Shown here: one piece after another, positions 1 through 64,000 of the stretch
Layout of the letters: the number at the start of each line of letters is the position of its first letter
Numbering within the stretch: position 1 is the stretch's first letter
NCBI GenBank assembly: GCA_020632075.1
Contig: JACKGH010000001.1
Coordinates: 729,778-793,777 of the forward strand
From: Candidatus Nomurabacteria bacterium
GTDB lineage: Bacteria; Patescibacteriota; Minisyncoccia; Phycocordibacterales; UBA918
Length of the DNA stretch: 64,000 nt
Direction: 5' to 3'
The notes under the pieces: model-generated
What the model saw: the letters and a program-made list of their open reading frames with translations, nothing else
Database searches by the model: none
What the model was told of the DNA's origin: nothing
Program-made: the position numbers and the translations under genes

Positions 1-189
1 TTTTGCCATATCGCCATCTGTGGCGAGCCAGAATGTGGGGTGGAATTCCACCTGACGGCCTTTGAAGAAAGATCTGGCAAACTCAGCATACATCTGCATG
101 GTGCCAGGTATCGACTCCAGCTGTTCGCTTCCGGCGATCTTCCGCCAATGGCCCGTCGACCGCACGATCGCAACTACTGTAATGTGCAT
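1..189 (-). CDS. hypothetical protein (N-terminal fragment; gene runs off left edge)
   Basis: ATG at 189..187 with AGGAG 5-8 nt upstream. Open frame to window edge (MHITVVAIVRSTGHWRK...). Not in ORF track because it has no stop in the window. Confidence 0.35.
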   Translation of the reverse strand, partial: MHITVVAIVRSTGHWRKIAGSEQLESIPGTMQMYAEFARSFFKGRQVEFHPTFWLATDGDMAK

Positions 190-340
190 ATCTATCTCCT
201 CAATGTACCTTTGTTCGCATTAGTTTATACACCATAAATATAGTTTTGTCAATAAACTAAGTGTCTCTACGCCCGACAAGAATAGTACCTTTCGTGTGCG
301 TCTTCCATTTCTGTTACATGAAACTGGTGTACTACGAAAA

Positions 341-368
341 TGAGCCCGTTTTACCGGGCTCGTTTTTT
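341..368. terminator. intrinsic terminator hairpin (gagcccg...cgggctc + T7)
   Basis: GC stem gagcccgttttaccgggctc followed by TTTTTTT on + and preceded by AAAAT. Lies just downstream of the minus gene 408..707. Confidence 0.5.
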
Positions 369-407
369 TGATACGTATGCAAAAGTGACAACTTTAGAAC
401 TGATTGA

Positions 408-707
408 CTACTCTTCTTCAATCACCTCGTAACAGCTTTGATCAAAGCGTAAGTACTGAGGAGGCCAAGGATTTCTCCAAAAACTCGCCGCCTCGAGCTT
501 GCCGGCTTCAAGCAGAGCTTGGCATGCGTCATGCCCAGTAACTAGATGGGCTCCGTTGTGGTCTTGCGAGGTCCACTCCTCATCATCCTGATGTGCTGTC
601 GCTTCTTCATCGCTGATCGTTGGAATTTCGATGCCAACCCACTGCTCCCGTATGGATTCAGGAGCAAAACCAGGTGGAACTTTGGTGATCCGTATTTTTC
701 TAGTCAT
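408..707 (-). CDS. hypothetical protein (100 aa)
   Basis: ORF 408..749. Start trimmed to ATG at 707, which has AAGGAG 8 nt upstream. No recognisable motif. Confidence 0.5.
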   Translation of the reverse strand: MTRKIRITKVPPGFAPESIREQWVGIEIPTISDEEATAHQDDEEWTSQDHNGAHLVTGHDACQALLEAGKLEAASFWRNPWPPQYLRFDQSCYEVIEEE

Positions 708-885
708 CAAAAGAACTCCTTCGGGAACAGTCGTGTTTACACCATACACTTGGAATTTACATTTGCAAATTCTTTGTGCAAAAACCCTTCTAACACACTC
801 CCCCCACCGTACGCCAGAAAAATCAGTAGACTACATTCAAACTTTGCAGTACTTTATCTGAAACTGTTCCTGGAGGTCTGTACCG

Positions 886-1170
886 ATGACACCTGAAAAA
901 ATATTCGCTGTCGTCTCACGCTACGAAACTGAACTCTCTCAGCTGGGAGTGGTCCCGACCAGAATTGACACTAGTCGCACGTTTGGAGACTGCACACACG
1001 TGGAACTGCTCGCACACGCCGCATACCTCTGCATCGGCGCGAAGGAGTTTGCATCTAGACCAGAGAAGTTCGGTAAGGCGAACCGCCACCTGACCGCCAT
1101 TCAGATGTGCCTTAGCTTTGTCGGCATGTATACACTGGACGATCTCATGTCACACAACCGCCCGACGTAG
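886..1170 (+). CDS. hypothetical protein (94 aa)
   Basis: GGAGG 9 nt upstream of ATG 886. Followed directly by a terminator hairpin. Confidence 0.5.
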   Translation: MTPEKIFAVVSRYETELSQLGVVPTRIDTSRTFGDCTHVELLAHAAYLCIGAKEFASRPEKFGKANRHLTAIQMCLSFVGMYTLDDLMSHNRPT

Positions 1171-1186
1171 TTCGGGCTTTTTCTTT
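1159..1186. terminator. bidirectional intrinsic terminator
   Basis: cgcccgacgtagttcgggc stem overlapping the stop of 886..1170, then TTTTTCTTT. Also sits 3' of nadR on minus. Confidence 0.5.
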
Positions 1187-1201
1187 GTGAAAACCTCGAT
1201 A

Positions 1202-2170
1202 TCACACCAAAAGCATATCGATCGCTTTGGTAGCTGTCTGCATTCTTTCATCGAGCGTGCCTTGCACCAGTAAGAACGGTCGCTTGGTCTCAGTGAGTTT
1301 TTCGATGAATCGTGTATGCATACCATGACGAATATGTTCTCCGTCGCGCGTACCATCTTGTTCAAACGGGATCTCGTCACCCGTCACAATGTACAAGTCA
1401 GGCTGCGAAGTGTTCGCGACCGCTTCTACCGCCGGTGCGCTGGTACCTAGGTATCGCTCGTGCCAAACGCTGGTTGCAAAGGCATCTGTGTCCGCGATCA
1501 GTACTTTATTCGCTGTCTCAGCGAGACTATTTTCGAACTGTTGTTGTGCTTTAGCGATCGATACAAATTCTTCTGTCCGCCAACGCAGCTTGTCACCAAG
1601 CGGCAGCTTCCCTTCCGAAAAGTACCGACCGTACTCAGGCACCCAAGCAGTTTGATAATGTTCAGCCAATGCCTTTGCGAGCGTGGTGGTGCCAGTGGAC
1701 TCTGCTCCGAGTACACACACTCGTTTCACGAAGTACGCTCGCACTACCGGCTCAAGAAAATCGAGATACGATTGCGCATTACTGCGCACAAGCGTACCGC
1801 TAACCGGCACAGTCGTACGCATCCTATCAACCAACACATGCACCGAACCCATAAAGGAAGCGTACGCGTCACCATAGTCTTCTGAGGTAAAGACCGCGTC
1901 TGGTGTGTAGCCAAGAATCTCCTTAGTGAAGGCCGCCCAGCCCTTTGAATCATCATCTGACAACTTATTGTCTTCAATGAGCATCACTCGTGCTTGCGGG
2001 TGGATCTGCTGTATCCATGCAGCTCGTAGATATCCAGGAATAGATTCCGTTTGCTTGTAACAAACGATCACCGTCACCTCTTCGGAGGCCGCCTGCGCAG
2101 TATCGATAAGATACTTATGCCCGCGGTGCGGCGGATAGAACTTACCGATCACTAATCCTTTCTTGAACAT
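1202..2170 (-). CDS. nadR: bifunctional NMN adenylyltransferase / ribosylnicotinamide kinase (NadR-like, no HTH domain)
   Basis: N-terminal GKFYPPHRGH (HxGH nucleotidyltransferase motif). C-terminal P-loop GAESTGTTTLAKALA typical of the RNK domain. Operon partner pnuC immediately upstream. Confidence 0.8.
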   Translation of the reverse strand: MFKKGLVIGKFYPPHRGHKYLIDTAQAASEEVTVIVCYKQTESIPGYLRAAWIQQIHPQARVMLIEDNKLSDDDSKGWAAFTKEILGYTPDAVFTSEDYGDAYASFMGSVHVLVDRMRTTVPVSGTLVRSNAQSYLDFLEPVVRAYFVKRVCVLGAESTGTTTLAKALAEHYQTAWVPEYGRYFSEGKLPLGDKLRWRTEEFVSIAKAQQQFENSLAETANKVLIADTDAFATSVWHERYLGTSAPAVEAVANTSQPDLYIVTGDEIPFEQDGTRDGEHIRHGMHTRFIEKLTETKRPFLLVQGTLDERMQTATKAIDMLLV

Positions 2171-2897
2171 ATGCAGGAATGATTATTGCTGATTCCCCCA
2201 CTTCACCATACCAACTACGAAGCGCAAAAACAGCATGAATAAAGAATGCGACATACAGTGCCATCACTACATACGCACCAGCCGTGTAGAACAGTATGAT
2301 CGAGATAAGGTTGACCGGACCAAGCCATAACCACCAACTCTCGATCTTCTTCCGACCGAGCAAGAACTGCGCGGTCACGCTTGCCACCACCACCAACGCA
2401 TCAAGTACCGGATAGAGCGAACCTGGTGCAAAGGTATCGATCACCTGATACACCAGATATGTACCGACCACAAGAACCGCTACTACCATCACCCAGCCCC
2501 GACGAGTCAACCTGGAGACCTTGAGTTCAGAGTGATCACGACCACCAAATACCCAGTATGGCCACGCCCAAACCTGAATCACTAGGAAGTACCCCCAGTT
2601 AAGCCACTGTTGGCCAGGTAAACCGATCTCAGCGAAAAGGAACCCAAACATCACCGAACTGAGTATGCCCCACGGCCAGCAGAGTACGTTTTGGGTACGA
2701 GTGAGCCATACGCAGACGAGGCCCGCCCACGTACCAATGAATTCATAGGTACTGAAGACGAAATCAGGAATTAATTTGGCAGCGATCAGTTCATACAAAA
2801 TCGTGACGAGCGCCATGGTAACCACGACATACAAATGTTCTTTGTGTGTAGTGCGGTTACCGAGCAACCGTGTGATCCAGGTGTTGTTTGTTTCCAT
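2142..2897 (-). CDS. pnuC: nicotinamide riboside transporter PnuC
   Basis: Trp-rich polytopic membrane protein (WPWG, WAWPYW). Classic pnuC-nadR arrangement. Start moved to ATG at 2897 (METNNTW...), which removes the overlap with the operator palindrome. Confidence 0.75.
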   Translation of the reverse strand: METNNTWITRLLGNRTTHKEHLYVVVTMALVTILYELIAAKLIPDFVFSTYEFIGTWAGLVCVWLTRTQNVLCWPWGILSSVMFGFLFAEIGLPGQQWLNWGYFLVIQVWAWPYWVFGGRDHSELKVSRLTRRGWVMVVAVLVVGTYLVYQVIDTFAPGSLYPVLDALVVVASVTAQFLLGRKKIESWWLWLGPVNLISIILFYTAGAYVVMALYVAFFIHAVFALRSWYGEVGESAIIIPAYVQERISDR

Positions 2898-2925
2898 ACA
2901 GAATATACTTACGTGATAATATAGA

Positions 2926-2955
2926 TAGTGTATATTATACACTATTAAATGTCAA
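2926..2955 (-). promoter_or_regulatory. pnuC promoter with 19-bp perfect palindrome operator (TAGTGTATA-T-TATACACTA)
   Basis: Perfect 9-1-9 palindrome at 2926..2944, 29 nt upstream of the pnuC ATG. Overlaps a -10-like TACACT/TATAAT, with a perfect TTGACA -35 (minus strand) at 2955..2950. Confidence 0.45.
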
Positions 2956-3034
2956 TCTTTTGTGCTGCTGCCTATTTGCCTTCAAAAGTGAACTGCGGCA
3001 TAGTACAGAGAGAAGCACTACCCTCGGAGGAGTT

Positions 3035-3856
3035 ATGTTCAATACCAGCAAACAGTACGAACTATCGTACCGACGAGCTAGGCGCAAACCAAAACATGGA
3101 CCAGCGATCGTTTTCACCGTAGATGATCGCCACTGGTCTGAACTGCTCGATCGCCTCTCCATGCTCAGGCAACGAGATGCAAACGAGATCGATGAGTACT
3201 GCTTAGGCGAGCAGTCCCTATTCGCCCTTCCCGAACCAGATCTGTTCAAAAGCACTACGTTTGGGTACGGTAACTGCGGCACCTTCTCTTCGGCAGGACT
3301 GTACATGCATCTACACATCTGGCTCGGCAGCGGCGTTCGTTTGCATCACTGCGCCGCAACCATTCATACCCTACTCGCTGCGCTCAACGTGCCGTTTACG
3401 ACCCAACACCCAAACCAAGGCAAGCAACAAGCTGAGCTGCGTACCCGGATCGCGCACGATGCATGCGGCTACGGCCATGCGGTCAGCGGCAGTGTGCACG
3501 AAAGTGTGATCGACTGGCTACGAGACTTCGCTGCACCAACGATTCGTGAAGACGGTAGAATTCCCTACCAAAACATGCATCCAACTGTAACCGCAGCAAT
3601 GCAAGAAGCGTGGTACTGGGTGTGCGAACCGAAGCGGCGACGCTGGGCCAGTGAAGTGTACGGCAGCATCAAGAAAAATGGGCACTTTTTGCTCAACTGC
3701 TCCGGTAACGCCTGCGACCTGAGTGTCTATCCAGACACAGAGCACGACGATACGACCAAGTCGGTCGATCTCGAGTGTCACAACCTTGATCAAGCAGAGC
3801 AACAGCTGACACTACTTGCAGGGTTTGCAATGATCTGCGAACTAGCGCGGCAGTAG
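3035..3856 (+). CDS. hypothetical Cys/His-rich protein (273 aa)
   Basis: ORF 2888..3856. Start set at ATG 3035, preceded by GGAGG (ccctcGGAGGagttATG). No known motif. Confidence 0.5.
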   Translation: MFNTSKQYELSYRRARRKPKHGPAIVFTVDDRHWSELLDRLSMLRQRDANEIDEYCLGEQSLFALPEPDLFKSTTFGYGNCGTFSSAGLYMHLHIWLGSGVRLHHCAATIHTLLAALNVPFTTQHPNQGKQQAELRTRIAHDACGYGHAVSGSVHESVIDWLRDFAAPTIREDGRIPYQNMHPTVTAAMQEAWYWVCEPKRRRWASEVYGSIKKNGHFLLNCSGNACDLSVYPDTEHDDTTKSVDLECHNLDQAEQQLTLLAGFAMICELARQ

Positions 3857-3866
3857 CCCAAGTAAA

Positions 3867-3895
3867 CGGCCTTCCCTTTGGGAAGGCCGTTTTTC
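3867..3895 (+). terminator. intrinsic terminator
   Basis: aaacggccttccctttgggaaggccgttttt directly after the stop of 3035..3856. Confidence 0.6.
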
Positions 3896-3976
3896 CAAAT
3901 CGGAAATTTCTGTTATTGTGTCTTCTGTGTAAAATACGCACTTGGTACAATACCTGTACCAAGCTTGTAACACACC

Positions 3977-4048
3977 GCCCCTGTAGTTTAATGGATAAAA
4001 CTGCGGACTTCTAAGCCGTTGATCGAGGTTCGATTCCTCGCGGGGGCA
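3977..4048 (+). tRNA. tRNA-Arg (anticodon TCT)
   Basis: Manual cloverleaf: acceptor gcccctg/cgggggc, D-arm gttt-aatggata-aaac, anticodon loop cTTCTaa, T-arm cgagg-ttcgatt-cctcg. One A-G mismatch at 31-39. No encoded CCA. Confidence 0.65.
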
Positions 4049-4092
4049 CCCAATAGTGAGACTGACTCCCCACTAATCTCGGTAAGTCTAGC

Positions 4093-4132
4093 AAAACAAT
4101 AAAACCACTCAGTTGAGTGGTTTTATTGTTTT
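4093..4132. terminator. 40-nt perfect palindrome, bidirectional terminator
   Basis: AAAACAATAAAACCACTCA-gt-TGAGTGGTTTTATTGTTTT. Separates tRNA-Arg from the AT-rich islet. Confidence 0.55.
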
Positions 4133-4142
4133 CATTCAACTC

Positions 4143-4529
4143 TTAGCGAGGAATTACCTTTATTGTAAGTTTAGAAAGTAAGATAATCACAGCTCCAAAC
4201 GATACTACTTCCAATGTTATTACCATCCATTCAACTAAACTTATACTAAGCAGTGAATATAGAAAATCTGCCAAGACATATACAATGACCGTTTTTAGAA
4301 TCTGTGAGCCAAAAAACACATACCACAACTCTCTTGTTGGAAATCCTAGAACAGGGTTCTTTAGTATTTGTTGATTGTTCCAAAAATATTTACCCACATA
4401 AATCACCAAAACAGCTGGAGCTAAATATACAGAAGCTGTCAGCAACCCAACTCCAGTAGTAAAACTCAATAGAAATGATCCTAAAATTAATGCCAGTATC
4501 AGTGCTATTGTTTCTCGATTTTTTCTCAT
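4143..4529 (-). CDS. small integral membrane protein (hypothetical)
   Basis: 3-4 predicted TM helices. Start chosen at ATG 4529 (MRKNRET...) so it does not overlap fic. Alternative starts at 4601 or 4610 (GTG). AT-rich. Confidence 0.45.
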   Translation of the reverse strand: MRKNRETIALILALILGSFLLSFTTGVGLLTASVYLAPAVLVIYVGKYFWNNQQILKNPVLGFPTRELWYVFFGSQILKTVIVYVLADFLYSLLSISLVEWMVITLEVVSFGAVIILLSKLTIKVIPR

Positions 4530-4545
4530 ATTAATTAGGTTTAGT

Positions 4546-5688
4546 TTACTGATGATTAGTAAATACCTCGAAGTACTTCCTGTATGAATAGGATTTTCCA
4601 TACTTTTCACTCTCGTCTCTCGGTTCCAAAATTTCCATTTCCACCAAGCGATCTATAACATTCTGAGCACCATTACGACTAAAGCTAGTCCAGTTCATAA
4701 TGGTTGTACTAGTTACGATTGGATGACCAAATAGTTTCAGCAGGACTTTCATACTACTTTCCGACTCACGCTTACCAAGTTGTTGAATCTTTTGTGTATC
4801 TCCTATATAGAGTTCATTGATGGAACGACAAGCCACAATAGCATCTTGAGCAGTCTTAATTACACCATCTATAAAGAACTCTAGCCATACTTCTGGGTCA
4901 CCATGATGATATTCATGCAAAGCTCGATAGTACTCTTTTTGGTTTTGCTTAAAGTAAGAAGACAGGAAAAGTACTGGTTTCTCGAGCAAACCAAATCGGT
5001 ACAGTTGTAGAGTTATAAGAAGACGACCCGTCCTTCCATTACCATCTAAAAATGGATGGATGGTTTCAAACTGTGAGTGCATGTAAGCAGTATGAATCAG
5101 AGGAAGCGTTATCGTTTCATTGTGTAGGTAGTTTTCAAAGTCATTAAGCGACCTCTCCATCTCTTCAACTGGCGGTGGAACATATAAAGCATTGCTTGGT
5201 GCAGTTCCTCCAATCCAATTTTGTGAACGTCGCCATTCCCCAGGATCTGCAAAATGAGTAGCACGGGCATTAGTCATTAGCTTTGAGTGCAGCTCTTTAA
5301 TGAAGCGCTTTGACATTGGTAAATCGCACAGTCTCTCAATACCAAAGTTTAGTGCTTCTATGTAATGAAGAATGTCATCAGCATCGGTATCTTCAACACT
5401 TACAAGGCCAGCTTCCATTTCAAGGGCATCAACCATAGTTGCCTTTGTTCCCTCAATCTGAGCTGAAGCTGTTGCATCTTTAAAAATGAACATCTTCAAA
5501 AAGAAGTCTACATCTGGAAGTTGGTGTGTGGTACCATCGAGTTTGCCGACGAGATGTCCAGCTTGTGCTATTTTTTGCAAAACATCTCCTGAAATATTCA
5601 TCAGTTCTGCAGGAGGAAAATCGTCAGGCACAAAAGCTTTGAATCCTTCTTTTTGATCTACATCTTCACCGATAATATTTGTTTCCAT
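4546..5688 (-). CDS. Fic family protein (AMPylator, class II with internal inhibitory helix)
   Basis: Fic active-site motif HPFLDGNGRTGRLL. Upstream inhibitory motif SAQIEG of the (S/T)xxxE(G/N) type. AT-rich relative to neighbours. Confidence 0.85.
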   Translation of the reverse strand: METNIIGEDVDQKEGFKAFVPDDFPPAELMNISGDVLQKIAQAGHLVGKLDGTTHQLPDVDFFLKMFIFKDATASAQIEGTKATMVDALEMEAGLVSVEDTDADDILHYIEALNFGIERLCDLPMSKRFIKELHSKLMTNARATHFADPGEWRRSQNWIGGTAPSNALYVPPPVEEMERSLNDFENYLHNETITLPLIHTAYMHSQFETIHPFLDGNGRTGRLLITLQLYRFGLLEKPVLFLSSYFKQNQKEYYRALHEYHHGDPEVWLEFFIDGVIKTAQDAIVACRSINELYIGDTQKIQQLGKRESESSMKVLLKLFGHPIVTSTTIMNWTSFSRNGAQNVIDRLVEMEILEPRDESEKYGKSYSYRKYFEVFTNHQ

Positions 5689-5720
5689 AGATAGTTCGCT
5701 TTTAATTTTGAATGTGCACT

Positions 5721-5749
5721 ATTATACACTTTAGTTCGCTTTTATGCAA
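5721..5749 (-). promoter_or_regulatory. sigma70-type promoter of fic (TTGCAT-N17-TATAAT)
   Basis: On the minus strand, -35 TTGCAT (5749..5744) and -10 TATAAT (5726..5721) with a 17-nt spacer. Shares the 11-mer TATTATACACT and ATAGATAGT with the pnuC promoter. Confidence 0.45.
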
Positions 5750-5793
5750 CCAAAGTGAACTATCTTTTTGGTGTCAGATTTGTAATATTCATG

Positions 5794-5826
5794 AAAAAGA
5801 CCCCTACCGAAAGGGGTCTATTTTAT
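5794..5826. terminator. bidirectional intrinsic terminator
   Basis: aaaaagacccct-accgaa-aggggtctatttt. Confidence 0.55.
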
Positions 5827-5955
5827 TGCTATATATTCTCTAAGAAACGCTTGTGGGGCTTGGAGGGTAATTTTCCGCAACGCCAAGGGCGTACTGAAAC
5901 AAAAAAACACCCCGTGCACAATGAGAGATATTCTCTCTACCGCGCGGTGGGGGTG

Positions 5956-6543
5956 TCACTTTTCCCATTCAGGCTTTTTAGTTGGGTCAAAGTTTTTAGA
6001 GATGATAGTGTCGTATTTTTCAACAACCGCCCTTACACCTTTGCCGCCGTAGTCAACCATTCTGATTTGATTGTCTCTGTAGCTAAAGTTAGCCGGATTA
6101 GAAAAATGATGTCCGTTCGACCAAGCTGCTTGCTCTGTATAATCGAGCATCTGCGACCAAAGCGCTACCGCAGACACATCGAGTTCTTTCCCATACTTCT
6201 GAATGTTACACACCCCAAGCAGCGAAAAGAAAGTTGGTTCCAAGAACACCGAACGGGTCTTTCGCCAGAGCATAAATTCTTGCCAATTCTGGTACAGACC
6301 GTTGAGTAATGTGTACCTAATGTTTCCAATAGTGTCATGTTCTTCATCGAGCCAAAACCGTGCTTTTAGAAAGCCGAATCCTCGCCCATGAATAATGCAC
6401 CAAACATCGCTTTTAAGAACCTTCACGAACCTCCAAGGATGGATAAGCGGTAATTTAATAACCAATCCCACAGCAGGAAGACAAAACACCAGCCGGGACG
6501 AACCACTTTTGATGTACATCGACACCCCCTCAGTTTGCTTCAA
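5956..6543 (-). CDS. hypothetical protein with protein-kinase-like motif order (possible atypical kinase or pseudokinase)
   Basis: GLVIKLP (beta3 Lys), HHFSNPANF (HxDxxxxN-like catalytic loop with Ser in the Asp position), VDYGGKG (DFG-like) in kinase-consistent spacing. AT-rich. Confidence 0.45.
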   Translation of the reverse strand: MKQTEGVSMYIKSGSSRLVFCLPAVGLVIKLPLIHPWRFVKVLKSDVWCIIHGRGFGFLKARFWLDEEHDTIGNIRYTLLNGLYQNWQEFMLWRKTRSVFLEPTFFSLLGVCNIQKYGKELDVSAVALWSQMLDYTEQAAWSNGHHFSNPANFSYRDNQIRMVDYGGKGVRAVVEKYDTIISKNFDPTKKPEWEK

Positions 6544-6618
6544 ACTAATAGGAACGATAACACAAAACGAATTCGTGTCTAGAATTTAGAAAAAGACTGC
6601 CGGGCTGTGAATCCTACT

Positions 6619-7104
6619 CTACTCGACAACAACCGTTTCTGGCAGATTTCCCGACCCAGCCGCTTCTGCTTCTGTATCGGTTGCTGGAACTACTTCCTCC
6701 TCGATAGATCCTGCACCCAGTTCGGTAGGTACTTCTACCTCAGTCGTTGAAGCTGTTTCAAGGATTGGTTCAGGTTCGGGCACAAGCACCTCCTGTGCCA
6801 TTTCTGCATATAATGTATTAAAGGCCTGTTCTCGTTCAGCGAAATACTCAAGCGCTGACTGCACCATTGCCTCTCGATACACCACCACCTCATCCGCTGG
6901 ATCAATAGAGACTTGGACCGTCTTGCTCTTATGTGCCAAATACATATGTGCGCTCCAAGCTGCGGCAAGACCAAATACCACTATGGCCACCAACAGACCA
7001 ACGATCCACTCTCGCTGCGGATGGATAAGTTGTGGACTGCGTAAACCAGTACGCTTACCAAGCAACCGTTTTGCGATCTCTGTAAATTCTCGCTTACTCT
7101 TCAT
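6619..7104 (-). CDS. membrane-anchored acidic protein at the PilP position of the pilMNO operon
   Basis: Single N-terminal TM helix and acidic C-terminus. Last gene of the pilM-pilN-pilO operon. Confidence 0.5.
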   Translation of the reverse strand: MKSKREFTEIAKRLLGKRTGLRSPQLIHPQREWIVGLLVAIVVFGLAAAWSAHMYLAHKSKTVQVSIDPADEVVVYREAMVQSALEYFAEREQAFNTLYAEMAQEVLVPEPEPILETASTTEVEVPTELGAGSIEEEVVPATDTEAEAAGSGNLPETVVVE

Positions 7105-7633
7105 ACGCCATTACTTTAACTTGCATAGTAACATTTGCATTCCATTGCTCACTAGAACGTATTTCGAGTGTTACATCAGTGACACGAGAAACGTATGGCA
7201 ACAACTCGAGCAGTCGGATAAATTGCTGCACCTGCATTCGAGTACCCGAAAGCGGGAATACGACCTGCACCCACTCCTCCGAAGCACCAGCTCGTGCCTT
7301 CAGCGTATCGATCTCAACTTTACCGATCACAACGCCAGCACCGGCTGCGATCTCATCTACATAGTTCAAAAAGTCGATACTATCACTTTGTAATTTATCT
7401 TGATCGAGAAAGAAAGACTGGAGTGCAGCACGGTCTTCTGTAGACGAATCAGCGATCTTCCGTAACCGCAAAAAGAGATCCTCTTGTGCCTGCTCTGCAG
7501 CAAGCACTTCGATCTGAGACTCAAGATGTTTTCCTTGCGCCATGGTCTGATATGACATCACCCCAAATCCACCGGCTGCAACGACCATAAGGATACTTGC
7601 TATGATGATGTTACGAATGGTTGACGGGCTCAT
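7094..7633 (-). CDS. pilO: type IV pilus assembly protein PilO-like
   Basis: N-terminal TM helix plus coiled coil. Position after pilN. Confidence 0.55.
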   Translation of the reverse strand: MSPSTIRNIIIASILMVVAAGGFGVMSYQTMAQGKHLESQIEVLAAEQAQEDLFLRLRKIADSSTEDRAALQSFFLDQDKLQSDSIDFLNYVDEIAAGAGVVIGKVEIDTLKARAGASEEWVQVVFPLSGTRMQVQQFIRLLELLPYVSRVTDVTLEIRSSEQWNANVTMQVKVMAYEE

Positions 7634-7635
7634 AC

Positions 7636-8178
7636 TTATACTTCTTTAAAGGTTACCGTGATCGTGAACCGAATATCTCTATCTTCCGCCAAATTGCTGA
7701 TCGGCAACTCCACATCGTCTACCTCTGGCACTGCCAACAGTCGATCGCGGAATGATGCGAGCGAGTGACGATCTGCTGCAATTCCGGTGAGTGTCACTGG
7801 CTCAAAGCCTTCTGCCGTTGCCGAACGCTCAAGAATAATGGTGGTGAGATTGATGTCGTTCCCCTGCATCTCTTCAAAGAGAGCCAGGAGATCAGACATT
7901 GGTTCGTACTTAGCTTCGTCTATGATCACACGCGCCTGCTGACTTGCCTGCACGAGTGCGACCGAGACAGACTCATAATTTTCTACCTTCCTTGATGCTT
8001 CAGCGGCCGACTCTTCATACACCGATACCTGAGAGCTAATGAGTACATATGCCGGCAACACGATCGCAGCTCCAAGCAAAAGAGTGAATGCCCAAGTGGT
8101 CATCCACACCGAAATCACTCGTACCCAGTACTCGACCAACAGTCCTTTCTTTGCACGTGGTGGAATGAGATTGATCAT
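7636..8178 (-). CDS. pilN: type IV pilus assembly protein PilN
   Basis: MINLIPP... N-terminus and single TM helix typical of PilN. Adjacent to pilM. Confidence 0.65.
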   Translation of the reverse strand: MINLIPPRAKKGLLVEYWVRVISVWMTTWAFTLLLGAAIVLPAYVLISSQVSVYEESAAEASRKVENYESVSVALVQASQQARVIIDEAKYEPMSDLLALFEEMQGNDINLTTIILERSATAEGFEPVTLTGIAADRHSLASFRDRLLAVPEVDDVELPISNLAEDRDIRFTITVTFKEV

Positions 8179-8180
8179 AA

Positions 8181-9272
8181 TTATGCTGAATCCTTAAGAG
8201 CAAGCCCGATCGCCGTTGCATACCCAAGTGAGTGTCTCCGATCGATCGGTGGAACAGTCTCATCAAGCGAGAAGCAGTTCTCCCAGACATTGCCCCGCAC
8301 GCACGGTACTTCGAGCGATTCAGTGAGATAGGTTGGGAATCCTTTAAGATTGGCGCTACCACCACACATAACGATCGAGGTGATACGACGATCCTGACTA
8401 TTTCCATTGCGTAAGTGCCAATATTCCATGCGCGTCGCAAGCTCGTCCTTTATCACCGATACAGTACTAATGAGTGCATCATGTACTTCTGAGGAATCAA
8501 CTCCACGCACCAATCCAACCGTGTTCTTCAAACGAGTGAGTTCTGCTTCAGCAGTATCAGCCCCAAGCACCTTGCGCATTGCTTGTGACAATTGGTCTCC
8601 TCCCAGATCGATGGTTGAAGTGTACAAGAGCGCGTCACGATACACGATACCGATCCCAGTACGTGTCTTTCCAAAGTCAACGAGCATAGTCGCACCGACT
8701 GCATCAGCTGGGATCACCGACCTAGCCATTGCTTGTGCCTCCACCTCAAACGACACTGGTCGCAGTCCAGCTTCAATACAGGCGTCATAGTACTTCTGGA
8801 TCGTCTCCCGCGCATACGCAGCGACTGATACCCGCAAGACCCGATCATCATCCTCGCCAGGCAACAGCGTGTAATCGAACAAGACATCTTTGGATGCGAT
8901 CGGTACATTTTCCTCAAGGCGAAACTCGAGCAGCCCGCGTACTTCCTTCAGTGGCACATTGCGCTTGATCTCCGTTTCAAACAGATACGCTCGTTCCTCT
9001 GGTAGTGAGACACGAATGAATTCTGCGCCGGTTTGCGCTTTGAACTCTTTCAAGACTGAGACTAGCTGCGCTGGCTCGTGCACTTGTCCACGCTGCACGA
9101 TGCCACTCGGGATTGGGATGTCTCCCCACAACCTTAACTCACGGTCTTTCCCCTGCCGCGCTGCTGGCTCAAACGCGACATACTTTAGAGAAGTATCAGA
9201 CACATCGACACCCACACAAGGCATAGTGAGATACGTTGGCGCAGGTAAAACTCGAGAAAGAGCTGAAAACAT
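8181..9272 (-). CDS. pilM: type IV pilus assembly protein PilM (actin-like ATPase fold)
   Basis: VGVDVSDTSLKYV and VDFGKTRTGIGIV actin/FtsA-like phosphate loops. Start ambiguous (9272 or 9224). Confidence 0.7.
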   Translation of the reverse strand: MFSALSRVLPAPTYLTMPCVGVDVSDTSLKYVAFEPAARQGKDRELRLWGDIPIPSGIVQRGQVHEPAQLVSVLKEFKAQTGAEFIRVSLPEERAYLFETEIKRNVPLKEVRGLLEFRLEENVPIASKDVLFDYTLLPGEDDDRVLRVSVAAYARETIQKYYDACIEAGLRPVSFEVEAQAMARSVIPADAVGATMLVDFGKTRTGIGIVYRDALLYTSTIDLGGDQLSQAMRKVLGADTAEAELTRLKNTVGLVRGVDSSEVHDALISTVSVIKDELATRMEYWHLRNGNSQDRRITSIVMCGGSANLKGFPTYLTESLEVPCVRGNVWENCFSLDETVPPIDRRHSLGYATAIGLALKDSA

Positions 9273-9321
9273 ATGTAGCTCTAGTATACGCTGTTCGTCG
9301 CCTGGTTTTAAGGCGCGAAAC

Positions 9322-9933
9322 TCACATCTTGTATAAAACAAACAATACCGCCAGCAGTGCCACTATGATCGAAACGATTCCCACATAGCGCTTGGCGTAC
9401 GAAACAGCCAAAGCGCCGAACTTGTACGTAGAGTACCCAACGATCGCGTAGCGCGCGCCACGTCCAAGCAACGACGCGGCAATGAAGACTCCGATACTTC
9501 CCTTCAAAACTGCTACCACCCAAGCAACGATCGTGTACGGCACTGGCGTAACCGCACCGATCACCGTCAAAACAAAGGTGCTCGAGTCATTACCACTCAC
9601 CATTTCATTGAACTGCTCAAGCATGCCTGGCGTCACCCACTGCATAATCGTTTCGAAGAAAAAAGCGGCAGCGAAGTAAGCACACAGACCACCGATAAGC
9701 GATGCGATCGTGGTTACTATTACCAAACGAACAGCCTTAGCTCGATCAGCCAAGATCGCAGCCACCAAAAATGGATCGGTGAGGATCGGGAGCGGAAGTG
9801 CTGATTCAACAAACGATATGACCGCGATCATGACCGTCCCCGAACGCGAACGCATAAAGCGACCTCCGGTACTCACTGCTTCTGACTGCAGCACCGCTTC
9901 CACCTTTTCTTGTAGCCGTTGCTCGAGCGACAT
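9322..9933 (-). CDS. DedA/YqaA (VTT-domain) family membrane protein
   Basis: LPLPILTDPFLVAAIL motif and polytopic profile. Confidence 0.65.
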   Translation of the reverse strand: MSLEQRLQEKVEAVLQSEAVSTGGRFMRSRSGTVMIAVISFVESALPLPILTDPFLVAAILADRAKAVRLVIVTTIASLIGGLCAYFAAAFFFETIMQWVTPGMLEQFNEMVSGNDSSTFVLTVIGAVTPVPYTIVAWVVAVLKGSIGVFIAASLLGRGARYAIVGYSTYKFGALAVSYAKRYVGIVSIIVALLAVLFVLYKM

Positions 9934-9936
9934 GTC

Positions 9937-10269
9937 TTAGTTGATCTTAGTACCAGCCGGCACTTCGTGACTTGGGTGAAGCAACGTGAATGTCTCTCCC
10001 GTACCACCAGCTAGGATCATGCCCTGACTCTCAAGACCACGGATCTCTCGAGTTGCGAGATTCACCAAAAACGGGCACTGCTTCCCTATCAATGTTTCGA
10101 TATCTTCAAAAAACTCTCGAATGCCGGATACGATCTGTCGTGGTGACTCTTCACCCACATCGACCGTCAGCCTAAGTAGTCGATCAGCTCCTTCTACAAC
10201 ATCTACCGTCTTGATCGTACCGATCCGAATTTCCAACTTTGCAAAATCATCGTATTGAATGGTTTCCAT
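9937..10269 (-). CDS. tRNA-binding protein (CsaA/Trbp111-like OB-fold)
   Basis: KLEIRIGTI...VEGADRLLRLTVDVGEE...QIVSGI matches the MetG C-terminal/CsaA family. Confidence 0.75.
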   Translation of the reverse strand: METIQYDDFAKLEIRIGTIKTVDVVEGADRLLRLTVDVGEESPRQIVSGIREFFEDIETLIGKQCPFLVNLATREIRGLESQGMILAGGTGETFTLLHPSHEVPAGTKIN

Positions 10270-10275
10270 AGATCG

Positions 10276-10653
10276 CTATTGTTTAGTGATAAAACTATCG
10301 AGAATGAGTGCAGCAGCAGACGCATCAACCATCGCATTTTTTCCCTGAACCCGTGCTGCCGCCTGGCTCGAATACTGCTCTGGCTCTAAGTGCACCGGTA
10401 TACCAATATGTAACGTGACATCAGTGATGAAGGTTTCGACCGCTTCGTGGATCGCGTTTGGCTCGCCATCGTTGTTGAGCGAGTGTCCGATGACGATCTC
10501 ACCTACTCCCCGCTCTGCCACTAACGCTTCAACATACTTTAGAAAATTCGCGTCGTTTGGTACCACCTCGTGCGGAAAAGCCATCGTTCCCCCATCATCA
10601 GTGAGTGCAATGCCGATCTTCTTTGATCCAAAATCAATTCCCATTCGTTTCAT
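10276..10653 (-). CDS. ruvX: Holliday-junction resolvase-like / pre-16S rRNA nuclease YqgF (RuvX)
   Basis: MGIDFGSKKIGIALTD N-terminal motif. Start at 10653 or 10644. Confidence 0.75.
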   Translation of the reverse strand: MKRMGIDFGSKKIGIALTDDGGTMAFPHEVVPNDANFLKYVEALVAERGVGEIVIGHSLNNDGEPNAIHEAVETFITDVTLHIGIPVHLEPEQYSSQAAARVQGKNAMVDASAAALILDSFITKQ

Positions 10654-10713
10654 GGGCTTTAGCATAGCATGATTACCTAATACATTGACCAGCATGACCA
10701 ATGTATTAGGTAG

Positions 10714-11472
10714 TCAATCAAACCTATATCCATTTTCATGCATGATGCGCCACATGCGGTGGTACCACAACCGATACCCATCAGAGCTTGGGTGGACACC
10801 GTCAAACGCAAATAGTTGGTTAGGGTTTTTGATAAACGGATTTCGTTCATCCTCGTTAAACAACTCTATGGTCGGCACATCATAGGCCAAAGCAGTTTCT
10901 GCAATCGCCTCCTGGACTCGAATACACCGACGCTTTAAAAAACCACGCATTATGCCAGGAAAGAGAGGAGCTGAACCAATGTTGTTATAGAGCAAAAACA
11001 ACACCCTGTGTTTACATAATTCATTAAGCTGTGGCAGCACCGTTTGCAGTACTTGTTGGATCTTACGAATACTTGTCAGATGCCACACATCATTACCGCC
11101 AACACTCACAATAATCAAATCAAACTGCTGCCCAAGCATCACCTCGATCTGTTTTGGAAGATCTCGCACCAAACCACCGTTTTGAGCAACATTTATAATC
11201 TCTGCGTCCGGATAATCTGTTGCTAGTCGTCCTGCAATAGTATCCTCCGGTCGACTCGCTCCTGTACCAACTGCTGTACTATCTCCCAAAATTAACACCC
11301 GCTTCCCACCTGAACCAGCACAAGCAAACGGCTTAGTGGTAAGTCCCAAGAACTTATTGCGTGATAATTTAATGATCATTCGTAAAGCTTGCAATACCAC
11401 CATTACAATAATAGTGTCACCAACATACACAAACCAATCGAGTGAGCTGAGCGAACTAAAGAAATCAATCAT
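10714..11472 (-). CDS. SGNH/GDSL hydrolase with N-terminal membrane anchor (paralog 1)
   Basis: VLILGDSTAVG (GDS block) and DGVHPSSDGY (DxxH block). N-terminal TM helix. Confidence 0.7.
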   Translation of the reverse strand: MIDFFSSLSSLDWFVYVGDTIIVMVVLQALRMIIKLSRNKFLGLTTKPFACAGSGGKRVLILGDSTAVGTGASRPEDTIAGRLATDYPDAEIINVAQNGGLVRDLPKQIEVMLGQQFDLIIVSVGGNDVWHLTSIRKIQQVLQTVLPQLNELCKHRVLFLLYNNIGSAPLFPGIMRGFLKRRCIRVQEAIAETALAYDVPTIELFNEDERNPFIKNPNQLFAFDGVHPSSDGYRLWYHRMWRIMHENGYRFD

Positions 11473-11482
11473 GTAAACACCA

Positions 11483-12232
11483 TTAACTGTACAAAGCTTG
11501 AACGTACGGCGCAATCTGCTGCCTTACCTCTGCATACCAAATCTCATACCCTCGGTCATTAGGATGAATGCCATCAGGTGCAAAATGTACCCCGCCCTGT
11601 CGCAGCGGATCACTACTTCGCTCATGAAAGAGAGGAACATGCACAACCCCAGTGGCCGCACACACCGCACCACAAGCACGAGATACTTTACGACTATGCC
11701 ATGAATACAAATATCGCACTGGCAAACGGAAAAACTGTGCCGCACCAACATTGTTTACTGACACCAGCACTGTTACGGGTGTGTTGAACTTTTGTGCAAT
11801 ACGTCTAAGAATCTGTTCCAAGCGAGCTGCAATCGTTTGGCAACGGGTCAACTTCAAAGTATCAATTCCTCCAATCTGCACGATCACCAGATCAAATGAT
11901 TCATCTGCCATTTCATCAAGCTTAGTAATAAGCTCCTTTAGACCCATTGCGTTCTGCGCAGCGTTGATAACTGTAAACTCAGGATGATCAGCAATCAATC
12001 TACCAGCAAGTGAAAAGGCGGGCGTGGTAGCGCCAGTGCCATAAGCCGTGCTGTCACCAACAATAAGTACTTTTGCTCGTGGATTCGACTGCACCTTTTC
12101 TGCCGGCCGCGCACGCTTCCCTTCCTGCACTGCACGATATCCCCGAACGCTAATTAATGACAATTCTACAAATACGAACACAATCACCACACCTAGCAAT
12201 GCAAACCCAATACTGGCACCTAGATCATACAT
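11483..12232 (-). CDS. SGNH/GDSL hydrolase with N-terminal membrane anchor (paralog 2, tandem duplicate)
   Basis: VLIVGDSTAYG and DGIHPNDRGY. Same architecture as 10714..11472. Confidence 0.7.
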   Translation of the reverse strand: MYDLGASIGFALLGVVIVFVFVELSLISVRGYRAVQEGKRARPAEKVQSNPRAKVLIVGDSTAYGTGATTPAFSLAGRLIADHPEFTVINAAQNAMGLKELITKLDEMADESFDLVIVQIGGIDTLKLTRCQTIAARLEQILRRIAQKFNTPVTVLVSVNNVGAAQFFRLPVRYLYSWHSRKVSRACGAVCAATGVVHVPLFHERSSDPLRQGGVHFAPDGIHPNDRGYEIWYAEVRQQIAPYVQALYS

Positions 12233-12383
12233 GTTGACATTATGGCATACGGATTGACAACGACAATGTACCTTTACACGCAGGTACACTTGCAGTTTGA
12301 CATCTTTTAAAGTACGACGTCTTCATCCTATATACCTAGACCAGTTAGTAACTCACTGGCAGAATAGGGAGAACGAAAACTCC

Positions 12384-13010
12384 ATGAAAAAACTACCTCG
12401 ATTACTCCTGGCGTTTGCTATGCAACTTCCAACTGCAGTATACAGCTTCTTAGTTACAACTTTTTTAATGCGGATTTGTGTGGTACGACCCTTAAAACTA
12501 GTTGTTCCTCGAGGTTCCCTTATTATTTCAAACCATCAAAGCTGGAGCGACCCGTTCCTCATAACGTACCATCTTGGATGGCGTAATGTGTTCCGTAATC
12601 TGCCCGTACATTTTCCAGTCACCTCTCATTTTATGACCATGCCATTGATCCGCTGGTATCTATGGTCACTGCAATGCTTTAACGTTGGAGACACCAATTT
12701 AGATCGTGCACGAGCACTTATTAGAATGCGCGACTTACTACAAAGCAAGCAAACGGTTATGCTGTTCCCGGAGGGTCGATGTATCAGAGACAGCAACAAC
12801 GTGGAAGAGTTTCATCGAGGTATTGATATGCTACTCATGGAAGATATTCCGCTCGTACTCGTTCGAGTAGAAAACTTTAACAACTGGTCAATTCTACCTG
12901 GATATCCAAAGCCAACTATGACACTTACTCGCCTTCCCGATCAACAAAATCTCGAAGAGAAACGAGAAGTGATTCGCTCATTTTACAAAGACACCCAATC
13001 AAAAAGATAG
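12384..13010 (+). CDS. lysophospholipid acyltransferase family protein (PlsC/OlsA-like O-acyltransferase)
   Basis: NHQSWSDP (HX4D acyltransferase motif) and FPEGR block. Start set at ATG 12384 (MKKLPRLL). First gene of a 4-gene overlapping operon. Confidence 0.7.
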   Translation: MKKLPRLLLAFAMQLPTAVYSFLVTTFLMRICVVRPLKLVVPRGSLIISNHQSWSDPFLITYHLGWRNVFRNLPVHFPVTSHFMTMPLIRWYLWSLQCFNVGDTNLDRARALIRMRDLLQSKQTVMLFPEGRCIRDSNNVEEFHRGIDMLLMEDIPLVLVRVENFNNWSILPGYPKPTMTLTRLPDQQNLEEKREVIRSFYKDTQSKR

Positions 13011-13014
13011 GCGT

Positions 13015-13689
13015 ATGTCTTACTCTCGTCCATCTCAACTTGTTGTTCAGACTGAAGCAGATTTACCTACTGATAACAAACTCCTCTTTCTCAGAGAACG
13101 TGAACAAAAGTGCTATTTACAAAAACCCGTCACCCAACAGCTCCCATGGCTACTTGGCCGTCTCGCAGCTAAAAAAGCGATCCAGGATTTCTTTGCAACA
13201 CACAATCAGACATTACAACTGACCGATATTGAGGTATACAACACAGAAACCGGTTCTCCCTCCTACATTCTCCATGACGAAATCGTATCACGCACATCAA
13301 TACTCCTCTCGATTTCTCACACATCATCTTGTGGAGTGGCTCTCGTTACACCAGAAAATAACCATGCTGGAATCGGGATTGATATTGAACAAATTAGAGC
13401 ATTCAACACAGAAACCATCTCTCATTTTTTGACTCCTGCAGAGTACAGGTTGTATCAGGGCATTGACGTAAAGAAGCAACCTCAGATGGCAACCATCTAC
13501 TGGACTTTAAAAGAAGCATATCTAAAAGCTATAGGAACCGGACTGCGAACCCATCCTCAGCGAATTATGATCACTTTTGACAACGGAGGTTGTCCATCGG
13601 CTTACGAAAGTAACACTGGTAAGCTTATTCAGGCTTCGTTATACTATGAAGCATACGAAGGTTACATTATTTCAACAGTTGTATTATGA
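13015..13689 (+). CDS. 4'-phosphopantetheinyl transferase (Sfp type)
   Basis: GIDIE and WTLKEAYLKAIGTG motifs. Confidence 0.75.
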   Translation: MSYSRPSQLVVQTEADLPTDNKLLFLREREQKCYLQKPVTQQLPWLLGRLAAKKAIQDFFATHNQTLQLTDIEVYNTETGSPSYILHDEIVSRTSILLSISHTSSCGVALVTPENNHAGIGIDIEQIRAFNTETISHFLTPAEYRLYQGIDVKKQPQMATIYWTLKEAYLKAIGTGLRTHPQRIMITFDNGGCPSAYESNTGKLIQASLYYEAYEGYIISTVVL

Positions 13690-13943
13690 ATTCATACGAG
13701 GAGGTTGTATGCGAAGTAAAACAATTAATAGCAACTAAGCTCGGCCATACTATCGAACACATCAAACCATCAAGTCTTATAACAGACCTAACCGTTGATT
13801 CAATACAACTGTTTGAACTCCTTATTGCTTTCGAGCAACATTACCAACTTCAAACAGCGTACGAGGATATTGCTCACATCAACACTGTAGGTGATATCGC
13901 TCAGTATATTGCACATAGCAAATACCAGTTTAGCTGCGTATGA
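13686..13943 (+). CDS. acyl carrier protein (dedicated ACP)
   Basis: DLTVDSIQLFELLIAFE, a DSL-type phosphopantetheine attachment site. 4-nt overlaps with both neighbours. Confidence 0.8.
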   Translation: MNSYEEVVCEVKQLIATKLGHTIEHIKPSSLITDLTVDSIQLFELLIAFEQHYQLQTAYEDIAHINTVGDIAQYIAHSKYQFSCV

Positions 13944-14572
13944 TCACTTATCGAGTCGCTCAATCGGCGACTGACTTTAAAAATGCAGCAACCCTTGTAC
14001 ACACCGCTTACATGCAAGAGGGATACATCTCAGAGCAAAAACCATCTGGTATTAGCTCTTTCCTGAATAGACCAGGAGCAGCAACCATTGTCGCAATCGA
14101 AGATAATACTGTGCGGGGTACAATTTCAATAGTAAAAGACTCTGATAGAGGACTACCTATGGACTGCACGTACAAAGAACAAGTTGATGGGTTACGAACC
14201 GACGGCCGACACTTAGCAGAAATCTGTCAATTTGCCACCGACCAAAACCAGCAATCTGACCTTCCAGCAAGAAATACATCGCTGGTAACCCTCGGCCTAT
14301 TTGCACATATCGTGCAAATAGGCCTTGCTGACAGTACTATCTCGGATCTATGTTTTACAGTCAACAAAAAACATGAGGGATTCTACCGTGCGATTGGTTG
14401 CACAACTATCGGACCGCAGACCAACTATGCTCGAGCTAACGGGGCTGTATCACAAGGGTTTTTCTTACATCTCGCATCGCTACAGAAACAAAAAGAGACG
14501 AATCCATTTATTGGGAAAATACTGACCTATCCCGTTAACAAGGAAATAACTGACCCTACACTACTCAACTAG
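13940..14572 (+). CDS. N-acyl amino acid synthase / OlsB-FeeM-like N-acyltransferase (GNAT/autoinducer-synthase fold)
   Basis: Block-wise similarity remembered for the FeeM/OlsB family, ending in the IGPQTNY block characteristic of that family. Confidence 0.55.
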   Translation: MITYRVAQSATDFKNAATLVHTAYMQEGYISEQKPSGISSFLNRPGAATIVAIEDNTVRGTISIVKDSDRGLPMDCTYKEQVDGLRTDGRHLAEICQFATDQNQQSDLPARNTSLVTLGLFAHIVQIGLADSTISDLCFTVNKKHEGFYRAIGCTTIGPQTNYARANGAVSQGFFLHLASLQKQKETNPFIGKILTYPVNKEITDPTLLN

Positions 14573-15276
14573 AGTTGTGCAACTGAACCGTTCTGAAACG
14601 GAGCAGTTATTTTGATCACCATCCCATCCTCTAAGGTCACTACTCGATCGCAGTATTTTGTGTACTCTGCTTCATGCGTTACCATCACAATAGTCTGCCC
14701 AGCATGATGCAGCGCTCGTAACTGCTCTATCACCTGTTGCCCAGACCGACTATCGAGATTTGCCGTTGGCTCGTCTGCAAACAAAATCTTTGGATTTCCT
14801 GCAATCGCTCGCGCAATTGAAACACGCTGTTGCTCTCCTCCCGACAATTCAGCTGGACGGTTGTCTTCTTTTCCTGCTAAACCAACATGTCGCAACGCTT
14901 CACGCGCAGACTCTGCTGCCGTATCCCAATCCTGACCACGCATAAGTAGTGGTGTCAGAATATTTTCTAATGCACTAAGATCAGGGATAAGCGCATAATC
15001 TTGAAACACATATCCCATGGTTTTCAAACGAAACTCATTGAGTGCTGTCGCTGATAGAGCTTGCAAATCTTGACCATCAAGCACTACCTTACCTGCTGAT
15101 GGAGTATCGAGAGCTGACAGCTGATACAAAAGTGTTGACTTCCCTGCTCCTGAACGTCCCATTATTGCCACAAACTCACCAGGCGCCACTGATAAATCGA
15201 TACCTTTCAGTACTTCATTTTGTACTTGACCATCGTTGTACACCCTCCATAACTTTCTAGCTTCAATCATTGCCAT
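14569..15276 (-). CDS. ABC transporter ATP-binding protein (MacB/YknY/LolD type)
   Basis: Walker A GRSGAGKST, signature LSGGEQQRVSIARA, Walker B ILFADEP. Confidence 0.85.
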   Translation of the reverse strand: MAMIEARKLWRVYNDGQVQNEVLKGIDLSVAPGEFVAIMGRSGAGKSTLLYQLSALDTPSAGKVVLDGQDLQALSATALNEFRLKTMGYVFQDYALIPDLSALENILTPLLMRGQDWDTAAESAREALRHVGLAGKEDNRPAELSGGEQQRVSIARAIAGNPKILFADEPTANLDSRSGQQVIEQLRALHHAGQTIVMVTHEAEYTKYCDRVVTLEDGMVIKITAPFQNGSVAQL

Positions 15277-15277
15277 A

Positions 15278-16525
15278 CTACTTTCTACCTAAAATTGCAT
15301 TAAGTGTATTCCCTTTTGCCACAAGCCACGCCGGAACAAAACCAGCGATAACTGCTACCAGCGCAAATGTCACTGCCTGAACCAACATTCCTCCCATCGT
15401 AATACTCAACGACGCATTCGCATATGGGAAATCAAGTGGATGCTCAATGAAATATGGGATCAGTAAAAACTGCGTAACCACAATTGCAAGCGTAACACCA
15501 ACCAGCACGTACACCAATGCTTGTGTTACGTACGCAAACTCGATTGCTTGTGGAGTGATACCAATGGCTTTCAGAATACCTATTTGCCTCCTCCGAGAAA
15601 GTGCATTGATGAAAATAACAATAAAAATTGTAATTGATGCTACTGTGACACCAATACTACCAACGATAAGCGATAGCGATTGGAACGTATCACGCACGTC
15701 AACCACAAATTTTGGGATATCTTCAGTGAAGGAGTTGATCTCCCCATACTCCGCAAGCTCACTATCACGAAGTCGATCACGTATCACGCCACTTGAATAC
15801 CCCGAACTCAGCCGCACCACAATCTGATTTGCATTGTAGTCGATCCGATTAAACATTCGGCGGAAATCTCGCTCTGTAATATACGCAGCAATTGAAATAA
15901 AGTCTGACTTTGAATCTAAAATTCCTTTTACAATGAACTCACGACTTTGATCGCCAGCGGTCACCATAACCTTATCTCCTGGATACACTCCTTGCAGAGA
16001 ATCAAATACATTTCCGTATTCATCAGCATAGCGATCAACATTGTATTTCCCAAGCACAATGTACCCACTCTCTTCGGGATCTAAAAATGCCCCTTCGCCT
16101 ATCAGTTGGTCGAGGCTAGTTGTCTGCTTCTCATCGAGCGGATTAATACCTGTTACATTGAGCGCAATGATGTCAGGATCAGAATTTAAACTTCGTCGCT
16201 CTTCATAATTTGCTTCAATAGTGACAATGTCGCTATATCGAGCCGAATACGATGCTATCTCGTGATACGTATCGAGTCGTTCAAGAAAATGTTGGGTTTC
16301 ACTAATTCTCGTCTCGCCCTCAAGCGGGCTTATGTTTATATCACCAAGCACATTGACACGTACCTGTTCGGTTGCCGCGTCAACAATCCCGATAAGAATA
16401 CCACTCAGTGTAACCAGGTTTAAAAAAGTGAACATGATAATCGTCACAATTAAACCAGTAGCCCAACCATTTGCGCTTTGTATTTGCCGCAACCCTAAGA
16501 ATAAACCAACGCGCAAGTTACGCAT
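15278..16525 (-). CDS. ABC transporter permease, FtsX/MacB-type
   Basis: N-terminal TM helix, large extracytoplasmic loop and C-terminal 3-TM FtsX-like bundle. Confidence 0.8.
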   Translation of the reverse strand: MRNLRVGLFLGLRQIQSANGWATGLIVTIIMFTFLNLVTLSGILIGIVDAATEQVRVNVLGDINISPLEGETRISETQHFLERLDTYHEIASYSARYSDIVTIEANYEERRSLNSDPDIIALNVTGINPLDEKQTTSLDQLIGEGAFLDPEESGYIVLGKYNVDRYADEYGNVFDSLQGVYPGDKVMVTAGDQSREFIVKGILDSKSDFISIAAYITERDFRRMFNRIDYNANQIVVRLSSGYSSGVIRDRLRDSELAEYGEINSFTEDIPKFVVDVRDTFQSLSLIVGSIGVTVASITIFIVIFINALSRRRQIGILKAIGITPQAIEFAYVTQALVYVLVGVTLAIVVTQFLLIPYFIEHPLDFPYANASLSITMGGMLVQAVTFALVAVIAGFVPAWLVAKGNTLNAILGRK

Positions 16526-16528
16526 ATG

Positions 16529-18022
16529 CTATGGAAGTACTATACGAGCACCAACTGGCACTCCCTCAATTTCAACCAAACCATCACTTCCTTTAACACC
16601 AAGCGAGACTACTTGTTGTTGCACAGACACCCCATCATCGACCCAAACCAGGCTGGTAGTGCCTGTCTTTACAACATATCGATCTGGTAACACCAGCACA
16701 TCTTCGATACGCTCAACTTCAATGCGAACATCTGCGTTTAATCCTTCACGCAACCACACTGGTTCAGTGTCTAACATGACCGTCGTTTCGTAATACGATA
16801 CACCAGTTACATCCGTGGACACCGGGGAGACAAAAGAGACAGTTGCTAGATACTCCACTGTTGGTTCGGCGTCAAATATTACCGATGCACGATCACCGAC
16901 CATAACTTTAGTAATATCAATTTCTGGCACCTGCACCAACAACTCATACTCTCCTTCTTGCACAATTGTTACAGTTTGACCCAATCCAGCAGGCTCTCCC
17001 ACACGCATCGCAACTTCTGACACTACTCCAGCAAATGGTGCTCGGATTGTATAATCAGCTATTCGTGCTGCTTGTTGTGCTAACGATGACTCAGCTTCAG
17101 CAACCCAAGCAGTTGCTTGCGCCAACACTTCAGTTACCGGTCCAGCATTGACCAGTCGTTCATTCTCTTCTGCTAACGCGAGTTCTTCTTGAGCCGACTG
17201 TAGTGCAGCATCCCGCTGTGCCACAAGCAAATCATACGCGCTTTGTAACATGACATACGACGGACTACGCTTATTTGGAACAGGAACTTGCCAATCAGTG
17301 CTTCTATACGCCTCGGCAGCATCAAACTGAATATATAGACCACAATCTCCCAGTGGTTCAGGCGTTGTTTTGTTACCAGGGTACTTACCCGAACCCAACC
17401 CAGAGAGCACATACGACACGTTCGCATCTGCTCGGGAGCCAAACAACGACAGTAAGTACAATCCTTCTTCCTCACACAAGTAGCTACCACTAATCGAAGG
17501 TGGAGTATCGTCATTGGTCACATCCACCGGATACGCTCGCAAATCATTTGAAAGAAGTTGCTGTCGTGCATTGCGAATTGCTTGCTCATACTCAAGCGAA
17601 ATACTTGCTAATGCCGCTACAGCAACTTCAGTACTCTTCTCAGCTACCGCCCGCTCCTCCATGGGAGCTCCACGCAGCAATTCCGCACGCTGTTCTTTAG
17701 CTGCTCGCACTCGTTCTAGCACTGCATCGTACTCAGCAACCAGCGCGTCGCTAGTCAGTGATGCAATTACATCACCCGCGGCCACCTGATCTCCAACAGA
17801 AAAATATACCTGTTGAATTGTGCCTGGCACCGCAAAACCTAGACGAGTAAGTTGATCAACATCAATCTTACCTGACGCAATAACCGTCTGAACTATCGTA
17901 CCGAGAGAGACTGTCGTACTCTCTACAACCCTATCTGAAGGCAGCATATGTTGCATGTATCCCAGCCCCGCACCAGCAAGAATTATACTGAGCGCAAACA
18001 CAAACAACCAGAATTTTTTCAT
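16529..18022 (-). CDS. periplasmic adaptor (HlyD/MacA/YknX-like membrane fusion protein)
   Basis: N-terminal TM helix, coiled-coil hairpin and lipoyl/beta-barrel regions. Start at 18037 or 18022 (GGTGG 6 nt upstream). Confidence 0.7.
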   Translation of the reverse strand: MKKFWLFVFALSIILAGAGLGYMQHMLPSDRVVESTTVSLGTIVQTVIASGKIDVDQLTRLGFAVPGTIQQVYFSVGDQVAAGDVIASLTSDALVAEYDAVLERVRAAKEQRAELLRGAPMEERAVAEKSTEVAVAALASISLEYEQAIRNARQQLLSNDLRAYPVDVTNDDTPPSISGSYLCEEEGLYLLSLFGSRADANVSYVLSGLGSGKYPGNKTTPEPLGDCGLYIQFDAAEAYRSTDWQVPVPNKRSPSYVMLQSAYDLLVAQRDAALQSAQEELALAEENERLVNAGPVTEVLAQATAWVAEAESSLAQQAARIADYTIRAPFAGVVSEVAMRVGEPAGLGQTVTIVQEGEYELLVQVPEIDITKVMVGDRASVIFDAEPTVEYLATVSFVSPVSTDVTGVSYYETTVMLDTEPVWLREGLNADVRIEVERIEDVLVLPDRYVVKTGTTSLVWVDDGVSVQQQVVSLGVKGSDGLVEIEGVPVGARIVLP

Positions 18023-18271
18023 AAAAAGCCACCGCATATTGGTCAGACTATCGCTCCAGTATACATCACACGAACTCTATCTGACACTAAGTTAAACATA
18101 GCTGCAATTTGAACGCCTGTGACACCAACAGTCGATACATACTGTGCACTTACACCCAAAAGTTCAGTTACCAACCATTACCTTTACATAAAAATTCAGC
18201 TCTGGTAGTCCTTTGCCTAAAATCATACGTGCTACAATTCGGTAACTACATGACCTAAAAGCAACACCCGT

Positions 18272-19132
18272 ATGACAACCAACTTTGACTATAGCGAAGC
18301 CTTCTCGAGGAACATTGGACTAGTTTCATTAGAAGAGCAGGAGAAGATTAAGTCCTACACTATCGCAATTCCTGGCATGGGTGGTGTTGGCGGCGCACAT
18401 TTCATCTCACTTGTACGGCAAGGTTTTGAACGTTTCAAAATTGCTGACCTTGATCACTATGAACTCAAAAACTTCAACCGTCAGTACGGCGCCCAATTAG
18501 AAACTGTTGGTCGTCCAAAGGTAGATGTGATGCGGGAAGAAGCATTGAAAATTAATCCTAACTGCAAGATTGAGATTTTCCCAGAAGGCATCTCTCATGA
18601 CAACATTAACGCCTTTCTGACAGGAGTTGATCTAGGAATAGATGCAATTGATGCATTCACTGTCGACATACGACGACTATTTATCAATAGTTGTCACCGT
18701 CAAAACATCCCCGTCATTTCTGCCGGCCCAATTGGGTTTGGGACTGCCTTTTTGATCTTCAAGCCAGATGGACCAAACTATGATACCTACTTCAATATCA
18801 AAGATTCTATGTCGTATGAAAAGCAACTTCTCTCTTTCTTGGTTGGATTAGTACCAAAACTTCTTCAGCGCTCCTACATGAAGGGGATCAATCTCTCAGA
18901 AAAACGCGGACCATCATCAATCGGTTCAATTAATCTCTGCGCCGGAGTCGTCACAATACACGCTGTCAAAATCCTTCTGAAAAAAGGTCATGTGAAAGCT
19001 GTGCCATACTACCATCAGTTTGATCTCATGCGTGAAAGATATGTTACAAAAAGACTTTGGTTTGGAAACAAAAACCCTATCCAAAAACTAAAACTTTACC
19101 TCGCTAAATTCTTAGTAAAAGACCAACCATAA
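18272..19132 (+). CDS. tcdA: ThiF-family enzyme, TcdA/CsdL-like tRNA threonylcarbamoyladenosine dehydratase
   Basis: IAIPGMGGVGGAHF Rossmann loop, DxDxxxxxNxNRQ, INPNCKIEIF, IDAIDA, IPVISAGPIGFG. Collinear with E. coli TcdA as remembered. Confidence 0.6.
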   Translation: MTTNFDYSEAFSRNIGLVSLEEQEKIKSYTIAIPGMGGVGGAHFISLVRQGFERFKIADLDHYELKNFNRQYGAQLETVGRPKVDVMREEALKINPNCKIEIFPEGISHDNINAFLTGVDLGIDAIDAFTVDIRRLFINSCHRQNIPVISAGPIGFGTAFLIFKPDGPNYDTYFNIKDSMSYEKQLLSFLVGLVPKLLQRSYMKGINLSEKRGPSSIGSINLCAGVVTIHAVKILLKKGHVKAVPYYHQFDLMRERYVTKRLWFGNKNPIQKLKLYLAKFLVKDQP

Positions 19133-19138
19133 ACTTGT

Positions 19139-19765
19139 ATGAGTGAACTATATTCGTACCTCACCTCCTTTGAATCTGCAACCAACTTGTTTTTTACCGC
19201 AATTCAAAATCACGGTTTACTTGCGGTTTTGATGGGCGTTTTTCTTTTAGGGGAAACTGTCATCATTACCTCGCTTATCCTAACCCAGCAAGGAGTTCTC
19301 GACTTATCTGAAGTGATCGTCGCGTCAACAATCGGATCTCTCCTTGCAGATTTATTTTGGTTTGTCATTGGCCGTTACCACCCACAAAATCTCATACCAA
19401 AATCGATTAGAGAAAACGTCTTCGGACCAACCAGTAATGTTCTAACCTCTCTTATTCGTGGCCGTTACTTTTTGGCGCTACTATTCTTACAATTTTTCAT
19501 AGGTACGCGACTAATGATTATCCTGTATCTCTCTCGCCAAAAAATTAGCCCCCTTCGCTTTGCAATATATGACTGTACAGGAACCTTTATATACCTAATT
19601 GTTTTTTCAATTCTCGGGCTCTATCTAGGTCAAACCATCAACGAGGTCTTACCAACATATAAGCTCACAACTAGTATAATCACTGGCATCCTTGTCATTA
19701 CGCTCATTACCATTGTTTCTAGAAACATGATGCGTAAACTGAAGCTCGAGCAAACGTCACGATAA
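19139..19765 (+). CDS. DedA family (VTT domain) membrane protein
   Basis: LLGETVIITSLIL...ASTIGSLLADLFWFVIGR. Confidence 0.65.
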   Translation: MSELYSYLTSFESATNLFFTAIQNHGLLAVLMGVFLLGETVIITSLILTQQGVLDLSEVIVASTIGSLLADLFWFVIGRYHPQNLIPKSIRENVFGPTSNVLTSLIRGRYFLALLFLQFFIGTRLMIILYLSRQKISPLRFAIYDCTGTFIYLIVFSILGLYLGQTINEVLPTYKLTTSIITGILVITLITIVSRNMMRKLKLEQTSR

Positions 19766-19804
19766 TCATTGGAGGCGGCAAGACTCCGCGTCAGATCCGA
19801 GCAC

Positions 19805-19836
19805 AAAAAGAAAAGCCGGCAGCCGCCGACTTTTCT
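19805..19836. terminator. bidirectional terminator
   Basis: A-run, GC hairpin (cggc/gccg) and T-run between the DedA gene and the 3' end of tRNA-Arg. Confidence 0.45.
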
Positions 19837-19840
19837 TAGT

Positions 19841-19912
19841 GTGCTCTCGCCAGGAATCGAACCTGGAGCGCTGGTACCGCAAACCAGCATTTTATCCATT
19901 AAACTACGAGAG
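19841..19912 (-). tRNA. tRNA-Arg (anticodon read as GCG; isotype needs software confirmation)
   Basis: Manual fold on minus: acceptor gctctcg/cgagagc, D-arm identical to the TCT tRNA-Arg, anticodon stem ctggt/accag with loop ttGCGgt, T-arm ccagg-ttcgatt-cctgg. Confidence 0.6.
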
Positions 19913-20070
19913 CAAACGAGTGACTAAATAAAAGTTCACTCTTATTTAGGTCGCGAGTGCAGCTCTCGAAATAAATTTCGGAGAAATTTATTTTCAGTAG
20001 AGCGAGCACCATGCTTTTTACGTGTGACAGTAGAGCAAGTGATTGTCACCCACGTGGCCAACACTATACC

Positions 20071-20541
20071 CTAAAATCCAAATAATTCCAGTACTTTAAT
20101 GAAGAGCGGTTCTTCAAGGTCCTCCTCGGGCAGTTTCTCTTTGAGAATACTTTCGATATCGTCGATGTGGTTGGTCGGGATCGGCAACACAATAAGTGGC
20201 ATGAGCTTGCGCTCAGACTTGAGGAGGAGCTGTGGCCCTTTGATATCCTCTTCATTGATCGCGTAACTTTCAAGGGTTGAAAATGGGTAGAGACGATCAT
20301 CGATCTTCACCCCGCGTACAGTGACCGCATACGGAATGATCGATGGACGCTTGGCTGCCGATACCGCGAGCGCACCACCGGCCAGGCCGATCACGAGTGC
20401 GAAGAGAGGATCTTCAAACAAGACCGCCACGATCACGAGTGCAGCCACAATGATCATAACGGCAAAATACCAGTCATTCCCTTTCTCGACGTGATGGTGC
20501 TCCGGAGCTTCCCAGGTGACACTTCGTGCTGTTGGTTCCAT
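20071..20541 (-). CDS. hypothetical membrane protein (156 aa)
   Basis: ORF 20071..20724, but its first 61 codons are the antisense of tRNA-Ser (RERDSNPR artefact). Real start taken as ATG 20541. Two TM helices. Confidence 0.45.
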   Translation of the reverse strand: MEPTARSVTWEAPEHHHVEKGNDWYFAVMIIVAALVIVAVLFEDPLFALVIGLAGGALAVSAAKRPSIIPYAVTVRGVKIDDRLYPFSTLESYAINEEDIKGPQLLLKSERKLMPLIVLPIPTNHIDDIESILKEKLPEEDLEEPLFIKVLELFGF

Positions 20542-20628
20542 TCCAAAAATTGTACCATAGGCTTCCGGTGAACCAGGTGTACAATTCACGCATCTTTTGG
20601 TACTATCGTGGCCACAATTACATAAATT

Positions 20629-20718
20629 GGAGAGATGGCTGAGTGGTTGAAGGCAGCGGTCTTGAAAACCGCCAGGGGTGAAAGCTCCTCGAGGGTTCGA
20701 ATCCCTCTCTCTCCGCCA
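20629..20718 (+). tRNA. tRNA-Ser (anticodon TGA), CCA encoded
   Basis: ggagaga acceptor, long variable arm, anticodon loop cTTGAaa, T-arm gaggg-ttcgaat-ccctc, tctctcc-g-CCA. Confidence 0.8.
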
Positions 20719-20728
20719 AGACATAATA

Positions 20729-20754
20729 GCGCCCGCAAGGGCGCATATTTTGTT
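20729..20754 (+). terminator. intrinsic terminator after tRNA-Ser
   Basis: gcgccc-gcaa-gggcgc + atattttgtt. Confidence 0.5.
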
Positions 20755-20810
20755 GGCGGAGAGAGAGTAACCTGCCCTGCGGCAGGTTACGTAGGGATTC
20801 GAAGGCCGGA
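20753..20810 (-). other. inverted degenerate copy of the tRNA-Ser 3' half (T-loop-like TTCGAATCCC + CTCTCTCTCCGCCAA) interrupted by a perfect 10-bp hairpin
   Basis: Minus strand reads ccggccTTCGAATCCCtac[GTAACCTGCC-gcag-GGCAGGTTAC]CTCTCTCTCCGCCAA. The last 15 nt are an exact inverted repeat of tRNA-Ser 20705..20719. Confidence 0.5.
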
Positions 20811-20815
20811 ACGAT

Positions 20816-21004
20816 GTGAGGAAGTATGACGAACGAGTGAACGGCGCGTGTTGCGAAGGATTCCCTTCCGAATGGATCTTCGGTCCCTACAACAAGAACC
20901 AGCAGGAGTTTACGATCGAGCTGTACTCGGAATACGACGTCTGGATGTTCTTCTATTTGCTCGTCAGGCATCTGGCTGCGCAGCAGAAAGCTACTGCTGC
21001 CTGA
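20816..21004 (+). CDS. small hypothetical protein (62 aa, GTG start), low confidence
   Basis: ORF followed by a good terminator at 21033..21056. No RBS. Could instead be part of a non-coding transcript. Confidence 0.25.
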   Translation: MRKYDERVNGACCEGFPSEWIFGPYNKNQQEFTIELYSEYDVWMFFYLLVRHLAAQQKATAA

Positions 21005-21032
21005 AGCATACCGCTCCTCATGGAACCGCCAT

Positions 21033-21056
21033 GGAGGGCGGTTTTTGAATACCCAA
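21033..21056 (+). terminator. intrinsic terminator
   Basis: accgcc-atggag-ggcggt + TTTTT. Confidence 0.55.
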
Positions 21057-21142
21057 ACACCAAAATGAGGAGTAAGTTATTAGAGGGTCGCAAGAAATTT
21101 TCGCTGAAAATTTACTTATACTTTTATCAAACCTTAATGTTA

Positions 21143-22270
21143 CTACTGGTTCCTAATGCCCATCAAATCATTAAATATCTGAAGGACAGGATTACTGTTA
21201 TCTTTTTCGATCTTTGAAACATAACCAATAGAAATATTTTTAAACATAGCGTCTGTTGCGTTCTGTAAGACCTTGGCGGTATTTGATCCCTCTTGCTGTT
21301 GTTCATAGGCAATAAAATCATCAAGCGTTCTCGCTATTGCGGCACGATGTCTATTTATTGAAGATAAGTGCGAACTGACATTGTAGTTTTTGATTATGAA
21401 AGAAAGCCCAAACCATAATGCAGCTATAATTACCAACTTAGAAATTAGAGCCGTCCACATTACTGTTGAACTAACTGCATGAACCTCGTCAATATTACTT
21501 AAATTATCAGCAACAGCGTCAGCACTGGTCGCACTGAGAGAAAAACCTATTCGAGCTTGATTGGAGACAATAGTTTCCTGTTGTTGAATAAATTCATTTA
21601 CTGAAGTATACGCCTCATACCCTGTCCAAATTAAACCTCCAATGACTAGAATATAGCCGACCACAACAGTGACCAGCCAGCGATTTGATTGAATGCTGTA
21701 CTTAGCAGCCTCAGCCTGAAAATGGCTTGCCATACTCACAGCTGCTCGCTTTCCCATCTCCTCACCAACCTCTTTATTCCCAGACCTTATCTTACTTGTC
21801 TCTTCTTTAATCAACGACAATCCGCTTTCCAACTCTTTTCTAATCTCGACCACCTTTTGAATTTCCTCATCCAACTTTTTCTCATCAGGGTTTGTTCTTC
21901 TGATTTCTTCTCTTAAATAAGGAAGGATTCTCATCGCAATCTCCTTGTGAGCATCATTATAGAAATCATCGACACGTTGATTAAATAAATCACTTTCCTG
22001 TCTAGCATTACTTACATCCTCAAGCCTGAATTGAACCAACCACTGTAAATGCTCAGCTAATCTCTTGAGGGTGATTTTTAAGTAATTCAAGTCTTCTTGA
22101 ATAAGAGTATCTGCTGTCGCGAGCGCCTGAGCTTCCTTCAACCAACTTTGCACTCTTGAGAGCTTTTTGTCAGCGTTATCAAAAACCAAACTTCCAAACC
22201 TAGTGTCCAAAGCTATTTCTGAGACATTAACATCGAGTGCATTGCGCCTGGTAACTTCTTCAATCATTCT
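21143..22270 (-). CDS. hypothetical coiled-coil membrane protein (about 375 aa; N-terminal cytoplasmic coiled coil, 2 TM helices, C-terminal domain)
   Basis: AT-rich. Start at 22321 or 22270. No recognisable catalytic motif. Confidence 0.5.
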   Translation of the reverse strand, partial: RMIEEVTRRNALDVNVSEIALDTRFGSLVFDNADKKLSRVQSWLKEAQALATADTLIQEDLNYLKITLKRLAEHLQWLVQFRLEDVSNARQESDLFNQRVDDFYNDAHKEIAMRILPYLREEIRRTNPDEKKLDEEIQKVVEIRKELESGLSLIKEETSKIRSGNKEVGEEMGKRAAVSMASHFQAEAAKYSIQSNRWLVTVVVGYILVIGGLIWTGYEAYTSVNEFIQQQETIVSNQARIGFSLSATSADAVADNLSNIDEVHAVSSTVMWTALISKLVIIAALWFGLSFIIKNYNVSSHLSSINRHRAAIARTLDDFIAYEQQQEGSNTAKVLQNATDAMFKNISIGYVSKIEKDNSNPVLQIFNDLMGIRNQ

Positions 22271-22340
22271 TGAACTATACACCCCTTGTTTAAACCAGCA
22301 ACTTCTCAAAAACCCCGGCATCAGCCGGGGTTCCTCCTAC

Positions 22341-22925
22341 TCAAAGATCCTTCTTATACTCTTCCCAGAGCGGCAGCCACTCATCGCGGACAACCGACAG
22401 AACGATCTCGTCGTGCCGCTGACCGAAGCGATAGAAGCGGCTCCGCAAGCGCGCTTCTTCCTTGTAGCCACACTTGCGACTGTACGCCGCCGAGCGATCA
22501 TTGAAGCCAATGACGCGCGACTCGACCACCTCCAAGCCAAGAAAGTTGAAGGCGTAATCGAGGAGGACCATCTTGGCGTCGGTGCCGTAGCCCTGGCCGC
22601 GATGCTTCTCTTCAAAGATCACCGAGCCAGTGATCGCTGTACGATTGAGATAGTCGATCAGATGGAGCCCCATCGTACCGATCAGCTCACCTTCGAGTGT
22701 GCAGACAGCCACCACTACTTCCTTCTCACTTGGCGCCTGCACTTTCTTGATCCACTCTTCTTCGAAGACAGGCCCTTTTGGTAGCGTATGTGCCAAGTAC
22801 TGGTACGAATCAGGATCGTTGATCCCGCGATAGATGACCGGCAGGTCGGATAGCTCAAGCGGACAGAGGAGCGTCCGCTTCCCTTTCCGCCAGTAGACGC
22901 GCGAATTGCTTACTTCTTTAGTCAT
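22341..22925 (-). CDS. GNAT family N-acetyltransferase (RimJ/RimL-like)
   Basis: HRGQGYGTDA acetyl-CoA-binding motif. Start at ATG 22925 with AGAGGT 7 nt upstream. Confidence 0.75.
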   Translation of the reverse strand: MTKEVSNSRVYWRKGKRTLLCPLELSDLPVIYRGINDPDSYQYLAHTLPKGPVFEEEWIKKVQAPSEKEVVVAVCTLEGELIGTMGLHLIDYLNRTAITGSVIFEEKHRGQGYGTDAKMVLLDYAFNFLGLEVVESRVIGFNDRSAAYSRKCGYKEEARLRSRFYRFGQRHDEIVLSVVRDEWLPLWEEYKKDL

Positions 22926-23087
22926 GAGAATTACCTCTTTGGTTGCATGAAAGAACAAACACAGCTTGCCGGGAGGCAAGCTGTTTTGATCTCACAAAGA
23001 GGATGTTGTTTTACAAAGTCATAACATATTGCCTACACAAATACCGAACACAGGAAGAAGCCCAGAGACTGGGTTGTTCTTGGCGAA

Positions 23088-23111
23088 ATCGCAGAAATGC
23101 ATTTCTGCGAT
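23088..23111. promoter_or_regulatory. 24-bp perfect palindrome ATCGCAGAAATG|CATTTCTGCGAT (candidate operator)
   Basis: Seen in sequence, in the 325-bp region upstream of the GNAT gene. Confidence 0.35.
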
Positions 23112-23216
23112 CCGCGCCTGTGATTCGGTTGTGTATGCAATATGTCGCATACTTAAATAGTACAAGTGAATGTATTTCTGTCAATCTGTAGCGGACGCTT
23201 GATCAAGTGACACAAA

Positions 23217-23245
23217 AAGACCCCCCTCCGGGGTCTTGCTAGATC
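23217..23245 (-). terminator. intrinsic terminator of 23251..23715
   Basis: agacccc-ggaggggg-gtct then T-run on the minus strand. Confidence 0.55.
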
Positions 23246-23250
23246 ATGTC

Positions 23251-23715
23251 TCATTTCTTGAACGGAAGCACCGTTGCTTTTGATGGCTCATCGCAGTGCT
23301 GGCCGCAGAAGGCGGCGACCAAGCGATCGGACTGCACCTTCAACTCCGGAGCCTTTGCGTGCATCATGCGACTGATCGCTATGCATGCACCAAGCGCCGA
23401 CCGATGCCGCGCTCGTTCTTGGTCGATCCGCCACTGCAGTTGCTTGGCACGCGCTGGATCAGCGGCGTTTGCAATAGTTTCCTCAATGAGGGCACGACGG
23501 AAGTGTGAAAAGGTGTCTGGATACTCCGCTGCTAGCCGAGCCACCTCAGTAAATGAGAGTGCTTGATACAGTACCAGGACCGGCAACGATTCCATTGCAC
23601 CGCCAACACATTCTCGACAGAATTCAGCCAGTGCACTTTGGTCATGAAGAGCCAGCATGCCGACATTGCCGCGCTGGACCGACTCCCAAAACAGTTCATG
23701 CTGCATGGTACTCAC
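23251..23715 (-). CDS. hypothetical protein (154 aa)
   Basis: ORF with no recognisable motif. Confidence 0.45.
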   Translation of the reverse strand: MSTMQHELFWESVQRGNVGMLALHDQSALAEFCRECVGGAMESLPVLVLYQALSFTEVARLAAEYPDTFSHFRRALIEETIANAADPARAKQLQWRIDQERARHRSALGACIAISRMMHAKAPELKVQSDRLVAAFCGQHCDEPSKATVLPFKK

Positions 23716-23780
23716 CCCTTGCTTAGATACCTGTTCACATTAGATACCTGCTGTGGATTTTTGTAAAGCATAGCTACAAA

Positions 23781-23808
23781 AAACAGCCCACTTGGGCTGT
23801 TTTTTAAT
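23781..23808. terminator. bidirectional terminator
   Basis: aaaaaacagccc-actt-gggctgtttttt. Confidence 0.6.
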
Positions 23809-23823
23809 GATAGACGCGTGTGC

Positions 23824-24255
23824 TTACGCACGCTTACTGATCATTCGATACTTCCCTGTGCCGAGTCCCATGATCGCTATCGCACCAAAGAGGTACATGA
23901 GCTGCAATTCGATCGCCCATCCACCAGTTGAACCAAGCGCAACTATGTCACCAATATGCGCGAGCAAGATCGCCACCACCAGCGTGATAGCAATAAGTGC
24001 TGCGGCGAGCTTGGTGCGATACCCGATGATCAACATGATCGGCGCTACGATCTCTCCAATGTATATCAAGTATGCCAAGAAAGCTGGTAGATGTGCGCCA
24101 TTGAATAAGCCACCGATCCATTCGACCGCTCCAGGATTCTGCACCTTGTAGATGCCGTGAAGGAGGATCAAGACACCAAGTACCACTCGCAGCATAAGCT
24201 TGGCAGCGTCTTCGGAGACGCAATTATGTACTACGTCACAAACTTTTTTCATCAT
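23824..24255 (-). CDS. DoxX family membrane protein
   Basis: 4-TM DoxX profile (LRVVLGVLILLHG...). Divergent from the HxlR regulator. Confidence 0.75.
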   Translation of the reverse strand: MMKKVCDVVHNCVSEDAAKLMLRVVLGVLILLHGIYKVQNPGAVEWIGGLFNGAHLPAFLAYLIYIGEIVAPIMLIIGYRTKLAAALIAITLVVAILLAHIGDIVALGSTGGWAIELQLMYLFGAIAIMGLGTGKYRMISKRA

Positions 24256-24311
24256 ACGTTCAAACCGTTATCTATAAAAACTTTAAAATGTAAAGTTACT
24301 TTAGTGTAGCA

Positions 24312-24336
24312 AGTAGCTTTATAATGTAAAGCTACT
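24312..24336 (+). promoter_or_regulatory. hxlR promoter -10 (TATAAT 24320..24325) embedded in inverted repeat AGTAGCTTTA-taatg-TAAAGCTACT
   Basis: Perfect 10-bp arms. Additional AATGTAAAGyTACTT direct repeat at 24282 and 24323. Confidence 0.4.
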
Positions 24337-24366
24337 TATCCGCAGGTATGCTATACTACCAGCACC

Positions 24367-24654
24367 ATGAAAAAGACCCCCGTCTGCCCTGCCACCAAGA
24401 TCCTCAACCTCCTCAGCAAGCGCCATATGCTCGTGATCTTACACGGGCTTGCCAACAAGCCCCGCGGCTTTTCTGACTTACAAGATACCCTTGAAATAAA
24501 CACCGCAACGCTTGCCAGCCGACTCCGCGAACTTGAAGAGGAGCAGATCATTGAGAAGATCGCCTGTCCCAAAGACTCTCGTGCACACTACTACGGACTC
24601 ACCACTCGAGGCAAAAAGATGAGTAAACTCATTGAGCAATTTGCAAAATTGTGA
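24367..24654 (+). CDS. HxlR-family winged-helix transcriptional regulator
   Basis: CP...IL..L..G..RF..L......I....L...L..LE..GLV motif run (CPATKILNLLSKRHMLVILHGL...RFSDL). Classic divergent hxlR-doxX pair. Confidence 0.8.
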   Translation: MKKTPVCPATKILNLLSKRHMLVILHGLANKPRGFSDLQDTLEINTATLASRLRELEEEQIIEKIACPKDSRAHYYGLTTRGKKMSKLIEQFAKL

Positions 24655-24674
24655 TCAGGATCAACATGACTAAC

Positions 24675-24703
24675 AAAAAACCCGGGCTTTACGCCCGGGT
24701 TGT
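24675..24703. terminator. bidirectional terminator
   Basis: aaaaaacccgggc-ttta-gcccggg. Confidence 0.5.
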
Positions 24704-24719
24704 GTCATTCCTTGAAACA

Positions 24720-26678
24720 TCATGCAGCGCGTGAGCAGCCGGCCGGCGGTGTGATCTCTTTGAGAGAACCGTGGACGTCCGAGAGTGTCGGATCGTCTGG
24801 ATTACGATCAACCGAAAACTTCCACAACCGAAACAGACTGATCATACGTGGATTAGCTACTGAGAGCACATCCGCGCGAAACGTCTGCACACCACACTTA
24901 CGTGCCCAATCATACAAGACGCACATGAGATGCGACCCGATCCCCTGTCCAGCCAGATCACTACGACGAGAAAACGAAAGCTCATACAAACCATCACTGG
25001 TACGGTAGGCATGTGCCACCCCAAGCACTTCATCTTCCTTTTCAACCACAAACGCAGCGTGGTCGATAAAATCGAGCGTAGTGTCATACAACCGCTTGAG
25101 GCGCTCAGGGTCAGTGAGGGACTCTATGGTGATGCCAGTACTCAGGTACCTTGTCTCTCGATCTTGCGCACTAAGCTGCGGAATGTACGACTTGATCATA
25201 CTGACGTCTTCATGTGTCGCTGGCCGCAGAATGACCCGATCACCATTTCGCAACGAAACCAACCGCGGCGAAATAGTGTCGACCCCCTGAATGGCCGGCA
25301 GTGCCCGGGACATTTTACCCAGATACTGACGCCAGTCAGGATGTGCAATGGTAAGCATACGCAACACCCGATCGCGATCATCCACCATACGCAGGTCTGC
25401 TACCCCATACTCCGTCACCACAACCACCGGCAAATCTGCACTGATGGTGTTGTGCGTCCCTTCTGGATGCGTTGCGACGATCTTGCTCACCAGCGAACCA
25501 TTCTTGAGAGTAGCAGTGCTGAGGAAGGCAATGATAGCCACTCCCCCTTCAGACCAAGACGCACCAAGCGCAAAGTCATTCTGCCCACCAACATCGGAGT
25601 GATACCGCCGATGCATGGTCGCCGCAGCGATCTCACCCGTAACACTCGCCGAAATGGTTGAGTTTATACTCACCATGTACGGATTGTGTTTAATAAGAGC
25701 AGGATCGTTTACGTACTCCTGAGGCAATACCGCAAAATCAGGATTCTGATGCATCTCCCAGTAGAGATCTTTATCGCCAAGCACAAACCCGACCACGATA
25801 TGGTCGCGCAGAAACGTTCCTCCGAGACGTTTTATCAGACCATTTCGATACAGATCAAGCACACCGTTTGAGAACATCTCAGACCAGATACTAGACACTG
25901 ATACGTTGGCAGCCGCCAACGTCCCCGCCACTGCATTCGGGATAGACCCGATACCTAATTGCAACGTATGAGGCAAATCTCCACTCTCGTCAGCGTATTC
26001 TGCCAACATGGTGAAAATGTGTTCAGCAACAGCAGCTGCCTGCTCTTGCTGATCTGCCTTTGGAGACATCTTGTGCTCATGCAATGGCTCATTGATATGC
26101 ACCACTATGTCGAACTCCGACAATGACATGGCGCACCCAGTCTCAAAGTGACGGTTGGTCGGTGGGTCATAGTACATCCCTATATGCCACCGCGGCATTT
26201 GCTCGTTCACTACCGCTACTTTGAAGTCCGCCGAACGAACAGCAGTGTAGTCCAACCCAGCATTGAGTCCGAGTGTGACACGACCGTATTGATCTGGTGG
26301 CGACACATGTGCGATCGCAACCTGCGGCTTCCAGTGTTCACGCACGAGTCGTGGCACTTGAGAAAGATTGCAGCGAATATTCTTCGCCAGTCCTTCATTC
26401 ACCAATTCCCGAACACCCGGTCCGATAAACGGCGTCACTGGGATCACTCCTTGCGCGACCGCGTCTGACCAACCATGAGCCGGCCCAAGCGCAAGTGTCT
26501 GAAACACATGCACTCCGCGCAACTGATGCGCATTATTGAAGATCCAAGATTCAACCAGTGGTATCAATCCAGTGTTACCCGGCAGATACAGTATCTTCAG
26601 GTCAGATTCGATTCGTGCAAGATGACCTGCAACGTACTTCATCGCACCTGCGACAGAATCAACCCTTTGCTCTTTCAC
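24720..26678 (-). CDS. acetyl-CoA hydrolase/transferase-family domain fused to a C-terminal GNAT acetyltransferase domain
   Basis: GGQNDF motif of the CoA-transferase family at about residue 365. C-terminal ~150 aa carry the GNAT Q/R-x-x-G-x-G/A motif (LAGQGIGSHLM). Confidence 0.65.
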   Translation of the reverse strand: MKEQRVDSVAGAMKYVAGHLARIESDLKILYLPGNTGLIPLVESWIFNNAHQLRGVHVFQTLALGPAHGWSDAVAQGVIPVTPFIGPGVRELVNEGLAKNIRCNLSQVPRLVREHWKPQVAIAHVSPPDQYGRVTLGLNAGLDYTAVRSADFKVAVVNEQMPRWHIGMYYDPPTNRHFETGCAMSLSEFDIVVHINEPLHEHKMSPKADQQEQAAAVAEHIFTMLAEYADESGDLPHTLQLGIGSIPNAVAGTLAAANVSVSSIWSEMFSNGVLDLYRNGLIKRLGGTFLRDHIVVGFVLGDKDLYWEMHQNPDFAVLPQEYVNDPALIKHNPYMVSINSTISASVTGEIAAATMHRRYHSDVGGQNDFALGASWSEGGVAIIAFLSTATLKNGSLVSKIVATHPEGTHNTISADLPVVVVTEYGVADLRMVDDRDRVLRMLTIAHPDWRQYLGKMSRALPAIQGVDTISPRLVSLRNGDRVILRPATHEDVSMIKSYIPQLSAQDRETRYLSTGITIESLTDPERLKRLYDTTLDFIDHAAFVVEKEDEVLGVAHAYRTSDGLYELSFSRRSDLAGQGIGSHLMCVLYDWARKCGVQTFRADVLSVANPRMISLFRLWKFSVDRNPDDPTLSDVHGSLKEITPPAGCSRAA

Positions 26679-26860
26679 GTCTTTTTCCTTACTGCAAAAA
26701 CAGTTTCAAAACAACAAGTCCGCAAGAAGTCTACTCTTCGCCCCACCTCTGTCAACTGACCAAGTGACAGAAAACCCAATAAATCTTGTATTAAATGGTG
26801 GCGGGTGTACTATTTCGACACTCGGACGAAGCTTTTACCATAACCATACCCCGCCTTTCC

Positions 26861-28573
26861 ATGAAATCTGTTACATTCATTCGTAATCACAAATGGCACC
26901 TTGTTGCCATTTTACTCTTTAGTATTGGAGTATATTATTTTACCAACTCCTCATCAGACACAACGAGCACCAGTTCCTTCTATGTGGTCCAAGCGGTCGA
27001 TCGAGGTGAAGTGACCTCTGGCATAGAGACCACGGGCGACATTATCGCCGCTCAAAAACTCGACATTGATGTCTACAAGCAACTCAGTCGGATCGATGTG
27101 GTCAACGTTCAGAACGGTAGTCATGTCGAAGCTGGCGATGTGTTGATCTCATTTGATAAGAGTGACGCCTATGTCGATACACAGTCTGCACAAGTAGCGG
27201 TCGCCGAAGCCGCGCTCGAGCTCGAAACTGAGCGAGCCAACGCCACTGACCCAAACACACAGATACGATCGCTCCAAAATCAGATCGTCGGCTACCAAAA
27301 AACCATCACAGACGCCACCCAAGATATTGATGATGCCTATCGCGATTTTCTCAACGAAGACTTAGAGGTAGATGCACACCCAGATAAAGAGACAGTCTTG
27401 GCAGACCGAACTGAACCAGCACTGAGTGGCAGATACGTACACGACAAGCAAGGCACCTACATAATAGAAGTCTACGCTTCAGGGGCAGACTCCGGATACT
27501 CCTATCGTGTATCGGGTCTTGAAAGTACGACCGAGCAAGTGATCTTCGGGAAAGCGGTTGCACTCGGCACTCGCGGTCTTTTCATTACGTTCCCAAATAG
27601 CACGAAAAGTGGTGACAAATGGATCGTGAGGATCCCGAACACATCGATCGCGACCTACAGCGAAACTCTAGAGGCATACGATAGCCAAGTGGCCACTCTC
27701 AAAAAGACAATCAGTGACGCAGAAGTGAACATTGCCAACGCAAAGCAGGAGCTGAGCGATCTTGAAGAAACTGACTCCAGTAGCTACCGAGATCTAGCAG
27801 TTGAAAAGGCTGAAACATCACTTGCCGAAGCACGACAGCGTCTTTCACAAAACTATGACGTGGTGCAAGAGCGAGATATCGTCGCACCGTTCTCAGGCAC
27901 CGTTGAAGGTATGGAAAACGTCGTTGTCGGCGCTACCCCAACTGGTGGCAGCGAAGACAGTATTAGTCTTGGCACCCTGATCTCTGATGAGTTCCTCACC
28001 ACCTTCTCACTTAGCGCGACCGATGTCTCTAAGGTACATGTCGGCCAAAAAGTAAAAGTAACAGTCACTTCATTTTCAGAGCAACCAACATTCGACGCAC
28101 ACATCACCCAGATCAGTTCCCTACCAGAATCAAGCGGAGTCGCGCAGTATGAAGTGCAAGCACTCCTCGAGTACGATCGTCCAACAGCAGAGATCATTCT
28201 TCGTGAGGGCATGCTCGCTGATATCGAGATCGTTGAGGAGGAAAAGACCGACACCCTTCGCATCCCGACCTCAGCTATCACCTACGAACAAGGCACTCCA
28301 AAGGTAACGATCGTCGACGAACTCACGGAACAACAGCAGCAACAGGTAGCGCGTATGGGTATTGTGCGCACTGACGGAACCACACTCCCAACCTACACCA
28401 CTGAGGTCGAGCTCGGCATTATCGGTCAGTATTATGTGGAAGTGGTAAGTGGCGTTAGTGAAGGTAACCTTCTGGTCTCAACCTCTCTCGATCAAAGTAG
28501 CAGCGAATCGGTCGTATCTGAAACACGGATCGGACCAGGCAGCGGCGGCGGACAGCGACCACCAGAAGAATAA
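26861..28573 (+). CDS. periplasmic adaptor (HlyD/MacA/YknX-like) of a second ABC exporter
   Basis: Start at ATG 26861 (MKSVTFIRNHKWHLVAILLF, TM helix). Coiled-coil and barrel regions. Gly-rich C-terminus. Confidence 0.7.
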   Translation: MKSVTFIRNHKWHLVAILLFSIGVYYFTNSSSDTTSTSSFYVVQAVDRGEVTSGIETTGDIIAAQKLDIDVYKQLSRIDVVNVQNGSHVEAGDVLISFDKSDAYVDTQSAQVAVAEAALELETERANATDPNTQIRSLQNQIVGYQKTITDATQDIDDAYRDFLNEDLEVDAHPDKETVLADRTEPALSGRYVHDKQGTYIIEVYASGADSGYSYRVSGLESTTEQVIFGKAVALGTRGLFITFPNSTKSGDKWIVRIPNTSIATYSETLEAYDSQVATLKKTISDAEVNIANAKQELSDLEETDSSSYRDLAVEKAETSLAEARQRLSQNYDVVQERDIVAPFSGTVEGMENVVVGATPTGGSEDSISLGTLISDEFLTTFSLSATDVSKVHVGQKVKVTVTSFSEQPTFDAHITQISSLPESSGVAQYEVQALLEYDRPTAEIILREGMLADIEIVEEEKTDTLRIPTSAITYEQGTPKVTIVDELTEQQQQQVARMGIVRTDGTTLPTYTTEVELGIIGQYYVEVVSGVSEGNLLVSTSLDQSSSESVVSETRIGPGSGGGQRPPEE

Positions 28574-28582
28574 TCTTCGCGT

Positions 28583-29290
28583 ATGAACAGCAAACAACCA
28601 CTCGTATCGCTGCGCGACATCTCAAAGAGTTTCTATCTCCAAGGTGGACAGGAGGTGCCGATCTTGCATCACATCGATCTCGACATCTTCGACGGTGATA
28701 TGGTCGCCATCCTTGGACCCTCTGGCTCGGGAAAATCCACGCTCATGAATATCATTGGCGGTCTTGATATTGCTACGAACGGTACGTATCACTTCACCGG
28801 CCGCAATGTTGAGGAGATGAGTTCAGATGAGTTGGCAGAGCTCCGTTCGACTGATATCAGTTTTATCTTTCAGTCGTTTCACCTCTTACCTGGAAAGACG
28901 GTATACCAAAACGTCATGCTACCCCTCATTTACCAACGTTCCTTTACTGGCGATTTCAAGGAGTATGTTGAACATGCCCTCAAGCGAGCTGATCTTGAAG
29001 AAACACATTGGCACAAGAAACCAAACCAGCTCTCGGGTGGCCAACGACAGCGCGTTGCGATCGCTCGTGCACTAGTGGCTCGCCCGAAGCTGCTCCTGGC
29101 TGACGAACCAACCGGAAACCTCGACTCAAAGACTGGAGAGAATATCATTGATGCACTCACCTACCTCAACGAACACTACGGCACTACGATCGTGATCGTG
29201 ACCCATGATCAGTCTTTGACTGAAGTGGTACATCGAGTGATCAATATCATGGACGGTCGCGTCACTGAAACTAATGGTAACAAAGTATGA
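28583..29290 (+). CDS. ABC transporter ATP-binding protein (MacB/YknY type)
   Basis: Walker [10 protein letters not shown], signature [14 protein letters not shown], Walker B LLLADEP. Confidence 0.85.
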
Positions 29291-30468
29291 AAACACGATT
29301 TCTCATAACTGAATCTATCCAGGCTTTGCGGAGCAACCTGCTGCGCTCACTACTTACCGTGATCGGTATCGTGGTTGGTATCTTTTCCGTAACCGCCATG
29401 CTCGCCCTTGGTGCTGGACTGTCTGCCAATGTGATGGATCGTTTTAGTTCCTTCGCGAGTGGTGATGTGACCGTATCAGGAGAGATCAGTTCCAACGACT
29501 ACGCCTGGATCACCGAGCAGCCGTACGTACAAAACAGCCTTGCGTCACTTTCTGTCAGCGGTGCAGAGGTAGTCTTTGGCGGATCGGATTTCTCCCCTAC
29601 CATTCAGTCGGTCCTTGGTGATTACGATAGTTTGCAGCAATATGACCTAGTCGAAGGCACGGTGTATGATTGGACCGATCCAAACTTTACCGAAGCTGTT
29701 GTCGTGGTGTCAGACGGATTTGCTGATTCTGTCCTAGAAGATACAGGTCGCACTGTACTTGGTAGTGATATTACGGTAAATGGACAAAAATTCACCGTGA
29801 TCGGCGTGATCGAATCAAGTTCAATGCTCTTCACGCGCGGCGACGGCGTTATCCTTCTCCCCTACGAGCGAACCGTTGGAAATCTCACCAACAAACGCAC
29901 TTTCTCTTCGGTGGCAATTCTGTTACAAGATTCATCGTACTTTGACATCGCTGGCCAAGGACTCCTCAAGGGACTCAATGCCTCGAGGCAACTTGCTGCC
30001 GATAGCGAAGACATCTTCAGTGTCGAAACCTCACAAGCTTTTATTGAAAGTGCCGAAGAGACCACCGCCATGATCACCCTATTCCTCGGAATAGTCGGCG
30101 GGATCGCGCTCTTTGTTGGTGGCATTGGCACCATGAACATGATGCTCACTACGGTCACAGAACGAACTAAAGAGATCGGACTCCGTAAGGCAGTCGGTGC
30201 ACGTGATCGTGACATCATGCTCCAGATATTGGTCGAGTCTGTTGTCCTCACGAGCTTTGGTGGTCTTTTTGGCATCCTACTTAGCCTCGGAGCTGGTAAG
30301 GTCGCAAATCAGATCTTTGCTGACAGCGATATGATCTCGGTACTTGTGAACACGCAAGTGATCGCTCTGGCTGCGGGAGTAGCACTCGCGGTCGGAGTGA
30401 TCTTCGGTCTCTACCCAGCACGAAGTGCTTCAAAGCTACAGCCAGTAGATGCGCTTCGTAGTGAATAG
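29287..30468 (+). CDS. ABC transporter permease, FtsX type
   Basis: FtsX/MacB topology. 4-nt overlap with the ATPase gene. Confidence 0.8.
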   Translation: MKTRFLITESIQALRSNLLRSLLTVIGIVVGIFSVTAMLALGAGLSANVMDRFSSFASGDVTVSGEISSNDYAWITEQPYVQNSLASLSVSGAEVVFGGSDFSPTIQSVLGDYDSLQQYDLVEGTVYDWTDPNFTEAVVVVSDGFADSVLEDTGRTVLGSDITVNGQKFTVIGVIESSSMLFTRGDGVILLPYERTVGNLTNKRTFSSVAILLQDSSYFDIAGQGLLKGLNASRQLAADSEDIFSVETSQAFIESAEETTAMITLFLGIVGGIALFVGGIGTMNMMLTTVTERTKEIGLRKAVGARDRDIMLQILVESVVLTSFGGLFGILLSLGAGKVANQIFADSDMISVLVNTQVIALAAGVALAVGVIFGLYPARSASKLQPVDALRSE

Positions 30469-30474
30469 AAAGAG

Positions 30475-30500
30475 AAAAGCCCGGCCTTCGGCCGGGCTTT
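30475..30500. terminator. bidirectional terminator
   Basis: aaagcccggcc-ttcg-gccgggctttt. Confidence 0.6.
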
Positions 30501-30502
30501 TC

Positions 30503-30751
30503 TTATTCACTTTTTTTGTTCCACGGCAGCTTCTGCAAGAAGTACACCATCGGACAAAAACCGACCGTACCAGAAAACATGAGTCCACCAGCCACAAGAA
30601 GTGGGAGCCAGTGAAATGCTGGGTGCACAAAATATTCGAGCACGTAGCCAAGAACAATAATGCTCGACGCAACCACAAATGCCTGACGGAGGGTTGGCAG
30701 ATTGCAAAGTTTTACCTTCTCGTTAATTCCTTTGGTGTGTAAGTGAGTCAT
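30503..30751 (-). CDS. DUF2892 (YgaP-like) small membrane protein
   Basis: TLRQAFVVASSIIVLG...GFCPMVYFL matches the DUF2892 GxCP motif. Start trimmed to ATG 30751. Confidence 0.55.
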   Translation of the reverse strand: MTHLHTKGINEKVKLCNLPTLRQAFVVASSIIVLGYVLEYFVHPAFHWLPLLVAGGLMFSGTVGFCPMVYFLQKLPWNKKSE

Positions 30752-30765
30752 ATAAATATTTTGGG

Positions 30766-30858
30766 AGTGACCAGGGGATGTTTTGAGCGTCCGCGGGGAC
30801 TGAGTGCTCAAGCTGACCTATGGACATCGGAGCGTGTGAAAAACATCCCCTGGTCACT
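30766..30858. repeat. MITE-like element, 93 bp, with perfect 19-bp terminal inverted repeats (copy A)
   Basis: AGTGACCAGGGGATGTTTT ... AAAACATCCCCTGGTCACT. About 55-nt core nearly identical to 52588..52649. Confidence 0.5.
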
Positions 30859-30869
30859 GTTTAAAGTTG

Positions 30870-33800
30870 TTAATCATCTGAAACAAACCGCACAAGGAGT
30901 GTCGGATAGATCACCAGCGTCAGCACCGTCGAGAGCGATAGTCCAAACACGATCGCCCACGCGAGACCCGACCATACGGGATCGCTCGCAATGGTGAGCG
31001 AGCCGAGTACGGTCGTGAGTGAGGTGAGGAAGATCGGCCGCAGGCGCGCCTCCCCGGCTTGTATGAGTGCCTCGCGATAACTCGCGCCTGCGGCCTTGGC
31101 TTGCTCGACATACTCCAAGTAAATAATGGCGTTGTTCACCACAATACCAATCAGTGCAATAAAGCCAATGAGCGCGGTCGCCGTAAGATAGATGTTGAAT
31201 CCACTATCGAGCACGAAGAAGCCCCAGAGTATACCTACAAGCCCGAGTGGCACCGTCACCAGAATATACGCCGGTGTACTAAATTTGTTGTACTGTGCCA
31301 CGAGAAGCGCATACACCATTAAAAGTGCTACCCCCATCGCGATACCTAAGTCACGGAAGTTCTCGAGCGTCATTTCCCACTCACCGCCCCACGTGAGCGA
31401 GATGACCTGATCGTCTGGAGTGATAAGTTTCATTCCCCAGAGATCCCAGTCGGTCACCTCATACCCTGCGAGTTCTCCAGCGATAATGCGTCGCACGGTT
31501 TCGATAGTCACATACACGATCGACCGATCTTCTACTTCTGCGGTCACGTATGAAAGTGTCTGTCCATCTTCAAGATACACCGCACTCGGCCGCACTTCGT
31601 GTGAGAGTGCCAGCACTGAGCGAAGTGGCACTAGCTCACCACTCGCAGTTGCCACCTGTACCATATCAATAAAGTTTGGTGTGGCATGCACACTGCTTGG
31701 CAGTGTCAGCGTGATCGGTGTGTACTCCGAAGCATCTACACCAAGCAGTTCCCCCACCTCGTAATGACCACCAAGCATCCCGAGTACCGCCGCTACTTGT
31801 GCCGGAGAAATACCAAGTTCATTTGCTGCCGCATAGTCAAAGTCGTACCGTACTCGGCCAATTGATGCGTCATCACTCTGATAGGTATCAACGACACCTG
31901 TTACCTCACCAATAAATTCTTTGAGGTCTGTTGCTGCTTGTCGCTGGAGCGCAGCGTCGTCTGCTGACAACTTCGCCACAAAGGTCGCGCGCACCGGCGG
32001 TCCTGGTGGTTCTTCCATAAAGCGGACCGCAGTAGCGACTTCCGGCACGGCTTCAACAATGGCAACCCGTGCTGCAGTAGCGATATCAGTCGAGCTTTCA
32101 CGTCTCTCCCCAGCCGGTGTGAGATTTACCCTAAGCGTCGCCTGGTGGGCGCCACTTCGCAGTTCTGCCCCCTTGAACATACCGTTGAAATCAACAATCG
32201 GCGGCGTTGCCACAAACCGTTGCACACTTACTACATTCACATCTGCAAGTAATACATCGGTCACCGCTGCCGCGACATCTTTGGTCGCTTCAATGTCAGT
32301 ACCAACCGGCAGATCTATGTACGTATAAAACTGATCACGGTCAGCTCGCGGCAACATTTGGAAGTGCACCAGACCAGTTGCCGGCAAAATGAGCGACACT
32401 AAAAACACTAGCAATGCGCCGCGCAAGATCGTGCGCTGCACACCTTCGCGATACAAGATCTTTCGGAGCAAGCTCGTATACGCAGCTGTCACCCTATCCA
32501 TGATGCGCGAGAAGACTTTAGTAAGCCGATTCTGCTTGTCGTCAACATGCAAGATATGACTCGCAATAAATGGTGTCACTACAATCGCCACTAAGAAAGA
32601 GACCACGAGCGCCGCTGGCACAAAGAATGCGATCGGTCCCATGTATGGCCCCATCATGCCAGTAATGAAATTCATCGGGAGGAATACGATCACTGATGTG
32701 ACTGTCGAGAGCAGCAGTCCAACACCGATCTCGTCGATCGCTGTTGCGATCACACGCTCCTTGGTTTTCTCACTTGGTTCGTAGTGCCAACGTTTGAGGT
32801 GCGAATATATATTCTCAGTTGCCACGATCGCTGAGTCGACCAACAGTCCTAGCGAAAGGATGAGTGCGAACAGCGTGATGCGGTTGATCGTCTGATCAAA
32901 CAACAACCCAAGCCCAAACACCACCAAGAGTGTGACCGGGATCGCTACTAGTACGACCAGCGCCGCGCGAGTCGATAGAAACAGAAGCAGTACCACTGCC
33001 ACGATCGCGATCGAGGTGAGTAGGTTTTGGGTCAACCCAAATATCTCCGCTTCGGCAGTCGCACCATCATTGCCAACCACTACATACGAGAGTGACTGGT
33101 AGGATGGCTGCTCAACTTTCTCAGCCAGCGCAGCCAAAAGGGCCTTGCTCACGACAGGTGCACTCGAACCTTCTACTTTTGCCACCGAAAGCAATACTAC
33201 TTCCCCGCTACCCGTATCGCTGGAATGAAATACATATGAACGCTTACCAGACACTCCTTCGTACACTCGTGCAACATCTCGCATCTGCACACCAGGCGCC
33301 ACAAAAAGCTCACCTACTTCAGCGGGTGAGATTGCCAAACCATCAAACACCACGTCGATCTGGTACGGCTCTGTGCGAACACCACCAGTCACTACTCGTT
33401 TCTGACTTGCAGTAAGTGCGCTCGTTACTTGTGCAAGTGAAACACCTTCTGCTGCTAACTGGGTCGGATCGATTTCTACTACTAGACCATTTTGATAGCC
33501 GCCATAGACTGAAAGCTCGCTCACCCCATCGACCACCCCAAGCTCATGCGAAAGTGTAACCACTCGCGTGCGCAACTCTGGCATCGAAAGCTCATCTGAT
33601 CCAAAGACGATCTGTAGGATCGGAATGGTTTCCGGATTGATCTCAATGATATGCGGCAGCTTGATGTTGCCGCGCGCTAGGTAGCTATGTTGTTCAAGCT
33701 GCGACAACAGATCAAGTTTGGCTTTGGTTTTGTCGTAGCCCACTTCAAAGATGACCGTGGTCTGAATAGTTGCCCCGTCTTGGACTTGGGTATAGATATC

Positions 33801-34058
33801 ATCAACTCCTGGTACCGTGTCGATCTTCTCAACAAGTTCGTACACGACTCGCTCCAGAGCCGCGTCTGTAGTTGCTCCCGCGTACTCCACCGTGACCGCA
33901 AAGGCAGGACGAGTGATCTCTGGGTTGTATTGTTTGGGGGTAAGGAAAAATGACACCAGACCAAACACGAGGGATACCAACAAAAGCAGCATCGACAACG
34001 GTCGATTGACTGCAAAGAAATGACTGATGCGTCCAGCGATGTTTACATCATTTGCCAT
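30870..34058 (-). CDS. RND superfamily efflux pump (AcrB/CusA-like, 12 TM helices)
   Basis: 1062 aa, two large periplasmic loops. TM4 motif GLLVDSAIVATEN. Preceded by an adaptor gene and a CsoR-regulated promoter. Confidence 0.9.
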   Translation of the reverse strand: MANDVNIAGRISHFFAVNRPLSMLLLLVSLVFGLVSFFLTPKQYNPEITRPAFAVTVEYAGATTDAALERVVYELVEKIDTVPGVDDIYTQVQDGATIQTTVIFEVGYDKTKAKLDLLSQLEQHSYLARGNIKLPHIIEINPETIPILQIVFGSDELSMPELRTRVVTLSHELGVVDGVSELSVYGGYQNGLVVEIDPTQLAAEGVSLAQVTSALTASQKRVVTGGVRTEPYQIDVVFDGLAISPAEVGELFVAPGVQMRDVARVYEGVSGKRSYVFHSSDTGSGEVVLLSVAKVEGSSAPVVSKALLAALAEKVEQPSYQSLSYVVVGNDGATAEAEIFGLTQNLLTSIAIVAVVLLLFLSTRAALVVLVAIPVTLLVVFGLGLLFDQTINRITLFALILSLGLLVDSAIVATENIYSHLKRWHYEPSEKTKERVIATAIDEIGVGLLLSTVTSVIVFLPMNFITGMMGPYMGPIAFFVPAALVVSFLVAIVVTPFIASHILHVDDKQNRLTKVFSRIMDRVTAAYTSLLRKILYREGVQRTILRGALLVFLVSLILPATGLVHFQMLPRADRDQFYTYIDLPVGTDIEATKDVAAAVTDVLLADVNVVSVQRFVATPPIVDFNGMFKGAELRSGAHQATLRVNLTPAGERRESSTDIATAARVAIVEAVPEVATAVRFMEEPPGPPVRATFVAKLSADDAALQRQAATDLKEFIGEVTGVVDTYQSDDASIGRVRYDFDYAAANELGISPAQVAAVLGMLGGHYEVGELLGVDASEYTPITLTLPSSVHATPNFIDMVQVATASGELVPLRSVLALSHEVRPSAVYLEDGQTLSYVTAEVEDRSIVYVTIETVRRIIAGELAGYEVTDWDLWGMKLITPDDQVISLTWGGEWEMTLENFRDLGIAMGVALLMVYALLVAQYNKFSTPAYILVTVPLGLVGILWGFFVLDSGFNIYLTATALIGFIALIGIVVNNAIIYLEYVEQAKAAGASYREALIQAGEARLRPIFLTSLTTVLGSLTIASDPVWSGLAWAIVFGLSLSTVLTLVIYPTLLVRFVSDD

Positions 34059-34060
34059 AA

Positions 34061-35647
34061 CTAAAGCGAAATACTTACTGCTGGTACAAGCGGCGTCTCA
34101 CTGACTCTATCGAGCTCTACATACAACACATCGCCGGCATCGTAGACAATCTCAGCTCGAGCTGTAGCGCCAGTTTCATACTGCACAAACGCACCATCAG
34201 TATCAAAATGCATGTATGATCGAGGCACTGTCCGCACCGCATCATCGGCTGCAATAGCAATATCTCCTGAAAGACTGCTACCGACCTGGAGCACCGCAGT
34301 CTGATCAAGCGCGATCACTACTACTCCGCTGCCACCATTTGCTACTGCACTAAATCGATCAACATGCCCAACCAATGTATCGTCTACAACAAATGATTGT
34401 CCTACCGCCACATACGGTAACAAGTATGATGGGACTGATACTTCTAATTCACGAGCGCCGTTTCCAACGAGCGTTAGGAGTGGCGTACCGGCAGTAACAT
34501 ACTGACCCTCATCCACAAGCACTTCTGAAACCACACCAGAAAAGGGTGCTGTTGGGCGGCCGAGCGATAGCTCGGCCGCCACAACAGCCTCACCGGCCGC
34601 TGCCACGGCGTCGCTCTGAGTAGCGATCGCAGCTGCGTATGAAGCTTGAGTTGCCGCCAGTTCTTCATCGAGAGCGGAGACTGCCACGGCAGTATCCTGC
34701 CCTACCGCATCCTCAAGTACTCCATCCACTACTTGCGAGAATACTGCCTGTGCACTTGAAAGTGACTGCGCTGCACTAAGTGCACCACTTCGTTTTGAGA
34801 GATATGCTGCCCGTACCTCATCGGTCACATAGACTGCCTGCCGATCAAATACATCGGACTCTGCTGTTGCATACAAATTAGTTACAGCCGCCAGCTGTTC
34901 ACCAAGGAGAGAGGCTGTCAGTTCTAATTCTGCAGGATTTGATCCATCTAGTTCAGCAACAAGAGACTGTAGATCAACCCCGCTTGCTCCTACGGTCGCA
35001 ATCCCGCCACGAAAATAACTTGGCACCGATCCGTAGAGATCAGTCACCACCGCATCGTAGAGTCGTAATCCCTTTGCCGAAAACAGATGTCGATTATTGT
35101 TCACATAATCAATCGCAGCAGTCAACTCAAGTACACCTTGCTCTATTGTATTTGAAAATGTGGTCGATACCTCTGTCACTCGAGAGTCATTTCCGACAGT
35201 GCGCAAAGCTGCGATCTCGGCCGCCGAGCGGGCCTGGTACCCAGCTTGTGTCGCCTGCACTGCCCGAAGCTCAGTATTCAAAGACTGGTTCAACTGCCCC
35301 AACTCCCGCTCGGCGGCAGCCAATGCCAACCGTGCATCAGCTACTGGCGTCGACTGCACTGCCAATACCTGACCGACAGATACCGCTGCACCCTCATACA
35401 CTCGGAGGTCACGCACCACTCCGGCCGTCTCTGCATACACGATCGTACTGTCCGCAGCCTCCACCACTCCAGACACACAAAGCGGTAACACACCCGTAGT
35501 CAGATATACCGCTTCTTGTAGAGCTCGTTCCTCTACCGGAGACACCACCTCCTCACCACGCACCACTCCATATCCTACAAAGACAATTAAAATACCTGCA
35601 GCAGTGGCCGCCAGTTCTTTCATTCTCACACTTGTACTAAATTTCAT
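34061..35647 (-). CDS. RND efflux periplasmic adaptor (membrane fusion protein)
   Basis: N-terminal anchor, Ala-rich coiled coil and barrel/MP domains. 3-nt gap to the RND gene. Confidence 0.7.
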   Translation of the reverse strand: MKFSTSVRMKELAATAAGILIVFVGYGVVRGEEVVSPVEERALQEAVYLTTGVLPLCVSGVVEAADSTIVYAETAGVVRDLRVYEGAAVSVGQVLAVQSTPVADARLALAAAERELGQLNQSLNTELRAVQATQAGYQARSAAEIAALRTVGNDSRVTEVSTTFSNTIEQGVLELTAAIDYVNNNRHLFSAKGLRLYDAVVTDLYGSVPSYFRGGIATVGASGVDLQSLVAELDGSNPAELELTASLLGEQLAAVTNLYATAESDVFDRQAVYVTDEVRAAYLSKRSGALSAAQSLSSAQAVFSQVVDGVLEDAVGQDTAVAVSALDEELAATQASYAAAIATQSDAVAAAGEAVVAAELSLGRPTAPFSGVVSEVLVDEGQYVTAGTPLLTLVGNGARELEVSVPSYLLPYVAVGQSFVVDDTLVGHVDRFSAVANGGSGVVVIALDQTAVLQVGSSLSGDIAIAADDAVRTVPRSYMHFDTDGAFVQYETGATARAEIVYDAGDVLYVELDRVSETPLVPAVSISL

Positions 35648-35653
35648 GTGTGG

Positions 35654-35677
35654 TAATATACCCCATGGGGTATATTA
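35654..35677. promoter_or_regulatory. CsoR-type operator: 24-bp perfect palindrome TAATATACCCC|ATGGGGTATATTA
   Basis: GC tract flanked by AT-rich inverted arms, as described for CsoR operators (ATACCC...GGGTAT). Sits between the divergent adaptor-RND operon and csoR. Confidence 0.6.
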
Positions 35678-35714
35678 CTGTCAAATCACTTCTCTACCCT
35701 GATACAATTATTCT

Positions 35715-35972
35715 ATGGACACAGATACCAAACAATTACTCAATCGCTTGAGCCGGGCCGAAGGACAAGTACGCGCACTGCGCGTCGCTCTGGAACGTGG
35801 TGAAGTGACTGATTGCAAGGCGTTTATGTCACAGATCAAAGCTGCCCGCTCTGCCCTCAAGCACACGAGTGAACAGTTCGTGCTACAGCACATTCACAAG
35901 TGCCAGGCACTTCCAAGTGCAAAACGAGATGAACAGATCGCCGAAGCTTTGAAAGTTCTCGCCAGTGACTAA
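35715..35972 (+). CDS. csoR: CsoR/RcnR family metal-sensing transcriptional repressor
   Basis: LLNRLSRAEGQVRAL helix and conserved Cys/His ligands (C44, H70, C74 equivalents: TDCKAF...HIHKC). Confidence 0.8.
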   Translation: MDTDTKQLLNRLSRAEGQVRALRVALERGEVTDCKAFMSQIKAARSALKHTSEQFVLQHIHKCQALPSAKRDEQIAEALKVLASD

Positions 35973-36023
35973 CGTAGTACTGAGCAGAGAGCACCTTTTA
36001 CGAAACCAATTGAAATTTGAACT

Positions 36024-36836
36024 ATGAACACAACAGCAATTATCGCTGCCATTATTGCCCTCTTGGGAGGATTTGTGGCCGGAAACGCTATCCAAGATGA
36101 ATCGACTGACATCACCCAAGTTACCAACCAAGCTCGTGAGCGCTTTATGAGTGAAAATCCACCAGCCCAAGACTTCGTCTCAATGCGCCCAGGAATTGAA
36201 GAATTACCAGTTCAGACACTCTCACAAGAAGAACTTGACGGACTACTCCTCATGCGTGAAGAAGAGAAACTTGCTCGAGACGTATACCAGACACTCTACG
36301 AACAGTGGGGGCTGAACATCTTTTCCAACATCGCACAAAGCGAACAGACCCACACCGAAGCAGTTCGCGAACTGCTTGAGAAGTACGACATCACTGACCC
36401 AGTGACTAACGACACGATCGGCGTCTTCCAGAACGAAACCATGCAACAGCTCTACAACGATCTCGTTGCGCAAGGAAGTGAATCAGAAGTTGCTGCTCTT
36501 AAGGTAGGCGCAACGATCGAAGATCTTGATATCAAAGACCTGATGGACCTGACTGCTGAGACAGACAATGAAGACATCAAACTCGTGTACGAAAACCTCA
36601 CTCGCGGCTCACGCAATCACCTGCGCTCATTTACCCGCCAGCTCACCATGCGCGGTGAAAGCTATGAAGCGCAGTACATTAGCGCTGAAGACTACCAAGC
36701 AATTCTCGCGAGCGACCAAGAAACCGGTAATGGAGATCATGACCACGGCGGCAACATGCAAAACGGTGGTGGCCAAGGTCAAGGAACCGGCAGCGGTAAT
36801 CGCGGCTGGGGTGGTGGCCAGGGACGCAATCGATAA
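36024..36836 (+). CDS. DUF2202-like ferritin-like secreted protein with Gly-rich tail
   Basis: N-terminal TM/signal segment. EEEKLARDVYQTLYEQWG...SEQTHTEAVRELL ferritin-like helices. C-terminal GNGDHDHGGN...GGGQGQGTG tail. Confidence 0.6.
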   Translation: MNTTAIIAAIIALLGGFVAGNAIQDESTDITQVTNQARERFMSENPPAQDFVSMRPGIEELPVQTLSQEELDGLLLMREEEKLARDVYQTLYEQWGLNIFSNIAQSEQTHTEAVRELLEKYDITDPVTNDTIGVFQNETMQQLYNDLVAQGSESEVAALKVGATIEDLDIKDLMDLTAETDNEDIKLVYENLTRGSRNHLRSFTRQLTMRGESYEAQYISAEDYQAILASDQETGNGDHDHGGNMQNGGGQGQGTGSGNRGWGGGQGRNR

Positions 36837-36840
36837 ACAA

Positions 36841-36872
36841 ACTACAAAATAACAAAAACCGCCCGTGGGCGG
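36841..36872. terminator. bidirectional terminator
   Basis: aaaaccgccc-gtg-ggcggtttttttt. Confidence 0.65.
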
Positions 36873-36878
36873 TTTTTT

Positions 36879-37145
36879 TTATTTCTTTGTGTTCTTCACG
36901 CGAGCGGTGATGCGTGACTTCTTGCGCGCTGCGGTGTTGTCCTTGATGACACCACGCTTGGCTGCTTTGTCAATCGCCTTGTAAGCAGTCGGGAGAAGTT
37001 CTTTTGCTTTCTTCTCATCACCGGCTGCTACCGCCTTTGCGATGGCCTTTTCAGCATCCTTCATCGCACTCTTACGGCGTACATTGAACACCTTTTTGCG
37101 CTCTGAAGCTCGATGGGCCTTTGCTGCTCCTTTAGTAATTGGCAT
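36879..37145 (-). CDS. rpsT: 30S ribosomal protein S20
   Basis: 88 aa, Lys/Ala-rich, with KAHRASERKK...NTAARKKSR. Confidence 0.85.
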   Translation of the reverse strand: MPITKGAAKAHRASERKKVFNVRRKSAMKDAEKAIAKAVAAGDEKKAKELLPTAYKAIDKAAKRGVIKDNTAARKKSRITARVKNTKK

Positions 37146-37239
37146 ATCTAATTTAATTGAGTGCGCCTACTCTACCGTAGGAAGACCAAAAAGGCAAGGG
37201 TTTGGGACCGCAGACTTCTCGGGTACAATACATACACAT

Positions 37240-37815
37240 ATGATACGAAGTCTGACTGGAGAAATTGATGATATTGGCGAAAATTGGCTCGTGGTGAACG
37301 TGCATGGTGTTGGTTACTTGGTAGGCACTCCAACACTACAGAATCATTTCACTGAAAATAGCACCATAACGCTCCATACGTACCTCGCAGTGCGCGAAAC
37401 CGCACTTGACCTCTACGGCTTCCCTCACAAAACCGAACTTGAAATGTTTGAGTTACTGCTCGGTATACCTAAGATCGGACCGAAATCTGCCCTACAGATC
37501 CTCTGCCAAGCAACTCCCTCCCTACTGGCGGAAGCAGCACAAAAAAATGACGGCGTGTACTTACACAAACTCTCTGGCATTGGTAAAAAGACCGCCGAAA
37601 ACATCACACAATATCTTCATTCAAAACTGGCACAATTACCGACCACGATCATTACGACACAAGATGACCTCACTGCCGTACAAACTGACGCGATCGATGC
37701 GCTGATCGCACTAGGATACGACACGACCACTGCCCGAGAGACCGTTCTCGAATTGAGTAATACCGACGCAACGGTGAATTCTCTGGTTACAAAAGCACTT
37801 AAACAGATCCAGTGA
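37240..37815 (+). CDS. ruvA: Holliday junction DNA helicase RuvA
   Basis: MIRSLTGEI...VVNVHGVGYLV N-terminus, HhH motifs LLGIPKIGPKSA and LSGIGKKTAENI. ORF 37042.. trimmed to ATG 37240 to clear rpsT. Confidence 0.85.
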   Translation: MIRSLTGEIDDIGENWLVVNVHGVGYLVGTPTLQNHFTENSTITLHTYLAVRETALDLYGFPHKTELEMFELLLGIPKIGPKSALQILCQATPSLLAEAAQKNDGVYLHKLSGIGKKTAENITQYLHSKLAQLPTTIITTQDDLTAVQTDAIDALIALGYDTTTARETVLELSNTDATVNSLVTKALKQIQ

Positions 37816-37818
37816 TAC

Positions 37819-39219
37819 TTACTGTAGCTCATTCTCTCTCACCCGAGTATCAGGATCATAGGAAGTAGGCTCGAGTCGACGGATGAATAGGTACGCAAAC
37901 AGCGATGTGGCGATCACGATCGCTGCATAGAACCAAGGTGACTTACCTGGCACACTCGGCGCTACTGTGTGAAGCAGTGTTACCGGCCCAAAAAACGAAC
38001 TGCATGTTCGCTCTTTTTCGCAGCCAAATGATTGCTCGACGACCGCCACCTTCTGCAGCTCTTGATCATCAATGGCCTCACCAAGAAGAGGACCACTATA
38101 TAGTTCTGTTGTGAGAGTAAAGTCTGCCAGCTCCCATTCTGGAGAGAAGGAGTAATACTTCTTGTCCCATAGATCCTTGCTAGCAATCATCTCCCGTGAC
38201 AATTCTTTCTCAGCACGAGACAAGACGAATGCTACTTGGACCGGTTTGGCAAACTGTTTTTTGGTCGCACCCAGCACCGTCTGATCAACACAAGCCACGA
38301 CTTCGCTTGTTTTGGTCAACGGGTACTCACTTAAGCCAACCGCTGAGATGTACGGCAAGAGCACACTTTCCTCAACTGCCCCCACCCTCAGCACAGCAAC
38401 AGTAACGGGCGTAAAGTGATCAGCTGCCACCATCCCCGCATAGACGGTATACACCCCGTCTCCCTGCAAGGCAGCGTCAAGCTCTAACTGCTGCTTTGAT
38501 TGCGCGGCCAACACAGCTGGTTCACGAAGCTCAGTCAAGACCGCTGCCCCTTTTGGAACTATACCCTGCACCACACTCGCAAGAACCGTTTGCACAACTT
38601 CATTTGCAAGGTCATTATTTGCGCTACGCATTGATAGCGATAACGCATCTTCAGATCTAAGAATAATGCTTTGTCCGATACTCTTAAGACCGTTCACAAA
38701 CAGTTCAAAACTGACATCCTGTTCTCGTGGAGTTCGTTTCACAAGCGTGGCCATTGATTGCGTATCTGCTGTGAACTGACTGAACAAAGCCGTTTCATCA
38801 CCTTGTGCAATGAGCGCCTTTACAAAGTATGTACCAGCAGGAACCATTGCTAGGTCTGACTGCACCGATATTTGCCTCACCGTTCCAGGTTCAAGCTCAT
38901 AGGTGTCTGACAGTACGGTCCAGTACACTGGTGCTGCTGCGTACTGACTAGTATACAATCCAAGCCCAACCCTTACACCACCAAAATGGTACTTCGGATC
39001 AGTATTTTCGACCTCAACGACACCAACAAAACTGTCAGATACCTCAATCGGATCTTGTGCTGTATCAATATACACCTGCAATCCTCCGACAATTGGACAT
39101 TCTTTTGTAGGAATTTCAGTTACCTGAGCGCTGACGACCTGACCAATAGATACTACTCCCAAAGAAATAAGCACTATGGTAACACTAGCAAACTTTCTCA
39201 GTGATACTTTGAAAATCAT
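37819..39219 (-). CDS. secreted/anchored hypothetical protein, paralog A (signal peptide + C-terminal TM anchor)
   Basis: Shares blocks with 42248..43687: ECPIVGG/SCPIESA, YHFGGVRVGLGLY/YAVGGIRVGVFLF, VKALIAQGDETAL/LRLVAVQGDETDL, YISAVGLSEYPLT/YLSQVGLTEYPMT. Confidence 0.6.
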   Translation of the reverse strand: MIFKVSLRKFASVTIVLISLGVVSIGQVVSAQVTEIPTKECPIVGGLQVYIDTAQDPIEVSDSFVGVVEVENTDPKYHFGGVRVGLGLYTSQYAAAPVYWTVLSDTYELEPGTVRQISVQSDLAMVPAGTYFVKALIAQGDETALFSQFTADTQSMATLVKRTPREQDVSFELFVNGLKSIGQSIILRSEDALSLSMRSANNDLANEVVQTVLASVVQGIVPKGAAVLTELREPAVLAAQSKQQLELDAALQGDGVYTVYAGMVAADHFTPVTVAVLRVGAVEESVLLPYISAVGLSEYPLTKTSEVVACVDQTVLGATKKQFAKPVQVAFVLSRAEKELSREMIASKDLWDKKYYSFSPEWELADFTLTTELYSGPLLGEAIDDQELQKVAVVEQSFGCEKERTCSSFFGPVTLLHTVAPSVPGKSPWFYAAIVIATSLFAYLFIRRLEPTSYDPDTRVRENELQ

Positions 39220-39258
39220 ACTGCATTTGGTCGTAGTCGAAAACGATCGACCGCTTCC

Positions 39259-42255
39259 CTAGACTTCTGTTACTTCAGGTACCATTTCTACACGCACCTG
39301 TTCCACAAATGACGTGTTTGTGAGTGGCTCTATACAACGAAGTTCGAACACACTGGTGCTAGTGAGTATTCCTGTGGTAAACGAATCCGTATAACTAGGT
39401 CCGACATCCAATGTATTAAAGCTCTCGTTAAGGCCGCCAGCACCACTGACCGTACAATTTAGTGAGTAGGTTGCGTCCACGTCCCAATCGATCGTGACAG
39501 ATTGTGAACGACGGATCAATAACTTATCAACTGAAATATCCATCATTGGGTGCGGTACCGGAATGTTCACCGTTGTACAGCTTGTGTTGTTGGCAGTATC
39601 CGGGTTTGATTCTGGGAACGTATCACCATCCAAATTCACTTGACTACAGACCGTATGTGAACCAAATGGCACTTCATCAACAGTCTGAGCCAATGTTGGT
39701 GATTGTACTGGAGCACCAGGGGTTACGGGCGCAGTAAGTGAACCGTTGAAGTAGTCAACTTCTGTCTCAATATCTGACAACCCTAAACTTGGCATCAAAG
39801 TCAAGATAGCTTTATATGAGACGTGGCTATCTGTAGGCAATTCACCACCAAACCAAATACCTCCAATTTGGTGCATTGCATTTTCGATCACCATAAGGAT
39901 ATCAACATCGTTGTAGACTCCATTGACCGGGTCTTCAGTAGCAGCTGCCAAACTGACCGCTGGACTCGCAGACACCAGATCAACCGCCTCGATACAATAT
40001 CCAGTATCTGGATCAGCAATGAATCCATCAGGAGCATCGACGACCAGGTCAGTCTCAGGATCGATACATTCACCAACTGATACTACCGTCTCTGCCACAA
40101 GTGCATCTGGTGGTGGCAACTTGACCAGTACAGTACTTTCATCTGAAACCGAATCTGCAGTTCTTCCACACATCATTCCAAAAGCGGTGCTAGTTGACAC
40201 ATCCGCGTCTAGTAGACCCATAGCACTTGAACCACTGTACCAGGAGTACGAAGAACCATCTTCACGTACCGCAGGTATCTCGGCACAGTATGTTGTCTCT
40301 TCACTGATCCACATTAGCGGTACCGTCACGAAACCAATCGCTTTGTTGAATGGAACATCTACACTTGCTCCATCGCCCGCACCAAAGTAAATGTTTGAGA
40401 AACGACAGAACTCACTCCCTTCTCTTTCACAAGCGATCGTAACTATTTCACCATCATCAAGTGGCACATCACTGGCAACGAGTGCGGTCTTTAGTGTGCC
40501 TGAGTTACACTCAGCACTTGGACTATCAGGACTATCAGCTACCAATGTACCTATCAACCCACTCTTTTCGGTACTGAACTCAAAAGTCGAGGCTCCGTCG
40601 TTCTCATCACAGTACGTAAAGTGGATGTTGTATCGATCTGATCCATCAAATGGGTGCGAGAATGGAAACAAGATCTCACCCATACTTGTAACCGCAAGGT
40701 AAGTACCGTCGTCATAGAAACCTCCACCACCAACCTGCACCGCTTGTAACTCATCGACATCATACGAAACTGCATTCGCGTACATATACGTCTGCGGTTG
40801 ATCAGCCACTACAGCTGAATCAAGGACTTCAATAACTACACTTTCACTATCCATTCCATTATCCCGTTCCTCAGCGGTTCCATATAGAAAGTCATATTCA
40901 CGCATACATTCGACATCTAACACAGTATCTGAGGAGAGGAAGAAGCCAAACGTATCATTTCCTTCACCTGAGATGGGCGGATCTAGATGCTCCCAACCTG
41001 GTAAAACATAGTATGTAGCATGACCCATTTCTGCTAATGTGCTTCCATAAAACGCCCTTAACCAACAGTAACTGGCATTGTCTCTGTCCACCTGCACTTC
41101 TACCCACGCCTCCCCTGTAATTGGGTCACGTTCAACCTGAGCTGGTGCAGAAATATCCACAGTCACCGGAGGCAAAGAGGCTCGGTCCCACTCAGTCACA
41201 GAATTAACCCCAGGCGGCAATGCCACTCCAATGGTAATTGAGGTAGTGGTTGATACATATGGGTACGTAACTCCATTGAATACAATTTCTTCACGAAAAC
41301 AAGAGATCTCAAACGTTGTTGTTGCAATGATCTCAATATCTTCCATATATCCACTCTTGTACCAGCTTGGCACACCCCAACCAGTTGGGGTTTTTATTTT
41401 GACACCATCTTCATCATACGCAGCATAATTACATCGATACACGCTTTCTGCCTCAAAACCGATATCTACGTACGCATATCCGTACAAATAGTCCTGATAT
41501 ACAGTCGGATAATCTGGAGACCAGATATCAATTGTCGGGTCAGCCGGGGGCGTACCGTAGGTAATGTTCAAGGTGATCGACTGAGTGCTCTCTGTGCCGT
41601 TCGCGTCGTTGTAGCAGGTGATGTAGAACGTGGTCGTTTCAGTTATGCGGTCAAATGGTGTGCCATCAAAAACAACAATACCAGTAGTTCCTAAAGGTCC
41701 TGTATACCCGCTACTTACATTGGCCACAACCGGAACACCCGGGTTAGACTCCGTCTCATACCACACGTAAGAGCAACGTGTTGCATACTGTGTATCCCAC
41801 TGCACTATCACACTTGAGAGAGTCCCCGTTATCCCCCAGATCGTTCGGTCGGTACCCTCAGGAAGCTCCATGGTGATTTCAGGTTCGATCAGCACCTCAA
41901 CTGAGTCGGTGCCTTGCGTACAAGTCAACACATAACTCGTATCGGTGTCTGCCGGAGGTACCACAGTAATAGAACCACTGACAGGCAATACAGACGTATC
42001 AATATCGCCCACACCATTATTGATATAGCAACCTTGCGCATCATCGATATACCACTCAAGTGTGATCGGTGTTCCGTTTACGATCTCAGCCGTATTACCG
42101 CCATTAACAGTGAGAATGAGTACCGGTGTTAGCGCATGAGCAACCTGTGCAGACACTACCCAAAGAAAGAGTGTCACTACCCCAAAAACTGCAGTCAACA
42201 GTTTGGTTACTTGGAATGAAAATAGTTTTGATTTCATAGGCACAATATTATTCAC
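39259..42255 (-). CDS. giant secreted surface protein (998 aa) with repeated Ig-like/beta-sandwich-looking segments
   Basis: Signal peptide. Cys-paired repeats (VLTCTQGTDSVEV... / LRCIEPLTNTSFVEQV). Thr/Ser/Asp-rich. No enzymatic motif. Confidence 0.7.
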   Translation of the reverse strand: MNNIVPMKSKLFSFQVTKLLTAVFGVVTLFLWVVSAQVAHALTPVLILTVNGGNTAEIVNGTPITLEWYIDDAQGCYINNGVGDIDTSVLPVSGSITVVPPADTDTSYVLTCTQGTDSVEVLIEPEITMELPEGTDRTIWGITGTLSSVIVQWDTQYATRCSYVWYETESNPGVPVVANVSSGYTGPLGTTGIVVFDGTPFDRITETTTFYITCYNDANGTESTQSITLNITYGTPPADPTIDIWSPDYPTVYQDYLYGYAYVDIGFEAESVYRCNYAAYDEDGVKIKTPTGWGVPSWYKSGYMEDIEIIATTTFEISCFREEIVFNGVTYPYVSTTTSITIGVALPPGVNSVTEWDRASLPPVTVDISAPAQVERDPITGEAWVEVQVDRDNASYCWLRAFYGSTLAEMGHATYYVLPGWEHLDPPISGEGNDTFGFFLSSDTVLDVECMREYDFLYGTAEERDNGMDSESVVIEVLDSAVVADQPQTYMYANAVSYDVDELQAVQVGGGGFYDDGTYLAVTSMGEILFPFSHPFDGSDRYNIHFTYCDENDGASTFEFSTEKSGLIGTLVADSPDSPSAECNSGTLKTALVASDVPLDDGEIVTIACEREGSEFCRFSNIYFGAGDGASVDVPFNKAIGFVTVPLMWISEETTYCAEIPAVREDGSSYSWYSGSSAMGLLDADVSTSTAFGMMCGRTADSVSDESTVLVKLPPPDALVAETVVSVGECIDPETDLVVDAPDGFIADPDTGYCIEAVDLVSASPAVSLAAATEDPVNGVYNDVDILMVIENAMHQIGGIWFGGELPTDSHVSYKAILTLMPSLGLSDIETEVDYFNGSLTAPVTPGAPVQSPTLAQTVDEVPFGSHTVCSQVNLDGDTFPESNPDTANNTSCTTVNIPVPHPMMDISVDKLLIRRSQSVTIDWDVDATYSLNCTVSGAGGLNESFNTLDVGPSYTDSFTTGILTSTSVFELRCIEPLTNTSFVEQVRVEMVPEVTEV

Positions 42256-43687
42256 GCTTATCTGATCCGTTTACCTCGCCCTCTTCCTGATCATTTTCAT
42301 CTGCACTTTCCTCTTCCTCCTCTTCTTCCTCTGTCTTTTCTCGGGGAGGGATTGTGCGTAAGATCACATACACAAACAGTAGGATAACCACCACGACACT
42401 GCCGTACAAAATTATCGGCTGTACTTTGATCTCTGCTTCCTGCGCTACTGTACCTGCAACCACTTCGGTACCCTGGCCGATACACACATCAAACCCAGCA
42501 CAATTGAAAGTGTATTCGTATGAATCCACTACTGAAAGCAATTCTACGAGTGATTCTGTTGGCAAATCCTGCAGCGAAGCCGCTGAGTTGAACTGTTGAT
42601 GTAACAGATCAACAGTCAATGTGAAGTTCTTGTACTCCTTTTGAGGATGAACTTGGAAGAAGTTCTTCGCAGACACTTCACTACTGAGCACCTCTGCATT
42701 GAAGATGCCGCCTTCACCGATCGCAGACACCTTCACACCAATAGCCCCGGTGAAATGATCAACTCGATCCTCGGCTCCGGTATACCGTACACACATCACG
42801 ATCTCCCCCTTTTCGGTCATTGGATATTCAGTCAGACCAACTTGCGACAAATACGGCCATGAGATCACTTCATCAGTCTCAGGTCCTGCAACAACATGAG
42901 TAAGGATCGGTTGGAAGACACCTGGAGTCAGAACACCTGCAAACAATGCTGATTCCTTGGTGAGTACATAGTGCTGAGAAACCTCAACTGTTCGAGCGGA
43001 ACCAGGGACGAGTTTCACAGAGTCTACAGACTCATCTTTCACCGCAGCACCAAGTGGCACCCGACCCATCGTAACAACGGTCAGCACAGAGCTATCGGTC
43101 AGCGGCGTATCAGAATCATTCGTAACTACAATATCACCAGCGATCACACCCTCCGTCGCATCAGTTGAGGTGAACGAAAGAGCTGCTGATGATCGTTGTT
43201 CTCCAGTCTTAGTAAGACGCACACCTGAAACATCTGACGGCAACAACACTGCACCGAGTAAGTCAGTTTCATCTCCTTGCACAGCCACTAGCCGAAGCTC
43301 ATACGCCCCACCCTCAAGTGTGGAGGTGTCGACAGTCACAGGAATGGACTTTCTCTCCCCTGCCATCAATTGATACCTATCAGGTAACACGCTCCAGTAC
43401 GATGGACTGTCTGCCCCCTCAGCAAAGAGAAATACACCGACCCGAATTCCACCAACTGCATACGATGAAAGATTCTGGATCGTCACTTCTTCGCTAAAAG
43501 CACTCGTGACCTCATACGCTTCAGGAGAGTTAAGGAAAAGCGCGGTTACGGCTGACTCGATCGGACAGCTTCTCGAAGGCGCAACCCCCTGCTCAGCAAG
43601 ACCGACCACTGGCATTAGGGCTATTGATAAATTAATGAGTAATGCAAAAAATACACTGAGTGGTTTATTGGCTGTTTTATAGTACAT
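42248..43687 (-). CDS. secreted/anchored hypothetical protein, paralog B, with poly-Glu tail after the C-terminal TM
   Basis: Start trimmed to ATG 43687 (MYYKTANKPLSVFFALL... signal). C-terminal TM then EEEEEEEESADENDQEEGE tail. Paralog of 37819..39219. Confidence 0.6.
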   Translation of the reverse strand: MYYKTANKPLSVFFALLINLSIALMPVVGLAEQGVAPSRSCPIESAVTALFLNSPEAYEVTSAFSEEVTIQNLSSYAVGGIRVGVFLFAEGADSPSYWSVLPDRYQLMAGERKSIPVTVDTSTLEGGAYELRLVAVQGDETDLLGAVLLPSDVSGVRLTKTGEQRSSAALSFTSTDATEGVIAGDIVVTNDSDTPLTDSSVLTVVTMGRVPLGAAVKDESVDSVKLVPGSARTVEVSQHYVLTKESALFAGVLTPGVFQPILTHVVAGPETDEVISWPYLSQVGLTEYPMTEKGEIVMCVRYTGAEDRVDHFTGAIGVKVSAIGEGGIFNAEVLSSEVSAKNFFQVHPQKEYKNFTLTVDLLHQQFNSAASLQDLPTESLVELLSVVDSYEYTFNCAGFDVCIGQGTEVVAGTVAQEAEIKVQPIILYGSVVVVILLFVYVILRTIPPREKTEEEEEEEESADENDQEEGEVNGSDKRE

Positions 43688-43815
43688 ATGGTTCCCCGCG
43701 ACTCGTACCCTAAGCATACGAGATAAACCAAATTCCGACGGCTTACTTATACACATTTGCCTATCTTCGACACCAACGTGCACCGAACGCAAAACCAGCA
43801 TATACTTAAGAACAT

Positions 43816-45102
43816 ATGGATACCGCACGACAGCTTCTGAAACGAATCATCCCGAAGCGAATTTTTACTTTTTTACAGCCGTATTATCACTACCTACTCT
43901 CATATATAGGTGCAACACGCTACCACCACCCTTCTCGTGAGATCGTGGTTATCGGGGTAACCGGCACCAAGGGTAAATCATCAGTCACTGAAATCCTTAC
44001 CCACATCCTCCGCACTGATGGCAAGAAAGTTGCCTCCCTTTCAACGATCCAGTTTTCGATTGGCGATACCACCGAACGAAACTTATACAAGATGACCATG
44101 CCAGGTCGTTTCTTTGTGCAAAAATTCCTGCGCGAGGCGGTTGATGCTGGCTGCACCCACGCCGTGGTTGAGATGACCTCAGAAGGTGCCAAGCAGTACC
44201 GACACAAGTTCGTCGACATCGATGCGCTTATTTTTACCAATCTCGCCCCGGAACACATTGAATCACACGGCTCATTTGAGAATTACAAAAACGCGAAACT
44301 CTCGATCGCAGCGGCCGTAGCAGATTCACCGAAGCGACCGCGATACATCGTTGCTAATATAGACAATGAACACGGGGCAGATTTTTTGAACTTCGATATT
44401 GAACACAATCTCCCCTACTCTCTTAAGGACCTCTCGCTCTACACTCTTCATAAAGATAGTGTGAGCATGGTCTTTGGGGACACTACTGTGCGAGTGCCAC
44501 TTGTTGGACTATTTAATGTCTATAACAGTCTTGCTGCAATCACCCTCGCACGTGCGTTTGGTGTTTCGCTCGATACGATCCAAAAAGCCTTTCGTACCCT
44601 ACCGCCACTACGTGGTCGAGTAGAACATTTCGCGAGTCCGAAGGATGCCGCCAAGCAGGTCACAGCTGTTGTCGACTACGCCCACACGCCAGATTCGCTC
44701 ACTCAATTCTACGAAGCATTCCCCGATAAATATAAAGTTTGTGTCCTTGGCAACACTGGTGGTGGCCGTGACACCTGGAAGCGGCCAGAAATGGGTGCGA
44801 TCGCAGAAAAATACTGTAATCAAGTTATCCTCACTAACGAGGACCCATACGACGAAGATCCGGAAAAGATCATTACTGAAATGCAAAAAGGCATGCAGGA
44901 TGATGCACATGTCGAAGTGATTATGGATCGTCGCGAGGCCATTGCACGCGCACTAGAACTCACTCCACAAGACGGCTATACACTTATTTCTGGCAAGGGT
45001 ACTGATCCGTACATTATGGGACCAAATGACACCAAGACCCCATGGAGTGATGCAGAGGTAGTTCAAGAACTCCTTGCTGAACTTCCAAAAGCTACTCAAT
45101 AG
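43816..45102 (+). CDS. murE: Mur ligase family protein (MurE-like UDP-MurNAc-tripeptide synthetase, short N-terminus)
   Basis: P-loop GVTGTKGKSS, DYAHTPDSL and GGGRDTWKRPEMGAIAEK blocks matching MurE. Lacks the usual N-terminal domain 1. Confidence 0.65.
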   Translation: MDTARQLLKRIIPKRIFTFLQPYYHYLLSYIGATRYHHPSREIVVIGVTGTKGKSSVTEILTHILRTDGKKVASLSTIQFSIGDTTERNLYKMTMPGRFFVQKFLREAVDAGCTHAVVEMTSEGAKQYRHKFVDIDALIFTNLAPEHIESHGSFENYKNAKLSIAAAVADSPKRPRYIVANIDNEHGADFLNFDIEHNLPYSLKDLSLYTLHKDSVSMVFGDTTVRVPLVGLFNVYNSLAAITLARAFGVSLDTIQKAFRTLPPLRGRVEHFASPKDAAKQVTAVVDYAHTPDSLTQFYEAFPDKYKVCVLGNTGGGRDTWKRPEMGAIAEKYCNQVILTNEDPYDEDPEKIITEMQKGMQDDAHVEVIMDRREAIARALELTPQDGYTLISGKGTDPYIMGPNDTKTPWSDAEVVQELLAELPKATQ

Positions 45103-46588
45103 CAATTGTTGTCTCACGCACCAACCACCCATCACCCGCTGTCACTACGGTGGGTGTTTTGATTGTGCCAGCCGGCGTATAGACTTTGCTACTCACAAAA
45201 TTCCCTGCGCTCACAATATATGTATCGTTCCATACCGCCTGCACGCGGAGCATCTGATCAAGCTGGTACCACAGACTTTCTGGCTCATTAAACCACGCAT
45301 GAGAGATTGGATGCGCCACAAACGGCTGATCTGGCCGCTCTGTCGTGAGACGTCGCACACTGAGTGGATTCACACTCTCAAAACAAAACAGCACGCTCGG
45401 AAACTCACTCGGCAATTCAGCTTGTGAAATAAGATTTCCCGGCACCAATCCCATATCCCCTTTCACCGCATCAATGACCGCACTATACCCAAACCATTTG
45501 GCAAGCAACACAAACAACGACGCAAGATATTCTCCTTGTGGCACCAAGTAGCCTTTGTGCACCTTCTCGATCTGGTCAGTGGTTGAATCATACAAGTACG
45601 CCTGCAACACCCTACCCACCGGCAAAGTAATCACTTCGGTGTCTATCACGATCGTCTGTGGGTTGTTATACCGAAGTTGAAACTGAAACTTCTCCGAGCC
45701 AAGTGATTCTTTCTGATTAAAGAAGCCAGACCCTTCTGGAAGCACTACATACGCCGGATCCAACTCAAGTGCTACCACCATCGCCTCCCCCAGATTTTCT
45801 CGCACGCGGTGCAAACCAGCTTGGTCACGCAAGGTTGCAGTATCAGTCTTGGTTTCAATGATTGAAATTCGTGTCTCATATGTAGCCTGAATTACTGGCG
45901 AAGCTACCGACACAAAACTGGTCAGATACACCACCACCAACATTGCAATACCGTACCCAGCCATTTGTTTTGTTTTTGAAAGATGAAGCAGCACTAGCGC
46001 AAACAACACTCCTGCTGCACTAAGGATGTATACCCCTCCCCACTTCGCAAGGAGTAGCAGTAATGGGTGTTCAGCCAATACATAGCCAAGATATCCAAAA
46101 CTAAATGAAATATTTAAGTATCCGCCAGGACCGATAGCGAGTACTGAATATGCAAATGAACCAAAGATTTCAGCCAACACCCAAATTAGCGGTGTAAGTA
46201 AAAACATTGCACTAGCCTTATGATCCGCAAAGAGCTTTCTAAAAAGCCGCACCCCAGACACAACCACAGGACCACAGAGACCAATAGTGATCGCAGCTGC
46301 TACCCACGTGATACCAATCGCCAGTATCTGAGACTTGGCCGCCTCAAGTGGCAGCCAACTGATCGGATACGTCGACCAAAACCAAAACACTACAATACTC
46401 ACCTTAATAGTCCACGCCAACCACGAACCGATATAGAGAGACTTACGACCCATTTCAGAGATTGCTAAATGCAAAAAATACGCTGCACCAAGAATGGTCA
46501 CGATCCATAAAAACGGTGATAGGAAACCGATCCCCATTAAGACCCCTGAAGTGACCCACTGCAACCAACGATTATGTAACCAATCCAT
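45092..46588 (-). CDS. lnt: apolipoprotein N-acyltransferase (Lnt)
   Basis: N-terminal polytopic domain plus C-terminal CN-hydrolase domain (VVLPEGSGFF with catalytic E). Confidence 0.75.
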   Translation of the reverse strand: MDWLHNRWLQWVTSGVLMGIGFLSPFLWIVTILGAAYFLHLAISEMGRKSLYIGSWLAWTIKVSIVVFWFWSTYPISWLPLEAAKSQILAIGITWVAAAITIGLCGPVVVSGVRLFRKLFADHKASAMFLLTPLIWVLAEIFGSFAYSVLAIGPGGYLNISFSFGYLGYVLAEHPLLLLLAKWGGVYILSAAGVLFALVLLHLSKTKQMAGYGIAMLVVVYLTSFVSVASPVIQATYETRISIIETKTDTATLRDQAGLHRVRENLGEAMVVALELDPAYVVLPEGSGFFNQKESLGSEKFQFQLRYNNPQTIVIDTEVITLPVGRVLQAYLYDSTTDQIEKVHKGYLVPQGEYLASLFVLLAKWFGYSAVIDAVKGDMGLVPGNLISQAELPSEFPSVLFCFESVNPLSVRRLTTERPDQPFVAHPISHAWFNEPESLWYQLDQMLRVQAVWNDTYIVSAGNFVSSKVYTPAGTIKTPTVVTAGDGWLVRETTIAIE

Positions 46589-47036
46589 GATACAAAACTA
46601 TTCCCGTCGCGACCGACACATTAAGTGACTCTTTCATACCCAACATCGGGATATCGACCACCTGATCAACCATATCCAAAACTTCTTTGGAGACACCCTC
46701 TACTTCATTCCCCATCACGTACGCAACATGTTTAGGCACCGAGAACGTCGGGAGAGACACTGACTCACTTGTTTGCTCAATCGCCACCACTGACACACCT
46801 TCTTCCTGCAGATCTGCGACCACCGGGAGGGCTGACTTGTGATGTTCCCAAGAAATAGTTTGACTCGCACCAAGCGAGGTCTTTTCAATTTCTGACTGGA
46901 CGCGACCAAAACGATCGATCGGGGCCGGCGTGTACCCGATCAAAAATATTTTGGACACGCCGGCCGCGTCCGCCGTCCGGAAAATTGCTCCTACATTGTA
47001 CGCGCTTCGAATGTTTTCGAGGATGAGATATTTCAC
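46572..47036 (-). CDS. SpoU/TrmH family RNA 2'-O-methyltransferase
   Basis: NVGAIFRTADAAGV (motif I) and SLNVSVATGIVLY (SPOUT knot motif). Confidence 0.8.
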   Translation of the reverse strand: MKYLILENIRSAYNVGAIFRTADAAGVSKIFLIGYTPAPIDRFGRVQSEIEKTSLGASQTISWEHHKSALPVVADLQEEGVSVVAIEQTSESVSLPTFSVPKHVAYVMGNEVEGVSKEVLDMVDQVVDIPMLGMKESLNVSVATGIVLYHGLVT

Positions 47037-47228
47037 CTGATTAGACTACCAAAAATATGGCTATGCGCCAGTCGTGCAGTACTCTTCAGACACGAATCAA
47101 GTTCTCTGCTCAGCAATTTAGAAGATTGCTTCCGTAAGGTCTTCAAATTGCTGCGCGACGGGCACTGCGCCTCGGTTGATTTCAACCTTAATCATGTTAT
47201 AGTTTCCCCACTTTGCAATTTGCAAACC

Positions 47229-47301
47229 CCGCCCATAGCTCAGTCGGTAGAGCAGCAGCCTTTTAAGCTGAGGGTCCCAGGTTCGAGCCCTGGTGGGCGG
47301 A
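47229..47301 (+). tRNA. tRNA-Lys (anticodon TTT)
   Basis: D-arm gctc-agtcggta-gagc, anticodon loop cTTTTaa, T-arm ccagg-ttcgagc-cctgg, acceptor ccgccca/tgggcgg (C1-G72 by my fold, unusual). No CCA encoded. Confidence 0.75.
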
Positions 47302-47344
47302 CAAATAAAAACTCCCCTTAAGGGGAGTTTTTATTTGTCCGCCC
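47295..47344. terminator. 50-bp perfect palindrome (25-bp arms) acting as bidirectional terminator and incorporating the tRNA-Lys acceptor 3' strand
   Basis: GGGCGGACAAATAAAAACTCCCCTT|AAGGGGAGTTTTTATTTGTCCGCCC. Confidence 0.6.
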
Positions 47345-47697
47345 ACAGCACAGTCCGGGGGACTGTGCGTCAGGGCTCGAAGCCCGATTGAGATATTTTA
47401 TGAGTGGAGCGAAATAAAATATCCAATTGGGGTACTGGTCCTGTAAGGACCGAGCCCGTCGTTCTTTTGTAATTCGTGAGGACAAATACATTAAAATACT
47501 TGGAGCAAAATACGTTGGTGACCGTCAGGACGAGCCTTTTAGAAAACAGTCGAGCCGGGGTCGCAAGCACTTACTAGAATTAGAGCGTAGTGAATAATTA
47601 TAGTTAGTGACTTGTGACGACAAATGCAGCTGCGGGACGCAGCCTAGAATATACTTATCAATTCACAAGACAAAATTTACCAAAATCATCGAATCGC

Positions 47698-47937
47698 TCA
47701 CCTTCTCTGCGGAAAGAAGAACAAAAAACAGAAAACTGCGATTGACACCGTAATCACTCTGAACAACCACGGAATCCACACTTTATCGTAATGCCTGTAT
47801 TTTTTTACCCAAAGTGGAGTCAGTAGACTAAATACTACAGCAGCAAGTAAAGGTAGTGTTAGGACGCCGTGCACCCCCAAATTCCAGTCTCTCTCTTCTA
47901 TTACTTCCGCCATCAAACCATAAAGAAATAATCCCAC
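47698..47937 (-). CDS. small hypothetical membrane protein (79 aa), low confidence
   Basis: Two hydrophobic segments. No RBS and no homolog recognised. Confidence 0.3.
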   Translation of the reverse strand: MGLFLYGLMAEVIEERDWNLGVHGVLTLPLLAAVVFSLLTPLWVKKYRHYDKVWIPWLFRVITVSIAVFCFLFFFPQRR

Positions 47938-47993
47938 AATAAACCCACCAACGACCCAACATATATAACGATTCTTTTTGTCATAAACTTATT

Positions 47994-48692
47994 CTACCTC
48001 CTCCCCAACATCACACTCCGAAACACATTCCCTACCACACCCACCAACAAACCAAAGAGGAGTAATCCCACAAACCGCGTGATCACAAAAAACACCCAGC
48101 CAATATCAGTCTGCGGCTCCGCCACGGGAATACCCGCCATAAAAACCTTCAGTGACCACCACATCCCTGCTGGAATACTCGCAAACGCGGAGAGATTGGG
48201 CTCAGCCAGATACATCGCCGTACCGGTGATCAAGAGTGCCGTCACCAAAGTTGCGAAGTAGATCAAAATATTCAAAGACAACACCCCTGCGCCTTCGTCG
48301 GTCACCAAACCAGAGCGAGTGACTTTTGCGAGACGCAGCATTCGTAGCAGCCGAATGATCCGAAACGCTCGCGCAGACTTAAGGAACGTGAAGTTACCAA
48401 GCCCAAGAAATGTCGGCAGTATAGAAACCAGGTCAATGATTCCAAAGAAACTCACTACGTACTTCCACTTTGGTTTTGCAACCACCAGTCGACCAATGTA
48501 CTCGCCAGAAAATAAGATCACTGCCACCCACTCAACCACTAGAAAAAATTGGTCATACTTCACAAAGCTTGGCACTGTCTCCAATACCAAACTCACGATC
48601 GAAATGATCGTCAGGAACGCAAAGAAATTATTCACCGCTGCATATGTGCGCGACTGCGGTCGCAAAAACGCCTCCCGAAGCAACGTATTCAT
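47994..48692 (-). CDS. ion transport protein (voltage-sensor-containing cation channel family)
   Basis: S4-like helix with Arg every third residue (RAFRIIRLLRMLRLAKVTR) followed by pore-like helices. Only 232 aa. Confidence 0.65.
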   Translation of the reverse strand: MNTLLREAFLRPQSRTYAAVNNFFAFLTIISIVSLVLETVPSFVKYDQFFLVVEWVAVILFSGEYIGRLVVAKPKWKYVVSFFGIIDLVSILPTFLGLGNFTFLKSARAFRIIRLLRMLRLAKVTRSGLVTDEGAGVLSLNILIYFATLVTALLITGTAMYLAEPNLSAFASIPAGMWWSLKVFMAGIPVAEPQTDIGWVFFVITRFVGLLLFGLLVGVVGNVFRSVMLGRR

Positions 48693-48707
48693 ATGTATAT
48701 GATAGCA

Positions 48708-49409
48708 CTAGAGTCGAAGCGACCAAGCCTCCAAAGCCACATCCATCTCCCGCACCCCCGCATGTCCATCGTGATATAGCTCCAAGAGTGATTGTGAGAG
48801 TTTCTCAACCTCCCCTGGCGCAAATTTACTCAGTGCACGCTTAGCTTTGTTGTATGGAAAATCTTTCATACCGGCTTCAGCGGCACTTGTAGTATTTTGC
48901 GCAAGGCGCAGTGCCTTCAGCTGCCACCAAAGCATACCGACGATCTCCTCTTCACGCAGCCCTTCAAACTTCGCCTCTTGCAAAAGAACCCAGAGCTTAC
49001 GCTTATCTTTCCCGGCGAGCGCTTCCGCGAGCGCGAAGGAATTGAAGCGGTCTGATTTTTCAGCTGCACATTCCTCCATGTCTGCCGCATACTTGGTATA
49101 CGCTTTTTTAGGAGCTGCCAAGAGCGCGCCCTCAAGCACCACAAAGGTGTTTGGTGACTCAGCCATTTCAGCTAATGCCGATTTTACCTCTTCATCACAC
49201 TCAGTATTATTGGACGGAGTATCGATCACAAACCACTCCGCACCTCCAAAGAGCGACGCCGCACCAAGCGCATCTGCGAGCTGCCCTGACTGATACTCGG
49301 CAGCATCGAGTGTGGTGAGCGTTGCGTCGGCTGGCTTGTTTTTTTCGATATAGGAAGTGGCAGCATCGCGCACGCCATTTCGATCTGTTCCGTAGAAGAG
49401 TGTGAACAT
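48708..49409 (-). CDS. holA: DNA polymerase III delta subunit (HolA), short form
   Basis: MFTLFYGTD N-terminus. Length and position (downstream of polA) consistent with compact holA. Confidence 0.6.
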   Translation of the reverse strand: MFTLFYGTDRNGVRDAATSYIEKNKPADATLTTLDAAEYQSGQLADALGAASLFGGAEWFVIDTPSNNTECDEEVKSALAEMAESPNTFVVLEGALLAAPKKAYTKYAADMEECAAEKSDRFNSFALAEALAGKDKRKLWVLLQEAKFEGLREEEIVGMLWWQLKALRLAQNTTSAAEAGMKDFPYNKAKRALSKFAPGEVEKLSQSLLELYHDGHAGVREMDVALEAWSLRL

Positions 49410-49413
49410 AAAA

Positions 49414-50142
49414 CTACTGATTCAATACTGAAAGGTCGTCTGGTTTTTTAAGATAATCTTCCACCAAAACAGAAATCTGTCGTAACTGCAACTTTGACGC
49501 ATCAAAGTATTTACCACCTCTGATATCGAGTACAAATTGGCTCATTCCAGAATCAACGTACGTTGGATACAAAATCAGATTGTAGAGAGTATTATCCCAA
49601 TAAATTCCTCCAAGGAGCGTCGGCAGCTCGTCAATGATGTAACCAGCCAATTTATGCTTATCTTCATCTGAGACGTCAACGTCTCTTAACTCAATATATT
49701 TATCGACAAAATGTAAGACTGCGTTTTGAAATTCAGAATTTTCCCAATACTCTTTCTCGAGAATACCCCGAAGCATGTCATACCCCCAATTATAGATATC
49801 TTCCCAGAAGATTACGTGCACATTAGAAATGTAGCCCATATCACCCGTTTCTCGCGCCAACGTACGTCGCGCCTTATCAAACATACCCGCCACACCGTAG
49901 CCTTTCTGCGCCGCTTTTTCTAGCGCCTCAGCTTCAGACAATCCTCGAAACACCTGCCAGTTAACTGCATCAATTTTATCGGCGATCAAAATGACTGCGT
50001 TCTTATTTGTATATTTATGCGCCCACTCAACATAATGTCGAGCCAGCTCTGGAGTAAGCAGCTTATTTCCTAAACTGATCCCCACAAAAATGTTAAACAT
50101 CTTTTGTTCGACTTCTTTTTCTGATACGTTGAAATATTGCAT
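49414..50142 (-). CDS. tRNA-dependent cyclodipeptide synthase (CDPS) family protein
   Basis: N-terminal IFVGISLGNKLL...W...AVILIADKIDAV matches the CDPS block LIGISAGNSYFS...W...VVYVDTHIDEM (AlbC/YvmC), including the catalytic GIS Ser. YIIDELPTL matches YVLAEAPLF/YVIAELPFF (catalytic Tyr/Glu). 242 aa, typical CDPS size. Confidence 0.6.
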   Translation of the reverse strand: MQYFNVSEKEVEQKMFNIFVGISLGNKLLTPELARHYVEWAHKYTNKNAVILIADKIDAVNWQVFRGLSEAEALEKAAQKGYGVAGMFDKARRTLARETGDMGYISNVHVIFWEDIYNWGYDMLRGILEKEYWENSEFQNAVLHFVDKYIELRDVDVSDEDKHKLAGYIIDELPTLLGGIYWDNTLYNLILYPTYVDSGMSQFVLDIRGGKYFDASKLQLRQISVLVEDYLKKPDDLSVLNQ

Positions 50143-50149
50143 GCAAAAA

Positions 50150-52534
50150 TTATTTTAACGCACTCATACTATTCCAGCTCTCCCCCACCTTCGCTTCAGC
50201 AATCAGTGGCACACCATGACTTTCTTTTTTAGTGAGGACGCCTTCCATAATTTCAATGATTTTATGGGCTGATTCTTCGAGTACTTCAGTTTTAATTTCA
50301 AACACGAGTTCGTCGTGGACCTGGAGCAGCATACGGACGTCGTCAGAGTTTTTGAGGCCCTCAATGTATTCGTGGACACGCAGCATCGCGAGGCGCATGC
50401 AGTCGGCGGCAGTTCCCTGGATCGGCGCATTGATCGCCATGCGCTCGGCCTGGGCACGGATAAACGGTACGCTTGAAGTGATCCCCGGGAACTGCCGCCG
50501 TCGCCCGATCAAAGTCTCTGTATAGCCGTGTTGCCGCGCGAAGGTCTTAGTGTCTTCAAGGTACTCTGCGAGTCGAGTAAAGGTATTGAAATACGCATTG
50601 AGGAACTCTTGCGCTTCTTCGCGCGGCGTGCCTTCACCGAGATTCTGCTGGAGTGCATTCACACCCATCCCGTAGAGAATCCCAAAGTTGATCACCTTGG
50701 CCTTGCGGCGCATGTCGGCCGTCACTTCATCTTGCTTCACTCCAAACACGCGAGACGCTACTCCCGCATGCACGTCTTCACCGCGCTTGAAGATGTCGAT
50801 CATCTGTGAATCTTCGGAGAGGATGGCCGCGATACGCAGCTCGATCTGCGAGTAGTCGATCGCCGCGAGGGTGTAGCCAGGTGCTGCGATAAAGGCGCCG
50901 CGAACGAGCCGCCCCTCCTCGGTGCGGATCGGAATATTCTGCAAGTTTGGATCCTTACTCGCCATGCGGCCGGTCGCGGCGCCGGTCTGCAGCAAGGTCG
51001 AATGCACCCGTCCATCTTCCCCAACGGTCGTCGGCAGTGCATCGACATAGGTCGATACCAGCTTCTGGAGTTCACGATAGCGCAAGATCTCAGCAATGAT
51101 CGGATGTTCATCACGCAGCTTCTCAAGCTCAGACTCCTTCGTACTGCGCTGTCCACCAGCAGTCTTCTTGGCATTTTTTGGTTTCAGGCCGAGTGTATCA
51201 AAGAGCACTTCCCCAAGCTGCTTTGGAGAATTGATATTAAATTCTGTCCCCGCATGCTTATAGATTTTCTTCTCCAAAGCAGCCAATTCTTTATGAAACT
51301 CTTTCGAAATTTTTTCGAGATACTTGGTATCAAGCAAAATACCGATCTGCTTCATCTTCGCCAAGACTGGAATGAGTGGTTTTTCAATATCAGCAAAGAT
51401 CTTCTCGAGCTCCTCCTCTTTTACCTTCTTTCTAAGCAACTTCACCGTCTCACCCCAGTCAGTCGCTTGGAGGAATGACTTGCCGTAGTCGAGAATATCA
51501 TCGAAGGACGCGTTGGTGCGTTCACTCTCAAGGAGCCACAAAAGGATCCTCGCCTCTTCAAGCTCTACATCACTGACCGCAGCAGCGATCGCCGCCGTAT
51601 CGACCAGCTCCATATCAAACAGTTTTTTGATCCGATCCGTCACCGCCCGGAACCCGAGCTCACTAAAGAGCTTGATGATCTCATCAGTATCAGCGTTTTC
51701 CTTCCACTCGGTTTCACTTACTTCAAATTTCTCAAGCGCATCGACACGAATAGTCGCCAACATCTTTGAAAACTCCGCGTCTTCTTTTCCTTCCTTGAGG
51801 AGATTAATAATACGCGGCTTGATACCTGCTTCCAAAAACGCTTCTTCACCCCCTTTCGATTCGAGTTTTTTGTAGATCTTCTCCAGCGAACCAAACGCAG
51901 CGATAAGCGTCGTAGCAGTCTTCTCACCAATCCCTGCGATACCCGGGATGTTGTCGGACGTATCACCACGGAGACCTTTGTAGTCTGGGACCAACTTCGG
52001 CCCGAAGCCAAACCGCTCCTTCACCGCCGCTTCATCGTAGAGCACGGTGTCTTTGATTCCCTTCTTGAGGGTAAAGACCTGCACGCGTTTTTTATCGACG
52101 CACTGCATCGTATCCATATCGCCAGACGCAATGATCACCCGCAGGTCTTTGTCGCTCGCCGTGAGATGCGCGATGGTGCCGAGCATATCGTCGGCCTCAA
52201 AACCTGCCTTCTCAAAAATCGGAATCCCAAACACTTTAAAAATATCGCGTGAGCGATCAATCTGCTGCACCAGCGCATCGTCGGTTTTTTTACGTCCTGC
52301 CTTATAGCCATCAAATGCTTCGTGACGATAAGTTGCTTCGGGCAAGTCATAACACGCTGCAATGTACTGGGGTTTAAATTCTTCGATGATCCGCAAGAGC
52401 ATTGTGGTCACGCCATAGAGTGCACCGGTTGGTTCGCCTGTCGGAGACGAAAAATCCGGCAACGCGTGGTACGCACGGTGCAAGATCGCATGTGCATCAA
52501 GGAGCACTAGAGTAGGAGTGTCTTTTTTGGCCAT
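50150..52534 (-). CDS. polA: DNA polymerase I
   Basis: 5'-3' exonuclease N-terminus (LVLLDAHAILHRAYHA), polymerase motifs A (DYSQIELR), B (RRKAKVINFGILYG) and C (VHDE). Start ambiguous: 52570 GTG, 52561 or 52534. Confidence 0.9.
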   Translation of the reverse strand: MAKKDTPTLVLLDAHAILHRAYHALPDFSSPTGEPTGALYGVTTMLLRIIEEFKPQYIAACYDLPEATYRHEAFDGYKAGRKKTDDALVQQIDRSRDIFKVFGIPIFEKAGFEADDMLGTIAHLTASDKDLRVIIASGDMDTMQCVDKKRVQVFTLKKGIKDTVLYDEAAVKERFGFGPKLVPDYKGLRGDTSDNIPGIAGIGEKTATTLIAAFGSLEKIYKKLESKGGEEAFLEAGIKPRIINLLKEGKEDAEFSKMLATIRVDALEKFEVSETEWKENADTDEIIKLFSELGFRAVTDRIKKLFDMELVDTAAIAAAVSDVELEEARILLWLLESERTNASFDDILDYGKSFLQATDWGETVKLLRKKVKEEELEKIFADIEKPLIPVLAKMKQIGILLDTKYLEKISKEFHKELAALEKKIYKHAGTEFNINSPKQLGEVLFDTLGLKPKNAKKTAGGQRSTKESELEKLRDEHPIIAEILRYRELQKLVSTYVDALPTTVGEDGRVHSTLLQTGAATGRMASKDPNLQNIPIRTEEGRLVRGAFIAAPGYTLAAIDYSQIELRIAAILSEDSQMIDIFKRGEDVHAGVASRVFGVKQDEVTADMRRKAKVINFGILYGMGVNALQQNLGEGTPREEAQEFLNAYFNTFTRLAEYLEDTKTFARQHGYTETLIGRRRQFPGITSSVPFIRAQAERMAINAPIQGTAADCMRLAMLRVHEYIEGLKNSDDVRMLLQVHDELVFEIKTEVLEESAHKIIEIMEGVLTKKESHGVPLIAEAKVGESWNSMSALK

Positions 52535-52587
52535 ATCTGACAGTATACGAGTTTTCTGCATTTTCACCACTTAACGACCCAGGCACT

Positions 52588-52649
52588 GGTTTTGAGCGCC
52601 CGCGGGGACTAAATGCTTAAGCTGCTCGGTAAACATCGGAGCGTGTGAA
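52588..52649. repeat. degenerate second copy of the MITE-like core element (copy B)
   Basis: TTTTGAGCGcCCGCGGGGACTaAaTGCTtAAGCTG...ACATCGGAGCGTGTGAAg, about 85% identical to 30781..30840. Flanking TIRs decayed. Confidence 0.45.
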
Positions 52650-52675
52650 GAATCATTAATTCGCGCCCCATACAC

Positions 52676-53107
52676 CTACGCTACAGTCACCACTCGCACC
52701 TCACCCTCTGTAATTGAAATATCCACCCGTACTGCACTCTCTGGAATATATGAAGCGATCTGCTCTGGCCATTCTACACACACAATCGTGCGCGGCTGGG
52801 TAAATACTTCTTTTAGTCGAAGCGGCTCCGCTTCGCTTTCATCTTCGAACCGATAGGCATCAATATGCACCAACGTATCGAATCTATCATGTGAAAGTTC
52901 GTACTGCTTCATGATAGTAAACGTCGGACTTGTGATCGGCTCGGTCACCCCCAGATTCTTGGCCAATTCCTGTGTAAAGGTAGTCTTCCCTGCCCCCAGA
53001 TCACCTGACAGCGCAATAACCAAGACCTCTCCAGTCATTCCACTCAACAGATCGTTTGCCACTAAATTAAAATCAGACGGTACTGACACTTGGTACGTTT
53101 TTCCCAT
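52676..53107 (-). CDS. tsaE: tRNA threonylcarbamoyladenosine biosynthesis protein TsaE
   Basis: P-loop SGDLGAGKTTF and 143 aa size. Confidence 0.8.
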   Translation of the reverse strand: MGKTYQVSVPSDFNLVANDLLSGMTGEVLVIALSGDLGAGKTTFTQELAKNLGVTEPITSPTFTIMKQYELSHDRFDTLVHIDAYRFEDESEAEPLRLKEVFTQPRTIVCVEWPEQIASYIPESAVRVDISITEGEVRVVTVA

Positions 53108-53177
53108 ACCTTAAGACTATAGCAGCGCTTCTCATCAACGCAAACTCTGTACCCATCGTGCTATCATTACAACATCT

Positions 53178-54932
53178 ATGAACCAGTTTGACGACAGCCT
53201 CACAAATACCCGGATCGCCGATCTGCACGCCCAAGAAGAGGAGCGGTTGGTACAAGCGACGGCACCCCGACTTGGATTTGAGTACATTAACTTACACGGG
53301 TATACCATCAACCCGGAAGCACTCGTGATCATTCCCGAAGAAAAGGCTCGCGCTGCAAACTTAACTGGTTTTGAACTCAAGCAAGGTGTACTTTCAGTCG
53401 CCACTAAAACACCCACCCACCCAAAAACACAGGAGTTACTACAAGAACTACAATCACGACGGTATTCACTTGCGGTATATATGTGTTCAACCGCAAGTCT
53501 TGAACACGCCTGGGAACGATACAAAGACTTGGTCGATTCCGAAGCTTCAAAGCGAGGTATTTTTGAGATCAACCCCGAAGATATTGAAAGACTGATCGGA
53601 AAGATCACAAAGGTTGAAGATGTTAAAGCTATTCAGAAAGAAGTTAGCACCATCAACAACACCCGACGTATTACCGAGACCATGGAAATGATCTTTGCCG
53701 GCGCGCTCGCACTTGGCGCCTCTGACATTCACATAGAGCCAGAAGAAAATGGCATTCGCTTACGATATCGTTTTGATGGTGTACTCCACGATGTCACTGA
53801 CCTCGATTCATACATTTATCAACGACTGATGTCTCGACTAAAGTTGTTGGCTGGCATGATCCTCAATGCCCGTAATGAAGCACAAGACGGTCGTTTTACG
53901 TTCACCTTTAGTGAGCGAGAGATCGAGATCCGCGCCTCAGTGATCCCAGGTGCATTTGGTGAATCCATGGTAATGCGTCTCCTTGATCCAACTGCAGCCA
54001 GCTTCACTATGGACCGCATCGATCTCAATCCATATATTGAGGCGGTAATGCGGCAGCAACTAAAGAGACCGAACGGTCTCATCATAACGACTGGTCCAAC
54101 CGGATCTGGTAAAACCACTGCACTCTACGCCTATCTCCAAGAAGTCCATAATGAAGGCATTAAGATCATCACGATCGAAAATCCAGTTGAGTACAAACTT
54201 GATGGTATCGTGCACACACAGACGGGAGATGACTACACCTTTGCATCCGGACTCCGCGCCATCCTCCGCCAAGACCCAGATGTGATCATGGTCGGCGAGA
54301 TCCGCGATCACGAAGTAGCTGAGACTGCGATCCATGCTGCTCAGACTGGCCACCTCGTATTCTCCACTTTACACACCAACAGTGCAGTGGCTGGTTTCCC
54401 TCGTCTCATCGATTTGGGGGTTGATCCACGCATCATGGGCAGTTCGATCAACATAATCATGGGACAACGACTGATACGTAAGTTATGTACTGAATGTAAG
54501 GTGGCATACGAAGCAACTCCAGCTGAGAGACAGCTGATCGAACACGTGATGGCTACCCATCCTCACCCAATAGCAATACCTACTCCACTCACCCTTTATC
54601 GACCAAGCGGTTGTGCGGCATGTGGCAACACTGGATTTAAGGGTCGTATGGGTATTTTTGAAGGTATCGTTATGGATGAAGCAGTCGAGGAAGCGGTGAT
54701 CCGCGACCCGCGTGAGCACGTTATTTTGGATGCAGCTCGACCGCAAGGGATTCCGACAATGGTCGAAGATGGGATTGAAAAAGTGATCAACGGACTCACC
54801 TCACTTAAAGAACTTGAGCGTATGATCGAACTTCCGTACGATATTGCAAGCGCAATAAAAACTACTTCAGAGGTTACACCACTACCTTCAAGTGAGATCA
54901 GTGATGATGATTTTTTGAAACACATAGTTTAA
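53178..54932 (+). CDS. pilB: type II secretion / type IV pilus assembly ATPase (GspE/PilB family)
   Basis: Walker A GPTGSGKTT, Asp box, His box. C-terminal Cys4 cluster (CTEC...CAAC). Confidence 0.85.
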   Translation: MNQFDDSLTNTRIADLHAQEEERLVQATAPRLGFEYINLHGYTINPEALVIIPEEKARAANLTGFELKQGVLSVATKTPTHPKTQELLQELQSRRYSLAVYMCSTASLEHAWERYKDLVDSEASKRGIFEINPEDIERLIGKITKVEDVKAIQKEVSTINNTRRITETMEMIFAGALALGASDIHIEPEENGIRLRYRFDGVLHDVTDLDSYIYQRLMSRLKLLAGMILNARNEAQDGRFTFTFSEREIEIRASVIPGAFGESMVMRLLDPTAASFTMDRIDLNPYIEAVMRQQLKRPNGLIITTGPTGSGKTTALYAYLQEVHNEGIKIITIENPVEYKLDGIVHTQTGDDYTFASGLRAILRQDPDVIMVGEIRDHEVAETAIHAAQTGHLVFSTLHTNSAVAGFPRLIDLGVDPRIMGSSINIIMGQRLIRKLCTECKVAYEATPAERQLIEHVMATHPHPIAIPTPLTLYRPSGCAACGNTGFKGRMGIFEGIVMDEAVEEAVIRDPREHVILDAARPQGIPTMVEDGIEKVINGLTSLKELERMIELPYDIASAIKTTSEVTPLPSSEISDDDFLKHIV

Positions 54933-54935
54933 GAA

Positions 54936-54966
54936 AAAGGGCGACCCTTCGGGTCGCCCTTTTTCT
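54936..54966 (+). terminator. intrinsic terminator
   Basis: aaaaagggcgaccc-ttcg-ggtcgccctttttc. Confidence 0.65.
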
Positions 54967-55055
54967 TAAAACTTGAGGAGTGAAACACTCACTGGTCAAT
55001 ACTGCAATTTCAGAAATTATGATACTGTCAGTTTGCCAACGTTCGTTCCAGAATA

Positions 55056-55179
55056 TAACTCTCTAAGCAAAGCTTCCGCATTGAAAGTGAATGCCGCGCT
55101 AAGAAAGTTCGCAGCACTCTCACTCTAGGGTGAGCGCCAAGAAACCCCTCGCAACGCATCCAAGTTGCTTAGAGAGTTA
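55056..55179. other. 124-bp structured element closed by a perfect 16-bp inverted repeat (ATAACTCTCTAAGCAA ... TTGCTTAGAGAGTTAT)
   Basis: Lies between two convergent terminators (54936..54966 and a minus-strand tacccc.../...ggggta + T-run at about 55268..55310). Possible -35/-10 (TTGCCA-N15-TATAAC) just upstream on +. Confidence 0.35.
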
Positions 55180-55348
55180 TCGTCTGGAATTGTGGTAAAA
55201 CAAAAAAAGTGACACGCTCAAATGAGCTGTGTACTAGAGAACTTCTCAATTGCTCACTATATTAGCATACTTTAAATATTTGTCAACCCAAAAAGATACC
55301 CCTTTCTATGTTTTCATAGTCTGGGGTAAATAGCCTTTGTTTTACTTG

Positions 55349-55846
55349 TTATATTGTAAAAACAATCACTGTTTCAGGGCCGAGTGAGTTATGGTTCACT
55401 TGATTAAAGTTTCCTCCGATCCATAATTGACCATCTTTGTTTTGCAACACATAGTACAGCCAATATGGGTCTTCAGACACTCTATTCATTGTCAAACAAG
55501 ATGCCCCGCGCATTGCGATCACCATTTCTTCACCTTTTGGCTGATCCTTATAATCAACCCTTAAGATGGGACCGAGCGACTCAGGACATAGCGCAAATCC
55601 CGCTTTGATAACTTCTCTACAAGCGACCGCGTACTCGACACCTTCCGCAAAACCAAGTTGAGCGATCGTACATTTGTACAAAATTACATCTTTTGGTTCT
55701 CGGATGGGTTCAACCATTTCCTCCACCCACATTCCCTTTTCCACACCAGGCATAGCCAGCAACTCGTAGTACAAGGTCGGCATAAGGTGAAGCTGTTTCC
55801 ATGGTTGTACATGATGGATATGATCGATCGGATCTTTAGTGATCAT
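55349..55846 (-). CDS. hypothetical protein (about 166 aa)
   Basis: ORF 55349..55909. Start at 55846 (MITKDPIDHIHH) or 55909. AT-rich. No motif recognised. Confidence 0.4.
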   Translation of the reverse strand: MITKDPIDHIHHVQPWKQLHLMPTLYYELLAMPGVEKGMWVEEMVEPIREPKDVILYKCTIAQLGFAEGVEYAVACREVIKAGFALCPESLGPILRVDYKDQPKGEEMVIAMRGASCLTMNRVSEDPYWLYYVLQNKDGQLWIGGNFNQVNHNSLGPETVIVFTI

Positions 55847-55954
55847 GTGAAGTTCTCCTCTTTTGTAATGAACGGGCAGCAAGAGTAACACAACACGTTT
55901 GAATGTCAACGTATATCACCTACTCAGGGTGTTTTTGTTATAATCTAGAGACCT

Positions 55955-56938
55955 ATGGCAAATAACATCACTCGCGACGACGCCACTAATCTAGACCGCA
56001 CCCTTCGTCCGCAGACGTGGGATGAATACGTTGGTCAAGAAAAAACCAAAGAAAACCTGCGTATTTTACTGACTGCCGCCAAGGAGCGCGGACATGCTGC
56101 AGAGCATATTCTCCTCTATGGCCCACCAGGGCTCGGCAAGACCACTCTCGCCAACTTGGTCTCCAAGACCCTCGGCACCAATATGAAGATCACTTCTGGC
56201 CCAGCGATCGAGCGAGTAGGCGACCTGGCCGCCATCCTTACCAATCTCTCGCCAGGCGATGTGCTTTTTATTGATGAGATCCATCGCCTTTCAAAGAGTA
56301 TCGAAGAAGTGCTCTACCCTGCTATGGAGTCGGGTGTGCTCGATATCATCATTGGCAAGGGCCCATCCGCACGCACCGTACAGCTTGAGCTGCCCCCATT
56401 TACCATGGTTGCCGCTACCACCCGCATCTCACTTCTTTCTTCCCCACTTCGTTCACGCTTCTCTGGCGGCACGTTCCGCCTAGAGTTTTACAGCGACAGT
56501 GAGATAGCCACCATTCTTACCCGCTCAGCCGAACTACTCGGCATGTCTCCCACAAAAGAGATCGTAGACAAGATCGCAAAGCGTTGTCGCGCTACGCCAC
56601 GCACCGCCAACTATCTCTTAAAGCGCTGTCGAGACCTCGCGCAACTTGAAGGCGGCGAGCTAACTGATGAGATCGTTGGAAAAACCTTTGATCTCCTAGA
56701 GATCGATTCGCTCGGACTCGGAAAGCCCGACCGAGCCGTCCTTGAGGTAATTATTCACAAATTTAACGGTGGCCCGGTCGGGCTTAACACCATCGCCGCC
56801 GCAACCGGCGAAGAACCTTCAACTATAGAAGATGTGATCGAGCCATATCTTATTCGGCACGGCCTCCTTGAACGCACCCCGCGCGGCCGCGTAGCTAGCG
56901 GAGAGGCATATGGTCACATTCAAATTACCAACGATTAA
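55955..56938 (+). CDS. ruvB: Holliday junction DNA helicase RuvB
   Basis: AAA+ Walker [10 protein letters not shown], Walker B FIDEIH, sensor and winged-helix C-terminus. Confidence 0.9.
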
Positions 56939-57687
56939 TCCTCAGACTGCCGCCAACGTTTTGGCTCTGGTAGCTGTTTCCACAACAACTTGAACAATTT
57001 CCTTTGGAAGTTGGCGATTTTTTTAGACCGCACAATGAATACACTTTCATTGTCATGATCAATCATCACTGTGCGATCGGAGTAGATCATCTGCGATACG
57101 TTATCATCAAACAAATCTACTGACTCCGGAATCACTTTGACCAATCGGTCTAGTCGCTTGGTTTTTTGCGCGGCGCGAGATTCACTTGTGATAACCTGTC
57201 GGTCAAAATGACCCTTACTTCGCCTGTCACGATACTTCTTAGATGTGTGAAAGTGCTTCTCGTTTAAATTTCGCGCACTATATCGATAGATCACTTCCCC
57301 TTTAGGGAGAATGTCTGCGATATCATCAAACAACGCATTATAGGCCTGCTTACCAAGCAAGAAGGTCACATCAGGCTTTTGTTGCTGACCTTCATATACT
57401 CCCTGCAACTCATCAACATCTTCAGAAAATGCCCCGATGTACTCCTGAAGACGATCGTGGAGAAGGCGCGGCTCAATTGGCATGTAGTACATTCGTTTGC
57501 CAATTACCTGCTCTACCACGACTCCTTTTTTAACCACTACCGGCAACAGTTTGTACAACCGTGGACGATGTAGGGCAGAATGCTTAGCTACACCAGCCAA
57601 CGTGAGTCTGCCGTACTTACACAATGTGGTGTAGACCGTTACCTCATCAGGTTCTAAACCTAGTGTTTGCAGTGTCTTATACTTCAT
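56935..57687 (-). CDS. TrmB-family transcriptional regulator-like protein
   Basis: N-terminal wHTH ([30 protein letters not shown]) followed by a TrmB-like C-terminal domain. Confidence 0.6.
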
Positions 57688-57843
57688 ATGTACTTAAATA
57701 GTACACTTTTTTTATTTAAAAATACAATAGTATATTTAAAATAAAGCTATTTATATGCTAAATAAAATTAAATTCAAACAAATATAGTACAAATCTATAT
57801 ATATTTATTGCAGATGCACCTTACTAGAGGGAGATATACGATC

Positions 57844-58566
57844 ATGAAACTACCTACCGAACTTGTGCTACTGCGCCACGGTCAATCTGAAGGCAACATT
57901 GCCTCCCGTGCTTCACGTGACGGAGACCACAGTCACTACACCCCTGAGTTTCGCAGTCAATCTTCAATGTTTTGGCGCCTTACTCCAACTGGTAGAAAAC
58001 AAGCAGAACATGCTCGCGACTGGATGAAGCGTAATCAGTTGACTGATTTTGATCTCAACGTCCACTCGGATATGACACGTGCAATCGAGACGGCTCATAT
58101 TGCAGCACCTGGGATCAACTTCTGTGGAACCTCCTTGGTTCGAGAAAGGTCATGGGGTGTACTAGACACTCTTCCCCATAACGAAAAACATCTGTATCCA
58201 GGCAGCAACTTGTTGCTACGAGACAAAGATCCGCTTAGTTGGCATCCACCTGGCGGTGAAACGATGTGGCAAGTCATGGAACGAGTGCGAAGGTTTCTGA
58301 ACAACCTATCCTTGTTCTCAAGCGAATATCGCACAGTGAGAGTAGTGTGTCACGGTGAAGTAATGTGGGCATTCAGGTACATACTGGAGCACATGAGCCC
58401 ACAGGAGTACCGGCTGATGTATAATTCTGAAAAATCAGAGCATATTATGTACAACTGCCACCTACTTCATTATAAAGACAACCATCAAGGATCATATCGC
58501 TCAATGTATTCGGTCTGTACCTACAAACCAGAACGATATGAATCAGGCTGGCTCTCGATCAACTAA
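57844..58566 (+). CDS. histidine phosphatase superfamily protein (phosphoglycerate-mutase-like)
   Basis: LVLLRHGQSEGN (RHG catalytic motif). Start at ATG 57844 with GGAGA 9 nt upstream. Confidence 0.7.
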   Translation: MKLPTELVLLRHGQSEGNIASRASRDGDHSHYTPEFRSQSSMFWRLTPTGRKQAEHARDWMKRNQLTDFDLNVHSDMTRAIETAHIAAPGINFCGTSLVRERSWGVLDTLPHNEKHLYPGSNLLLRDKDPLSWHPPGGETMWQVMERVRRFLNNLSLFSSEYRTVRVVCHGEVMWAFRYILEHMSPQEYRLMYNSEKSEHIMYNCHLLHYKDNHQGSYRSMYSVCTYKPERYESGWLSIN

Positions 58567-58641
58567 CTTGTTGGCGCTTTGGCGCCAACTTTTTTTATGG
58601 ATAGTTTTCTAGTACACTCAGTATCGTAAATCAAAGATAGT

Positions 58642-59184
58642 ATGTCTGGACACAACAAATGGTCAAAGATCAAACATAAAAAAGCAGCAACTGATGCAGT
58701 GAAGAGTAAGATCTTTTCAAAACACTCAGCGCTCATTACTATGGAAGTTAAGAAAGCAGGTGGTGATGTAAATTCAGCCAATGTACTCGCCGCAGTAGAC
58801 CGAGCCAAGAAAGACTCCATGCCGAAGGATAATATTGAGAAAGCACTTGCAAAAGGAAGTGGCGCAGGGGGCGCTGCTCTGGAGGAAGTGCTATTTGAAG
58901 GATATGGACCTGGCGGTGTTGCGATGCTGATCCAGGCAGTAACCGACAACAACAATCGCACAGCACCTGAGATCCGTCACACCTTCTCCAAAGCCGGTCT
59001 TGAGCTTGGCACCCCTGGTTCGGCTGCTTGGGCGTTTACCAAAACTACTGAGGGCTACGTTCCTAATACCCCTATGGAACTCGATGATACCACTGGTGAA
59101 AAGCTCGCTGAATTCATTGAAGCCCTGGAAGACAATGATGATGTAACCAATGTGTATACTGCTGCGGATTCTCCAGAAGAGTAA
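58642..59184 (+). CDS. YebC/PmpR family DNA-binding regulator (short form)
   Basis: MSGHNKWSKIKHKKA N-terminus and EGYGPGGVAMLIQAVTDNNNRTAPEIRH block. Confidence 0.75.
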   Translation: MSGHNKWSKIKHKKAATDAVKSKIFSKHSALITMEVKKAGGDVNSANVLAAVDRAKKDSMPKDNIEKALAKGSGAGGAALEEVLFEGYGPGGVAMLIQAVTDNNNRTAPEIRHTFSKAGLELGTPGSAAWAFTKTTEGYVPNTPMELDDTTGEKLAEFIEALEDNDDVTNVYTAADSPEE

Positions 59185-59307
59185 TTAGGTAAACCACCCA
59201 CAAACAATCAGACTCAACGGCTTCGCTCCAGGCATTGTCGCTGCAGATGTTTCGCTAGATTGTTTGCGGGTGGTTTCTTTTTTGTCACTTAGTTATACTC
59301 TTGTTGT

Positions 59308-59787
59308 ATGAAAGTGATATCAGTCGACCCTGGTTATGATCGTCTTGGTGTGGCCATCATGGAACTAGAAAATGGATCAGAAAAGCTGATTCACTCAGAG
59401 TGTATTGAGACTGATAAGAAGTTGTCACTCACCGAGCGCCTCAAAACGATCGGAGATCGTTTTGAGGCGCTCCTCTTAGCCCATTCCCCCACCGCACTTG
59501 GGATTGAAACACTCTTCTTCAACAAAAACCAAAAGACTGCTATGGGAGTGGCACAGGCACGAGGCATTCTCATTTATCTCGCTCAGACACACAATTGCAC
59601 CGTGTATGAATTTAGCCCGCAAGAGATAAAGGTTGCTACTACCGGCTATGGAAAGAGCGACAAGGCCGCTGTGATCGATATGGTTCGTCGACTCATTACA
59701 GACGCACCTGTGAGTGCTCTTGACGACGAGTACGATGCAATTGCTGTTGGCATAACCTGTCTTGCGCATCACGGGCGAACCAAGTAA
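59308..59787 (+). CDS. ruvC: crossover junction endodeoxyribonuclease RuvC
   Basis: VISVDPGYDRLGVAI (catalytic Asp), E...D...H/D pattern, 159 aa. Confidence 0.85.
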   Translation: MKVISVDPGYDRLGVAIMELENGSEKLIHSECIETDKKLSLTERLKTIGDRFEALLLAHSPTALGIETLFFNKNQKTAMGVAQARGILIYLAQTHNCTVYEFSPQEIKVATTGYGKSDKAAVIDMVRRLITDAPVSALDDEYDAIAVGITCLAHHGRTK

Positions 59788-59900
59788 ACTACCCGGCAGC
59801 AAGTTTCCAAGAAAGATCATTTCTTACTTGCGGTGAGCGATAACAAGAGTTTATAACTCACAAAAATGCACCCCAAAACAATTGTCATCGGCGTGCTACT

Positions 59901-60194
59901 TTGATACAAAAAATACGTAATCGCATTGTTATGATTTACTTTCGAACAGACGACGAGGAAGAGGAAATGGAAACACCTGAAGAAGAGGATGAGGATGCGT
60001 CTCTCGACGATGACCTACTTGATGAAGTAGGTGGTGACGATGACGACTCAGAAGATGACACTGAGGGATTTGGTCATATTGATGAATCTGATGATGAAGA
60101 AGAGGAGGAAGAGGAAGAAGATAATGAGGAAGAACTTGAAGATGACGCAGAAGATGTTGACTACGACACCTTCGATGATGTTGATGAGATGTAG
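59901..60194 (+). CDS. highly acidic Asp/Glu-rich small protein (97 aa, about 70% D/E after residue 17)
   Basis: ORF with terminator 60296..60328 downstream. Start uncertain (59901, 59931 or 59967). Confidence 0.4.
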   Translation: MIQKIRNRIVMIYFRTDDEEEEMETPEEEDEDASLDDDLLDEVGGDDDDSEDDTEGFGHIDESDDEEEEEEEEDNEEELEDDAEDVDYDTFDDVDEM

Positions 60195-60295
60195 CCAAAA
60201 TTCACGAGCGTAGCGACTATAATTTTGGTTCTCCGAAAGCGTGCGCAATACCTAGCGCACAGCGTCGGAGGCTCACTACTTTGATACTACTTCAT

Positions 60296-60328
60296 AAAAA
60301 GCCGGCCCCTTTGGGGCCGGCTTTTTAT
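60296..60328. terminator. bidirectional terminator
   Basis: aaaaagccggcccc-tttg-gggccggctttttat. Confidence 0.65.
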
Positions 60329-60336
60329 GAACTTCT

Positions 60337-61581
60337 TTACCGTACCAGTACCACACTCAACTGCTTCTTACCACGTTTTAAAAGCAACACACCTTCAATA
60401 GTGTCGGCTGCAGATATCTCAACCTCGACCGAAGTCACTTTTTCACCATTTACCGAAACCGCGCCATCTTCTACAAACGTACGTGCTTCACGCTTACTTG
60501 CTGCCAGCTGTGTGGCCACTAACACATCAACAACGTTACTACCAGACTCAATCTCTGTACTCGGCGCATTTGCAAGCAACATTTCTCGTTCCACCGCTGA
60601 AAGTTCAGCTAATGACACACCACCAAACAAAATACCTGAGACACTCTCAGCCGCCCGTGCCGCCTCTTCCCCATGCACGAGCGTCGTCACCGCAAGCGCT
60701 AATGCCTTTTGTGCAGCACGTGCTCCTGGATCAGCTTGCTGCTCTTCTGCAATCTTCTCGATCTCATCCAAAGACAAAAATGTAAACCGCTTCAAATGCT
60801 CCACCACACTATCATCACTCACATTGAGCCAAAATTGGTAAAACTGATATGGTGAAGTTTTTTCAGGATCAAGCCACACTGCATTACCCTCACTCTTCCC
60901 AAACTTCTTTCCAGTCGCTTTATCAATAATAAGTGGCACAGTAACTGCATACACTTCAGTCTGCTTCTTGCGTCGCACCAACTCTACTCCTGAGACAATA
61001 TTTCCCCACTGATCAGAACCACCGATCTGAACGGTACACCCCTTGGTCTCAAACAGCTGTAGGTAGTCGTAGCCTTGCAAGATCGGGTAGGCAAACTCGG
61101 TGTATGAAAGTCCTGTATCACTTGATAGTCGTGTAGCGATCGCGTCTTTCTTGATGAGCTCATTGACCGTGTAATGCTTTCCAATATCTCGCAAAAAATC
61201 GATCAATTTGAGTTCACCAAGCCATTCTAGATTGTTTACAAATTCGATCTCAAAACCAGTAAAAAACTTCTCAGCTTGTACCTTAAGCTTAGCCACATTT
61301 TCTGCCACCGCAGCAGCGTCTTTCAGCTCACGTTCAGCATCTGGCTTCGGGTCGCCGATCATGCCAGTTCCACCCCCCACCAAGAAAACGATCTTATGCC
61401 CACCTTGAGCTAGATAGCGAAGCAACATCCAAATTACAAAGTTCCCAGCATGCGCTGAATCTGCACTTGGGTCAATACCATGGTATATGGTACGCTGCTC
61501 ACCATCGATAATGGTAGCGAGTGAAGGGCCGGCGATCTGGTGAATAAACCCGCGGGCTTCAAGTTCTTGTGAAAGGCTCAT
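60337..61581 (-). CDS. tyrS: tyrosyl-tRNA synthetase
   Basis: KMSKS motif KFGKSEGNAVWL, class I Rossmann N-terminus, C-terminal S4 domain. Confidence 0.9.
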   Translation of the reverse strand: MSLSQELEARGFIHQIAGPSLATIIDGEQRTIYHGIDPSADSAHAGNFVIWMLLRYLAQGGHKIVFLVGGGTGMIGDPKPDAERELKDAAAVAENVAKLKVQAEKFFTGFEIEFVNNLEWLGELKLIDFLRDIGKHYTVNELIKKDAIATRLSSDTGLSYTEFAYPILQGYDYLQLFETKGCTVQIGGSDQWGNIVSGVELVRRKKQTEVYAVTVPLIIDKATGKKFGKSEGNAVWLDPEKTSPYQFYQFWLNVSDDSVVEHLKRFTFLSLDEIEKIAEEQQADPGARAAQKALALAVTTLVHGEEAARAAESVSGILFGGVSLAELSAVEREMLLANAPSTEIESGSNVVDVLVATQLAASKREARTFVEDGAVSVNGEKVTSVEVEISAADTIEGVLLLKRGKKQLSVVLVR

Positions 61582-61657
61582 AGTGAAACAATGCTATCAC
61601 ACAATCGTACTAAATTGTCTAGACAACTCATGCTAACATGGCTATATAGCTAATTAT

Positions 61658-63916
61658 ATGAAACGAATCCGCTCTTGGTTTGGAAAGAACTGGAAAGAAA
61701 TGATCATTGATCTTTTTATTTTTGGTTTCGCAGCACTTATCATCGTTGCTGCTGGTGTTTTAGTGTGGATCTCCACTTTAGAGATCCCAGACCTTTCTGC
61801 CTTTGAAGAACGCCGCGTACTCCAATCAACCAAGATATACGACCGTACTGGTGAAGTCCTCCTCTATGACCTTCATCAAGATGTCCGTCGCACCATCATC
61901 CCTTTTGAGGAGATGTCACGTCACATCAAGAATGCTACCGTTGCTATTGAAGACGACCAGTTCTACAACCACATCGGAATCGATTTCCGAGCGATCATTC
62001 GCGCAGCTGTATCCAACTTCACTGCTGGTGATCTCCTTGGCGGACAAGGTGGTTCGACCATCACCCAACAAGTCATCAAAAACTCCGTACTTGATCGTGA
62101 TAAAAAACTAAGTCGAAAGGTTAAGGAAGCGATCCTCTCGATCAAACTTGAACAAGTAATGGAAAAGGAGGATATTTTGGAGATCTACCTAAATGAATCA
62201 CCATATGGAGGAACCATTTACGGTATTGAGGAAGCTTCACGAGCATTCTTTGGAAAAGGTGCAAGTGAACTTACGTTAGCTGAAGCGTCTTATCTCGCAG
62301 CGATTCCACAAGCTCCTACTTTCTATTCACCGTACGGAAATAACCGCGATGCGCTTGATGCTCGGCATTTACTTGTACTTGATCGCATGCGACTCAATGG
62401 ATTCATCACTATTGAAGAATATGACGAAGCTAAGACGGAAGTGGTTGAATTCCAACCACAAGCCGTGACCGGCATCCGCGCCCCACACTTTGTTATGTAC
62501 ATCGTCGAACAACTTGCTGAGAAGTATGGTGAAGAAGCGATGGCTGAACAGGGTTTCCGAGTTATTACCACTCTTGATTGGGAACTACAAAAAGAAGCGG
62601 AACGGATCGTGGCACAAAAAGCTGCCTCAAATACTGAGCGTTTTAATGCTAGCAACGCCGGTTTGGTAGCAACCGATCCAAAAACCGGGGACCTATTGGT
62701 AATGGTCGGATCACGAGATTACTTCAGCGAAGACATTGAAGGAAACTTCAATGTCACACTAGCACCCCGTCAACCAGGTTCATCAATCAAACCATTCGTA
62801 TACGCCAACGCTTTCCGCAAAGGCTACTTACCTTCAACCATCTTATTTGATGTTGCAACACAATTCTCACCACTTTGCGAGCCATGGGACACCAGCTCAG
62901 AATCGCCATGTTACGCACCACAAAACTACAACCACAAGTTTGTCGGCCCGATCAGCATGCGAAATGCTCTCGCTCAATCGCTAAACATTCCTGCCGTTAA
63001 GACCCTTTACCTGGCCGGATTACAGGACACACTTAAATTTGCGGCTGACATGGGACTCACCACGCTCAATGATCCAGACCGGTATGGCCTCACACTCGTG
63101 CTTGGTGGTGGTGAAGTGCGACTTATGGATATGACCTACGCCTACGGCGTATTTGCCAACGGTGGCCTTCGAGCAGAACCGCGTACAATTCTCCGAATCG
63201 AAGATAGTCGAGGAACGGTCCTGGAAGAACCTGAAGTGGTCACTAATCGTGTATTAGACGAAAATGTTGCCTATATGATGAGTGATGTGCTCTCCGACAA
63301 CGTGGCGCGTACTCCACTCTGGGGCTCAAACTCAATGATCAACTTCCCTAACCGCGATGTGGCTGCAAAATCAGGAAGCACCAACAATCTCCGTGACGCG
63401 TGGATCATGGGCTATGCACCTAATATTGCGGTTGGTGCCTGGTGTGGAAACAACGATAATGCAGCTATGGGCGGTGGTCTTTCAGGACTCATCACCACCC
63501 CAATGTGGCGTGCTTTTATGGATATTGCGCTAGAAAAACTACCTGAAGAAACATTTCCTCAGCCACAGATCAATACTGCAGGTGTAAAACCGATCCTACG
63601 CGGCGAATACATCGATACCGCCCTGCTCCTTGAAGCAATGCAAACCCAAAACGCCACTGACGATGAAGGGCCAAAAATTGACATCGCAACTGTGTACGGA
63701 AATATTCATTCTATCTTGCACTTTGTTGATAAAGACAACCCACAAGGCGGATACCCTGCTAATCCAAACAATGATCCACAATATGACAACTGGGAGTACG
63801 GGGTCCAAAAATGGAACGAGGAGACATTTGGCCTGCTTCTTGAAGCACAAAACGTTGATGCGACTGAAGATGAAGAACCAGCATCCGAAGATACTACTCG
63901 CCGCAGGCGTAATTAG
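61658..63916 (+). CDS. class A penicillin-binding protein (PBP1A: glycosyltransferase GT51 + transpeptidase)
   Basis: GT51 motifs EDDQFYNHIGID and RKVKEA. Transpeptidase SxxK (GSSIKPF), SxN and KSG(S/T) (KSGSTNN). Confidence 0.85.
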   Translation: MKRIRSWFGKNWKEMIIDLFIFGFAALIIVAAGVLVWISTLEIPDLSAFEERRVLQSTKIYDRTGEVLLYDLHQDVRRTIIPFEEMSRHIKNATVAIEDDQFYNHIGIDFRAIIRAAVSNFTAGDLLGGQGGSTITQQVIKNSVLDRDKKLSRKVKEAILSIKLEQVMEKEDILEIYLNESPYGGTIYGIEEASRAFFGKGASELTLAEASYLAAIPQAPTFYSPYGNNRDALDARHLLVLDRMRLNGFITIEEYDEAKTEVVEFQPQAVTGIRAPHFVMYIVEQLAEKYGEEAMAEQGFRVITTLDWELQKEAERIVAQKAASNTERFNASNAGLVATDPKTGDLLVMVGSRDYFSEDIEGNFNVTLAPRQPGSSIKPFVYANAFRKGYLPSTILFDVATQFSPLCEPWDTSSESPCYAPQNYNHKFVGPISMRNALAQSLNIPAVKTLYLAGLQDTLKFAADMGLTTLNDPDRYGLTLVLGGGEVRLMDMTYAYGVFANGGLRAEPRTILRIEDSRGTVLEEPEVVTNRVLDENVAYMMSDVLSDNVARTPLWGSNSMINFPNRDVAAKSGSTNNLRDAWIMGYAPNIAVGAWCGNNDNAAMGGGLSGLITTPMWRAFMDIALEKLPEETFPQPQINTAGVKPILRGEYIDTALLLEAMQTQNATDDEGPKIDIATVYGNIHSILHFVDKDNPQGGYPANPNNDPQYDNWEYGVQKWNEETFGLLLEAQNVDATEDEEPASEDTTRRRRN

Positions 63917-64000
63917 AGGATTGCTACGGGAGCGTTATTTTTCCCTAGCGAGCGTTGCAAGTACTCCAAGATATCTTTTTGCCGCATCCGCAATTCCGTC

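Follow-up and report, generated by a model that had tools for sequence, protein, structure and literature searches.

The low-GC interval between tRNA-Arg(TCT) and pilP in this Patescibacteria genome consists of two separate things, a 1.84-kb fic cassette (4051-5886) and an older kinase-like gene. Sequence comparisons strongly support the horizontal acquisition of fic and its small membrane gene at the tRNA-Arg 3' end. We consider it likely that the cassette, which has no integrase, was inserted by site-specific recombination at this 3' end, in the pilP/tRNA-Arg junction, and that the kinase-like gene is an older resident. The features of the window, that is, the whole 64-kb stretch of DNA analysed, are as follows.

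2887-2994, - strand: pnuC start and upstream region, with four blocks collinear with the fic upstream region (AAAGTGAACT, TATTATACACT, ATAGATAGT, TTTGTTTCCATA)
3977-4050, + strand: tRNA-Arg(TCT) (ARAGORN; Rfam tRNA match, 64.6 bits)
4051-5886: cassette with fic, membrane gene, promoter and two hairpins (DNA homology to comparison loci L067 and L068)
4051-4092: boundary hairpin RE, truncated copy (from intact copies abutting tRNA in comparison loci)
4093-4132: perfect 19-bp AT-rich inverted repeat, AAAACAATAAAACCACTCA / TGAGTGGTTTTATTGTTTT (repeat search)
4143-4529, - strand: 128-aa protein with four predicted transmembrane segments (four hydrophobic stretches in the hydropathy profile)
4546-5688, - strand: SoFic-type class II Fic AMP-transferase, 380 aa (Pfam Fic_N and Fic; PADLOC)
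5689-5765, - strand: fic promoter and leader (TTGCAT 5749-5744, 17-nt spacer, TATAAT 5726-5721)
5689-5702, 5732-5744 and 5752-5765 (inverted), - strand: three copies of an operator-like motif of about 14 nt, AAAGCGAACTATCT (repeat search)
5770-5886: left-end segment LE (homology starts at 5886 in L067 and at 5905 in L068)
5887-5895: degenerate repeat of the last 9 nt of tRNA-Arg (reverse complement AGTACGCCC, tRNA end GGTGCCCCC)
5897-5955, - strand: intrinsic terminator of the kinase-like gene (ACACCCC...GGGGTGT stem, then a T-run, read from the sequence)
5956-6519, - strand: 187-aa minimal kinase-fold protein of the phrog_4301 family (homologue alignment; AF2 model)
6619-7104, - strand: PilP-position protein, last gene of the pilM-N-O operon (tblastn synteny, 53 loci)

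Composition and transfer of the cassette

The interval 4051-6620 has a GC content of 39.9%, against a window mean of 47.6% (sd 3.4 for 1-kb windows), and 4051-5950, at 38.5%, is the lowest 1.9-kb stretch in the window. The initial annotation had described a drop to the mid-30s; the low GC stands, but values in the mid-30s are confined to 4.0-4.8 kb, with a 400-nt minimum of 33.3% at 4201-4600.

Copies of the cassette occur in different surroundings. In the comparison contigs, all of them metagenome assemblies in which repeats can produce chimeras, L067 is 93.9% identical to the cassette at the DNA level over 5886-4068 and L068 is 90.9% identical over 5905-4006, with a 97% identical Fic protein. 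The left flanks differ: the cassette is bordered by fur/znuABC in L067 and by an RND pump region in L068, and its left neighbour here is the kinase-like gene. PilM of L067, the sole host with comparable core genes, is only 68% identical to PilM here, and the dS of fic in the transferred copies is 0.16-0.28. The cassette has a GC content of 37.5-38.2%, versus 42-48% for its hosts. For fic and the membrane gene, the proposal that they were acquired horizontally at the 3' end of the tRNA is strongly borne out by 91-94% DNA identity between different flanks; the kinase-like gene lies outside the transferred unit. Among relatives with both landmarks, the interval from pilP to tRNA-Arg is at most 1 kb in 26 of 34, and in some the pilP stop codon lies within a few nucleotides of tRNA-Arg. 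A tight pilP/tRNA-Arg junction would be the ancestral state, and the site probably then held an older accessory kinase-fold gene before the cassette was inserted.

Cassette ends and putative attachment site

The tRNA-Arg(TCT) 3' end forms one border of the cassette and is directly followed by RE. Intact RE reads GACTTACYGAGA..GGGG-TATTAA-CCCC-TCTCRGTAGGTC-TCACTA, and the copy at 4051-4092 lacks about 14 nt of it (the apical part and 3' arm). Intact copies adjoin a tRNA or tRNA remnant in L067, L068, L058, L033, L008 and about 30 metagenome loci; in these Patescibacteria loci, a hairpin arm lies 2-4 nt from a tRNA-Arg(TCT/GCG/CCT) or tRNA-Lys gene. Pairing holds in 87.5% of cells, against at most 55% in slid controls, and the invariance of the 3' arm is partly an artefact, since the copies were collected by searching for that exact 3'-arm pattern. 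The neighbouring inverted repeat at 4093-4132, whose outer arms are kept and whose inner stem varies in L005, L008, L033, L035 and L037, is likely a bidirectional terminator that ends the transcript of fic and the membrane gene.

At the other end, LE includes a GC hairpin (5798-5819) that resembles a bidirectional terminator, and parts of LE recur in L033, L010, L034, L042, L052 and L077. The adjacent repeat at 5887-5895 is read as the decayed core of an attachment site; it matches the tRNA end at 6 of 10 positions, which is insignificant on its own. The homologous position holds TGGTGCCCCC in L068 and L062 and GGTGCCC in L067. In addition, L077 contains an RE-GGTGCCCCC-LE junction, and partial copies of the tRNA 3' end are found in L033, L065 and L068. 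The initial annotation had found neither integrase nor direct repeat. An integrase is indeed missing from the window, as is any repeat covering at least 10 nt of the tRNA-Arg 3' end; a direct repeat is lacking only because the far-end copy is degenerate, and the claim does not extend to relatives, which carry GGTGCCCCC at the homologous boundary. We saw no excision product or circular form of the cassette, and no recombinase in or near it. With no recombinase aboard, a truncated RE and a degenerate core repeat, the cassette was probably mobilised in trans and is probably now immobile here, the large serine recombinases of sister elements being candidate mobilisers.

We regard it as improbable that the pilP/tRNA-Arg interval is instead a recombination hot spot whose contents arrived by illegitimate or homologous events, with hairpins that reflect ordinary trailer or terminator homology and no dedicated site-specific machinery. 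The lack of an integrase in the window would fit such an origin, as would L108, where the boundary hairpin is present and the cargo absent, so that the hairpin, instead of marking the end of an element, could be a tRNA trailer specific to the lineage. Likewise, the AT-rich hairpin resembles a plain bidirectional terminator, covariation in the RE hairpin is weak, and the membrane gene behaves as a clean 407-bp indel, from the fic stop codon to the terminator, suggesting modular shuffling at shared hairpins. However, the empty pilP/tRNA-Arg sites of relatives lack the boundary hairpin, one hairpin adjoins four tRNA species plus truncated tRNA 3' ends, the RE-core-LE junctions and repeated partial tRNA ends have the form of classic attachment-site scars, and sister elements encode large serine recombinases, all of which argues for site-specific insertion of a cassette.

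The original proposal that the whole interval 4051-6620, kinase-like gene included, is one acquired islet is very improbable and largely refuted: all three genes share one strand in the pilP/tRNA interval, most relatives have this interval empty, and homologues of the kinase-like protein occur elsewhere in unrelated contexts (so that this gene, too, is accessory), but homology to the other cassette copies ends at 5886-5905, just beyond the terminator of the kinase-like gene, the GC content of that gene is near-native at 44.4% versus 38% for the cassette (40% for the Fic gene), L067, L068, L062 and L058 have fic without it, and L019 has it alone at the same site with a saturated dS (2.96), comparable to core-gene divergence. 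The kinase-like gene is therefore not part of the cassette and is a separate, older resident.

Relation to known mobile elements

Overall, the element is a known kind in a new setting. The cargo beside the hairpin in metagenome loci includes Shedu, Schlafen, APH, a type I RM specificity subunit, a reverse transcriptase, a STAND NTPase and large serine recombinases. As in tRNA-targeted genomic islands, CIMEs and defence islands, the site is a tRNA 3' end, the composition is foreign and presence varies among relatives; in the sister copies, the far boundary is marked by a short repeat of the tRNA end, the cargo of the wider family consists mostly of defence genes, and the scars suggest tandem accretion. 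In contrast to tRNA-targeted islands and CIMEs, the present cassette is very small, with two genes and no recombinase on board, a conserved dyad-symmetric hairpin directly adjoins the tRNA end, and the candidate mobilisers are large serine recombinases rather than tyrosine integrases. A literature search found no such tRNA-end cassette reported for Patescibacteria.

The cassette also recalls integron gene cassettes, as a one- or two-gene unit of promoter plus cargo, bounded by a structured imperfect palindrome, with tandem stacking at one site and exchange of cargo between hosts. The likeness is organisational only: there is no IntI integrase, attI or attC consensus here, the site is a tRNA 3' end, and the cassette has its own promoter.

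The kinase-like protein

The open reading frame spans 5956-6543, as originally described, but the product is 187 rather than 195 aa long, with its start at ATG 6519, since full-length homologues are all about 187 aa. The cluster representatives include 874 relatives, and 45 of 66 family members match phrog_4301. Near the end of the gene, our terminator scan gave terminator-like hits on the + strand only, at 5934-5969.

The motif order noted earlier is correct, with VIKLP at residues 20-24, HHFSNPANF at 137-145 and DYG at 156-158. The supposed Ser at the catalytic-Asp position does not hold, because the D-x4-N spacing of kinases points to Phe139, not Ser140. This position is Phe in 92% of family members and never Asp; being conserved in the family as a whole, the Phe does not reflect a local loss. 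In 167 diverse members, Lys22, Glu81, Asn144 and Asp156 are invariant, as are the polar residues Arg9, Asn78, Thr96, Ser99, Asn105, Gln107 and His137. The kinase-fold reading survived structure prediction: the AF2 model has a pLDDT of 90, and the PDB matches listed are almost all kinase-fold (RIO, Bud32/PRPK, ArkI), albeit weak (E of at least 0.012, TM about 0.4). In its size, within the range of 170-200 aa, the protein resembles minimal kinase-like folds and phrog_4301. The predicted N-lobe sheet with a beta-3 Lys and an alpha-C Glu is shared with RIO1/RIO2, Bud32/PRPK, Ark1 and NleH, and the model suggests the same for the catalytic-loop Asn and the DxG Asp. Unlike these proteins, it has a conserved Phe in place of the catalytic Asp, and sequence-profile searches of Pfam, NCBIfam and PDB gave no link to any kinase family.

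The protein might be an active kinase of small molecules or RNA, as opposed to a pseudokinase or a protein that only binds ATP, although we lean somewhat against this. The invariance of the ATP/Mg-binding set and the further polar residues, a dN/dS of 0.06, and the presence of the minimal kinases RIO, Bud32 and the archaeal RNA kinase Ark1 among the nearest folds all speak for activity. The Phe at the catalytic-base position, the lack of profile similarity together with the weakness of the PDB matches, and the finding of no conserved gene neighbour of the homologues that points to a substrate speak against it.

The Fic protein

The call of a class II Fic protein was right, and PADLOC sharpens it to the SoFic type, with a full-length match (E=7e-105). 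Both motifs reported earlier are present, the Fic core motif HPFLDGNGRTGR at residues 211-222 and the internal inhibitory motif SAQIEG at 75-80, within an architecture of N-terminal dimerisation helix, inhibitory motif, Fic core and C-terminal winged-helix domain. PDB 7cb8 and SoFic chains align over query residues 30-358. The gene is under purifying selection, with a dN/dS of 0.04-0.10. The relation is distant: against the NCBIfam SoFic equivalog the protein scores 145 bits where the cut-off is 550, and its identity to characterised SoFic proteins is only about 25-30%. Its target and defence role are extrapolations.

A class II Fic protein has been described as a defence gene with a 47-aa antitoxin downstream, and a small downstream gene neutralises the toxicity of E. 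coli Sofic (PMC12249575). SoFic AMPylates EF-Tu and also efficiently removes AMP from it, and binds its own promoter at most 100 bp from the start codon (bioRxiv 10.64898/2026.07.09.737422). The present protein shares with SoFic/Sofic (Shewanella oneidensis MloA, E. coli H397 EcSofic) the helix-core-winged-helix architecture, an inhibitory (S/T)xxxE(G/N) helix and a small gene directly downstream, and its operator-like repeats lie less than 100 bp from the start codon, where SoFic binds. It differs in its host, a Patescibacteria genome, and in the downstream product, which has 128 aa and four predicted transmembrane segments, compared with the 47-aa AS1. The Fic plus winged-helix architecture is also that of CccR, the Yersinia pseudotuberculosis autoregulator, which, as cited in bioRxiv 10.64898/2026.07.09.737422, binds its own promoter as a dimer; here the repeats flank the -35 and -10 elements, a pattern from which DNA binding may be surmised.

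By analogy with characterised SoFic, the protein would be a dimeric AMP-transferase that is autoinhibited by the helix with Glu79 of SAQIEG, and its winged-helix domain probably acts on the three repeats at 5689-5765 to repress the fic promoter. Once unleashed, for example by phage infection, it could AMPylate EF-Tu or another core target and so bring translation to a halt, which, judging from homologues, may amount to an abortive-infection type of defence. It is unlikely that Fic serves chiefly in housekeeping or stress regulation, as a CccR-like transcription factor and reversible modifier of EF-Tu, and is no anti-phage gene, with the cassette persisting as a toxin-antitoxin-like addiction module. 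Such a role would suit the autoregulation and de-AMPylation reported for SoFic, which has no settled physiological function in Shewanella (bioRxiv 10.64898/2026.07.09.737422), as well as the three repeats at the fic promoter and the recurrence of one half-site and other blocks at the pnuC promoter, and the neutralised toxicity of E. coli Sofic would suit an addiction module. However, the PADLOC match is full length, the cargo of sister cassettes is mostly of the defence type, Fic homologues annotated MloA occur near the ends of Streptococcus prophage records, and strong purifying selection combined with high mobility fits conflict genes.

The small membrane protein

The membrane gene abuts fic, starting 16 nt past its stop codon, and does not overlap it, the initial annotation having allowed for either. 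Its start is placed at ATG 4529 because all eight homologues, 77-91% identical, have 128 aa. It is probably co-transcribed with fic, and its dS matches that of fic, with a dN/dS of 0.22-0.32 that indicates purifying selection on this gene as well. It accompanies fic in L067 and L068, but stands alone by tRNA-Arg(CCT) in L065/L066 and is missing in L058/L059, where the Fic copy is 95% identical, so that fic and the membrane gene need not occur together. Most likely, the protein would modulate or complement Fic as an antitoxin-like or effector-like partner.

The fic promoter and its resemblance to that of pnuC

The previously proposed fic promoter is present. Its -35 hexamer, TTGCAT, agrees with the consensus at only 3 of 6 positions, which is why a consensus promoter scan did not list it. 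The operator-like pattern has 7 matches against 2.25 expected, 3 of the 7 at the fic promoter, and the motifs are retained in the 77% identical L062 copy. As noted earlier, the regions upstream of fic and pnuC share ATAGATAGT and TATTATACACT, and these two places hold the only copies of either motif in the 64 kb. The two regions also have TTTGTTTCCATA and AAAGTGAACT in common, and among 3321 pairs of upstream regions they take first place in shared words of at least 9 nt. The pnuC and fic products both start with Met-Glu-Thr-Asn.

A SoFic-type cassette at the 3' end of tRNA-Arg(TCT)

The element at 4051-5886 is a variation on kinds already known: a tRNA-anchored mobile cassette that carries a SoFic-type defence gene. 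It lies in a Patescibacteria genome of the Paceibacteria type, with the following arrangement.

3977-4050, plus strand, tRNA-Arg(TCT)
4093-4132, perfect 19-bp AT-rich inverted repeat
ending at 4143, minus strand, membrane protein ORF
4546-5688, minus strand, Fic gene, 380 aa
5956-6543 or 5956-6519, minus strand, kinase-like ORF of 195 or 187 aa
beyond the kinase-like ORF, minus strand, four genes, PilM and PilN with Pfam support

The sharp fall in GC content that the initial annotation described beside the tRNA was reproduced by a windowed recalculation. At 38.5% GC, 4051-5950 is the lowest 1.9-kb stretch of the 64 kb, across which 1-kb windows have a mean of 47.6% (sd 3.4). The 400-nt minimum is 33.3% (4201-4600), and the composition is uneven by gene, with 33% for the membrane gene, 40% for fic and 44.4% for the 187-aa gene.

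Whether the interval between the tRNA and pilP is empty elsewhere, a question raised by the same annotation, was addressed with 53 relatives found with the window PilM (55-77% identity), which are MAGs labelled Kaiserbacteria, Nomurabacteria, Paceibacteria or Saccharibacteria. In 34 of them the pil operon is followed by a convergent tRNA-Arg(TCT). The gap between the end of the pilP match and this tRNA measures at most 1 kb in 26 of the 34 and 1.2-7 kb in 8; in several, the tRNA is reached directly after the stop codon of pilP or after a simple terminator. Judged from these relatives, the interval is ancestrally empty. The cassette begins at 4051, one base past the tRNA, as an insertion at a tRNA 3' end. 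Filled sites among the comparison loci (L-numbers, all from metagenome assemblies) hold a metallo-beta-lactamase-like protein with a distant Fic (L008), a STAND-like ATPase (L033) or the 187-aa gene alone (L019).

In the last protein of the pil operon (6619-7104 and the pilP matches in L005-L057), only the first ~100 residues are conserved, and the C-terminal half forms an acidic tail of low complexity that evolves fast, which is why the tblastn pilP matches mostly end ~190 nt short of the true stop codon.

The flanking synteny was also compared. In relatives (L006, L011, L013, L015, L018, L021 and others), a tRNA-Val(TAC) lies 0.2-4 kb past tRNA-Arg(TCT). The window, compared with relatives over 1-3976, has no tRNA-Val anywhere and instead holds an ORF at 2888/3035-3856 (53-55% GC, no family match) and a pnuC-nadR pair absent from all 53 related loci. 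The tRNA-Arg is therefore a synteny breakpoint on its 5' side as well. Moreover, the distance from ruvX to tRNA-Arg(GCG) is 30-3600 bp in relatives versus ~9 kb in the window (10701-19841), where the GC content is below average (41-46%), and another low-GC kilobase (21001-22000, 38.9%) lies past tRNA-Ser. Both look like further variable regions beside tRNA genes, and neither yielded a copy of the cassette's boundary hairpin.

The Fic protein and its membrane partner

The initial annotation described a class II Fic protein with an intact core motif and an internal SAQIEG motif, and both are present. The core motif HxFx(D/E)GNGRxxR is matched by HPFLDGNGRTGR at residues 211-222, and the inhibitory motif (S/T)xxxE(G/N) by SAQIEG at residues 75-80, within the Fic_N match (38-118) and N-terminal to the Fic core. 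SoFic has SSEIEN at the matching position (bioRxiv 10.64898/2026.07.09.737422). Pfam Fic scored 67.8 bits against a cut-off of 24, Pfam Fic_N was also matched, and the PADLOC SoFic profile PDLC03963 aligned at full length (E=7.1e-105, residues 15-377 on profile positions 5-359 of 361). The SoFic architecture of an N-terminal dimerisation helix, a Fic domain and a C-terminal winged-helix domain is present, and alignments to PDB entries 7cb8, 3eqx/3zcn and 9tc4 cover residues 30-358, including the C-terminal domain. The NCBIfam SoFic equivalog NF046030 reached 145.1 bits, below its cut-off of 550, so that orthology to S. oneidensis SoFic is not supported at that level. More than 7900 Fic homologues were found at E<=1e-40; beyond the three closest relatives, the top matches listed plateau at ~58-64% identity, and those listed with a source name come from several phyla. 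Streptococcus prophage records contain distant homologues, annotated as MloA, close to their ends.

Sofic has been described as a class II Fic providing anti-phage defence from a single gene; its active form is toxic, and in E. coli H397 the product of a downstream gene, a protein of 47 aa, neutralises Sofic (PMC12249575). By analogy with homologues, we infer the enzymology, autoregulation and defence role of the window Fic, which would AMPylate a target such as EF-Tu and protect against phage. The downstream gene in the window (4143-4529) encodes a 128-aa membrane protein, which by size differs from the 47-aa AS1 of the Sofic-AS1 pair. The pairing of a SoFic-type enzyme with a conserved membrane partner would bear on the question of how the toxicity of SoFic is kept in check. 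The membrane protein had been said to overlap or abut fic; the overlapping form, an ORF of 155 aa, was rejected, all homologues being of 128 aa, and the adjoining form stands.

In L060 and L061, the start codon of a 72%-identical Fic homologue is overlapped by an ORF of 65 aa (L060 2564-2761, L061 607-804). This homologue has a different upstream region, AT-rich and palindromic with repeated AGTATAC, and is not followed by the membrane gene. Within this Fic clade, the partner genes are therefore variable.

Copies of the cassette in other contexts

Two further copies were reached via homologues of the membrane protein. L067 matches window 5886-4068 with 93.9% DNA identity, and L068 matches 5905-4006 with 90.9%, extending into the tRNA; in both, the Fic protein is 97% identical to that of the window. 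The three copies have three different left flanks: znuABC and fur, downstream of a pil operon, in L067; an RND pump and spermine-synthase region in L068; and the 187-aa gene in the window. One element is thus found in different contexts with a divergence far under that of its hosts (91-94% DNA identity and fic dS of 0.16 for L067 and 0.28 for L068, with dN/dS of 0.04-0.10, against a PilM only 68% identical in L067). For the membrane gene, dS is 0.19 (L067) and 0.34 (L068) and dN/dS 0.22-0.32; because dS matches that of fic and dN/dS is in this range, it is a real, co-inherited coding gene. The GC content of the cassette is constant at 37.5-38.2%, versus 42-48% for the hosts. This divergence and composition fit a recent transfer.

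The two genes also occur apart. L058 and L059 carry a 95%-identical Fic without the membrane gene, the difference being a clean 407 bp from the fic stop codon to the terminator hairpin; L065 and L066 carry the membrane gene alone, adjoining tRNA-Arg(CCT); and in L062 and L063 an 87%-identical Fic comes immediately after a pilP homologue. The horizontal acquisition at the tRNA proposed for the whole islet is strongly supported for fic and the membrane gene, by the near-identity of L067 and L068, but not for the kinase-like gene, which stands alone in L019 with saturated dS. Patescibacteria genomes are tiny, and the gain and exchange of anti-phage genes in them is poorly documented in the searchable literature. 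The locus would provide a clean, bounded example, with a two-gene SoFic-type cassette in three genomic contexts at low divergence.

Cassette ends and possible signs of recombination

Between the AT-rich repeat at 4093-4132 and the tRNA lies another hairpin, of dyad symmetry, with an arm that stops 2-4 nt short of the tRNA. This boundary hairpin is intact in L067, L068, L058, L033 and L008, and the window copy is short by ~14 nt. At the far end, homology among the copies starts directly past the terminator of the 187-aa gene. Its first bases are TGGTGCCCCC in L068 and L062 and GGTGCCC in L067, corresponding to the last 9-10 nt of the tRNA, whose 3' end is designated GGGGGCACC. In the window, 5887-5895 holds a degenerate AGTACGCCC, with 6 of 10 aligned positions equal to GGTGCCCCC. 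The earlier remark that no direct repeat is visible therefore holds for the window, where exact and short-BLAST searches found no repeat of the tRNA-Arg 3' end of at least 10 nt inside the islet, but not for the sister copies.

In L077, the hairpin, GGTGCCCCC and the left-end sequence of the cassette stand in direct succession, and further partial tRNA 3' ends occur in L033, L065 and L068. End repeats and partial tRNA ends of this kind are typically left behind by site-specific integration and tandem accretion. No recombinase ORF was found in 4051-6620, in line with the initial annotation, which had seen no integrase at the islet. Both ends of the window copy are decayed, and this copy is therefore probably immobile. 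A GC-rich hairpin at 5934-5955, considered as a remnant of a tRNA end, proved to be the stem of the terminator of the kinase-like gene.

Two other features were seen near the tRNA in relatives. L028 and L032, ~60-110 nt before the tRNA, and L006 carry inverted partial copies of the tRNA-Arg 3' end, GGTTCGATTCCT...TCGCGGGGGCAC, with a short hairpin between the halves, facing the real tRNA; they could stem from an earlier integration or represent a pseudo-tRNA. A second element, conserved and ~110-190 nt long, lies just before tRNA-Arg in many relatives (L035 13003-13188 and L008 7255-7480; also L038, L016, L013, L027, L048, L030 and L041) and is absent from the window. It is ordered as CACGAGTYACTAAGTATATTT...CTCGACCCCGGCTCRAC, then a GTTTTCTTCTCT/AGAGAAGAAAAC hairpin, then ATGTCTCCGCCCGGCACA.

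A possible wider family of cassettes

A scan for the hairpin arm retrieved 49 metagenome loci, of which ~30 are true copies; the scan used an exact pattern, so that the invariance of the 3' arm among them is built into the search (ascertainment bias). The copies adjoin tRNA-Arg(TCT), tRNA-Arg(GCG), tRNA-Arg(CCT), tRNA-Lys(TTT) or truncated tRNA ends. The ORFs scanned beside them include Shedu (SduA_C), Schlafen/AlbA_2, an APH-type phosphotransferase, a type I restriction-modification specificity subunit, a reverse transcriptase, an SMC-like ATPase and large serine recombinases (Resolvase, Recombinase and Zn_ribbon). The empty pilP/tRNA sites of relatives are without the hairpin, and L108 has the hairpin without cargo. 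Pairing within the hairpin, counted on our own proposed structure, is 87.5% versus at most 55% in slid controls, with weak covariation. RNAalifold on mixed copies did not recover the hairpin. Rfam searches of 3800-6700 at permissive E-values returned no family besides tRNA, the boundary hairpin included, and six intact hairpin copies gave no Rfam match. The hairpin arm had 0 matches in IMG/VR viral contigs.

The large serine recombinases, of ~440 aa, were found only in three sister elements:

L072, 8998-10320
L079, 751-2082
L089, 8436-9617

The distance from each to the boundary hairpin is 2-3.5 kb, and Shedu, Schlafen or APH genes accompany it beside tRNA-Lys or tRNA-Arg. Neither long direct repeats nor a second left-end type was found flanking these three elements, and an autonomous parent element could therefore not be delimited.

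We put forward, as a tentative hypothesis that we consider rather doubtful, that the boundary hairpin (RE), the tRNA-end core and the left-end segment at the far end (LE) define an undescribed family of miniature, mostly integrase-less Patescibacteria cassettes. One- or two-gene cassettes would then stack at the 3' ends of Arg-TCT, Arg-GCG, Arg-CCT and Lys-TTT tRNA genes. The cargo examined is mostly of defence type (SoFic-type Fic, Shedu, reverse transcriptase, restriction-modification specificity subunit, STAND, Schlafen), and the cassettes would be exchanged among distant hosts, mobilised in trans by the large serine recombinases. If true, this would amount to an integron-like system of defence cassettes anchored on tRNA genes. 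The end structures also point to other genes of defence type next to tRNA genes in metagenomes. Should these structures be real recombination sites, they would give a marker of practical use in the search for defence cargo among uncultured lineages, as well as a candidate small serine-recombinase landing-pad system. The significance that we attach to the locus, from defence exchange and the marker to the membrane partner and the kinase folds, is drawn from sequence.

The 187-aa protein with a predicted kinase fold

The 187-aa protein has 19 close relatives, and a profile search extended the family to 874 cluster representatives, all of ~170-200 aa. Searches of Pfam, NCBIfam, PADLOC and PDB, profiles included, gave no hit for this family, those of PDB and Pfam returning only noise. 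The sole profile match is phrog_4301, of unknown function, which 45 of 66 family members hit; despite this, 50,697 phage records searched by tblastn with the 187-aa protein contained no match. An AlphaFold model (pLDDT 90) was compared by Foldseek, and almost all PDB matches listed are kinase folds (RIO1/2, Bud32/PRPK, NleH, Ark1), although weak (E>=0.012, TM ~0.4). BFVD matches, to E 5e-6, are small uncharacterised phage proteins and giant-virus Ser/Thr kinases. The kinase-like character proposed from motif order is compatible with the predicted fold, and no curated kinase-family profile matches the protein.

Among 167 members, the beta-3 Lys22, alpha-C Glu81, catalytic-loop Asn144 and DFG Asp156 are 98-100% conserved, and Arg9, Asn78, Thr96, Ser99, Asn105, Gln107 and His137 are also essentially invariant. 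The catalytic Asp of the HxD motif is missing from all 167. The initial annotation had placed a Ser at this position, and Ser140 was considered as the substitute; the D-x4-N spacing and the conservation exclude it and point to Phe139 (Asn144 minus 5), which is Phe in 92% of the family and otherwise Leu or Trp. We read the protein as a minimal kinase fold under selection that probably binds nucleotides, with a non-canonical transfer chemistry or a non-catalytic role. The family would represent widespread Asp-less minimal kinase folds common to Patescibacteria and phages, and the locus may draw attention to this large uncharacterised group.

The gene has its own terminator and, where it stands alone at the same site in L019, dN/dS is 0.06. 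Elsewhere, homologues occur in unrelated contexts. We read it as an accessory gene of greater age that shares the hot spot with the Fic cassette without belonging to it. A homologue in L119 (3464-4033, GCA_043716735.1) lies between dnaG and rpoD. These two genes are neighbours in a conserved operon, and the position of the homologue between them points to the insertion of a stand-alone gene.

Sequences common to the fic and pnuC upstream regions

The proposed fic promoter, TTGCAT-N17-TATAAT, was located at 5749-5721; its -35 hexamer agrees with the consensus at 3 of 6 positions. Three copies of AAAGCGAACTA(TCT) lie less than 80 bp from the fic start codon, one inverted upstream of the -35 hexamer, one in the spacer and one at the start codon. 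These repeats are kept in the 77%-identical L062 copy, which is not independent proof, because the whole promoter is conserved to about the same level. The motifs that the fic and pnuC promoters had been said to share, ATAGATAGT and TATTATACACT, do occur upstream of both genes, and each is present only twice in the window. Two more collinear blocks are common to these upstream regions (2898-2995 for pnuC), TTTGTTTCCATA and AAAGTGAACT, the latter with two copies only, and both proteins begin with Met-Glu-Thr-Asn. Ranked by shared words of at least 9 nt, the fic-pnuC pair comes first of the 3321 upstream-region pairs in the window.

What the first reader, a model, noticed from the sequence alone, without database searches (positions are those of the whole stretch)
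10714..18037. Self-contained aminolipid / N-acyl-amino-acid biosynthesis operon (OlsA-like + PPTase + ACP + OlsB/FeeM-like) with tandem SGNH hydrolases and a convergent exporter
Four overlapping genes at 12384..14572 encode a PlsC/OlsA-type O-acyltransferase, an Sfp-type phosphopantetheinyl transferase, a dedicated ACP and an N-acyl amino-acid synthase of the OlsB/GlsB/FeeM family. From established knowledge, that is the two-step logic of ornithine-lipid (OlsB/OlsA) and glycine-lipid (GlsB/GlsA) synthesis, here with its own carrier protein and activating enzyme. Immediately upstream and divergent sit two tandem, membrane-anchored SGNH/GDSL hydrolase paralogs (10714..12232), plausibly lipases feeding acyl chains. 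Immediately downstream, a MacA/B-YknXYZ-type exporter converges with a 4-nt stop-stop overlap (14569..14572) and no terminator, which suggests the exporter's fate is coupled to the operon. A genome that otherwise looks streamlined carrying a private ACP/PPTase pair only for this purpose is unusual. No acyl-ACP synthetase or FabH/FabD is present in the window, so how the ACP is loaded is an open question.
Basis: partly seen in the sequence, partly recalled or inferred. Interest (0 to 1): 0.8.

Follow-up and report, generated by a model that had tools for sequence, protein, structure and literature searches.

The report
ACP-dependent N-acyl amino acid/oxazolone cluster
A tiny-genome Kaiserbacteria (CPR) bacterium devotes about 9 kb to a conserved gene set that most likely attaches a fatty acyl chain from its own carrier protein to an amino acid, activates or cyclises the product with a ThiF-type enzyme and exports it. 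This is a carrier-protein-dependent relative of the recently discovered acyl-oxazolone pathways, and I found no report of it in these host-dependent microbes.

Summary

The synthase is a true FeeM-family, carrier-protein-type N-acyl amino acid synthase, not an OlsB/GlsB type. The "OlsA-like" enzyme can only be called a generic PlsC-family acyltransferase.

Just past the exporter lie a ThiF-family gene (18272-19132) and a DedA gene (19139-19765) that belong to the same system.

- The ThiF belongs to the clade that is fused or adjacent to nitroreductase-type flavin oxidases (FDO) and to N-acyl amino acid synthases. These are the OxzAB, TyzACB and TrzAS acyl-oxazolone pathways.
- About 8 independent CPR loci carry the same set in shuffled gene orders: two SGNH genes, the acyltransferase, the PPTase, the ACP, FeeM and ThiF, with or without FDO, DedA and a MacB-type exporter.
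- This window lacks the FDO.

The most likely product is therefore an N-acyl amino acid that ThiF converts to a saturated oxazolone, or otherwise carboxyl-activates, before export.

How the ACP is acylated remains open. The window holds no FAS-II gene and no acyl-ACP synthetase.

Verdict: a new variant of a known kind, of moderately high interest.

The parts
10714..11472 (-). SGNH1: membrane-anchored canonical SGNH/GDSL hydrolase. The ORF can extend to a TTG at 11514; the ATG at 11472 gives 252 aa.
   Evidence: PF13472 1e-19. Blocks GDS, QNGG, GGND and DGVHPS are conserved in 6 orthologs. One N-terminal TM segment is followed by a K/R-rich stretch. 47-63% identical to orthologs in L001-L016.
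11483..12232 (-). SGNH2: paralog (about 30% identical to SGNH1). It keeps the Ser/Asp/His triad but lacks the oxyanion-hole Gly (block II) and Asn (block III). The ORF can extend to a GTG at 12289.
   Evidence: PF13472 4e-17. The ENAM and GG[IMV]D substitutions are seen in all 6 orthologs. TM segment plus K/R-rich flank.
12233..12383 (.). Divergent intergenic region between the SGNH operon and the AT-PPTase-ACP-FeeM operon.
   Evidence: ORF map. The promoter consensus scan found no more sites than chance.
12384..13010 (+). PlsC-family (LPLAT) acyltransferase, 208 aa from the ATG at 12384. An upstream TTG at 12297 is possible, but homologs are 210-224 aa.
   Evidence: PF01553 2e-16. Invariant H51-x4-D56 and F-P-E-G in orthologs. 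TIGR00530 scores 37 bits against a 103-bit cutoff. No PDB sequence match. N-terminal hydrophobic segment.
13015..13689 (+). Sfp/HetI-type 4'-phosphopantetheinyl transferase (224 aa).
   Evidence: PF01648 6e-21. TIGR00556 scores 62 bits against a 45-bit cutoff, with two matched stretches. Adjacent to the ACP in most CPR loci; in L006 it sits in the FDO-ThiF-DedA operon instead.
13686..13943 (+). Dedicated acyl carrier protein (85 aa), Ser39 in DSIQLFELL.
   Evidence: PF00550 1.6e-9. Below every housekeeping AcpP model cutoff (best 54.8 against 71 bits). The motif is invariant in 8 orthologs. The family has about 100 clusters, and all named ones are CPR.
13940..14572 (+). FeeM-family N-acyl amino acid synthase (210 aa).
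   Evidence: PF21926 1e-27. PDB 2g0b FeeM at E 2.6e-21. AF2 model pLDDT 91.4; Foldseek top hit 2g0b, TM 0.76-0.89. H145 and F148, which correspond to FeeM's carrier-protein/Ppant contact residues, are conserved.
14569..15276 (-). ABC ATPase of a MacB/LolD-type exporter. Its stop codon shares CTAG with the FeeM stop.
   Evidence: PF00005 8e-36; LolD and MacB models at 1e-58 to 1e-68, below their cutoffs. Sequence read.
15278..16525 (-). FtsX/MacB-type permease (415 aa, 4 TM).
   Evidence: PF02687 9e-11. Orthologs also hit MacB_PCD. 48-67% identical to orthologs.
16529..18037 (-). HlyD/MacA-type membrane-fusion adaptor (502 aa).
   Evidence: PF16576 and PF13437; TIGR01730 scores 114 bits against a 95-bit cutoff.
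18038..18271 (.). Divergent intergenic region. In sister loci a 358-361 aa nitroreductase-type flavin oxidase (FDO) gene sits at this position; it is absent here.
   Evidence: L001, L005 and L006 carry an FDO between the exporter or PPTase and ThiF. tblastn of the L001 FDO against the whole window gives a best E of 3.
18272..19132 (+). ThiF-family adenylating enzyme of the oxazolone-synthetase (OxzB/TyzB/TrzS-associated) clade.
   Evidence: PF00899 8e-43. NF006077 scores 353 bits against a 266-bit cutoff. It matches the ThiF part of the ThiF-FDO fusion model NF011424 (328 bits) and of the NAS-ThiF-FDO fusion model NF011425 (249 bits). 49 of 80 metagenomic relatives are fused or adjacent to an FDO, and 19 have a FeeM-like gene nearby. 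AF2 pLDDT 91.8 with an E1 fold. Nucleotide-binding residues are invariant and there are no CxxC motifs.
19139..19765 (+). DedA/VTT-family membrane protein, co-operonic with ThiF.
   Evidence: PF09335 2e-7, below the Pfam cutoff; weak match to the UptA model. Found directly downstream of ThiF in L001, L005, L006/7 and L016.
19808..19837 (.). Palindromic GC-rich hairpin with T and A runs between DedA and tRNA-Arg. Probably a bidirectional terminator that marks the right border of the cluster.
   Evidence: Terminator-like scan: 13 bp stem. tRNA-Arg at 19841-19913(-).

Best explanation
The region 10714-19765 is one conserved functional unit of a Candidatus Kaiserbacteria (CPR) genome. It is a carrier-protein-dependent version of the N-acyl amino acid / acyl-oxazolone pathway.

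Proposed steps:
1. The Sfp-type PPTase converts the dedicated apo-ACP to holo-ACP. This follows from the domains and their adjacency.
2. The ACP is acylated by an unknown route. It could be an enzyme encoded outside the window, acyl-CoA-dependent loading by the PPTase, or the cluster's own PlsC-like and SGNH enzymes acting on scavenged lipids. This step is open.
3. The FeeM-family synthase transfers the acyl chain from acyl-ACP to the alpha-amino group of an amino acid. This is inferred from strong homology to FeeM and conservation of its carrier-protein contact residues. The identity of the amino acid is unknown.
4. The ThiF-family enzyme adenylates the free carboxylate of the N-acyl amino acid, which cyclises to a 2-alkyl-5(4H)-oxazolone. 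This is inferred from clade membership, gene fusions and the OxzB/TyzB/TrzS biochemistry.
5. Sister genomes add an O2-dependent FDO that desaturates the ring substituent. This genome has no such gene in the window. The end product would therefore be the saturated, more reactive oxazolone, its ring-opened derivative, or the plain N-acyl amino acid.
6. The DedA protein and the MacB-type tripartite pump move the amphiphile across and out of the membrane. This is inferred from conserved linkage.

The PlsC-like acyltransferase and the two cytoplasm-facing, membrane-anchored SGNH paralogs are true members of the unit. They act either in acyl-chain supply or remodelling, or in tailoring the product. 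Their role is not resolved.
For: - Domain and family assignments.
- FeeM identity: PDB 2g0b at E 2.6e-21; Foldseek top hit FeeM at E 1e-16, against 1e-7 for the next GNAT; H145 and F148 conserved.
- The ACP serine is invariant.
- Rosetta-stone evidence: NCBIfam NF011425 (989 aa) aligns to the window FeeM at positions 32-173, to the window ThiF at 313-587, and to sister-locus FDOs at 616-797. A triple fusion is also seen in L053.
- Conserved CPR gene set in different gene orders: L001, L002, L003, L005, L006/7, L008/9 and L016. In L006 the PPTase lies in the same operon as FDO-ThiF-DedA.
- Census of 80 ThiF relatives: 36 ThiF-FDO fusions, 13 with an adjacent FDO, 19 with a FeeM-like gene.
- Sixteen longest-contig lengths are shared between the ACP and ThiF hit lists.
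- Published biochemistry: a NAS plus a ThiF-like cyclase plus an FDO make acyl-oxazolones (OxzAB, TyzACB, TrzAS). ThiF alone yields the saturated cyclised intermediate when the FDO is disabled.
- Exporter genes also sit next to ThiF or ThiF-FDO genes in metagenomic contigs that lack the CPR add-ons: L021, L040, L058, L061 and L073.
Against: - No product has been observed, so everything beyond the domain assignments is inference.
- The FDO, one of the three hallmark enzymes, is absent from the window. It could lie elsewhere in the genome, or ThiF could do something else here.
- Some CPR genomes have this ThiF with no FeeM or ACP within 10 kb (L013, L014, L015). ThiF is not obligately tied to the FeeM module.
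- ThiF is far better conserved (58-71% identity) than FeeM (34-43%). That pattern would also fit a more general role.
- Characterised TyzA, TrzA and OxzA use acyl-CoA, not acyl-ACP.
- The window FeeM scores only 44-64 bits against the synthases that sit next to ThiF-FDO genes in the non-CPR-type loci.
- The source of the acyl chain is unknown.
Confidence: 0.6

Rival explanations
1. Membrane aminolipid synthesis. FeeM makes a lyso-aminolipid, and the PlsC-like enzyme adds a second acyl chain (OlsB/OlsA or GlsB/GlsA logic) to give a phosphorus-free membrane lipid. ThiF and DedA would be bystanders or involved only in lipid flipping.
For: A PlsC-family acyltransferase with intact HX4D and FPEG motifs is always in the cluster. 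In the window it lies in the same operon as the ACP and FeeM. DedA proteins are lipid transporters (weak match to the UptA model).
Against: The synthase is not of the OlsB/GlsB family: there is no PF13444 hit. O-acylation in the Ols and Gls pathways needs a 3-hydroxyacyl chain from FAS-II (established knowledge), and no Fab gene is in the window. Patescibacteria generally lack FAS. A dedicated MacB-type exporter argues for a secreted product rather than a bulk membrane lipid. ThiF linkage and fusion with this type of synthase is strong.
Confidence: 0.15
2. The core function is acyl-chain salvage and remodelling of host-derived lipids. The SGNH enzymes deacylate scavenged (lyso)phospholipids, the ACP carries the chains, and the PlsC-like enzyme re-esterifies lysolipids (a Lands-type cycle). 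FeeM and ThiF form a minor branch.
For: Two membrane-anchored SGNH enzymes predicted to face the cytoplasm, plus a PlsC-like enzyme, an ACP and a PPTase, in an organism of a group that lacks fatty-acid synthesis and is thought to recycle lipids. SGNH1 plus the exporter plus ThiF persist without FeeM or ACP in L013.
Against: FeeM is present in every locus that has the ACP and PPTase. The ACP family appears only with this cluster type where context is known. No enzyme for ATP-dependent fatty-acid activation was found in the window or detected in the sister CPR loci. This model does not explain the exporter or ThiF.
Confidence: 0.12
3. ThiF and DedA are functionally unrelated neighbours. ThiF would be, for example, a sulfur-carrier E1 for thiamin or molybdopterin synthesis, or a tRNA ct6A dehydratase. 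The true unit would then be only the reader's 10714-18037.
For: ThiF is much more widespread and more conserved than FeeM. It occurs alone in some CPR genomes (L015). Its fold is a generic E1: ThiF, MoeB and MccB are the top PDB hits.
Against: It scores far below the ThiF, MoeB and TcdA model cutoffs (90 against 275, 79 against 266 and 70 against 304 bits). It scores above the cutoff of NF006077 and strongly matches the ThiF-FDO and NAS-ThiF-FDO fusion models. It has no Zn-binding CxxC motifs and no rhodanese domain (read from the sequence; no second invariant Cys in the alignment), and no ThiS/MoaD-like gene is evident next to it. 49 of 80 relatives are linked to an FDO and 19 of 80 to a FeeM-like gene. 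In L006 it is co-operonic with the cluster's PPTase.
Confidence: 0.1
4. An acyl-homoserine-lactone-like quorum signal synthase. The FeeM-like enzyme would act as a LuxI-type enzyme, using acyl-ACP and SAM.
For: FeeM-family enzymes share their fold with AHL synthases. LasI appears among the structural hits (TMq 0.61). It depends on acyl-ACP, and an exporter is present.
Against: No PF00765 (Autoind_synth) hit. FeeM is the top hit by nine orders of magnitude over all others. ThiF-dependent carboxyl activation has no role in AHL synthesis.
Confidence: 0.03

Closest known systems
FeeM/FeeL of the soil-eDNA fee cluster (N-acyl tyrosine synthase with its own ACP; PDB 2G0B)
   Same: Same Pfam family (PF21926). 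About 38% identity over roughly 160 residues (E 2.6e-21). Same predicted fold (TM up to 0.89). The His145 and Phe148 carrier-protein/Ppant contact residues are conserved. A dedicated ACP gene lies directly adjacent.
   Different: Here the synthase is joined to a ThiF-type activating enzyme, DedA, two SGNH enzymes, a PlsC-like acyltransferase, its own PPTase and a MacB-type pump. None of these neighbours was compared with the other fee-cluster genes, which these tools could not retrieve. The amino-acid specificity is unknown.
OxzAB (Pseudoalteromonas rubra) and TyzACB (M. tuberculosis Rv2336-Rv2338c) acyl-tyrazolone pathways
   Same: Same logic: a FeeM/LuxI-fold N-acyltransferase plus a ThiF-like ATP-dependent cyclase. 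Sister CPR loci also have the FDO desaturase. The window ThiF matches the ThiF part of ThiF-FDO fusion models, and its relatives are mostly ThiF-FDO fusions (papers read).
   Different: OxzA and TyzA use acyl-CoA; here the synthase is FeeM-like with a private ACP and PPTase. No FDO is in this window. The extra SGNH, acyltransferase, DedA and exporter genes are not part of Oxz or Tyz (Tyz lies next to mmpL9). The host is an ultra-small CPR bacterium.
TrzAS (Rv1356c/Rv1355c) acyl-tryptazolone pathway
   Same: Sister-locus FDOs match the C-terminal half of the Rv1355c family model (E 1e-35 to 1e-46). The window ThiF matches its N-terminal half (E 2e-16). TrzS shows that cyclisation can precede desaturation and that a saturated oxazolone is made when the FDO is inactive. 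That is the state expected for this FDO-less cluster.
   Different: TrzS is a fusion and belongs to a different ThiF subcluster. The window ThiF scores only 59 bits against that model, compared with 328 bits against the PRK14851-type model. TrzA uses short acyl-CoAs.
OlsB/OlsA and GlsB/GlsA aminolipid pathways
   Same: An N-acyltransferase that uses acyl-ACP sits next to a PlsC-family O-acyltransferase.
   Different: The N-acyltransferase family differs: there is no PF13444 match. No 3-hydroxyacyl source is evident. ThiF and a dedicated exporter have no counterpart in those pathways.
[quoted passage not shown]
   Same: The same three-gene association of NAS, ThiF and nitroreductase. Strains lacking the ThiF and nitroreductase genes make only saturated N-acyl tyrosines.
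   Different: In those clusters ThiF and the nitroreductase are present or absent together. Here ThiF is kept without the FDO. Those clusters have no ACP, PPTase, SGNH or acyltransferase genes.

Membership tests
FeeM family N-acyl amino acid synthase (PF21926) | Significant match to the family HMM above the curated cutoff | tested here: met
   97.2 bits against a cutoff of 27, E 1e-27, covering profile positions 2-149 of 158.
FeeM family N-acyl amino acid synthase (PF21926) | Sequence and fold similarity to the solved FeeM structure (2G0B) | tested here: met
   phmmer E 2.6e-21. AF2 model pLDDT 91.4. Foldseek top six hits are all 2g0b chains, E 1e-16 and TM 0.76-0.89; the next GNAT is at E 1e-7.
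FeeM family N-acyl amino acid synthase (PF21926) | Carrier-protein dependence: the contact residues (FeeM His145, Phe148) and a dedicated ACP partner | tested here: met
   Window H145 and F148 align to the FeeM K-H-x-x-F motif. H145 is invariant and F148 at least 90% conserved in 16 relatives. The role of these residues is taken from PMC11685415. The ACP gene overlaps the FeeM start by 4 nt.
FeeM family N-acyl amino acid synthase (PF21926) | N-acylation of an amino acid with acyl-ACP (enzymatic activity) | not testable with these tools
   Needs enzyme assays or expression followed by LC-MS.
OlsB/GlsB-type N-acyltransferase (PF13444 Acetyltransf_5) | Match to the PF13444 model | tested here: not met
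   At E <= 0.01 only PF21926 is reported for 13940-14572.
OlsA/PlsC-type lysolipid O-acyltransferase | PF01553 domain with the HX4D and (F)PEG motifs | tested here: met
   PF01553 2e-16. H51-x4-D56 and F128-P-E-G131 are invariant in orthologs.
OlsA/PlsC-type lysolipid O-acyltransferase | Equivalog-level match to PlsC, or a demonstrated lyso-aminolipid substrate | tested here: not met
   TIGR00530 scores 37 bits against a 103-bit cutoff. No other specific model matches and there is no PDB sequence match. Substrate use cannot be tested here.
Sfp-type PPTase | ACPS-superfamily domain, about 220-240 aa with a pseudo-dimeric two-domain build | tested here: met
   PF01648 6e-21. TIGR00556 scores 62 bits against a 45-bit cutoff with 2 matched stretches. 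224 aa. Weak HetI match, 52 bits. The WxxKEAxxK motif is visible in the sequence.
Acyl carrier protein | PP-binding domain with a conserved Ser in the DSx motif | tested here: met
   PF00550 1.6e-9. D38-S39-I40 lies within the invariant DSIQLFELL of 8 orthologs.
Housekeeping FAS-II AcpP | Score above the AcpP equivalog cutoffs | tested here: not met
   Best score is 54.8 bits against a 71-bit cutoff; TIGR00517 scores 45.5 against 70.45. This is a specialised ACP.
Acyl-oxazolone synthetase system (OxzAB/TyzACB/TrzAS) | ThiF-family enzyme of the FDO-associated clade with intact nucleotide-binding residues | tested here: met
   NF006077 scores 353 bits against a 266-bit cutoff. NF011424 (ThiF-FDO fusion) scores 328 bits over its ThiF part. 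GxGxxG, D59, R70, Q71, K83 and D127 are invariant. 49 of 80 relatives are fused or adjacent to an FDO. Direct comparison with TyzB and OxzB sequences was not possible.
Acyl-oxazolone synthetase system (OxzAB/TyzACB/TrzAS) | Partner N-acyl amino acid synthase encoded nearby | tested here: met
   FeeM-like gene 3.7 kb upstream in the window. The same association is seen in L001, L005, L006, L008, L010 and L016, and in 19 of 80 metagenome loci. Fusion model NF011425 and locus L053 join the domains in one protein.
Acyl-oxazolone synthetase system (OxzAB/TyzACB/TrzAS) | Nitroreductase-superfamily flavin-dependent oxidase (FDO-A) fused or adjacent | tested here: not met
   No FDO anywhere in the 64-kb window (tblastn best E 3; Pfam scans). 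It is present in sister loci L001, L005, L006 and L014. The rest of the genome was not available.
Acyl-oxazolone synthetase system (OxzAB/TyzACB/TrzAS) | Formation of a 5(4H)-oxazolone product | not testable with these tools
   Requires expression and LC-MS, or in vitro reconstitution.
MacB-type tripartite ABC exporter | ABC ATPase, FtsX-type four-TM permease with a periplasmic domain, and an HlyD/MacA adaptor | tested here: met
   PF00005; PF02687 (with MacB_PCD in orthologs); PF16576 and TIGR01730 above its cutoff. Four TM segments predicted.
SGNH/GDSL hydrolase | Blocks I, II, III and V (Ser, Gly, Asn, Asp-x-x-His) | tested here: inconclusive
   SGNH1 has all four blocks. SGNH2 keeps Ser, Asp and His, but Gly (block II) and Asn (block III) are replaced in all 6 orthologs. 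Both pass PF13472.

The most novel reading that the evidence does not exclude
In CPR bacteria that cannot make fatty acids, the cluster is a self-sufficient machine that turns harvested acyl chains into a secreted effector. The cytoplasm-facing SGNH pair, one of which is a non-canonical member lacking the oxyanion-hole residues, would work with the PlsC-like enzyme acting as a tafazzin-style transacylase. Together they would strip acyl chains from host-derived glycerolipids directly onto the private ACP, with no ATP-dependent activation. FeeM would then make an N-acyl amino acid. ThiF, kept without its FDO partner, would convert it into a saturated azlactone that serves as a reactive N-acyl-aminoacyl donor or as a signal delivered to the host through DedA and the MacB pump. 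The same ThiF, FDO and synthase core, shared at 52-60% identity with DPANN archaea, would then be a common tool of episymbiotic ultra-small cells.
Probability: 0.1. Interest if true: 0.85.

Novelty: new variant of a known kind. Interest (0 to 1): 0.62.

Why it matters
- **Cost to a tiny genome.** CPR/Patescibacteria have roughly 1-Mb genomes, are reported to lack fatty-acid synthesis and depend on hosts. Even so, this lineage keeps about 9 kb (about 1% of the genome) for a lipid-like small-molecule pathway with its own carrier protein, activating enzyme and exporter. About 100 related ACPs, and many more ThiF relatives, occur across Paceibacteria-type CPR. The ThiF/FDO/synthase core also occurs in DPANN archaea.
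- **Candidate mediator of the symbiosis.** If the product is an exported N-acyl amino acid or acyl-oxazolone, it is a concrete and testable candidate for a molecule that mediates the episymbiont-host interaction.
- **Wider reach for oxazolone pathways.** It would extend the recently discovered oxazolone pathways, so far studied in Proteobacteria, Actinobacteria and Planctomycetes, to carrier-protein-dependent chemistry.
- **A sharper question about ACP loading.** The unresolved loading step asks how an organism without FAS obtains acyl-ACP.

Tried and rejected
- **Promoter and terminator scans, 10-20.5 kb.** No more sites than in shuffled sequence. Only the hairpin at 19808-19837 looks meaningful.
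- **Rfam on 9.5-21 kb.** Only the two tRNAs.
- **Genome-collection scan with FeeM peptide patterns.** A 16-sequence alignment was too diverse to use. The 6-sequence alignment returned a single locus, L005. The same patterns found nothing confirmable in metagenome contigs, so the census had to be built from ThiF.
- **Word-index protein search with FeeM.** Only 2 hits. The exhaustive HMMER search was needed.
- **Foldseek against AFDB50,** to look for TyzB and OxzB directly. The library was unavailable. The PDB search shows only a generic E1 fold. The nearest non-classical hit, AclA (9egb), has no paper in the library.
- **PDB sequence search with the acyltransferase.** No hit.
- **Search for an FDO remnant or a displaced FDO in the window.** None found.
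- **Literature searches** for this cluster type in Patescibacteria/CPR. No report was found.
- **Considered and rejected for ThiF:** thiamin/molybdopterin E1 and TcdA (scores far below their cutoffs, no CxxC motifs, no carrier-protein partner).
- **Considered and rejected for the synthase:** LuxI-type AHL synthase (no PF00765 hit) and OlsB-type synthase (no PF13444 hit).

Full report
**Source and observation.** The FeeM-like protein is 100% identical to a protein of a Candidatus Kaiserbacteria MAG (locus tag KC877_02475) carried on a contig of about 1.0 Mb. The window therefore comes from a CPR/Patescibacteria genome.

- two tandem SGNH/GDSL genes on the minus strand (10714-11514 and 11483-12289);
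- on the plus strand, a PF01553 acyltransferase, a PF01648 PPTase (13015-13689), a PF00550 carrier protein (13686-13943) and a PF21926 FeeM-family synthase (13940-14572);
- converging on these, an ABC ATPase, an FtsX permease and an HlyD adaptor (14569-18037).

For the acyltransferase, the ATG at 12384 gives 208 aa, which matches homolog lengths better than the TTG at 12297. The two converging stop codons share the tetranucleotide CTAG at 14569-14572. PPTase/ACP and ACP/FeeM overlap by 4 nt each. The acyltransferase and PPTase are separated by 4 nt rather than overlapping.

**The four biosynthetic proteins.**
- *Synthase.* It is a true FeeM relative. It scores 97 bits against a 27-bit Pfam cutoff and E 2.6e-21 against PDB 2g0b. 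An AlphaFold model (pLDDT 91.4) has all FeeM chains as its six best Foldseek matches (E about 1e-16, TM 0.76-0.89). The next GNATs are at E 1e-7, and the AHL synthase LasI is further down the list at E 1.2e-6 with a TM-score of 0.61. It gives no PF13444 (OlsB/GlsB) or PF00765 (LuxI) match. Mutagenesis implicated FeeM His145 and Phe148 in interaction with its carrier protein or the Ppant arm (PMC11685415). These align with window H145 and F148, which are invariant or nearly so in the subfamily.
- *ACP.* It carries Ser39 in a DSIQLFELL motif that is invariant in eight orthologs. It scores below all housekeeping AcpP cutoffs, so it is a specialised carrier.
- *Acyltransferase.* It has invariant HX4D and FPEG motifs. 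It scores far below the PlsC model cutoff and matches no specific family, and it has no PDB sequence match. "OlsA-like" is therefore unproven.

A 234-bp divergent intergenic region follows the exporter. After it come a ThiF-family gene (18272-19132) and a DedA/VTT gene (19139-19765), then a strong palindromic hairpin and a tRNA.

The ThiF protein passes the cutoff of NCBIfam NF006077. It also matches the ThiF portion of two fusion-protein models: NF011424 (ThiF-FDO, 328 bits) and NF011425 (989 aa). The window FeeM-like protein matches the N-terminus of that same NF011425 model (positions 32-173; ThiF matches 313-587). Nitroreductase-type proteins from sister loci match its positions 616-797, and they also match the C-terminal half of the Rv1355c family model. 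This is a Rosetta-stone link joining synthase, ThiF and FDO.

The literature explains the link. A FeeM/LuxI-fold N-acyltransferase, a ThiF-like ATP-dependent cyclase and a nitroreductase-superfamily flavin oxidase (FDO) together make N-acyl oxazolones:
- OxzAB in Pseudoalteromonas (bioRxiv 10.1101/2020.06.11.147165; review PMC12596934);
- TyzACB in M. tuberculosis (PMC10404671);
- TrzAS, i.e. Rv1356c/Rv1355c (PMC12856293).

The same trio is associated with stieleriacines, thalassotalic acids and kyonggic acids (PMC12479983).

**Comparative genomics.** The closest FeeM relatives were found by exhaustive HMMER search (1775 representatives at E<=1e-3, but only 6 at E<=1e-30). The loci that encode them show the same neighbourhood with shuffled gene order:
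- L005 (Kaiserbacteria HKST-UBA39) and L001: same order as the window, plus a 358-360 aa FDO between the adaptor gene and ThiF.
- L002 and L003: SGNH (in L002), acyltransferase, PPTase, ACP, FeeM, then a converging exporter.
- L006/7 (Nomurabacteria): FeeM, ACP, two acyltransferases and two SGNH genes on one strand, divergent from PPTase-FDO-ThiF-DedA. Here the PPTase is co-operonic with ThiF.
- L008/9 (complete Kaiserbacteria genome CP064968): ThiF, then two SGNH genes and the acyltransferase, then PPTase-ACP-FeeM. No FDO.
- L016: ThiF-DedA, then two SGNH genes and the acyltransferase, then PPTase-ACP-FeeM, then the ABC gene. No FDO.

In Pacearchaeota contigs (L010-12, L019), a 298-aa FeeM-like gene lies divergent from ThiF plus FDO. 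A second FeeM/LuxI-like gene there sits next to an AMP-binding enzyme.

I fetched 80 metagenomic loci encoding ThiF relatives of 42-69% identity and ran a local HMM census on them:

| Feature in the 80 loci | Count |
|---|---|
| ThiF-FDO fusions | 36 |
| Separate FDO nearby | 13 |
| No FDO detected | 31 (18 on short contigs) |
| FeeM-like synthase in the locus | 19 (includes one triple fusion, L053) |
| Cluster's ACP/PPTase/acyltransferase/SGNH set present | 1 (the CPR-type L016) |

A profile search with the ACP family found 101 clusters. All named ones come from Kaiserbacteria, Nomurabacteria or Paceibacterota. Sixteen of their longest-contig lengths coincide with those in the ThiF hit list, which implies that the two genes share those contigs.

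The linkage is not absolute. L013 has ThiF, SGNH1 and the exporter but no FeeM. L014 has only FDO plus ThiF. L015 has ThiF alone within 10 kb on either side.

ThiF is much better conserved than the other cluster genes:

| Protein | Identity to orthologs |
|---|---|
| ThiF | 58-71% |
| FeeM | 34-43% |
| PPTase | 34-42% |
| Acyltransferase | 32-37% |

Relatives in DPANN archaea are 52-60% identical to the window ThiF.

**The missing FDO.** tblastn with the L001 FDO finds nothing in the 64-kb window (best E 3). No nitroreductase domain appeared in the Pfam scans of the other window ORFs. L008 and L016 are FDO-less in the same way.

In TrzS, cyclisation precedes desaturation, and the saturated cyclised intermediate accumulates when the FDO is disabled or O2 is limiting. 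An FDO-less cluster would therefore be expected to stop at a saturated 5(4H)-oxazolone. From general chemistry, this is a hydrolytically labile, activated acyl donor. Alternatively the cluster could release the N-acyl amino acid itself.

The ThiF protein has the invariant nucleotide-binding residues (GxGxxG, D59, R70/Q71, K83, D127). The sequence contains no CxxC zinc motif and no rhodanese domain. It scores far below the ThiF, MoeB and TcdA cutoffs. Its model (pLDDT 91.8) has a generic E1 fold.

**Accessory genes.**
- *SGNH proteins.* They form two orthologous groups conserved across loci. SGNH1 is canonical. SGNH2 keeps Ser, Asp and His, but has lost the block II Gly and block III Asn in all six orthologs. 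Both have a single N-terminal hydrophobic segment with an acidic N-flank and a K/R-rich C-flank. By the positive-inside rule, this places the catalytic domains in the cytoplasm at the membrane surface (inference). They are not secreted lipases.
- *Exporter.* It is linked to the cluster in the window, L001, L002, L003, L005 and L013, and lies nearby in L008. Exporter genes also sit beside ThiF or ThiF-FDO genes in contigs that lack the CPR add-ons (L021, L040, L058, L061, L073). This supports export of the ThiF-pathway product.
- *DedA.* It follows ThiF directly in five CPR loci. DedA proteins are lipid flippases or transporters (established knowledge), and the window protein weakly matches the UptA model.

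**Acyl supply.** I scanned 40 window ORFs of 85 aa or more: the 11 cluster genes plus 29 others, which covers nearly all ORFs of 212 aa or more. None carries an AMP-binding, Fab or PlsX/Y-type domain, though several large ORFs have no Pfam match at all. Patescibacteria are reported to lack fatty-acid synthesis and to recycle lipids from other organisms (PMC12455944). How the private ACP is acylated is therefore an open question. Three options remain, none tested:
- an enzyme encoded elsewhere in the genome;
- direct transfer of acyl-phosphopantetheine from acyl-CoA by the Sfp-type PPTase, a known in vitro promiscuity (my own knowledge);
- transacylation from scavenged lipids by the PlsC-like and SGNH enzymes. 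Tafazzin is a precedent for CoA-independent transacylation in the PlsC superfamily (my own knowledge).

**Verdict.** The aminolipid (OlsB/OlsA) interpretation is only partly supported.

The best explanation (confidence about 0.6) is an ACP-dependent, FeeM-type N-acyl amino acid pathway. Its product is carboxyl-activated or cyclised by an oxazolone-clade ThiF and then exported. This genome holds an FDO-less variant with CPR-specific additions.

The rivals are a membrane aminolipid, lipid salvage and remodelling, an unrelated ThiF, and an AHL-like signal. All are less consistent with the fusions, the conserved neighbourhoods and the family tests.

Full-text searches found no paper that describes this cluster type in CPR or DPANN. 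I rate it a new variant of a known kind.

Noticed in passing
window 49414-50142 (-): A 242-aa ORF matches the cyclodipeptide synthase family (PF16715, 32.6 bits against a 27-bit cutoff; PDB CDPS 7qaw at E 3.6e-16). This would be a second small-molecule biosynthetic gene in this roughly 1-Mb CPR genome. Its neighbours are a 233-aa ORF with no Pfam match (48708-49409) and an ion-channel gene (47994-48692).
   Followed up: partly
window 11483-12232 (-) and orthologs L002:404-1186, L005:1711-2469, L006:7309-8085, L008:11639-12367, L016:4738-5469: The SGNH2 paralog group keeps the Ser/Asp/His triad. In every ortholog it has replaced the oxyanion-hole Gly (block II) and Asn (block III, GG[I/M/V]D). 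This suggests a non-hydrolytic role, such as acyl transfer, or altered chemistry.
   Followed up: partly
L010, L011, L012, L019 (Pacearchaeota contigs); ThiF at L010:10001-10855: DPANN archaeal contigs, which carry archaeal RNA polymerase Rpb2 and Rpb5 genes, encode a ThiF 52-60% identical to the CPR one. It is flanked by a FeeM-like gene and an FDO. A second FeeM/LuxI-like gene sits next to an AMP-binding enzyme. This points to cross-domain sharing of the pathway among ultra-small symbionts.
   Followed up: partly
L008:6107-9811 (Kaiserbacteria CP064968): In this FDO-less relative, a thioester-reductase-type SDR (NAD_binding_4), a WbuX-like PP-loop amidotransferase and an aldehyde dehydrogenase lie directly upstream of ThiF and divergent from it. 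This may be an alternative tailoring set acting on an ACP thioester.
   Followed up: no
window 24720-26678 (-): A 652-aa fusion of an acetyl-CoA hydrolase/transferase domain with a C-terminal GNAT acetyltransferase domain. It may bear on acyl-CoA metabolism in this organism.
   Followed up: no
window 26795-30468 (+) and 30870-35647 (-): The same 64-kb window holds a second MacA/MacB-type exporter (adaptor, ABC, FtsX with MacB_PCD) and an AcrB-type RND pump with its adaptor. That is three efflux systems in a very small genome.
   Followed up: no
window 37819-39219, 39259-42255, 42248-43828, 45092-46588 (all -): Four large ORFs (466, 998, 526 and 498 aa) have no Pfam match at E<=1e-5.
   Followed up: no
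window 8181-10701 compared with L006:13037-15505 and L014:4871-6778: The cluster lies next to the same housekeeping block (RuvX, tRNA-binding protein, a second DedA/VTT gene, PilM) in Kaiserbacteria, Nomurabacteria and Minisyncoccia. It sits on different sides of that block, and different modules have been lost. This suggests an old, vertically inherited locus that decays in a modular way.
   Followed up: partly
window 18038-18271: This 234-bp intergenic region is where sister genomes carry the FDO gene. No FDO-derived coding remnant is detectable, so the loss is clean or old.
   Followed up: yes

Follow-up and report, generated by a model that had tools for sequence, protein, structure and literature searches.

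Conserved centre, variable arms: a family of palindromic insertions in Patescibacteria

The streamlined genomes of Patescibacteria (CPR) measure about 1 Mb and contain few described non-coding elements. A junction of 118 nt inside an operon of a Candidatus Nomurabacteria bacterium raises the question of what occupies it: a transposable element, a structured RNA, a binding site in DNA, or a regulatory part of the operon itself. The locus was analysed within a stretch of 64,000 nt (contig JACKGH010000001.1), referred to here as the window. The occupant, copy 1, is a hairpin with the following parts and neighbours.

30870-34058, minus strand: ACR_tran (AcrB-like) efflux pump gene, with its stop codon 11 nt from the copy 1 stem
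30766-30858, plus strand: copy 1, a 93-nt hairpin inside the spacer region 30752-30869
30766-30784, plus strand: 5' arm of the closing stem P1, AGTGACCAGGGGATGTTTT, the exact reverse complement of 30840-30858
30785-30839, plus strand: conserved core of 55 nt, with invariant or near-invariant columns in alignments A1 and A2
30785-30786, plus strand: GA at the 5' end of the core
30787-30793, plus strand: GCGTCCG, the 5' side of the inner helix P2
Middle of the core, plus strand: CGGGG, then a variable stretch, then ACAT
30828-30835, plus strand: CGGAGCGT, the 3' side of P2, with one bulged G
30836-30837, plus strand: GT bulge
30838-30839, plus strand: GA at the 3' end of the core
30840-30858, plus strand: 3' arm of P1, AAAACATCCCCTGGTCACT
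30503-30751, minus strand: YgaP-like/DUF2892 gene of 82 amino acids, with its ATG 14 nt past the copy 1 stem

Along the minus strand, the order is thus pump stop codon, 11 nt, copy 1, 14 nt, and the YgaP-like ATG. The 19-bp arms are perfectly complementary, and pairing stops at the arm ends in both the outward and the inward direction. The predicted fold has an energy of -51.6 kcal/mol on the plus strand and -44.9 kcal/mol on the minus strand, corresponding to z = -6.2 and -6.9 relative to shuffled sequences. Copy 1 scores 97.5 bits with R1, the covariance model built for the family.

A second copy lies elsewhere in the window and consists of the core only.

52676-53107, minus strand: tsaE, the upstream neighbour of copy 2
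52594-52648, plus strand: copy 2, core only, 84% identical to the copy 1 core
50150-52533, minus strand: polA, the downstream neighbour of copy 2

The alignment of copy 2 (52589-52649) has 83.6% identity over 61 nt, with a blastn E value of 1.7e-6 within the window, and the match to the family model reaches 66 bits (E ~1e-13). By our own count, 33 of the 34 bases in the conserved blocks are intact, the single change being GAGCGC for GAGCGT. The flanks form no significant closing stem, with fold z values of +1.0 and -0.3. Both copies sit between minus-strand genes and have the same orientation as each other. The original prediction, made from the letters alone, had described a 93-bp element with perfect 19-bp inverted repeats and a second copy between tsaE and polA, similarly oriented between same-strand genes, with a core about 85% identical and degraded terminal repeats; these descriptions are borne out. 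A covariance-model scan with filters off detected no third core-bearing copy in the 64 kb, and the remaining weak matches are plain terminator hairpins. Same-strain contigs are identical to the window, so no presence/absence polymorphism was seen.

The surroundings of copy 2 have features of their own. A TATACT-containing CCGTATACT box occupies positions 52534-52550, between copy 2 and the polA ATG, and is conserved 7-9 nt upstream of that ATG in all relatives (L169, L170, L172, and L173). It looks like the -10 element of a leaderless or near-leaderless polA transcript. Immediately downstream of polA, in the window (49414-50142, minus strand) as in same-strain contigs, lies a gene of the cyclodipeptide synthase (CDPS) family.

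Pattern scans of genome and metagenome collections, followed by searches with R1, place the two copies in a larger family. The matches listed comprise at least 26 distinct copies, although both scan patterns fixed core bases, so that family size and core invariance are partly a product of ascertainment; the genome-collection scan also returned many GC-rich chance matches. Among the matches listed, all family members belong to Patescibacteria, under the labels Nomurabacteria, Parcubacteria, Paceibacterota, and Saccharibacteria and in Hainich groundwater bins. Four copies found by the model only (L162 1784-1894, L162 366-446, L159 1798-1907, and L157 8324-8434) vary in the core. Viral, phage, and plasmid collections gave no true match, all 15 viral pattern matches being chance occurrences inside unrelated sequence. 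Rfam gave no match for the whole window at gathering thresholds, only chance-level matches for both copies at E values up to 10 (e.g., mir-1329 and RAGATH-32), and nothing for five other members at E values up to 1. Literature searches found no description of the element. The family of palindromic insertions is thus undescribed so far. Extragenic palindromic repeats are known as a kind, and the combination of a conserved centre with free arms is a new variant of it. Its breadth over several annotated Patescibacteria lineages and its conservation in place across an inversion are further new traits.

Members measure about 95-115 bp. On the strand corresponding to the window's plus strand, the core consensus reads GA-GCGUCCG-CGGGG, about 25 variable nucleotides, and ACAU-CGGAGCGU-GY-GA. 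Two blocks, GAGCGUCCGCGGGG and ACAUCGGAGCGUGYGA, are invariant or nearly so and are separated by a variable stretch of roughly 25 nt. The closing stem behaves in the opposite manner: it spans 17-27 bp, and its sequence differs at almost every locus while pairing is maintained. Across 24 aligned members, 21 of 22 stem pairs show compensatory changes on both sides, and 89.8% of stem cells are paired, compared with 65.5% in shuffles and 38-51% with slid partners. Arms with 12-27 matched base pairs were found in 22 of the 25 members examined. Partial conservation is confined to the approximately eight pairs nearest the core (AUAUUUU/AAAAUAU), and conservation is lowest at the outermost bases.

Some loci contain several members. 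Three copies in one 1.9-kb contig (L162) have common arms, which indicates that arms are inherited together with the core; one of the three, at 1784-1894, appears to be decaying. The copy at 366-446 in L162 is a short variant with perfect 27-bp arms related to those of both neighbours and a loop of 28 nt that holds part of the core only. In L157, two members stand back to back in opposite orientations, 2 nt apart (8211-8321, plus strand, and 8324-8434, minus strand), the latter being divergent (44 bits).

Relatives that lack the element define the inserted unit. Spacer lengths at three sites, filled and empty, are as follows.

Pump/YgaP junction: 118 nt with the element (window); empty, 3, 9, 14, 18, 20, and 23 nt in six relatives
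tsaE/polA gap: 142 nt with the element (window); empty, 19, 19, 35, and 54 nt in four relatives
ruvA/rpsT gap: 193 nt with the element (L168 only); empty, 88 nt (window 37146-37233), 106 nt, and 124 nt

Relatives have short, empty gaps at each of the three sites, which shows that the inserted unit is the entire hairpin together with its arms. An alternative in which the core landed in the loop of a pre-existing terminator hairpin had some appeal, since stems are locus-specific and the terminators of this genome are long perfect palindromes. It was rejected at these three sites, where the empty spacers (3-124 nt) contain no hairpin. The pump orthologue of one relative (L167 6787-9982) is called as two ORFs of 608 and 454 amino acids and may represent a frameshift or a split gene.

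The insertions left no target-site duplication. Flanking direct repeats of at least 4 nt occur in none of 22 members, with 1.3 expected by chance, and two suggestive cases, in L168 and L150, were lost on alignment to empty sites or in the exact-repeat test. Copies occupy short intergenic spacers in either orientation relative to neighbouring genes (11 same, nine opposite, in 20 clear cases), and the window's plus-strand orientation is antisense to the neighbours in 11 of these 20. Among the nine opposite cases are three copies close to tRNA genes and one that lies 52 nt past a 5S rRNA gene (L162 243-1894 and L156 1023-1295, with the tRNA-associated members lying downstream of the tRNA genes). 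Orientation has no consistent relation to local GC skew. The neighbours differ among copies and include the efflux pump, tsaE/polA, RNR, rnpA, yraN, tRNAs, 5S rRNA, and ruvA/rpsT.

The 64-kb window encodes no transposase, recombinase, reverse transcriptase, HUH protein, or Nop-domain protein, in line with the earlier statement that a cognate transposase is missing from it, and no transposase was seen beside copies at the other loci examined. A candidate transposase between the clustered L162 copies was rejected; the enclosed gene resembles a YraN-type endonuclease, with tRNAs alongside that Rfam confirmed. Judged by sequence, the genes between clustered copies look like housekeeping genes: a YraN-type endonuclease, RnpA, and ribonucleotide reductase. 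The window itself has other contents of interest. A cluster at 12297-14572 (plus strand) comprises an acyltransferase, a 4'-phosphopantetheinyl transferase, and a FeeM-type N-acyl amino acid synthase, which is unexpected in a genome of about 1 Mb. Three consecutive large ORFs of 466, 998, and 526 amino acids at 37819-43828 (minus strand) have no Pfam match at E values up to 1e-5, and a Fic/DOC family protein with a Fic_N domain (4546-5688, minus strand) adjoins tRNA-Arg(TCT).

The age of copy 1 can be judged from a second genome. A contig of 'Ca. Nomurabacteria HK-STAS-PATE-21' (L136) contains a family member between the same pump and YgaP-like genes, whose products are 78.6% and 64.6% identical in amino-acid sequence to those of the window. 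The two genomes are mutually the closest pump relatives among those sampled (77-81% amino-acid identity), both junctions are filled, and all six outgroups have an empty junction. The parsimonious reading is therefore one ancestral insertion at the pump/YgaP junction, inherited vertically. Copy 1 is accordingly old, predating the divergence of the two genomes to 71% nucleotide identity in adjacent coding DNA.

Over that time, the core changed less than the genes around it. Core identity between the two orthologous copies is 89%, against 71% for the adjacent coding DNA, from which we conclude that the core is under apparent purifying selection in place. Concerted evolution among copies was rejected, as the orthologues (89%) are closer than the core paralogues within either genome (82% and 84%). 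The stems have no sequence in common, and yet pairing is retained at 19 of 19 and 18 of 19 positions. Copy 2, in which the stem was lost while the core was kept, tells the same story. Furthermore, the core in HK-STAS-PATE-21 is inverted relative to the genes when compared with the window. We conclude that the direction in which the core lies in the host operon is immaterial to its role, a point against a cis-acting mRNA element. This pattern of sequence conservation suggests that the core is needed by the host or by a host-resident partner.

The stem holds a second signal, namely polarity. On the window's plus orientation, stem mismatches of the G·U type outnumber those of the A·C type by 32 to 9 (p = 4e-4), and direct alignment of the arms gives 19 to 4. 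The bias tracks the polarity of the core rather than the direction of neighbouring genes or local GC skew. At both window copies, the strand opposite the G·U-rich one is the coding strand as well as the G-rich leading strand; hence, the usual mutational asymmetries of replication and transcription predict the opposite sign. Since the G·U bias is confined to one strand, we infer that one specific strand, the window's plus strand, is probably read folded and single-stranded, either as RNA or as single-stranded DNA. The asymmetry could instead come from strand-biased deamination or mismatch repair in extruded hairpins and not from selection.

As to the broader replication context, GC skew on the plus strand is negative throughout positions 1-64000 (-0.08 to -0.17). 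At the right end, the genes pilB, ruvB, yebC, ruvC, tyrS, and PBP stand in the order found in a relative in which dnaN comes next, and the replication origin probably lies just past position 64000.

On the strand favoured by the mismatches, an internal loop caps the stem and places 5'-GA-3' opposite 5'-GYGA-3'. Of 24 members, 21 have the resulting tandem G·A with a 2-nt bulge (GA in columns 31-32 with GA in columns 85-86); L142 has G·U and A-U in place of the G·A pairs. Above the loop stands P2, a helix of 7 bp from which one G bulges out. Both strands are predicted to form P2, and its bases never vary, partly as a consequence of scan patterns that required them, so that covariation lends it no support. 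What few changes the inner helix does show are divided, two fitting the window's plus strand and two its complement, and the additional U·G pair that the complement is predicted to form does not vary either, which leaves the strand undecided by this helix. An apical helix in the variable region was rejected, because 81.0% of its cells are paired compared with 80.3% in shuffles and column composition explains the pairing. A pairwise column scan of the same region detected nothing consistent.

The loop resembles a K-turn with a short bulge, a resemblance that is offered as a lead from sequence comparison. Like K-turns, it has tandem G·A and A·G pairs beside a bulge between two helices, and its polarity would fit the K-turn rule, in which the bulged strand runs from the canonical helix through the bulge, G, and A to the second helix. 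Unlike the K-turn, its bulge has two nucleotides (G and Y), not three.

The explanation that we prefer, with a confidence just short of an even chance, is a palindromic element recognised by its structure, REPIN-like or attC-like, which would act as a folded single strand and be retained over long periods. The element would insert as a whole hairpin without duplicating its target. The invariant module at the top of the stem, comprising the tandem G·A internal loop with its 2-nt bulge followed by the 7-bp helix with its bulged G, would be the recognition surface for a putative conserved trans-acting protein. The long stem would serve only to present this module, its sequence being free and its pairing kept. 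Structure rather than end sequence would be recognised, following the logic of REPIN/RAYT or attC/IntI systems and not that of a transposase that binds terminal inverted repeats. The recognising protein may copy the element or employ it in the service of the host, for example, in RNA processing or protection or as a site in DNA.

Some observations count against this explanation: the window contains no candidate gene for a partner protein (transposase, reverse transcriptase, HUH, or Nop-domain), and the genes flanking the high-density loci are housekeeping genes. Moreover, long perfect palindromes are common in this genome, and template switching can keep palindromes perfect, such that stem covariation alone is no proof of a selected structure. 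Conservation in place, for its part, argues against a purely selfish element.

Comparison with known systems helps to delimit the structure-recognised element. REP and REPIN sequences are extragenic palindromes that are described as vertically inherited and long persistent (PMC3337134; bioRxiv 10.1101/2022.05.22.493013). They are mobilised by RAYTs (TnpA-REP tyrosine HUH transposases), whose gene is single-copy and usually has REPINs on its flanks. The likeness covers short palindromes just past stop codons in both orientations, the absence of target-site duplication and coding capacity, recognition as hairpins, and long vertical persistence. In REPINs, however, the arms (two inverted REPs) are conserved and the spacer is free, whereas in the present element it is the centre that is conserved and the arms that vary freely, and a GTAG-type motif is missing. 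The sequence read, which amounts to 64 kb of a genome of about 1 Mb and pieces of 2-20 kb from the others, showed no RAYT gene.

Integron attC sites are variable, imperfect palindromes of 57-141 bp that are recognised in folded, single-stranded form, with extrahelical bases, and in which strand polarity matters. The present element has in common with them a sequence-variable palindrome and polarity. In attC, the base of the stem is conserved (RYYYAAC / GTTRRRY) and the top is variable, whereas the reverse applies here; the present copies are also dispersed singly among housekeeping genes and not arranged as a cassette array by intI. A further comparison concerns TIGR-Tas systems, in whose units 'variable but consistently palindromic sequences' flank a loop with twice-repeated short motifs and of which one clade occurs in CPR bacteria (PMC12045711). 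TIGR units form tandem arrays by a tas (Nop-domain) gene, with variable spacers of 8-12 nt between boxes of 2-3 nt. The present copies are dispersed, have no Nop gene nearby, and carry invariant loop blocks of 14-17 nt, and a TIGR-Tas stem-loop array unit was rejected on architecture.

Four rival explanations were weighed against the structure-recognised palindrome. The one that survives best, while still unlikely, is a host-functional small structured RNA made in the plus orientation, as an independent transcript or by excision from read-through RNA. Its K-turn-like loop and inner helix would dock a conserved protein or act as a catalytic or ligand-binding core, and occasional duplication would yield the dispersed copies. 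Several results favour it: the core is conserved across several annotated Patescibacteria lineages and, in place, more strongly than coding DNA; the G·U bias of the stem is restricted to one strand; the tandem G·A loop recurs in the 21 of 24 members noted above; and in all four copies adjacent to tRNA or rRNA genes the G·U-tolerant strand runs in the transcribed direction. Against it stand the proposed strand's antisense position in 11 of 20 clear cases and the L168 copy, which lies between the two divergent promoters of the ruvA/rpsT gap. Neither a conserved promoter nor a U-tract terminator was found, with no consensus promoter match within or beside the element; a TACAGT-like hexamer in some members was rejected as part of a promoter, lying only 11 nt from TTGAGC and thus too close. 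The core offers no covariation and no Rfam relative.

Less probable again is a double-stranded DNA site for a sequence-specific protein, for example, a nucleoid or topology factor. Here, the two invariant blocks, each with GAGCGT and about 45 bp apart, flanking CCGCGG, would be the site, and the inverted arms a by-product of its spread, kept perfect by template switching. A duplex site agrees with a function that seems independent of orientation (the core inverted in HK-STAS-PATE-21 and the 11 versus nine overall), with the copy in the non-transcribed promoter spacer of L168, with the survival of the copy 2 core without its stem, and with a genome that maintains many long perfect palindromes. 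It leaves the strand-specific mismatch bias tied to core polarity without a reason, and the long stem that nearly all copies keep would be superfluous.

A classical MITE, derived by deletion from an insertion sequence and mobilised by a DDE transposase with affinity for its terminal inverted repeats, is now very improbable and largely refuted. The original prediction offered a MITE or a small structured RNA family. The repeat family (at least 26 copies) and its insertion relative to empty sites stand, and the MITE with terminal inverted repeats does not. Perfect 19-bp terminal repeats, small size, intergenic position, several copies, and empty sites do recall MITEs of the Correia, ERIC, RUP, or BOX type, which are non-coding intergenic insertions of about 100 bp with inverted ends, present or absent among relatives. 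In MITEs, however, the terminal repeats are conserved, bound by the transposase, and flanked by target-site duplications, none of which applies here. A transposase that binds terminal repeats is disfavoured because it would leave conserved ends, the opposite of the observed pattern: the terminal sequences differ at almost every locus, the interior is conserved, duplications are absent (0 of 22), no transposase was seen in the window or beside copies at the loci examined, and an orthologous site has kept the element, the core being under apparent selection.

Least credible, and likewise largely refuted, is a cis-acting operon RNA (attenuator, leader, intrinsic terminator, or mRNA stabiliser): the very stable hairpin does lie inside an operon, with a stop codon 11 nt before it and the next start 14 nt beyond it, but no U tract follows the stem, the real bidirectional terminator of the operon is at 30472-30504, six relatives manage with 3-23 nt at this junction, the orthologous junction has the core the other way round, the genes beside different copies are unrelated, orientation is mixed, and no Rfam model matches. 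An intrinsic terminator was rejected specifically because the loop has 55 nt and not 3-8 nt and the U tract is absent, and a leader or riboswitch because orientation is mixed and no consistent class of neighbouring gene exists. The element is therefore not simply a conserved terminator or attenuator, as the original prediction had allowed, and no known riboswitch or leader model in Rfam claims it.

The terminators of this genome have a distinct form. Those in intergenic positions at 47303-47345, 60291-60331, 54928-54970, 4093-4132, and 30472-30504 are unusually long perfect palindromes of 18-30 bp with loops of 3-4 nt. Their stems incorporate the A and U tracts on either side, so that they look bidirectional. 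After tRNA-Lys, the terminator stem reaches into the 3' acceptor strand of the tRNA (GGTGGGCGGA).

Beyond the structure-recognised palindrome, a more specific proposal is advanced tentatively, as possible but doubtful. The family may represent a new Patescibacteria module, a hairpin, made of RNA or single-stranded DNA, in which the invariant K-turn-like loop and the bulged helix would dock a conserved protein or be catalytic, combining structure-specific spread by a so far undescribed mechanism with a host use that is independent of orientation.

Some 30 fixed core bases, a stem in which only pairing counts, and survival at one locus past synonymous sites point to something that cells or a resident partner use. 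The anatomy is inverted with respect to the usual bacterial palindromic repeats, which suggests that the recogniser reads the top of the hairpin and not its ends. The covariance model R1 provides a ready annotation marker for the family. Discovery of the recogniser would reveal a mobility system or an RNA-protein machine in a branch of bacteria that is poorly understood.
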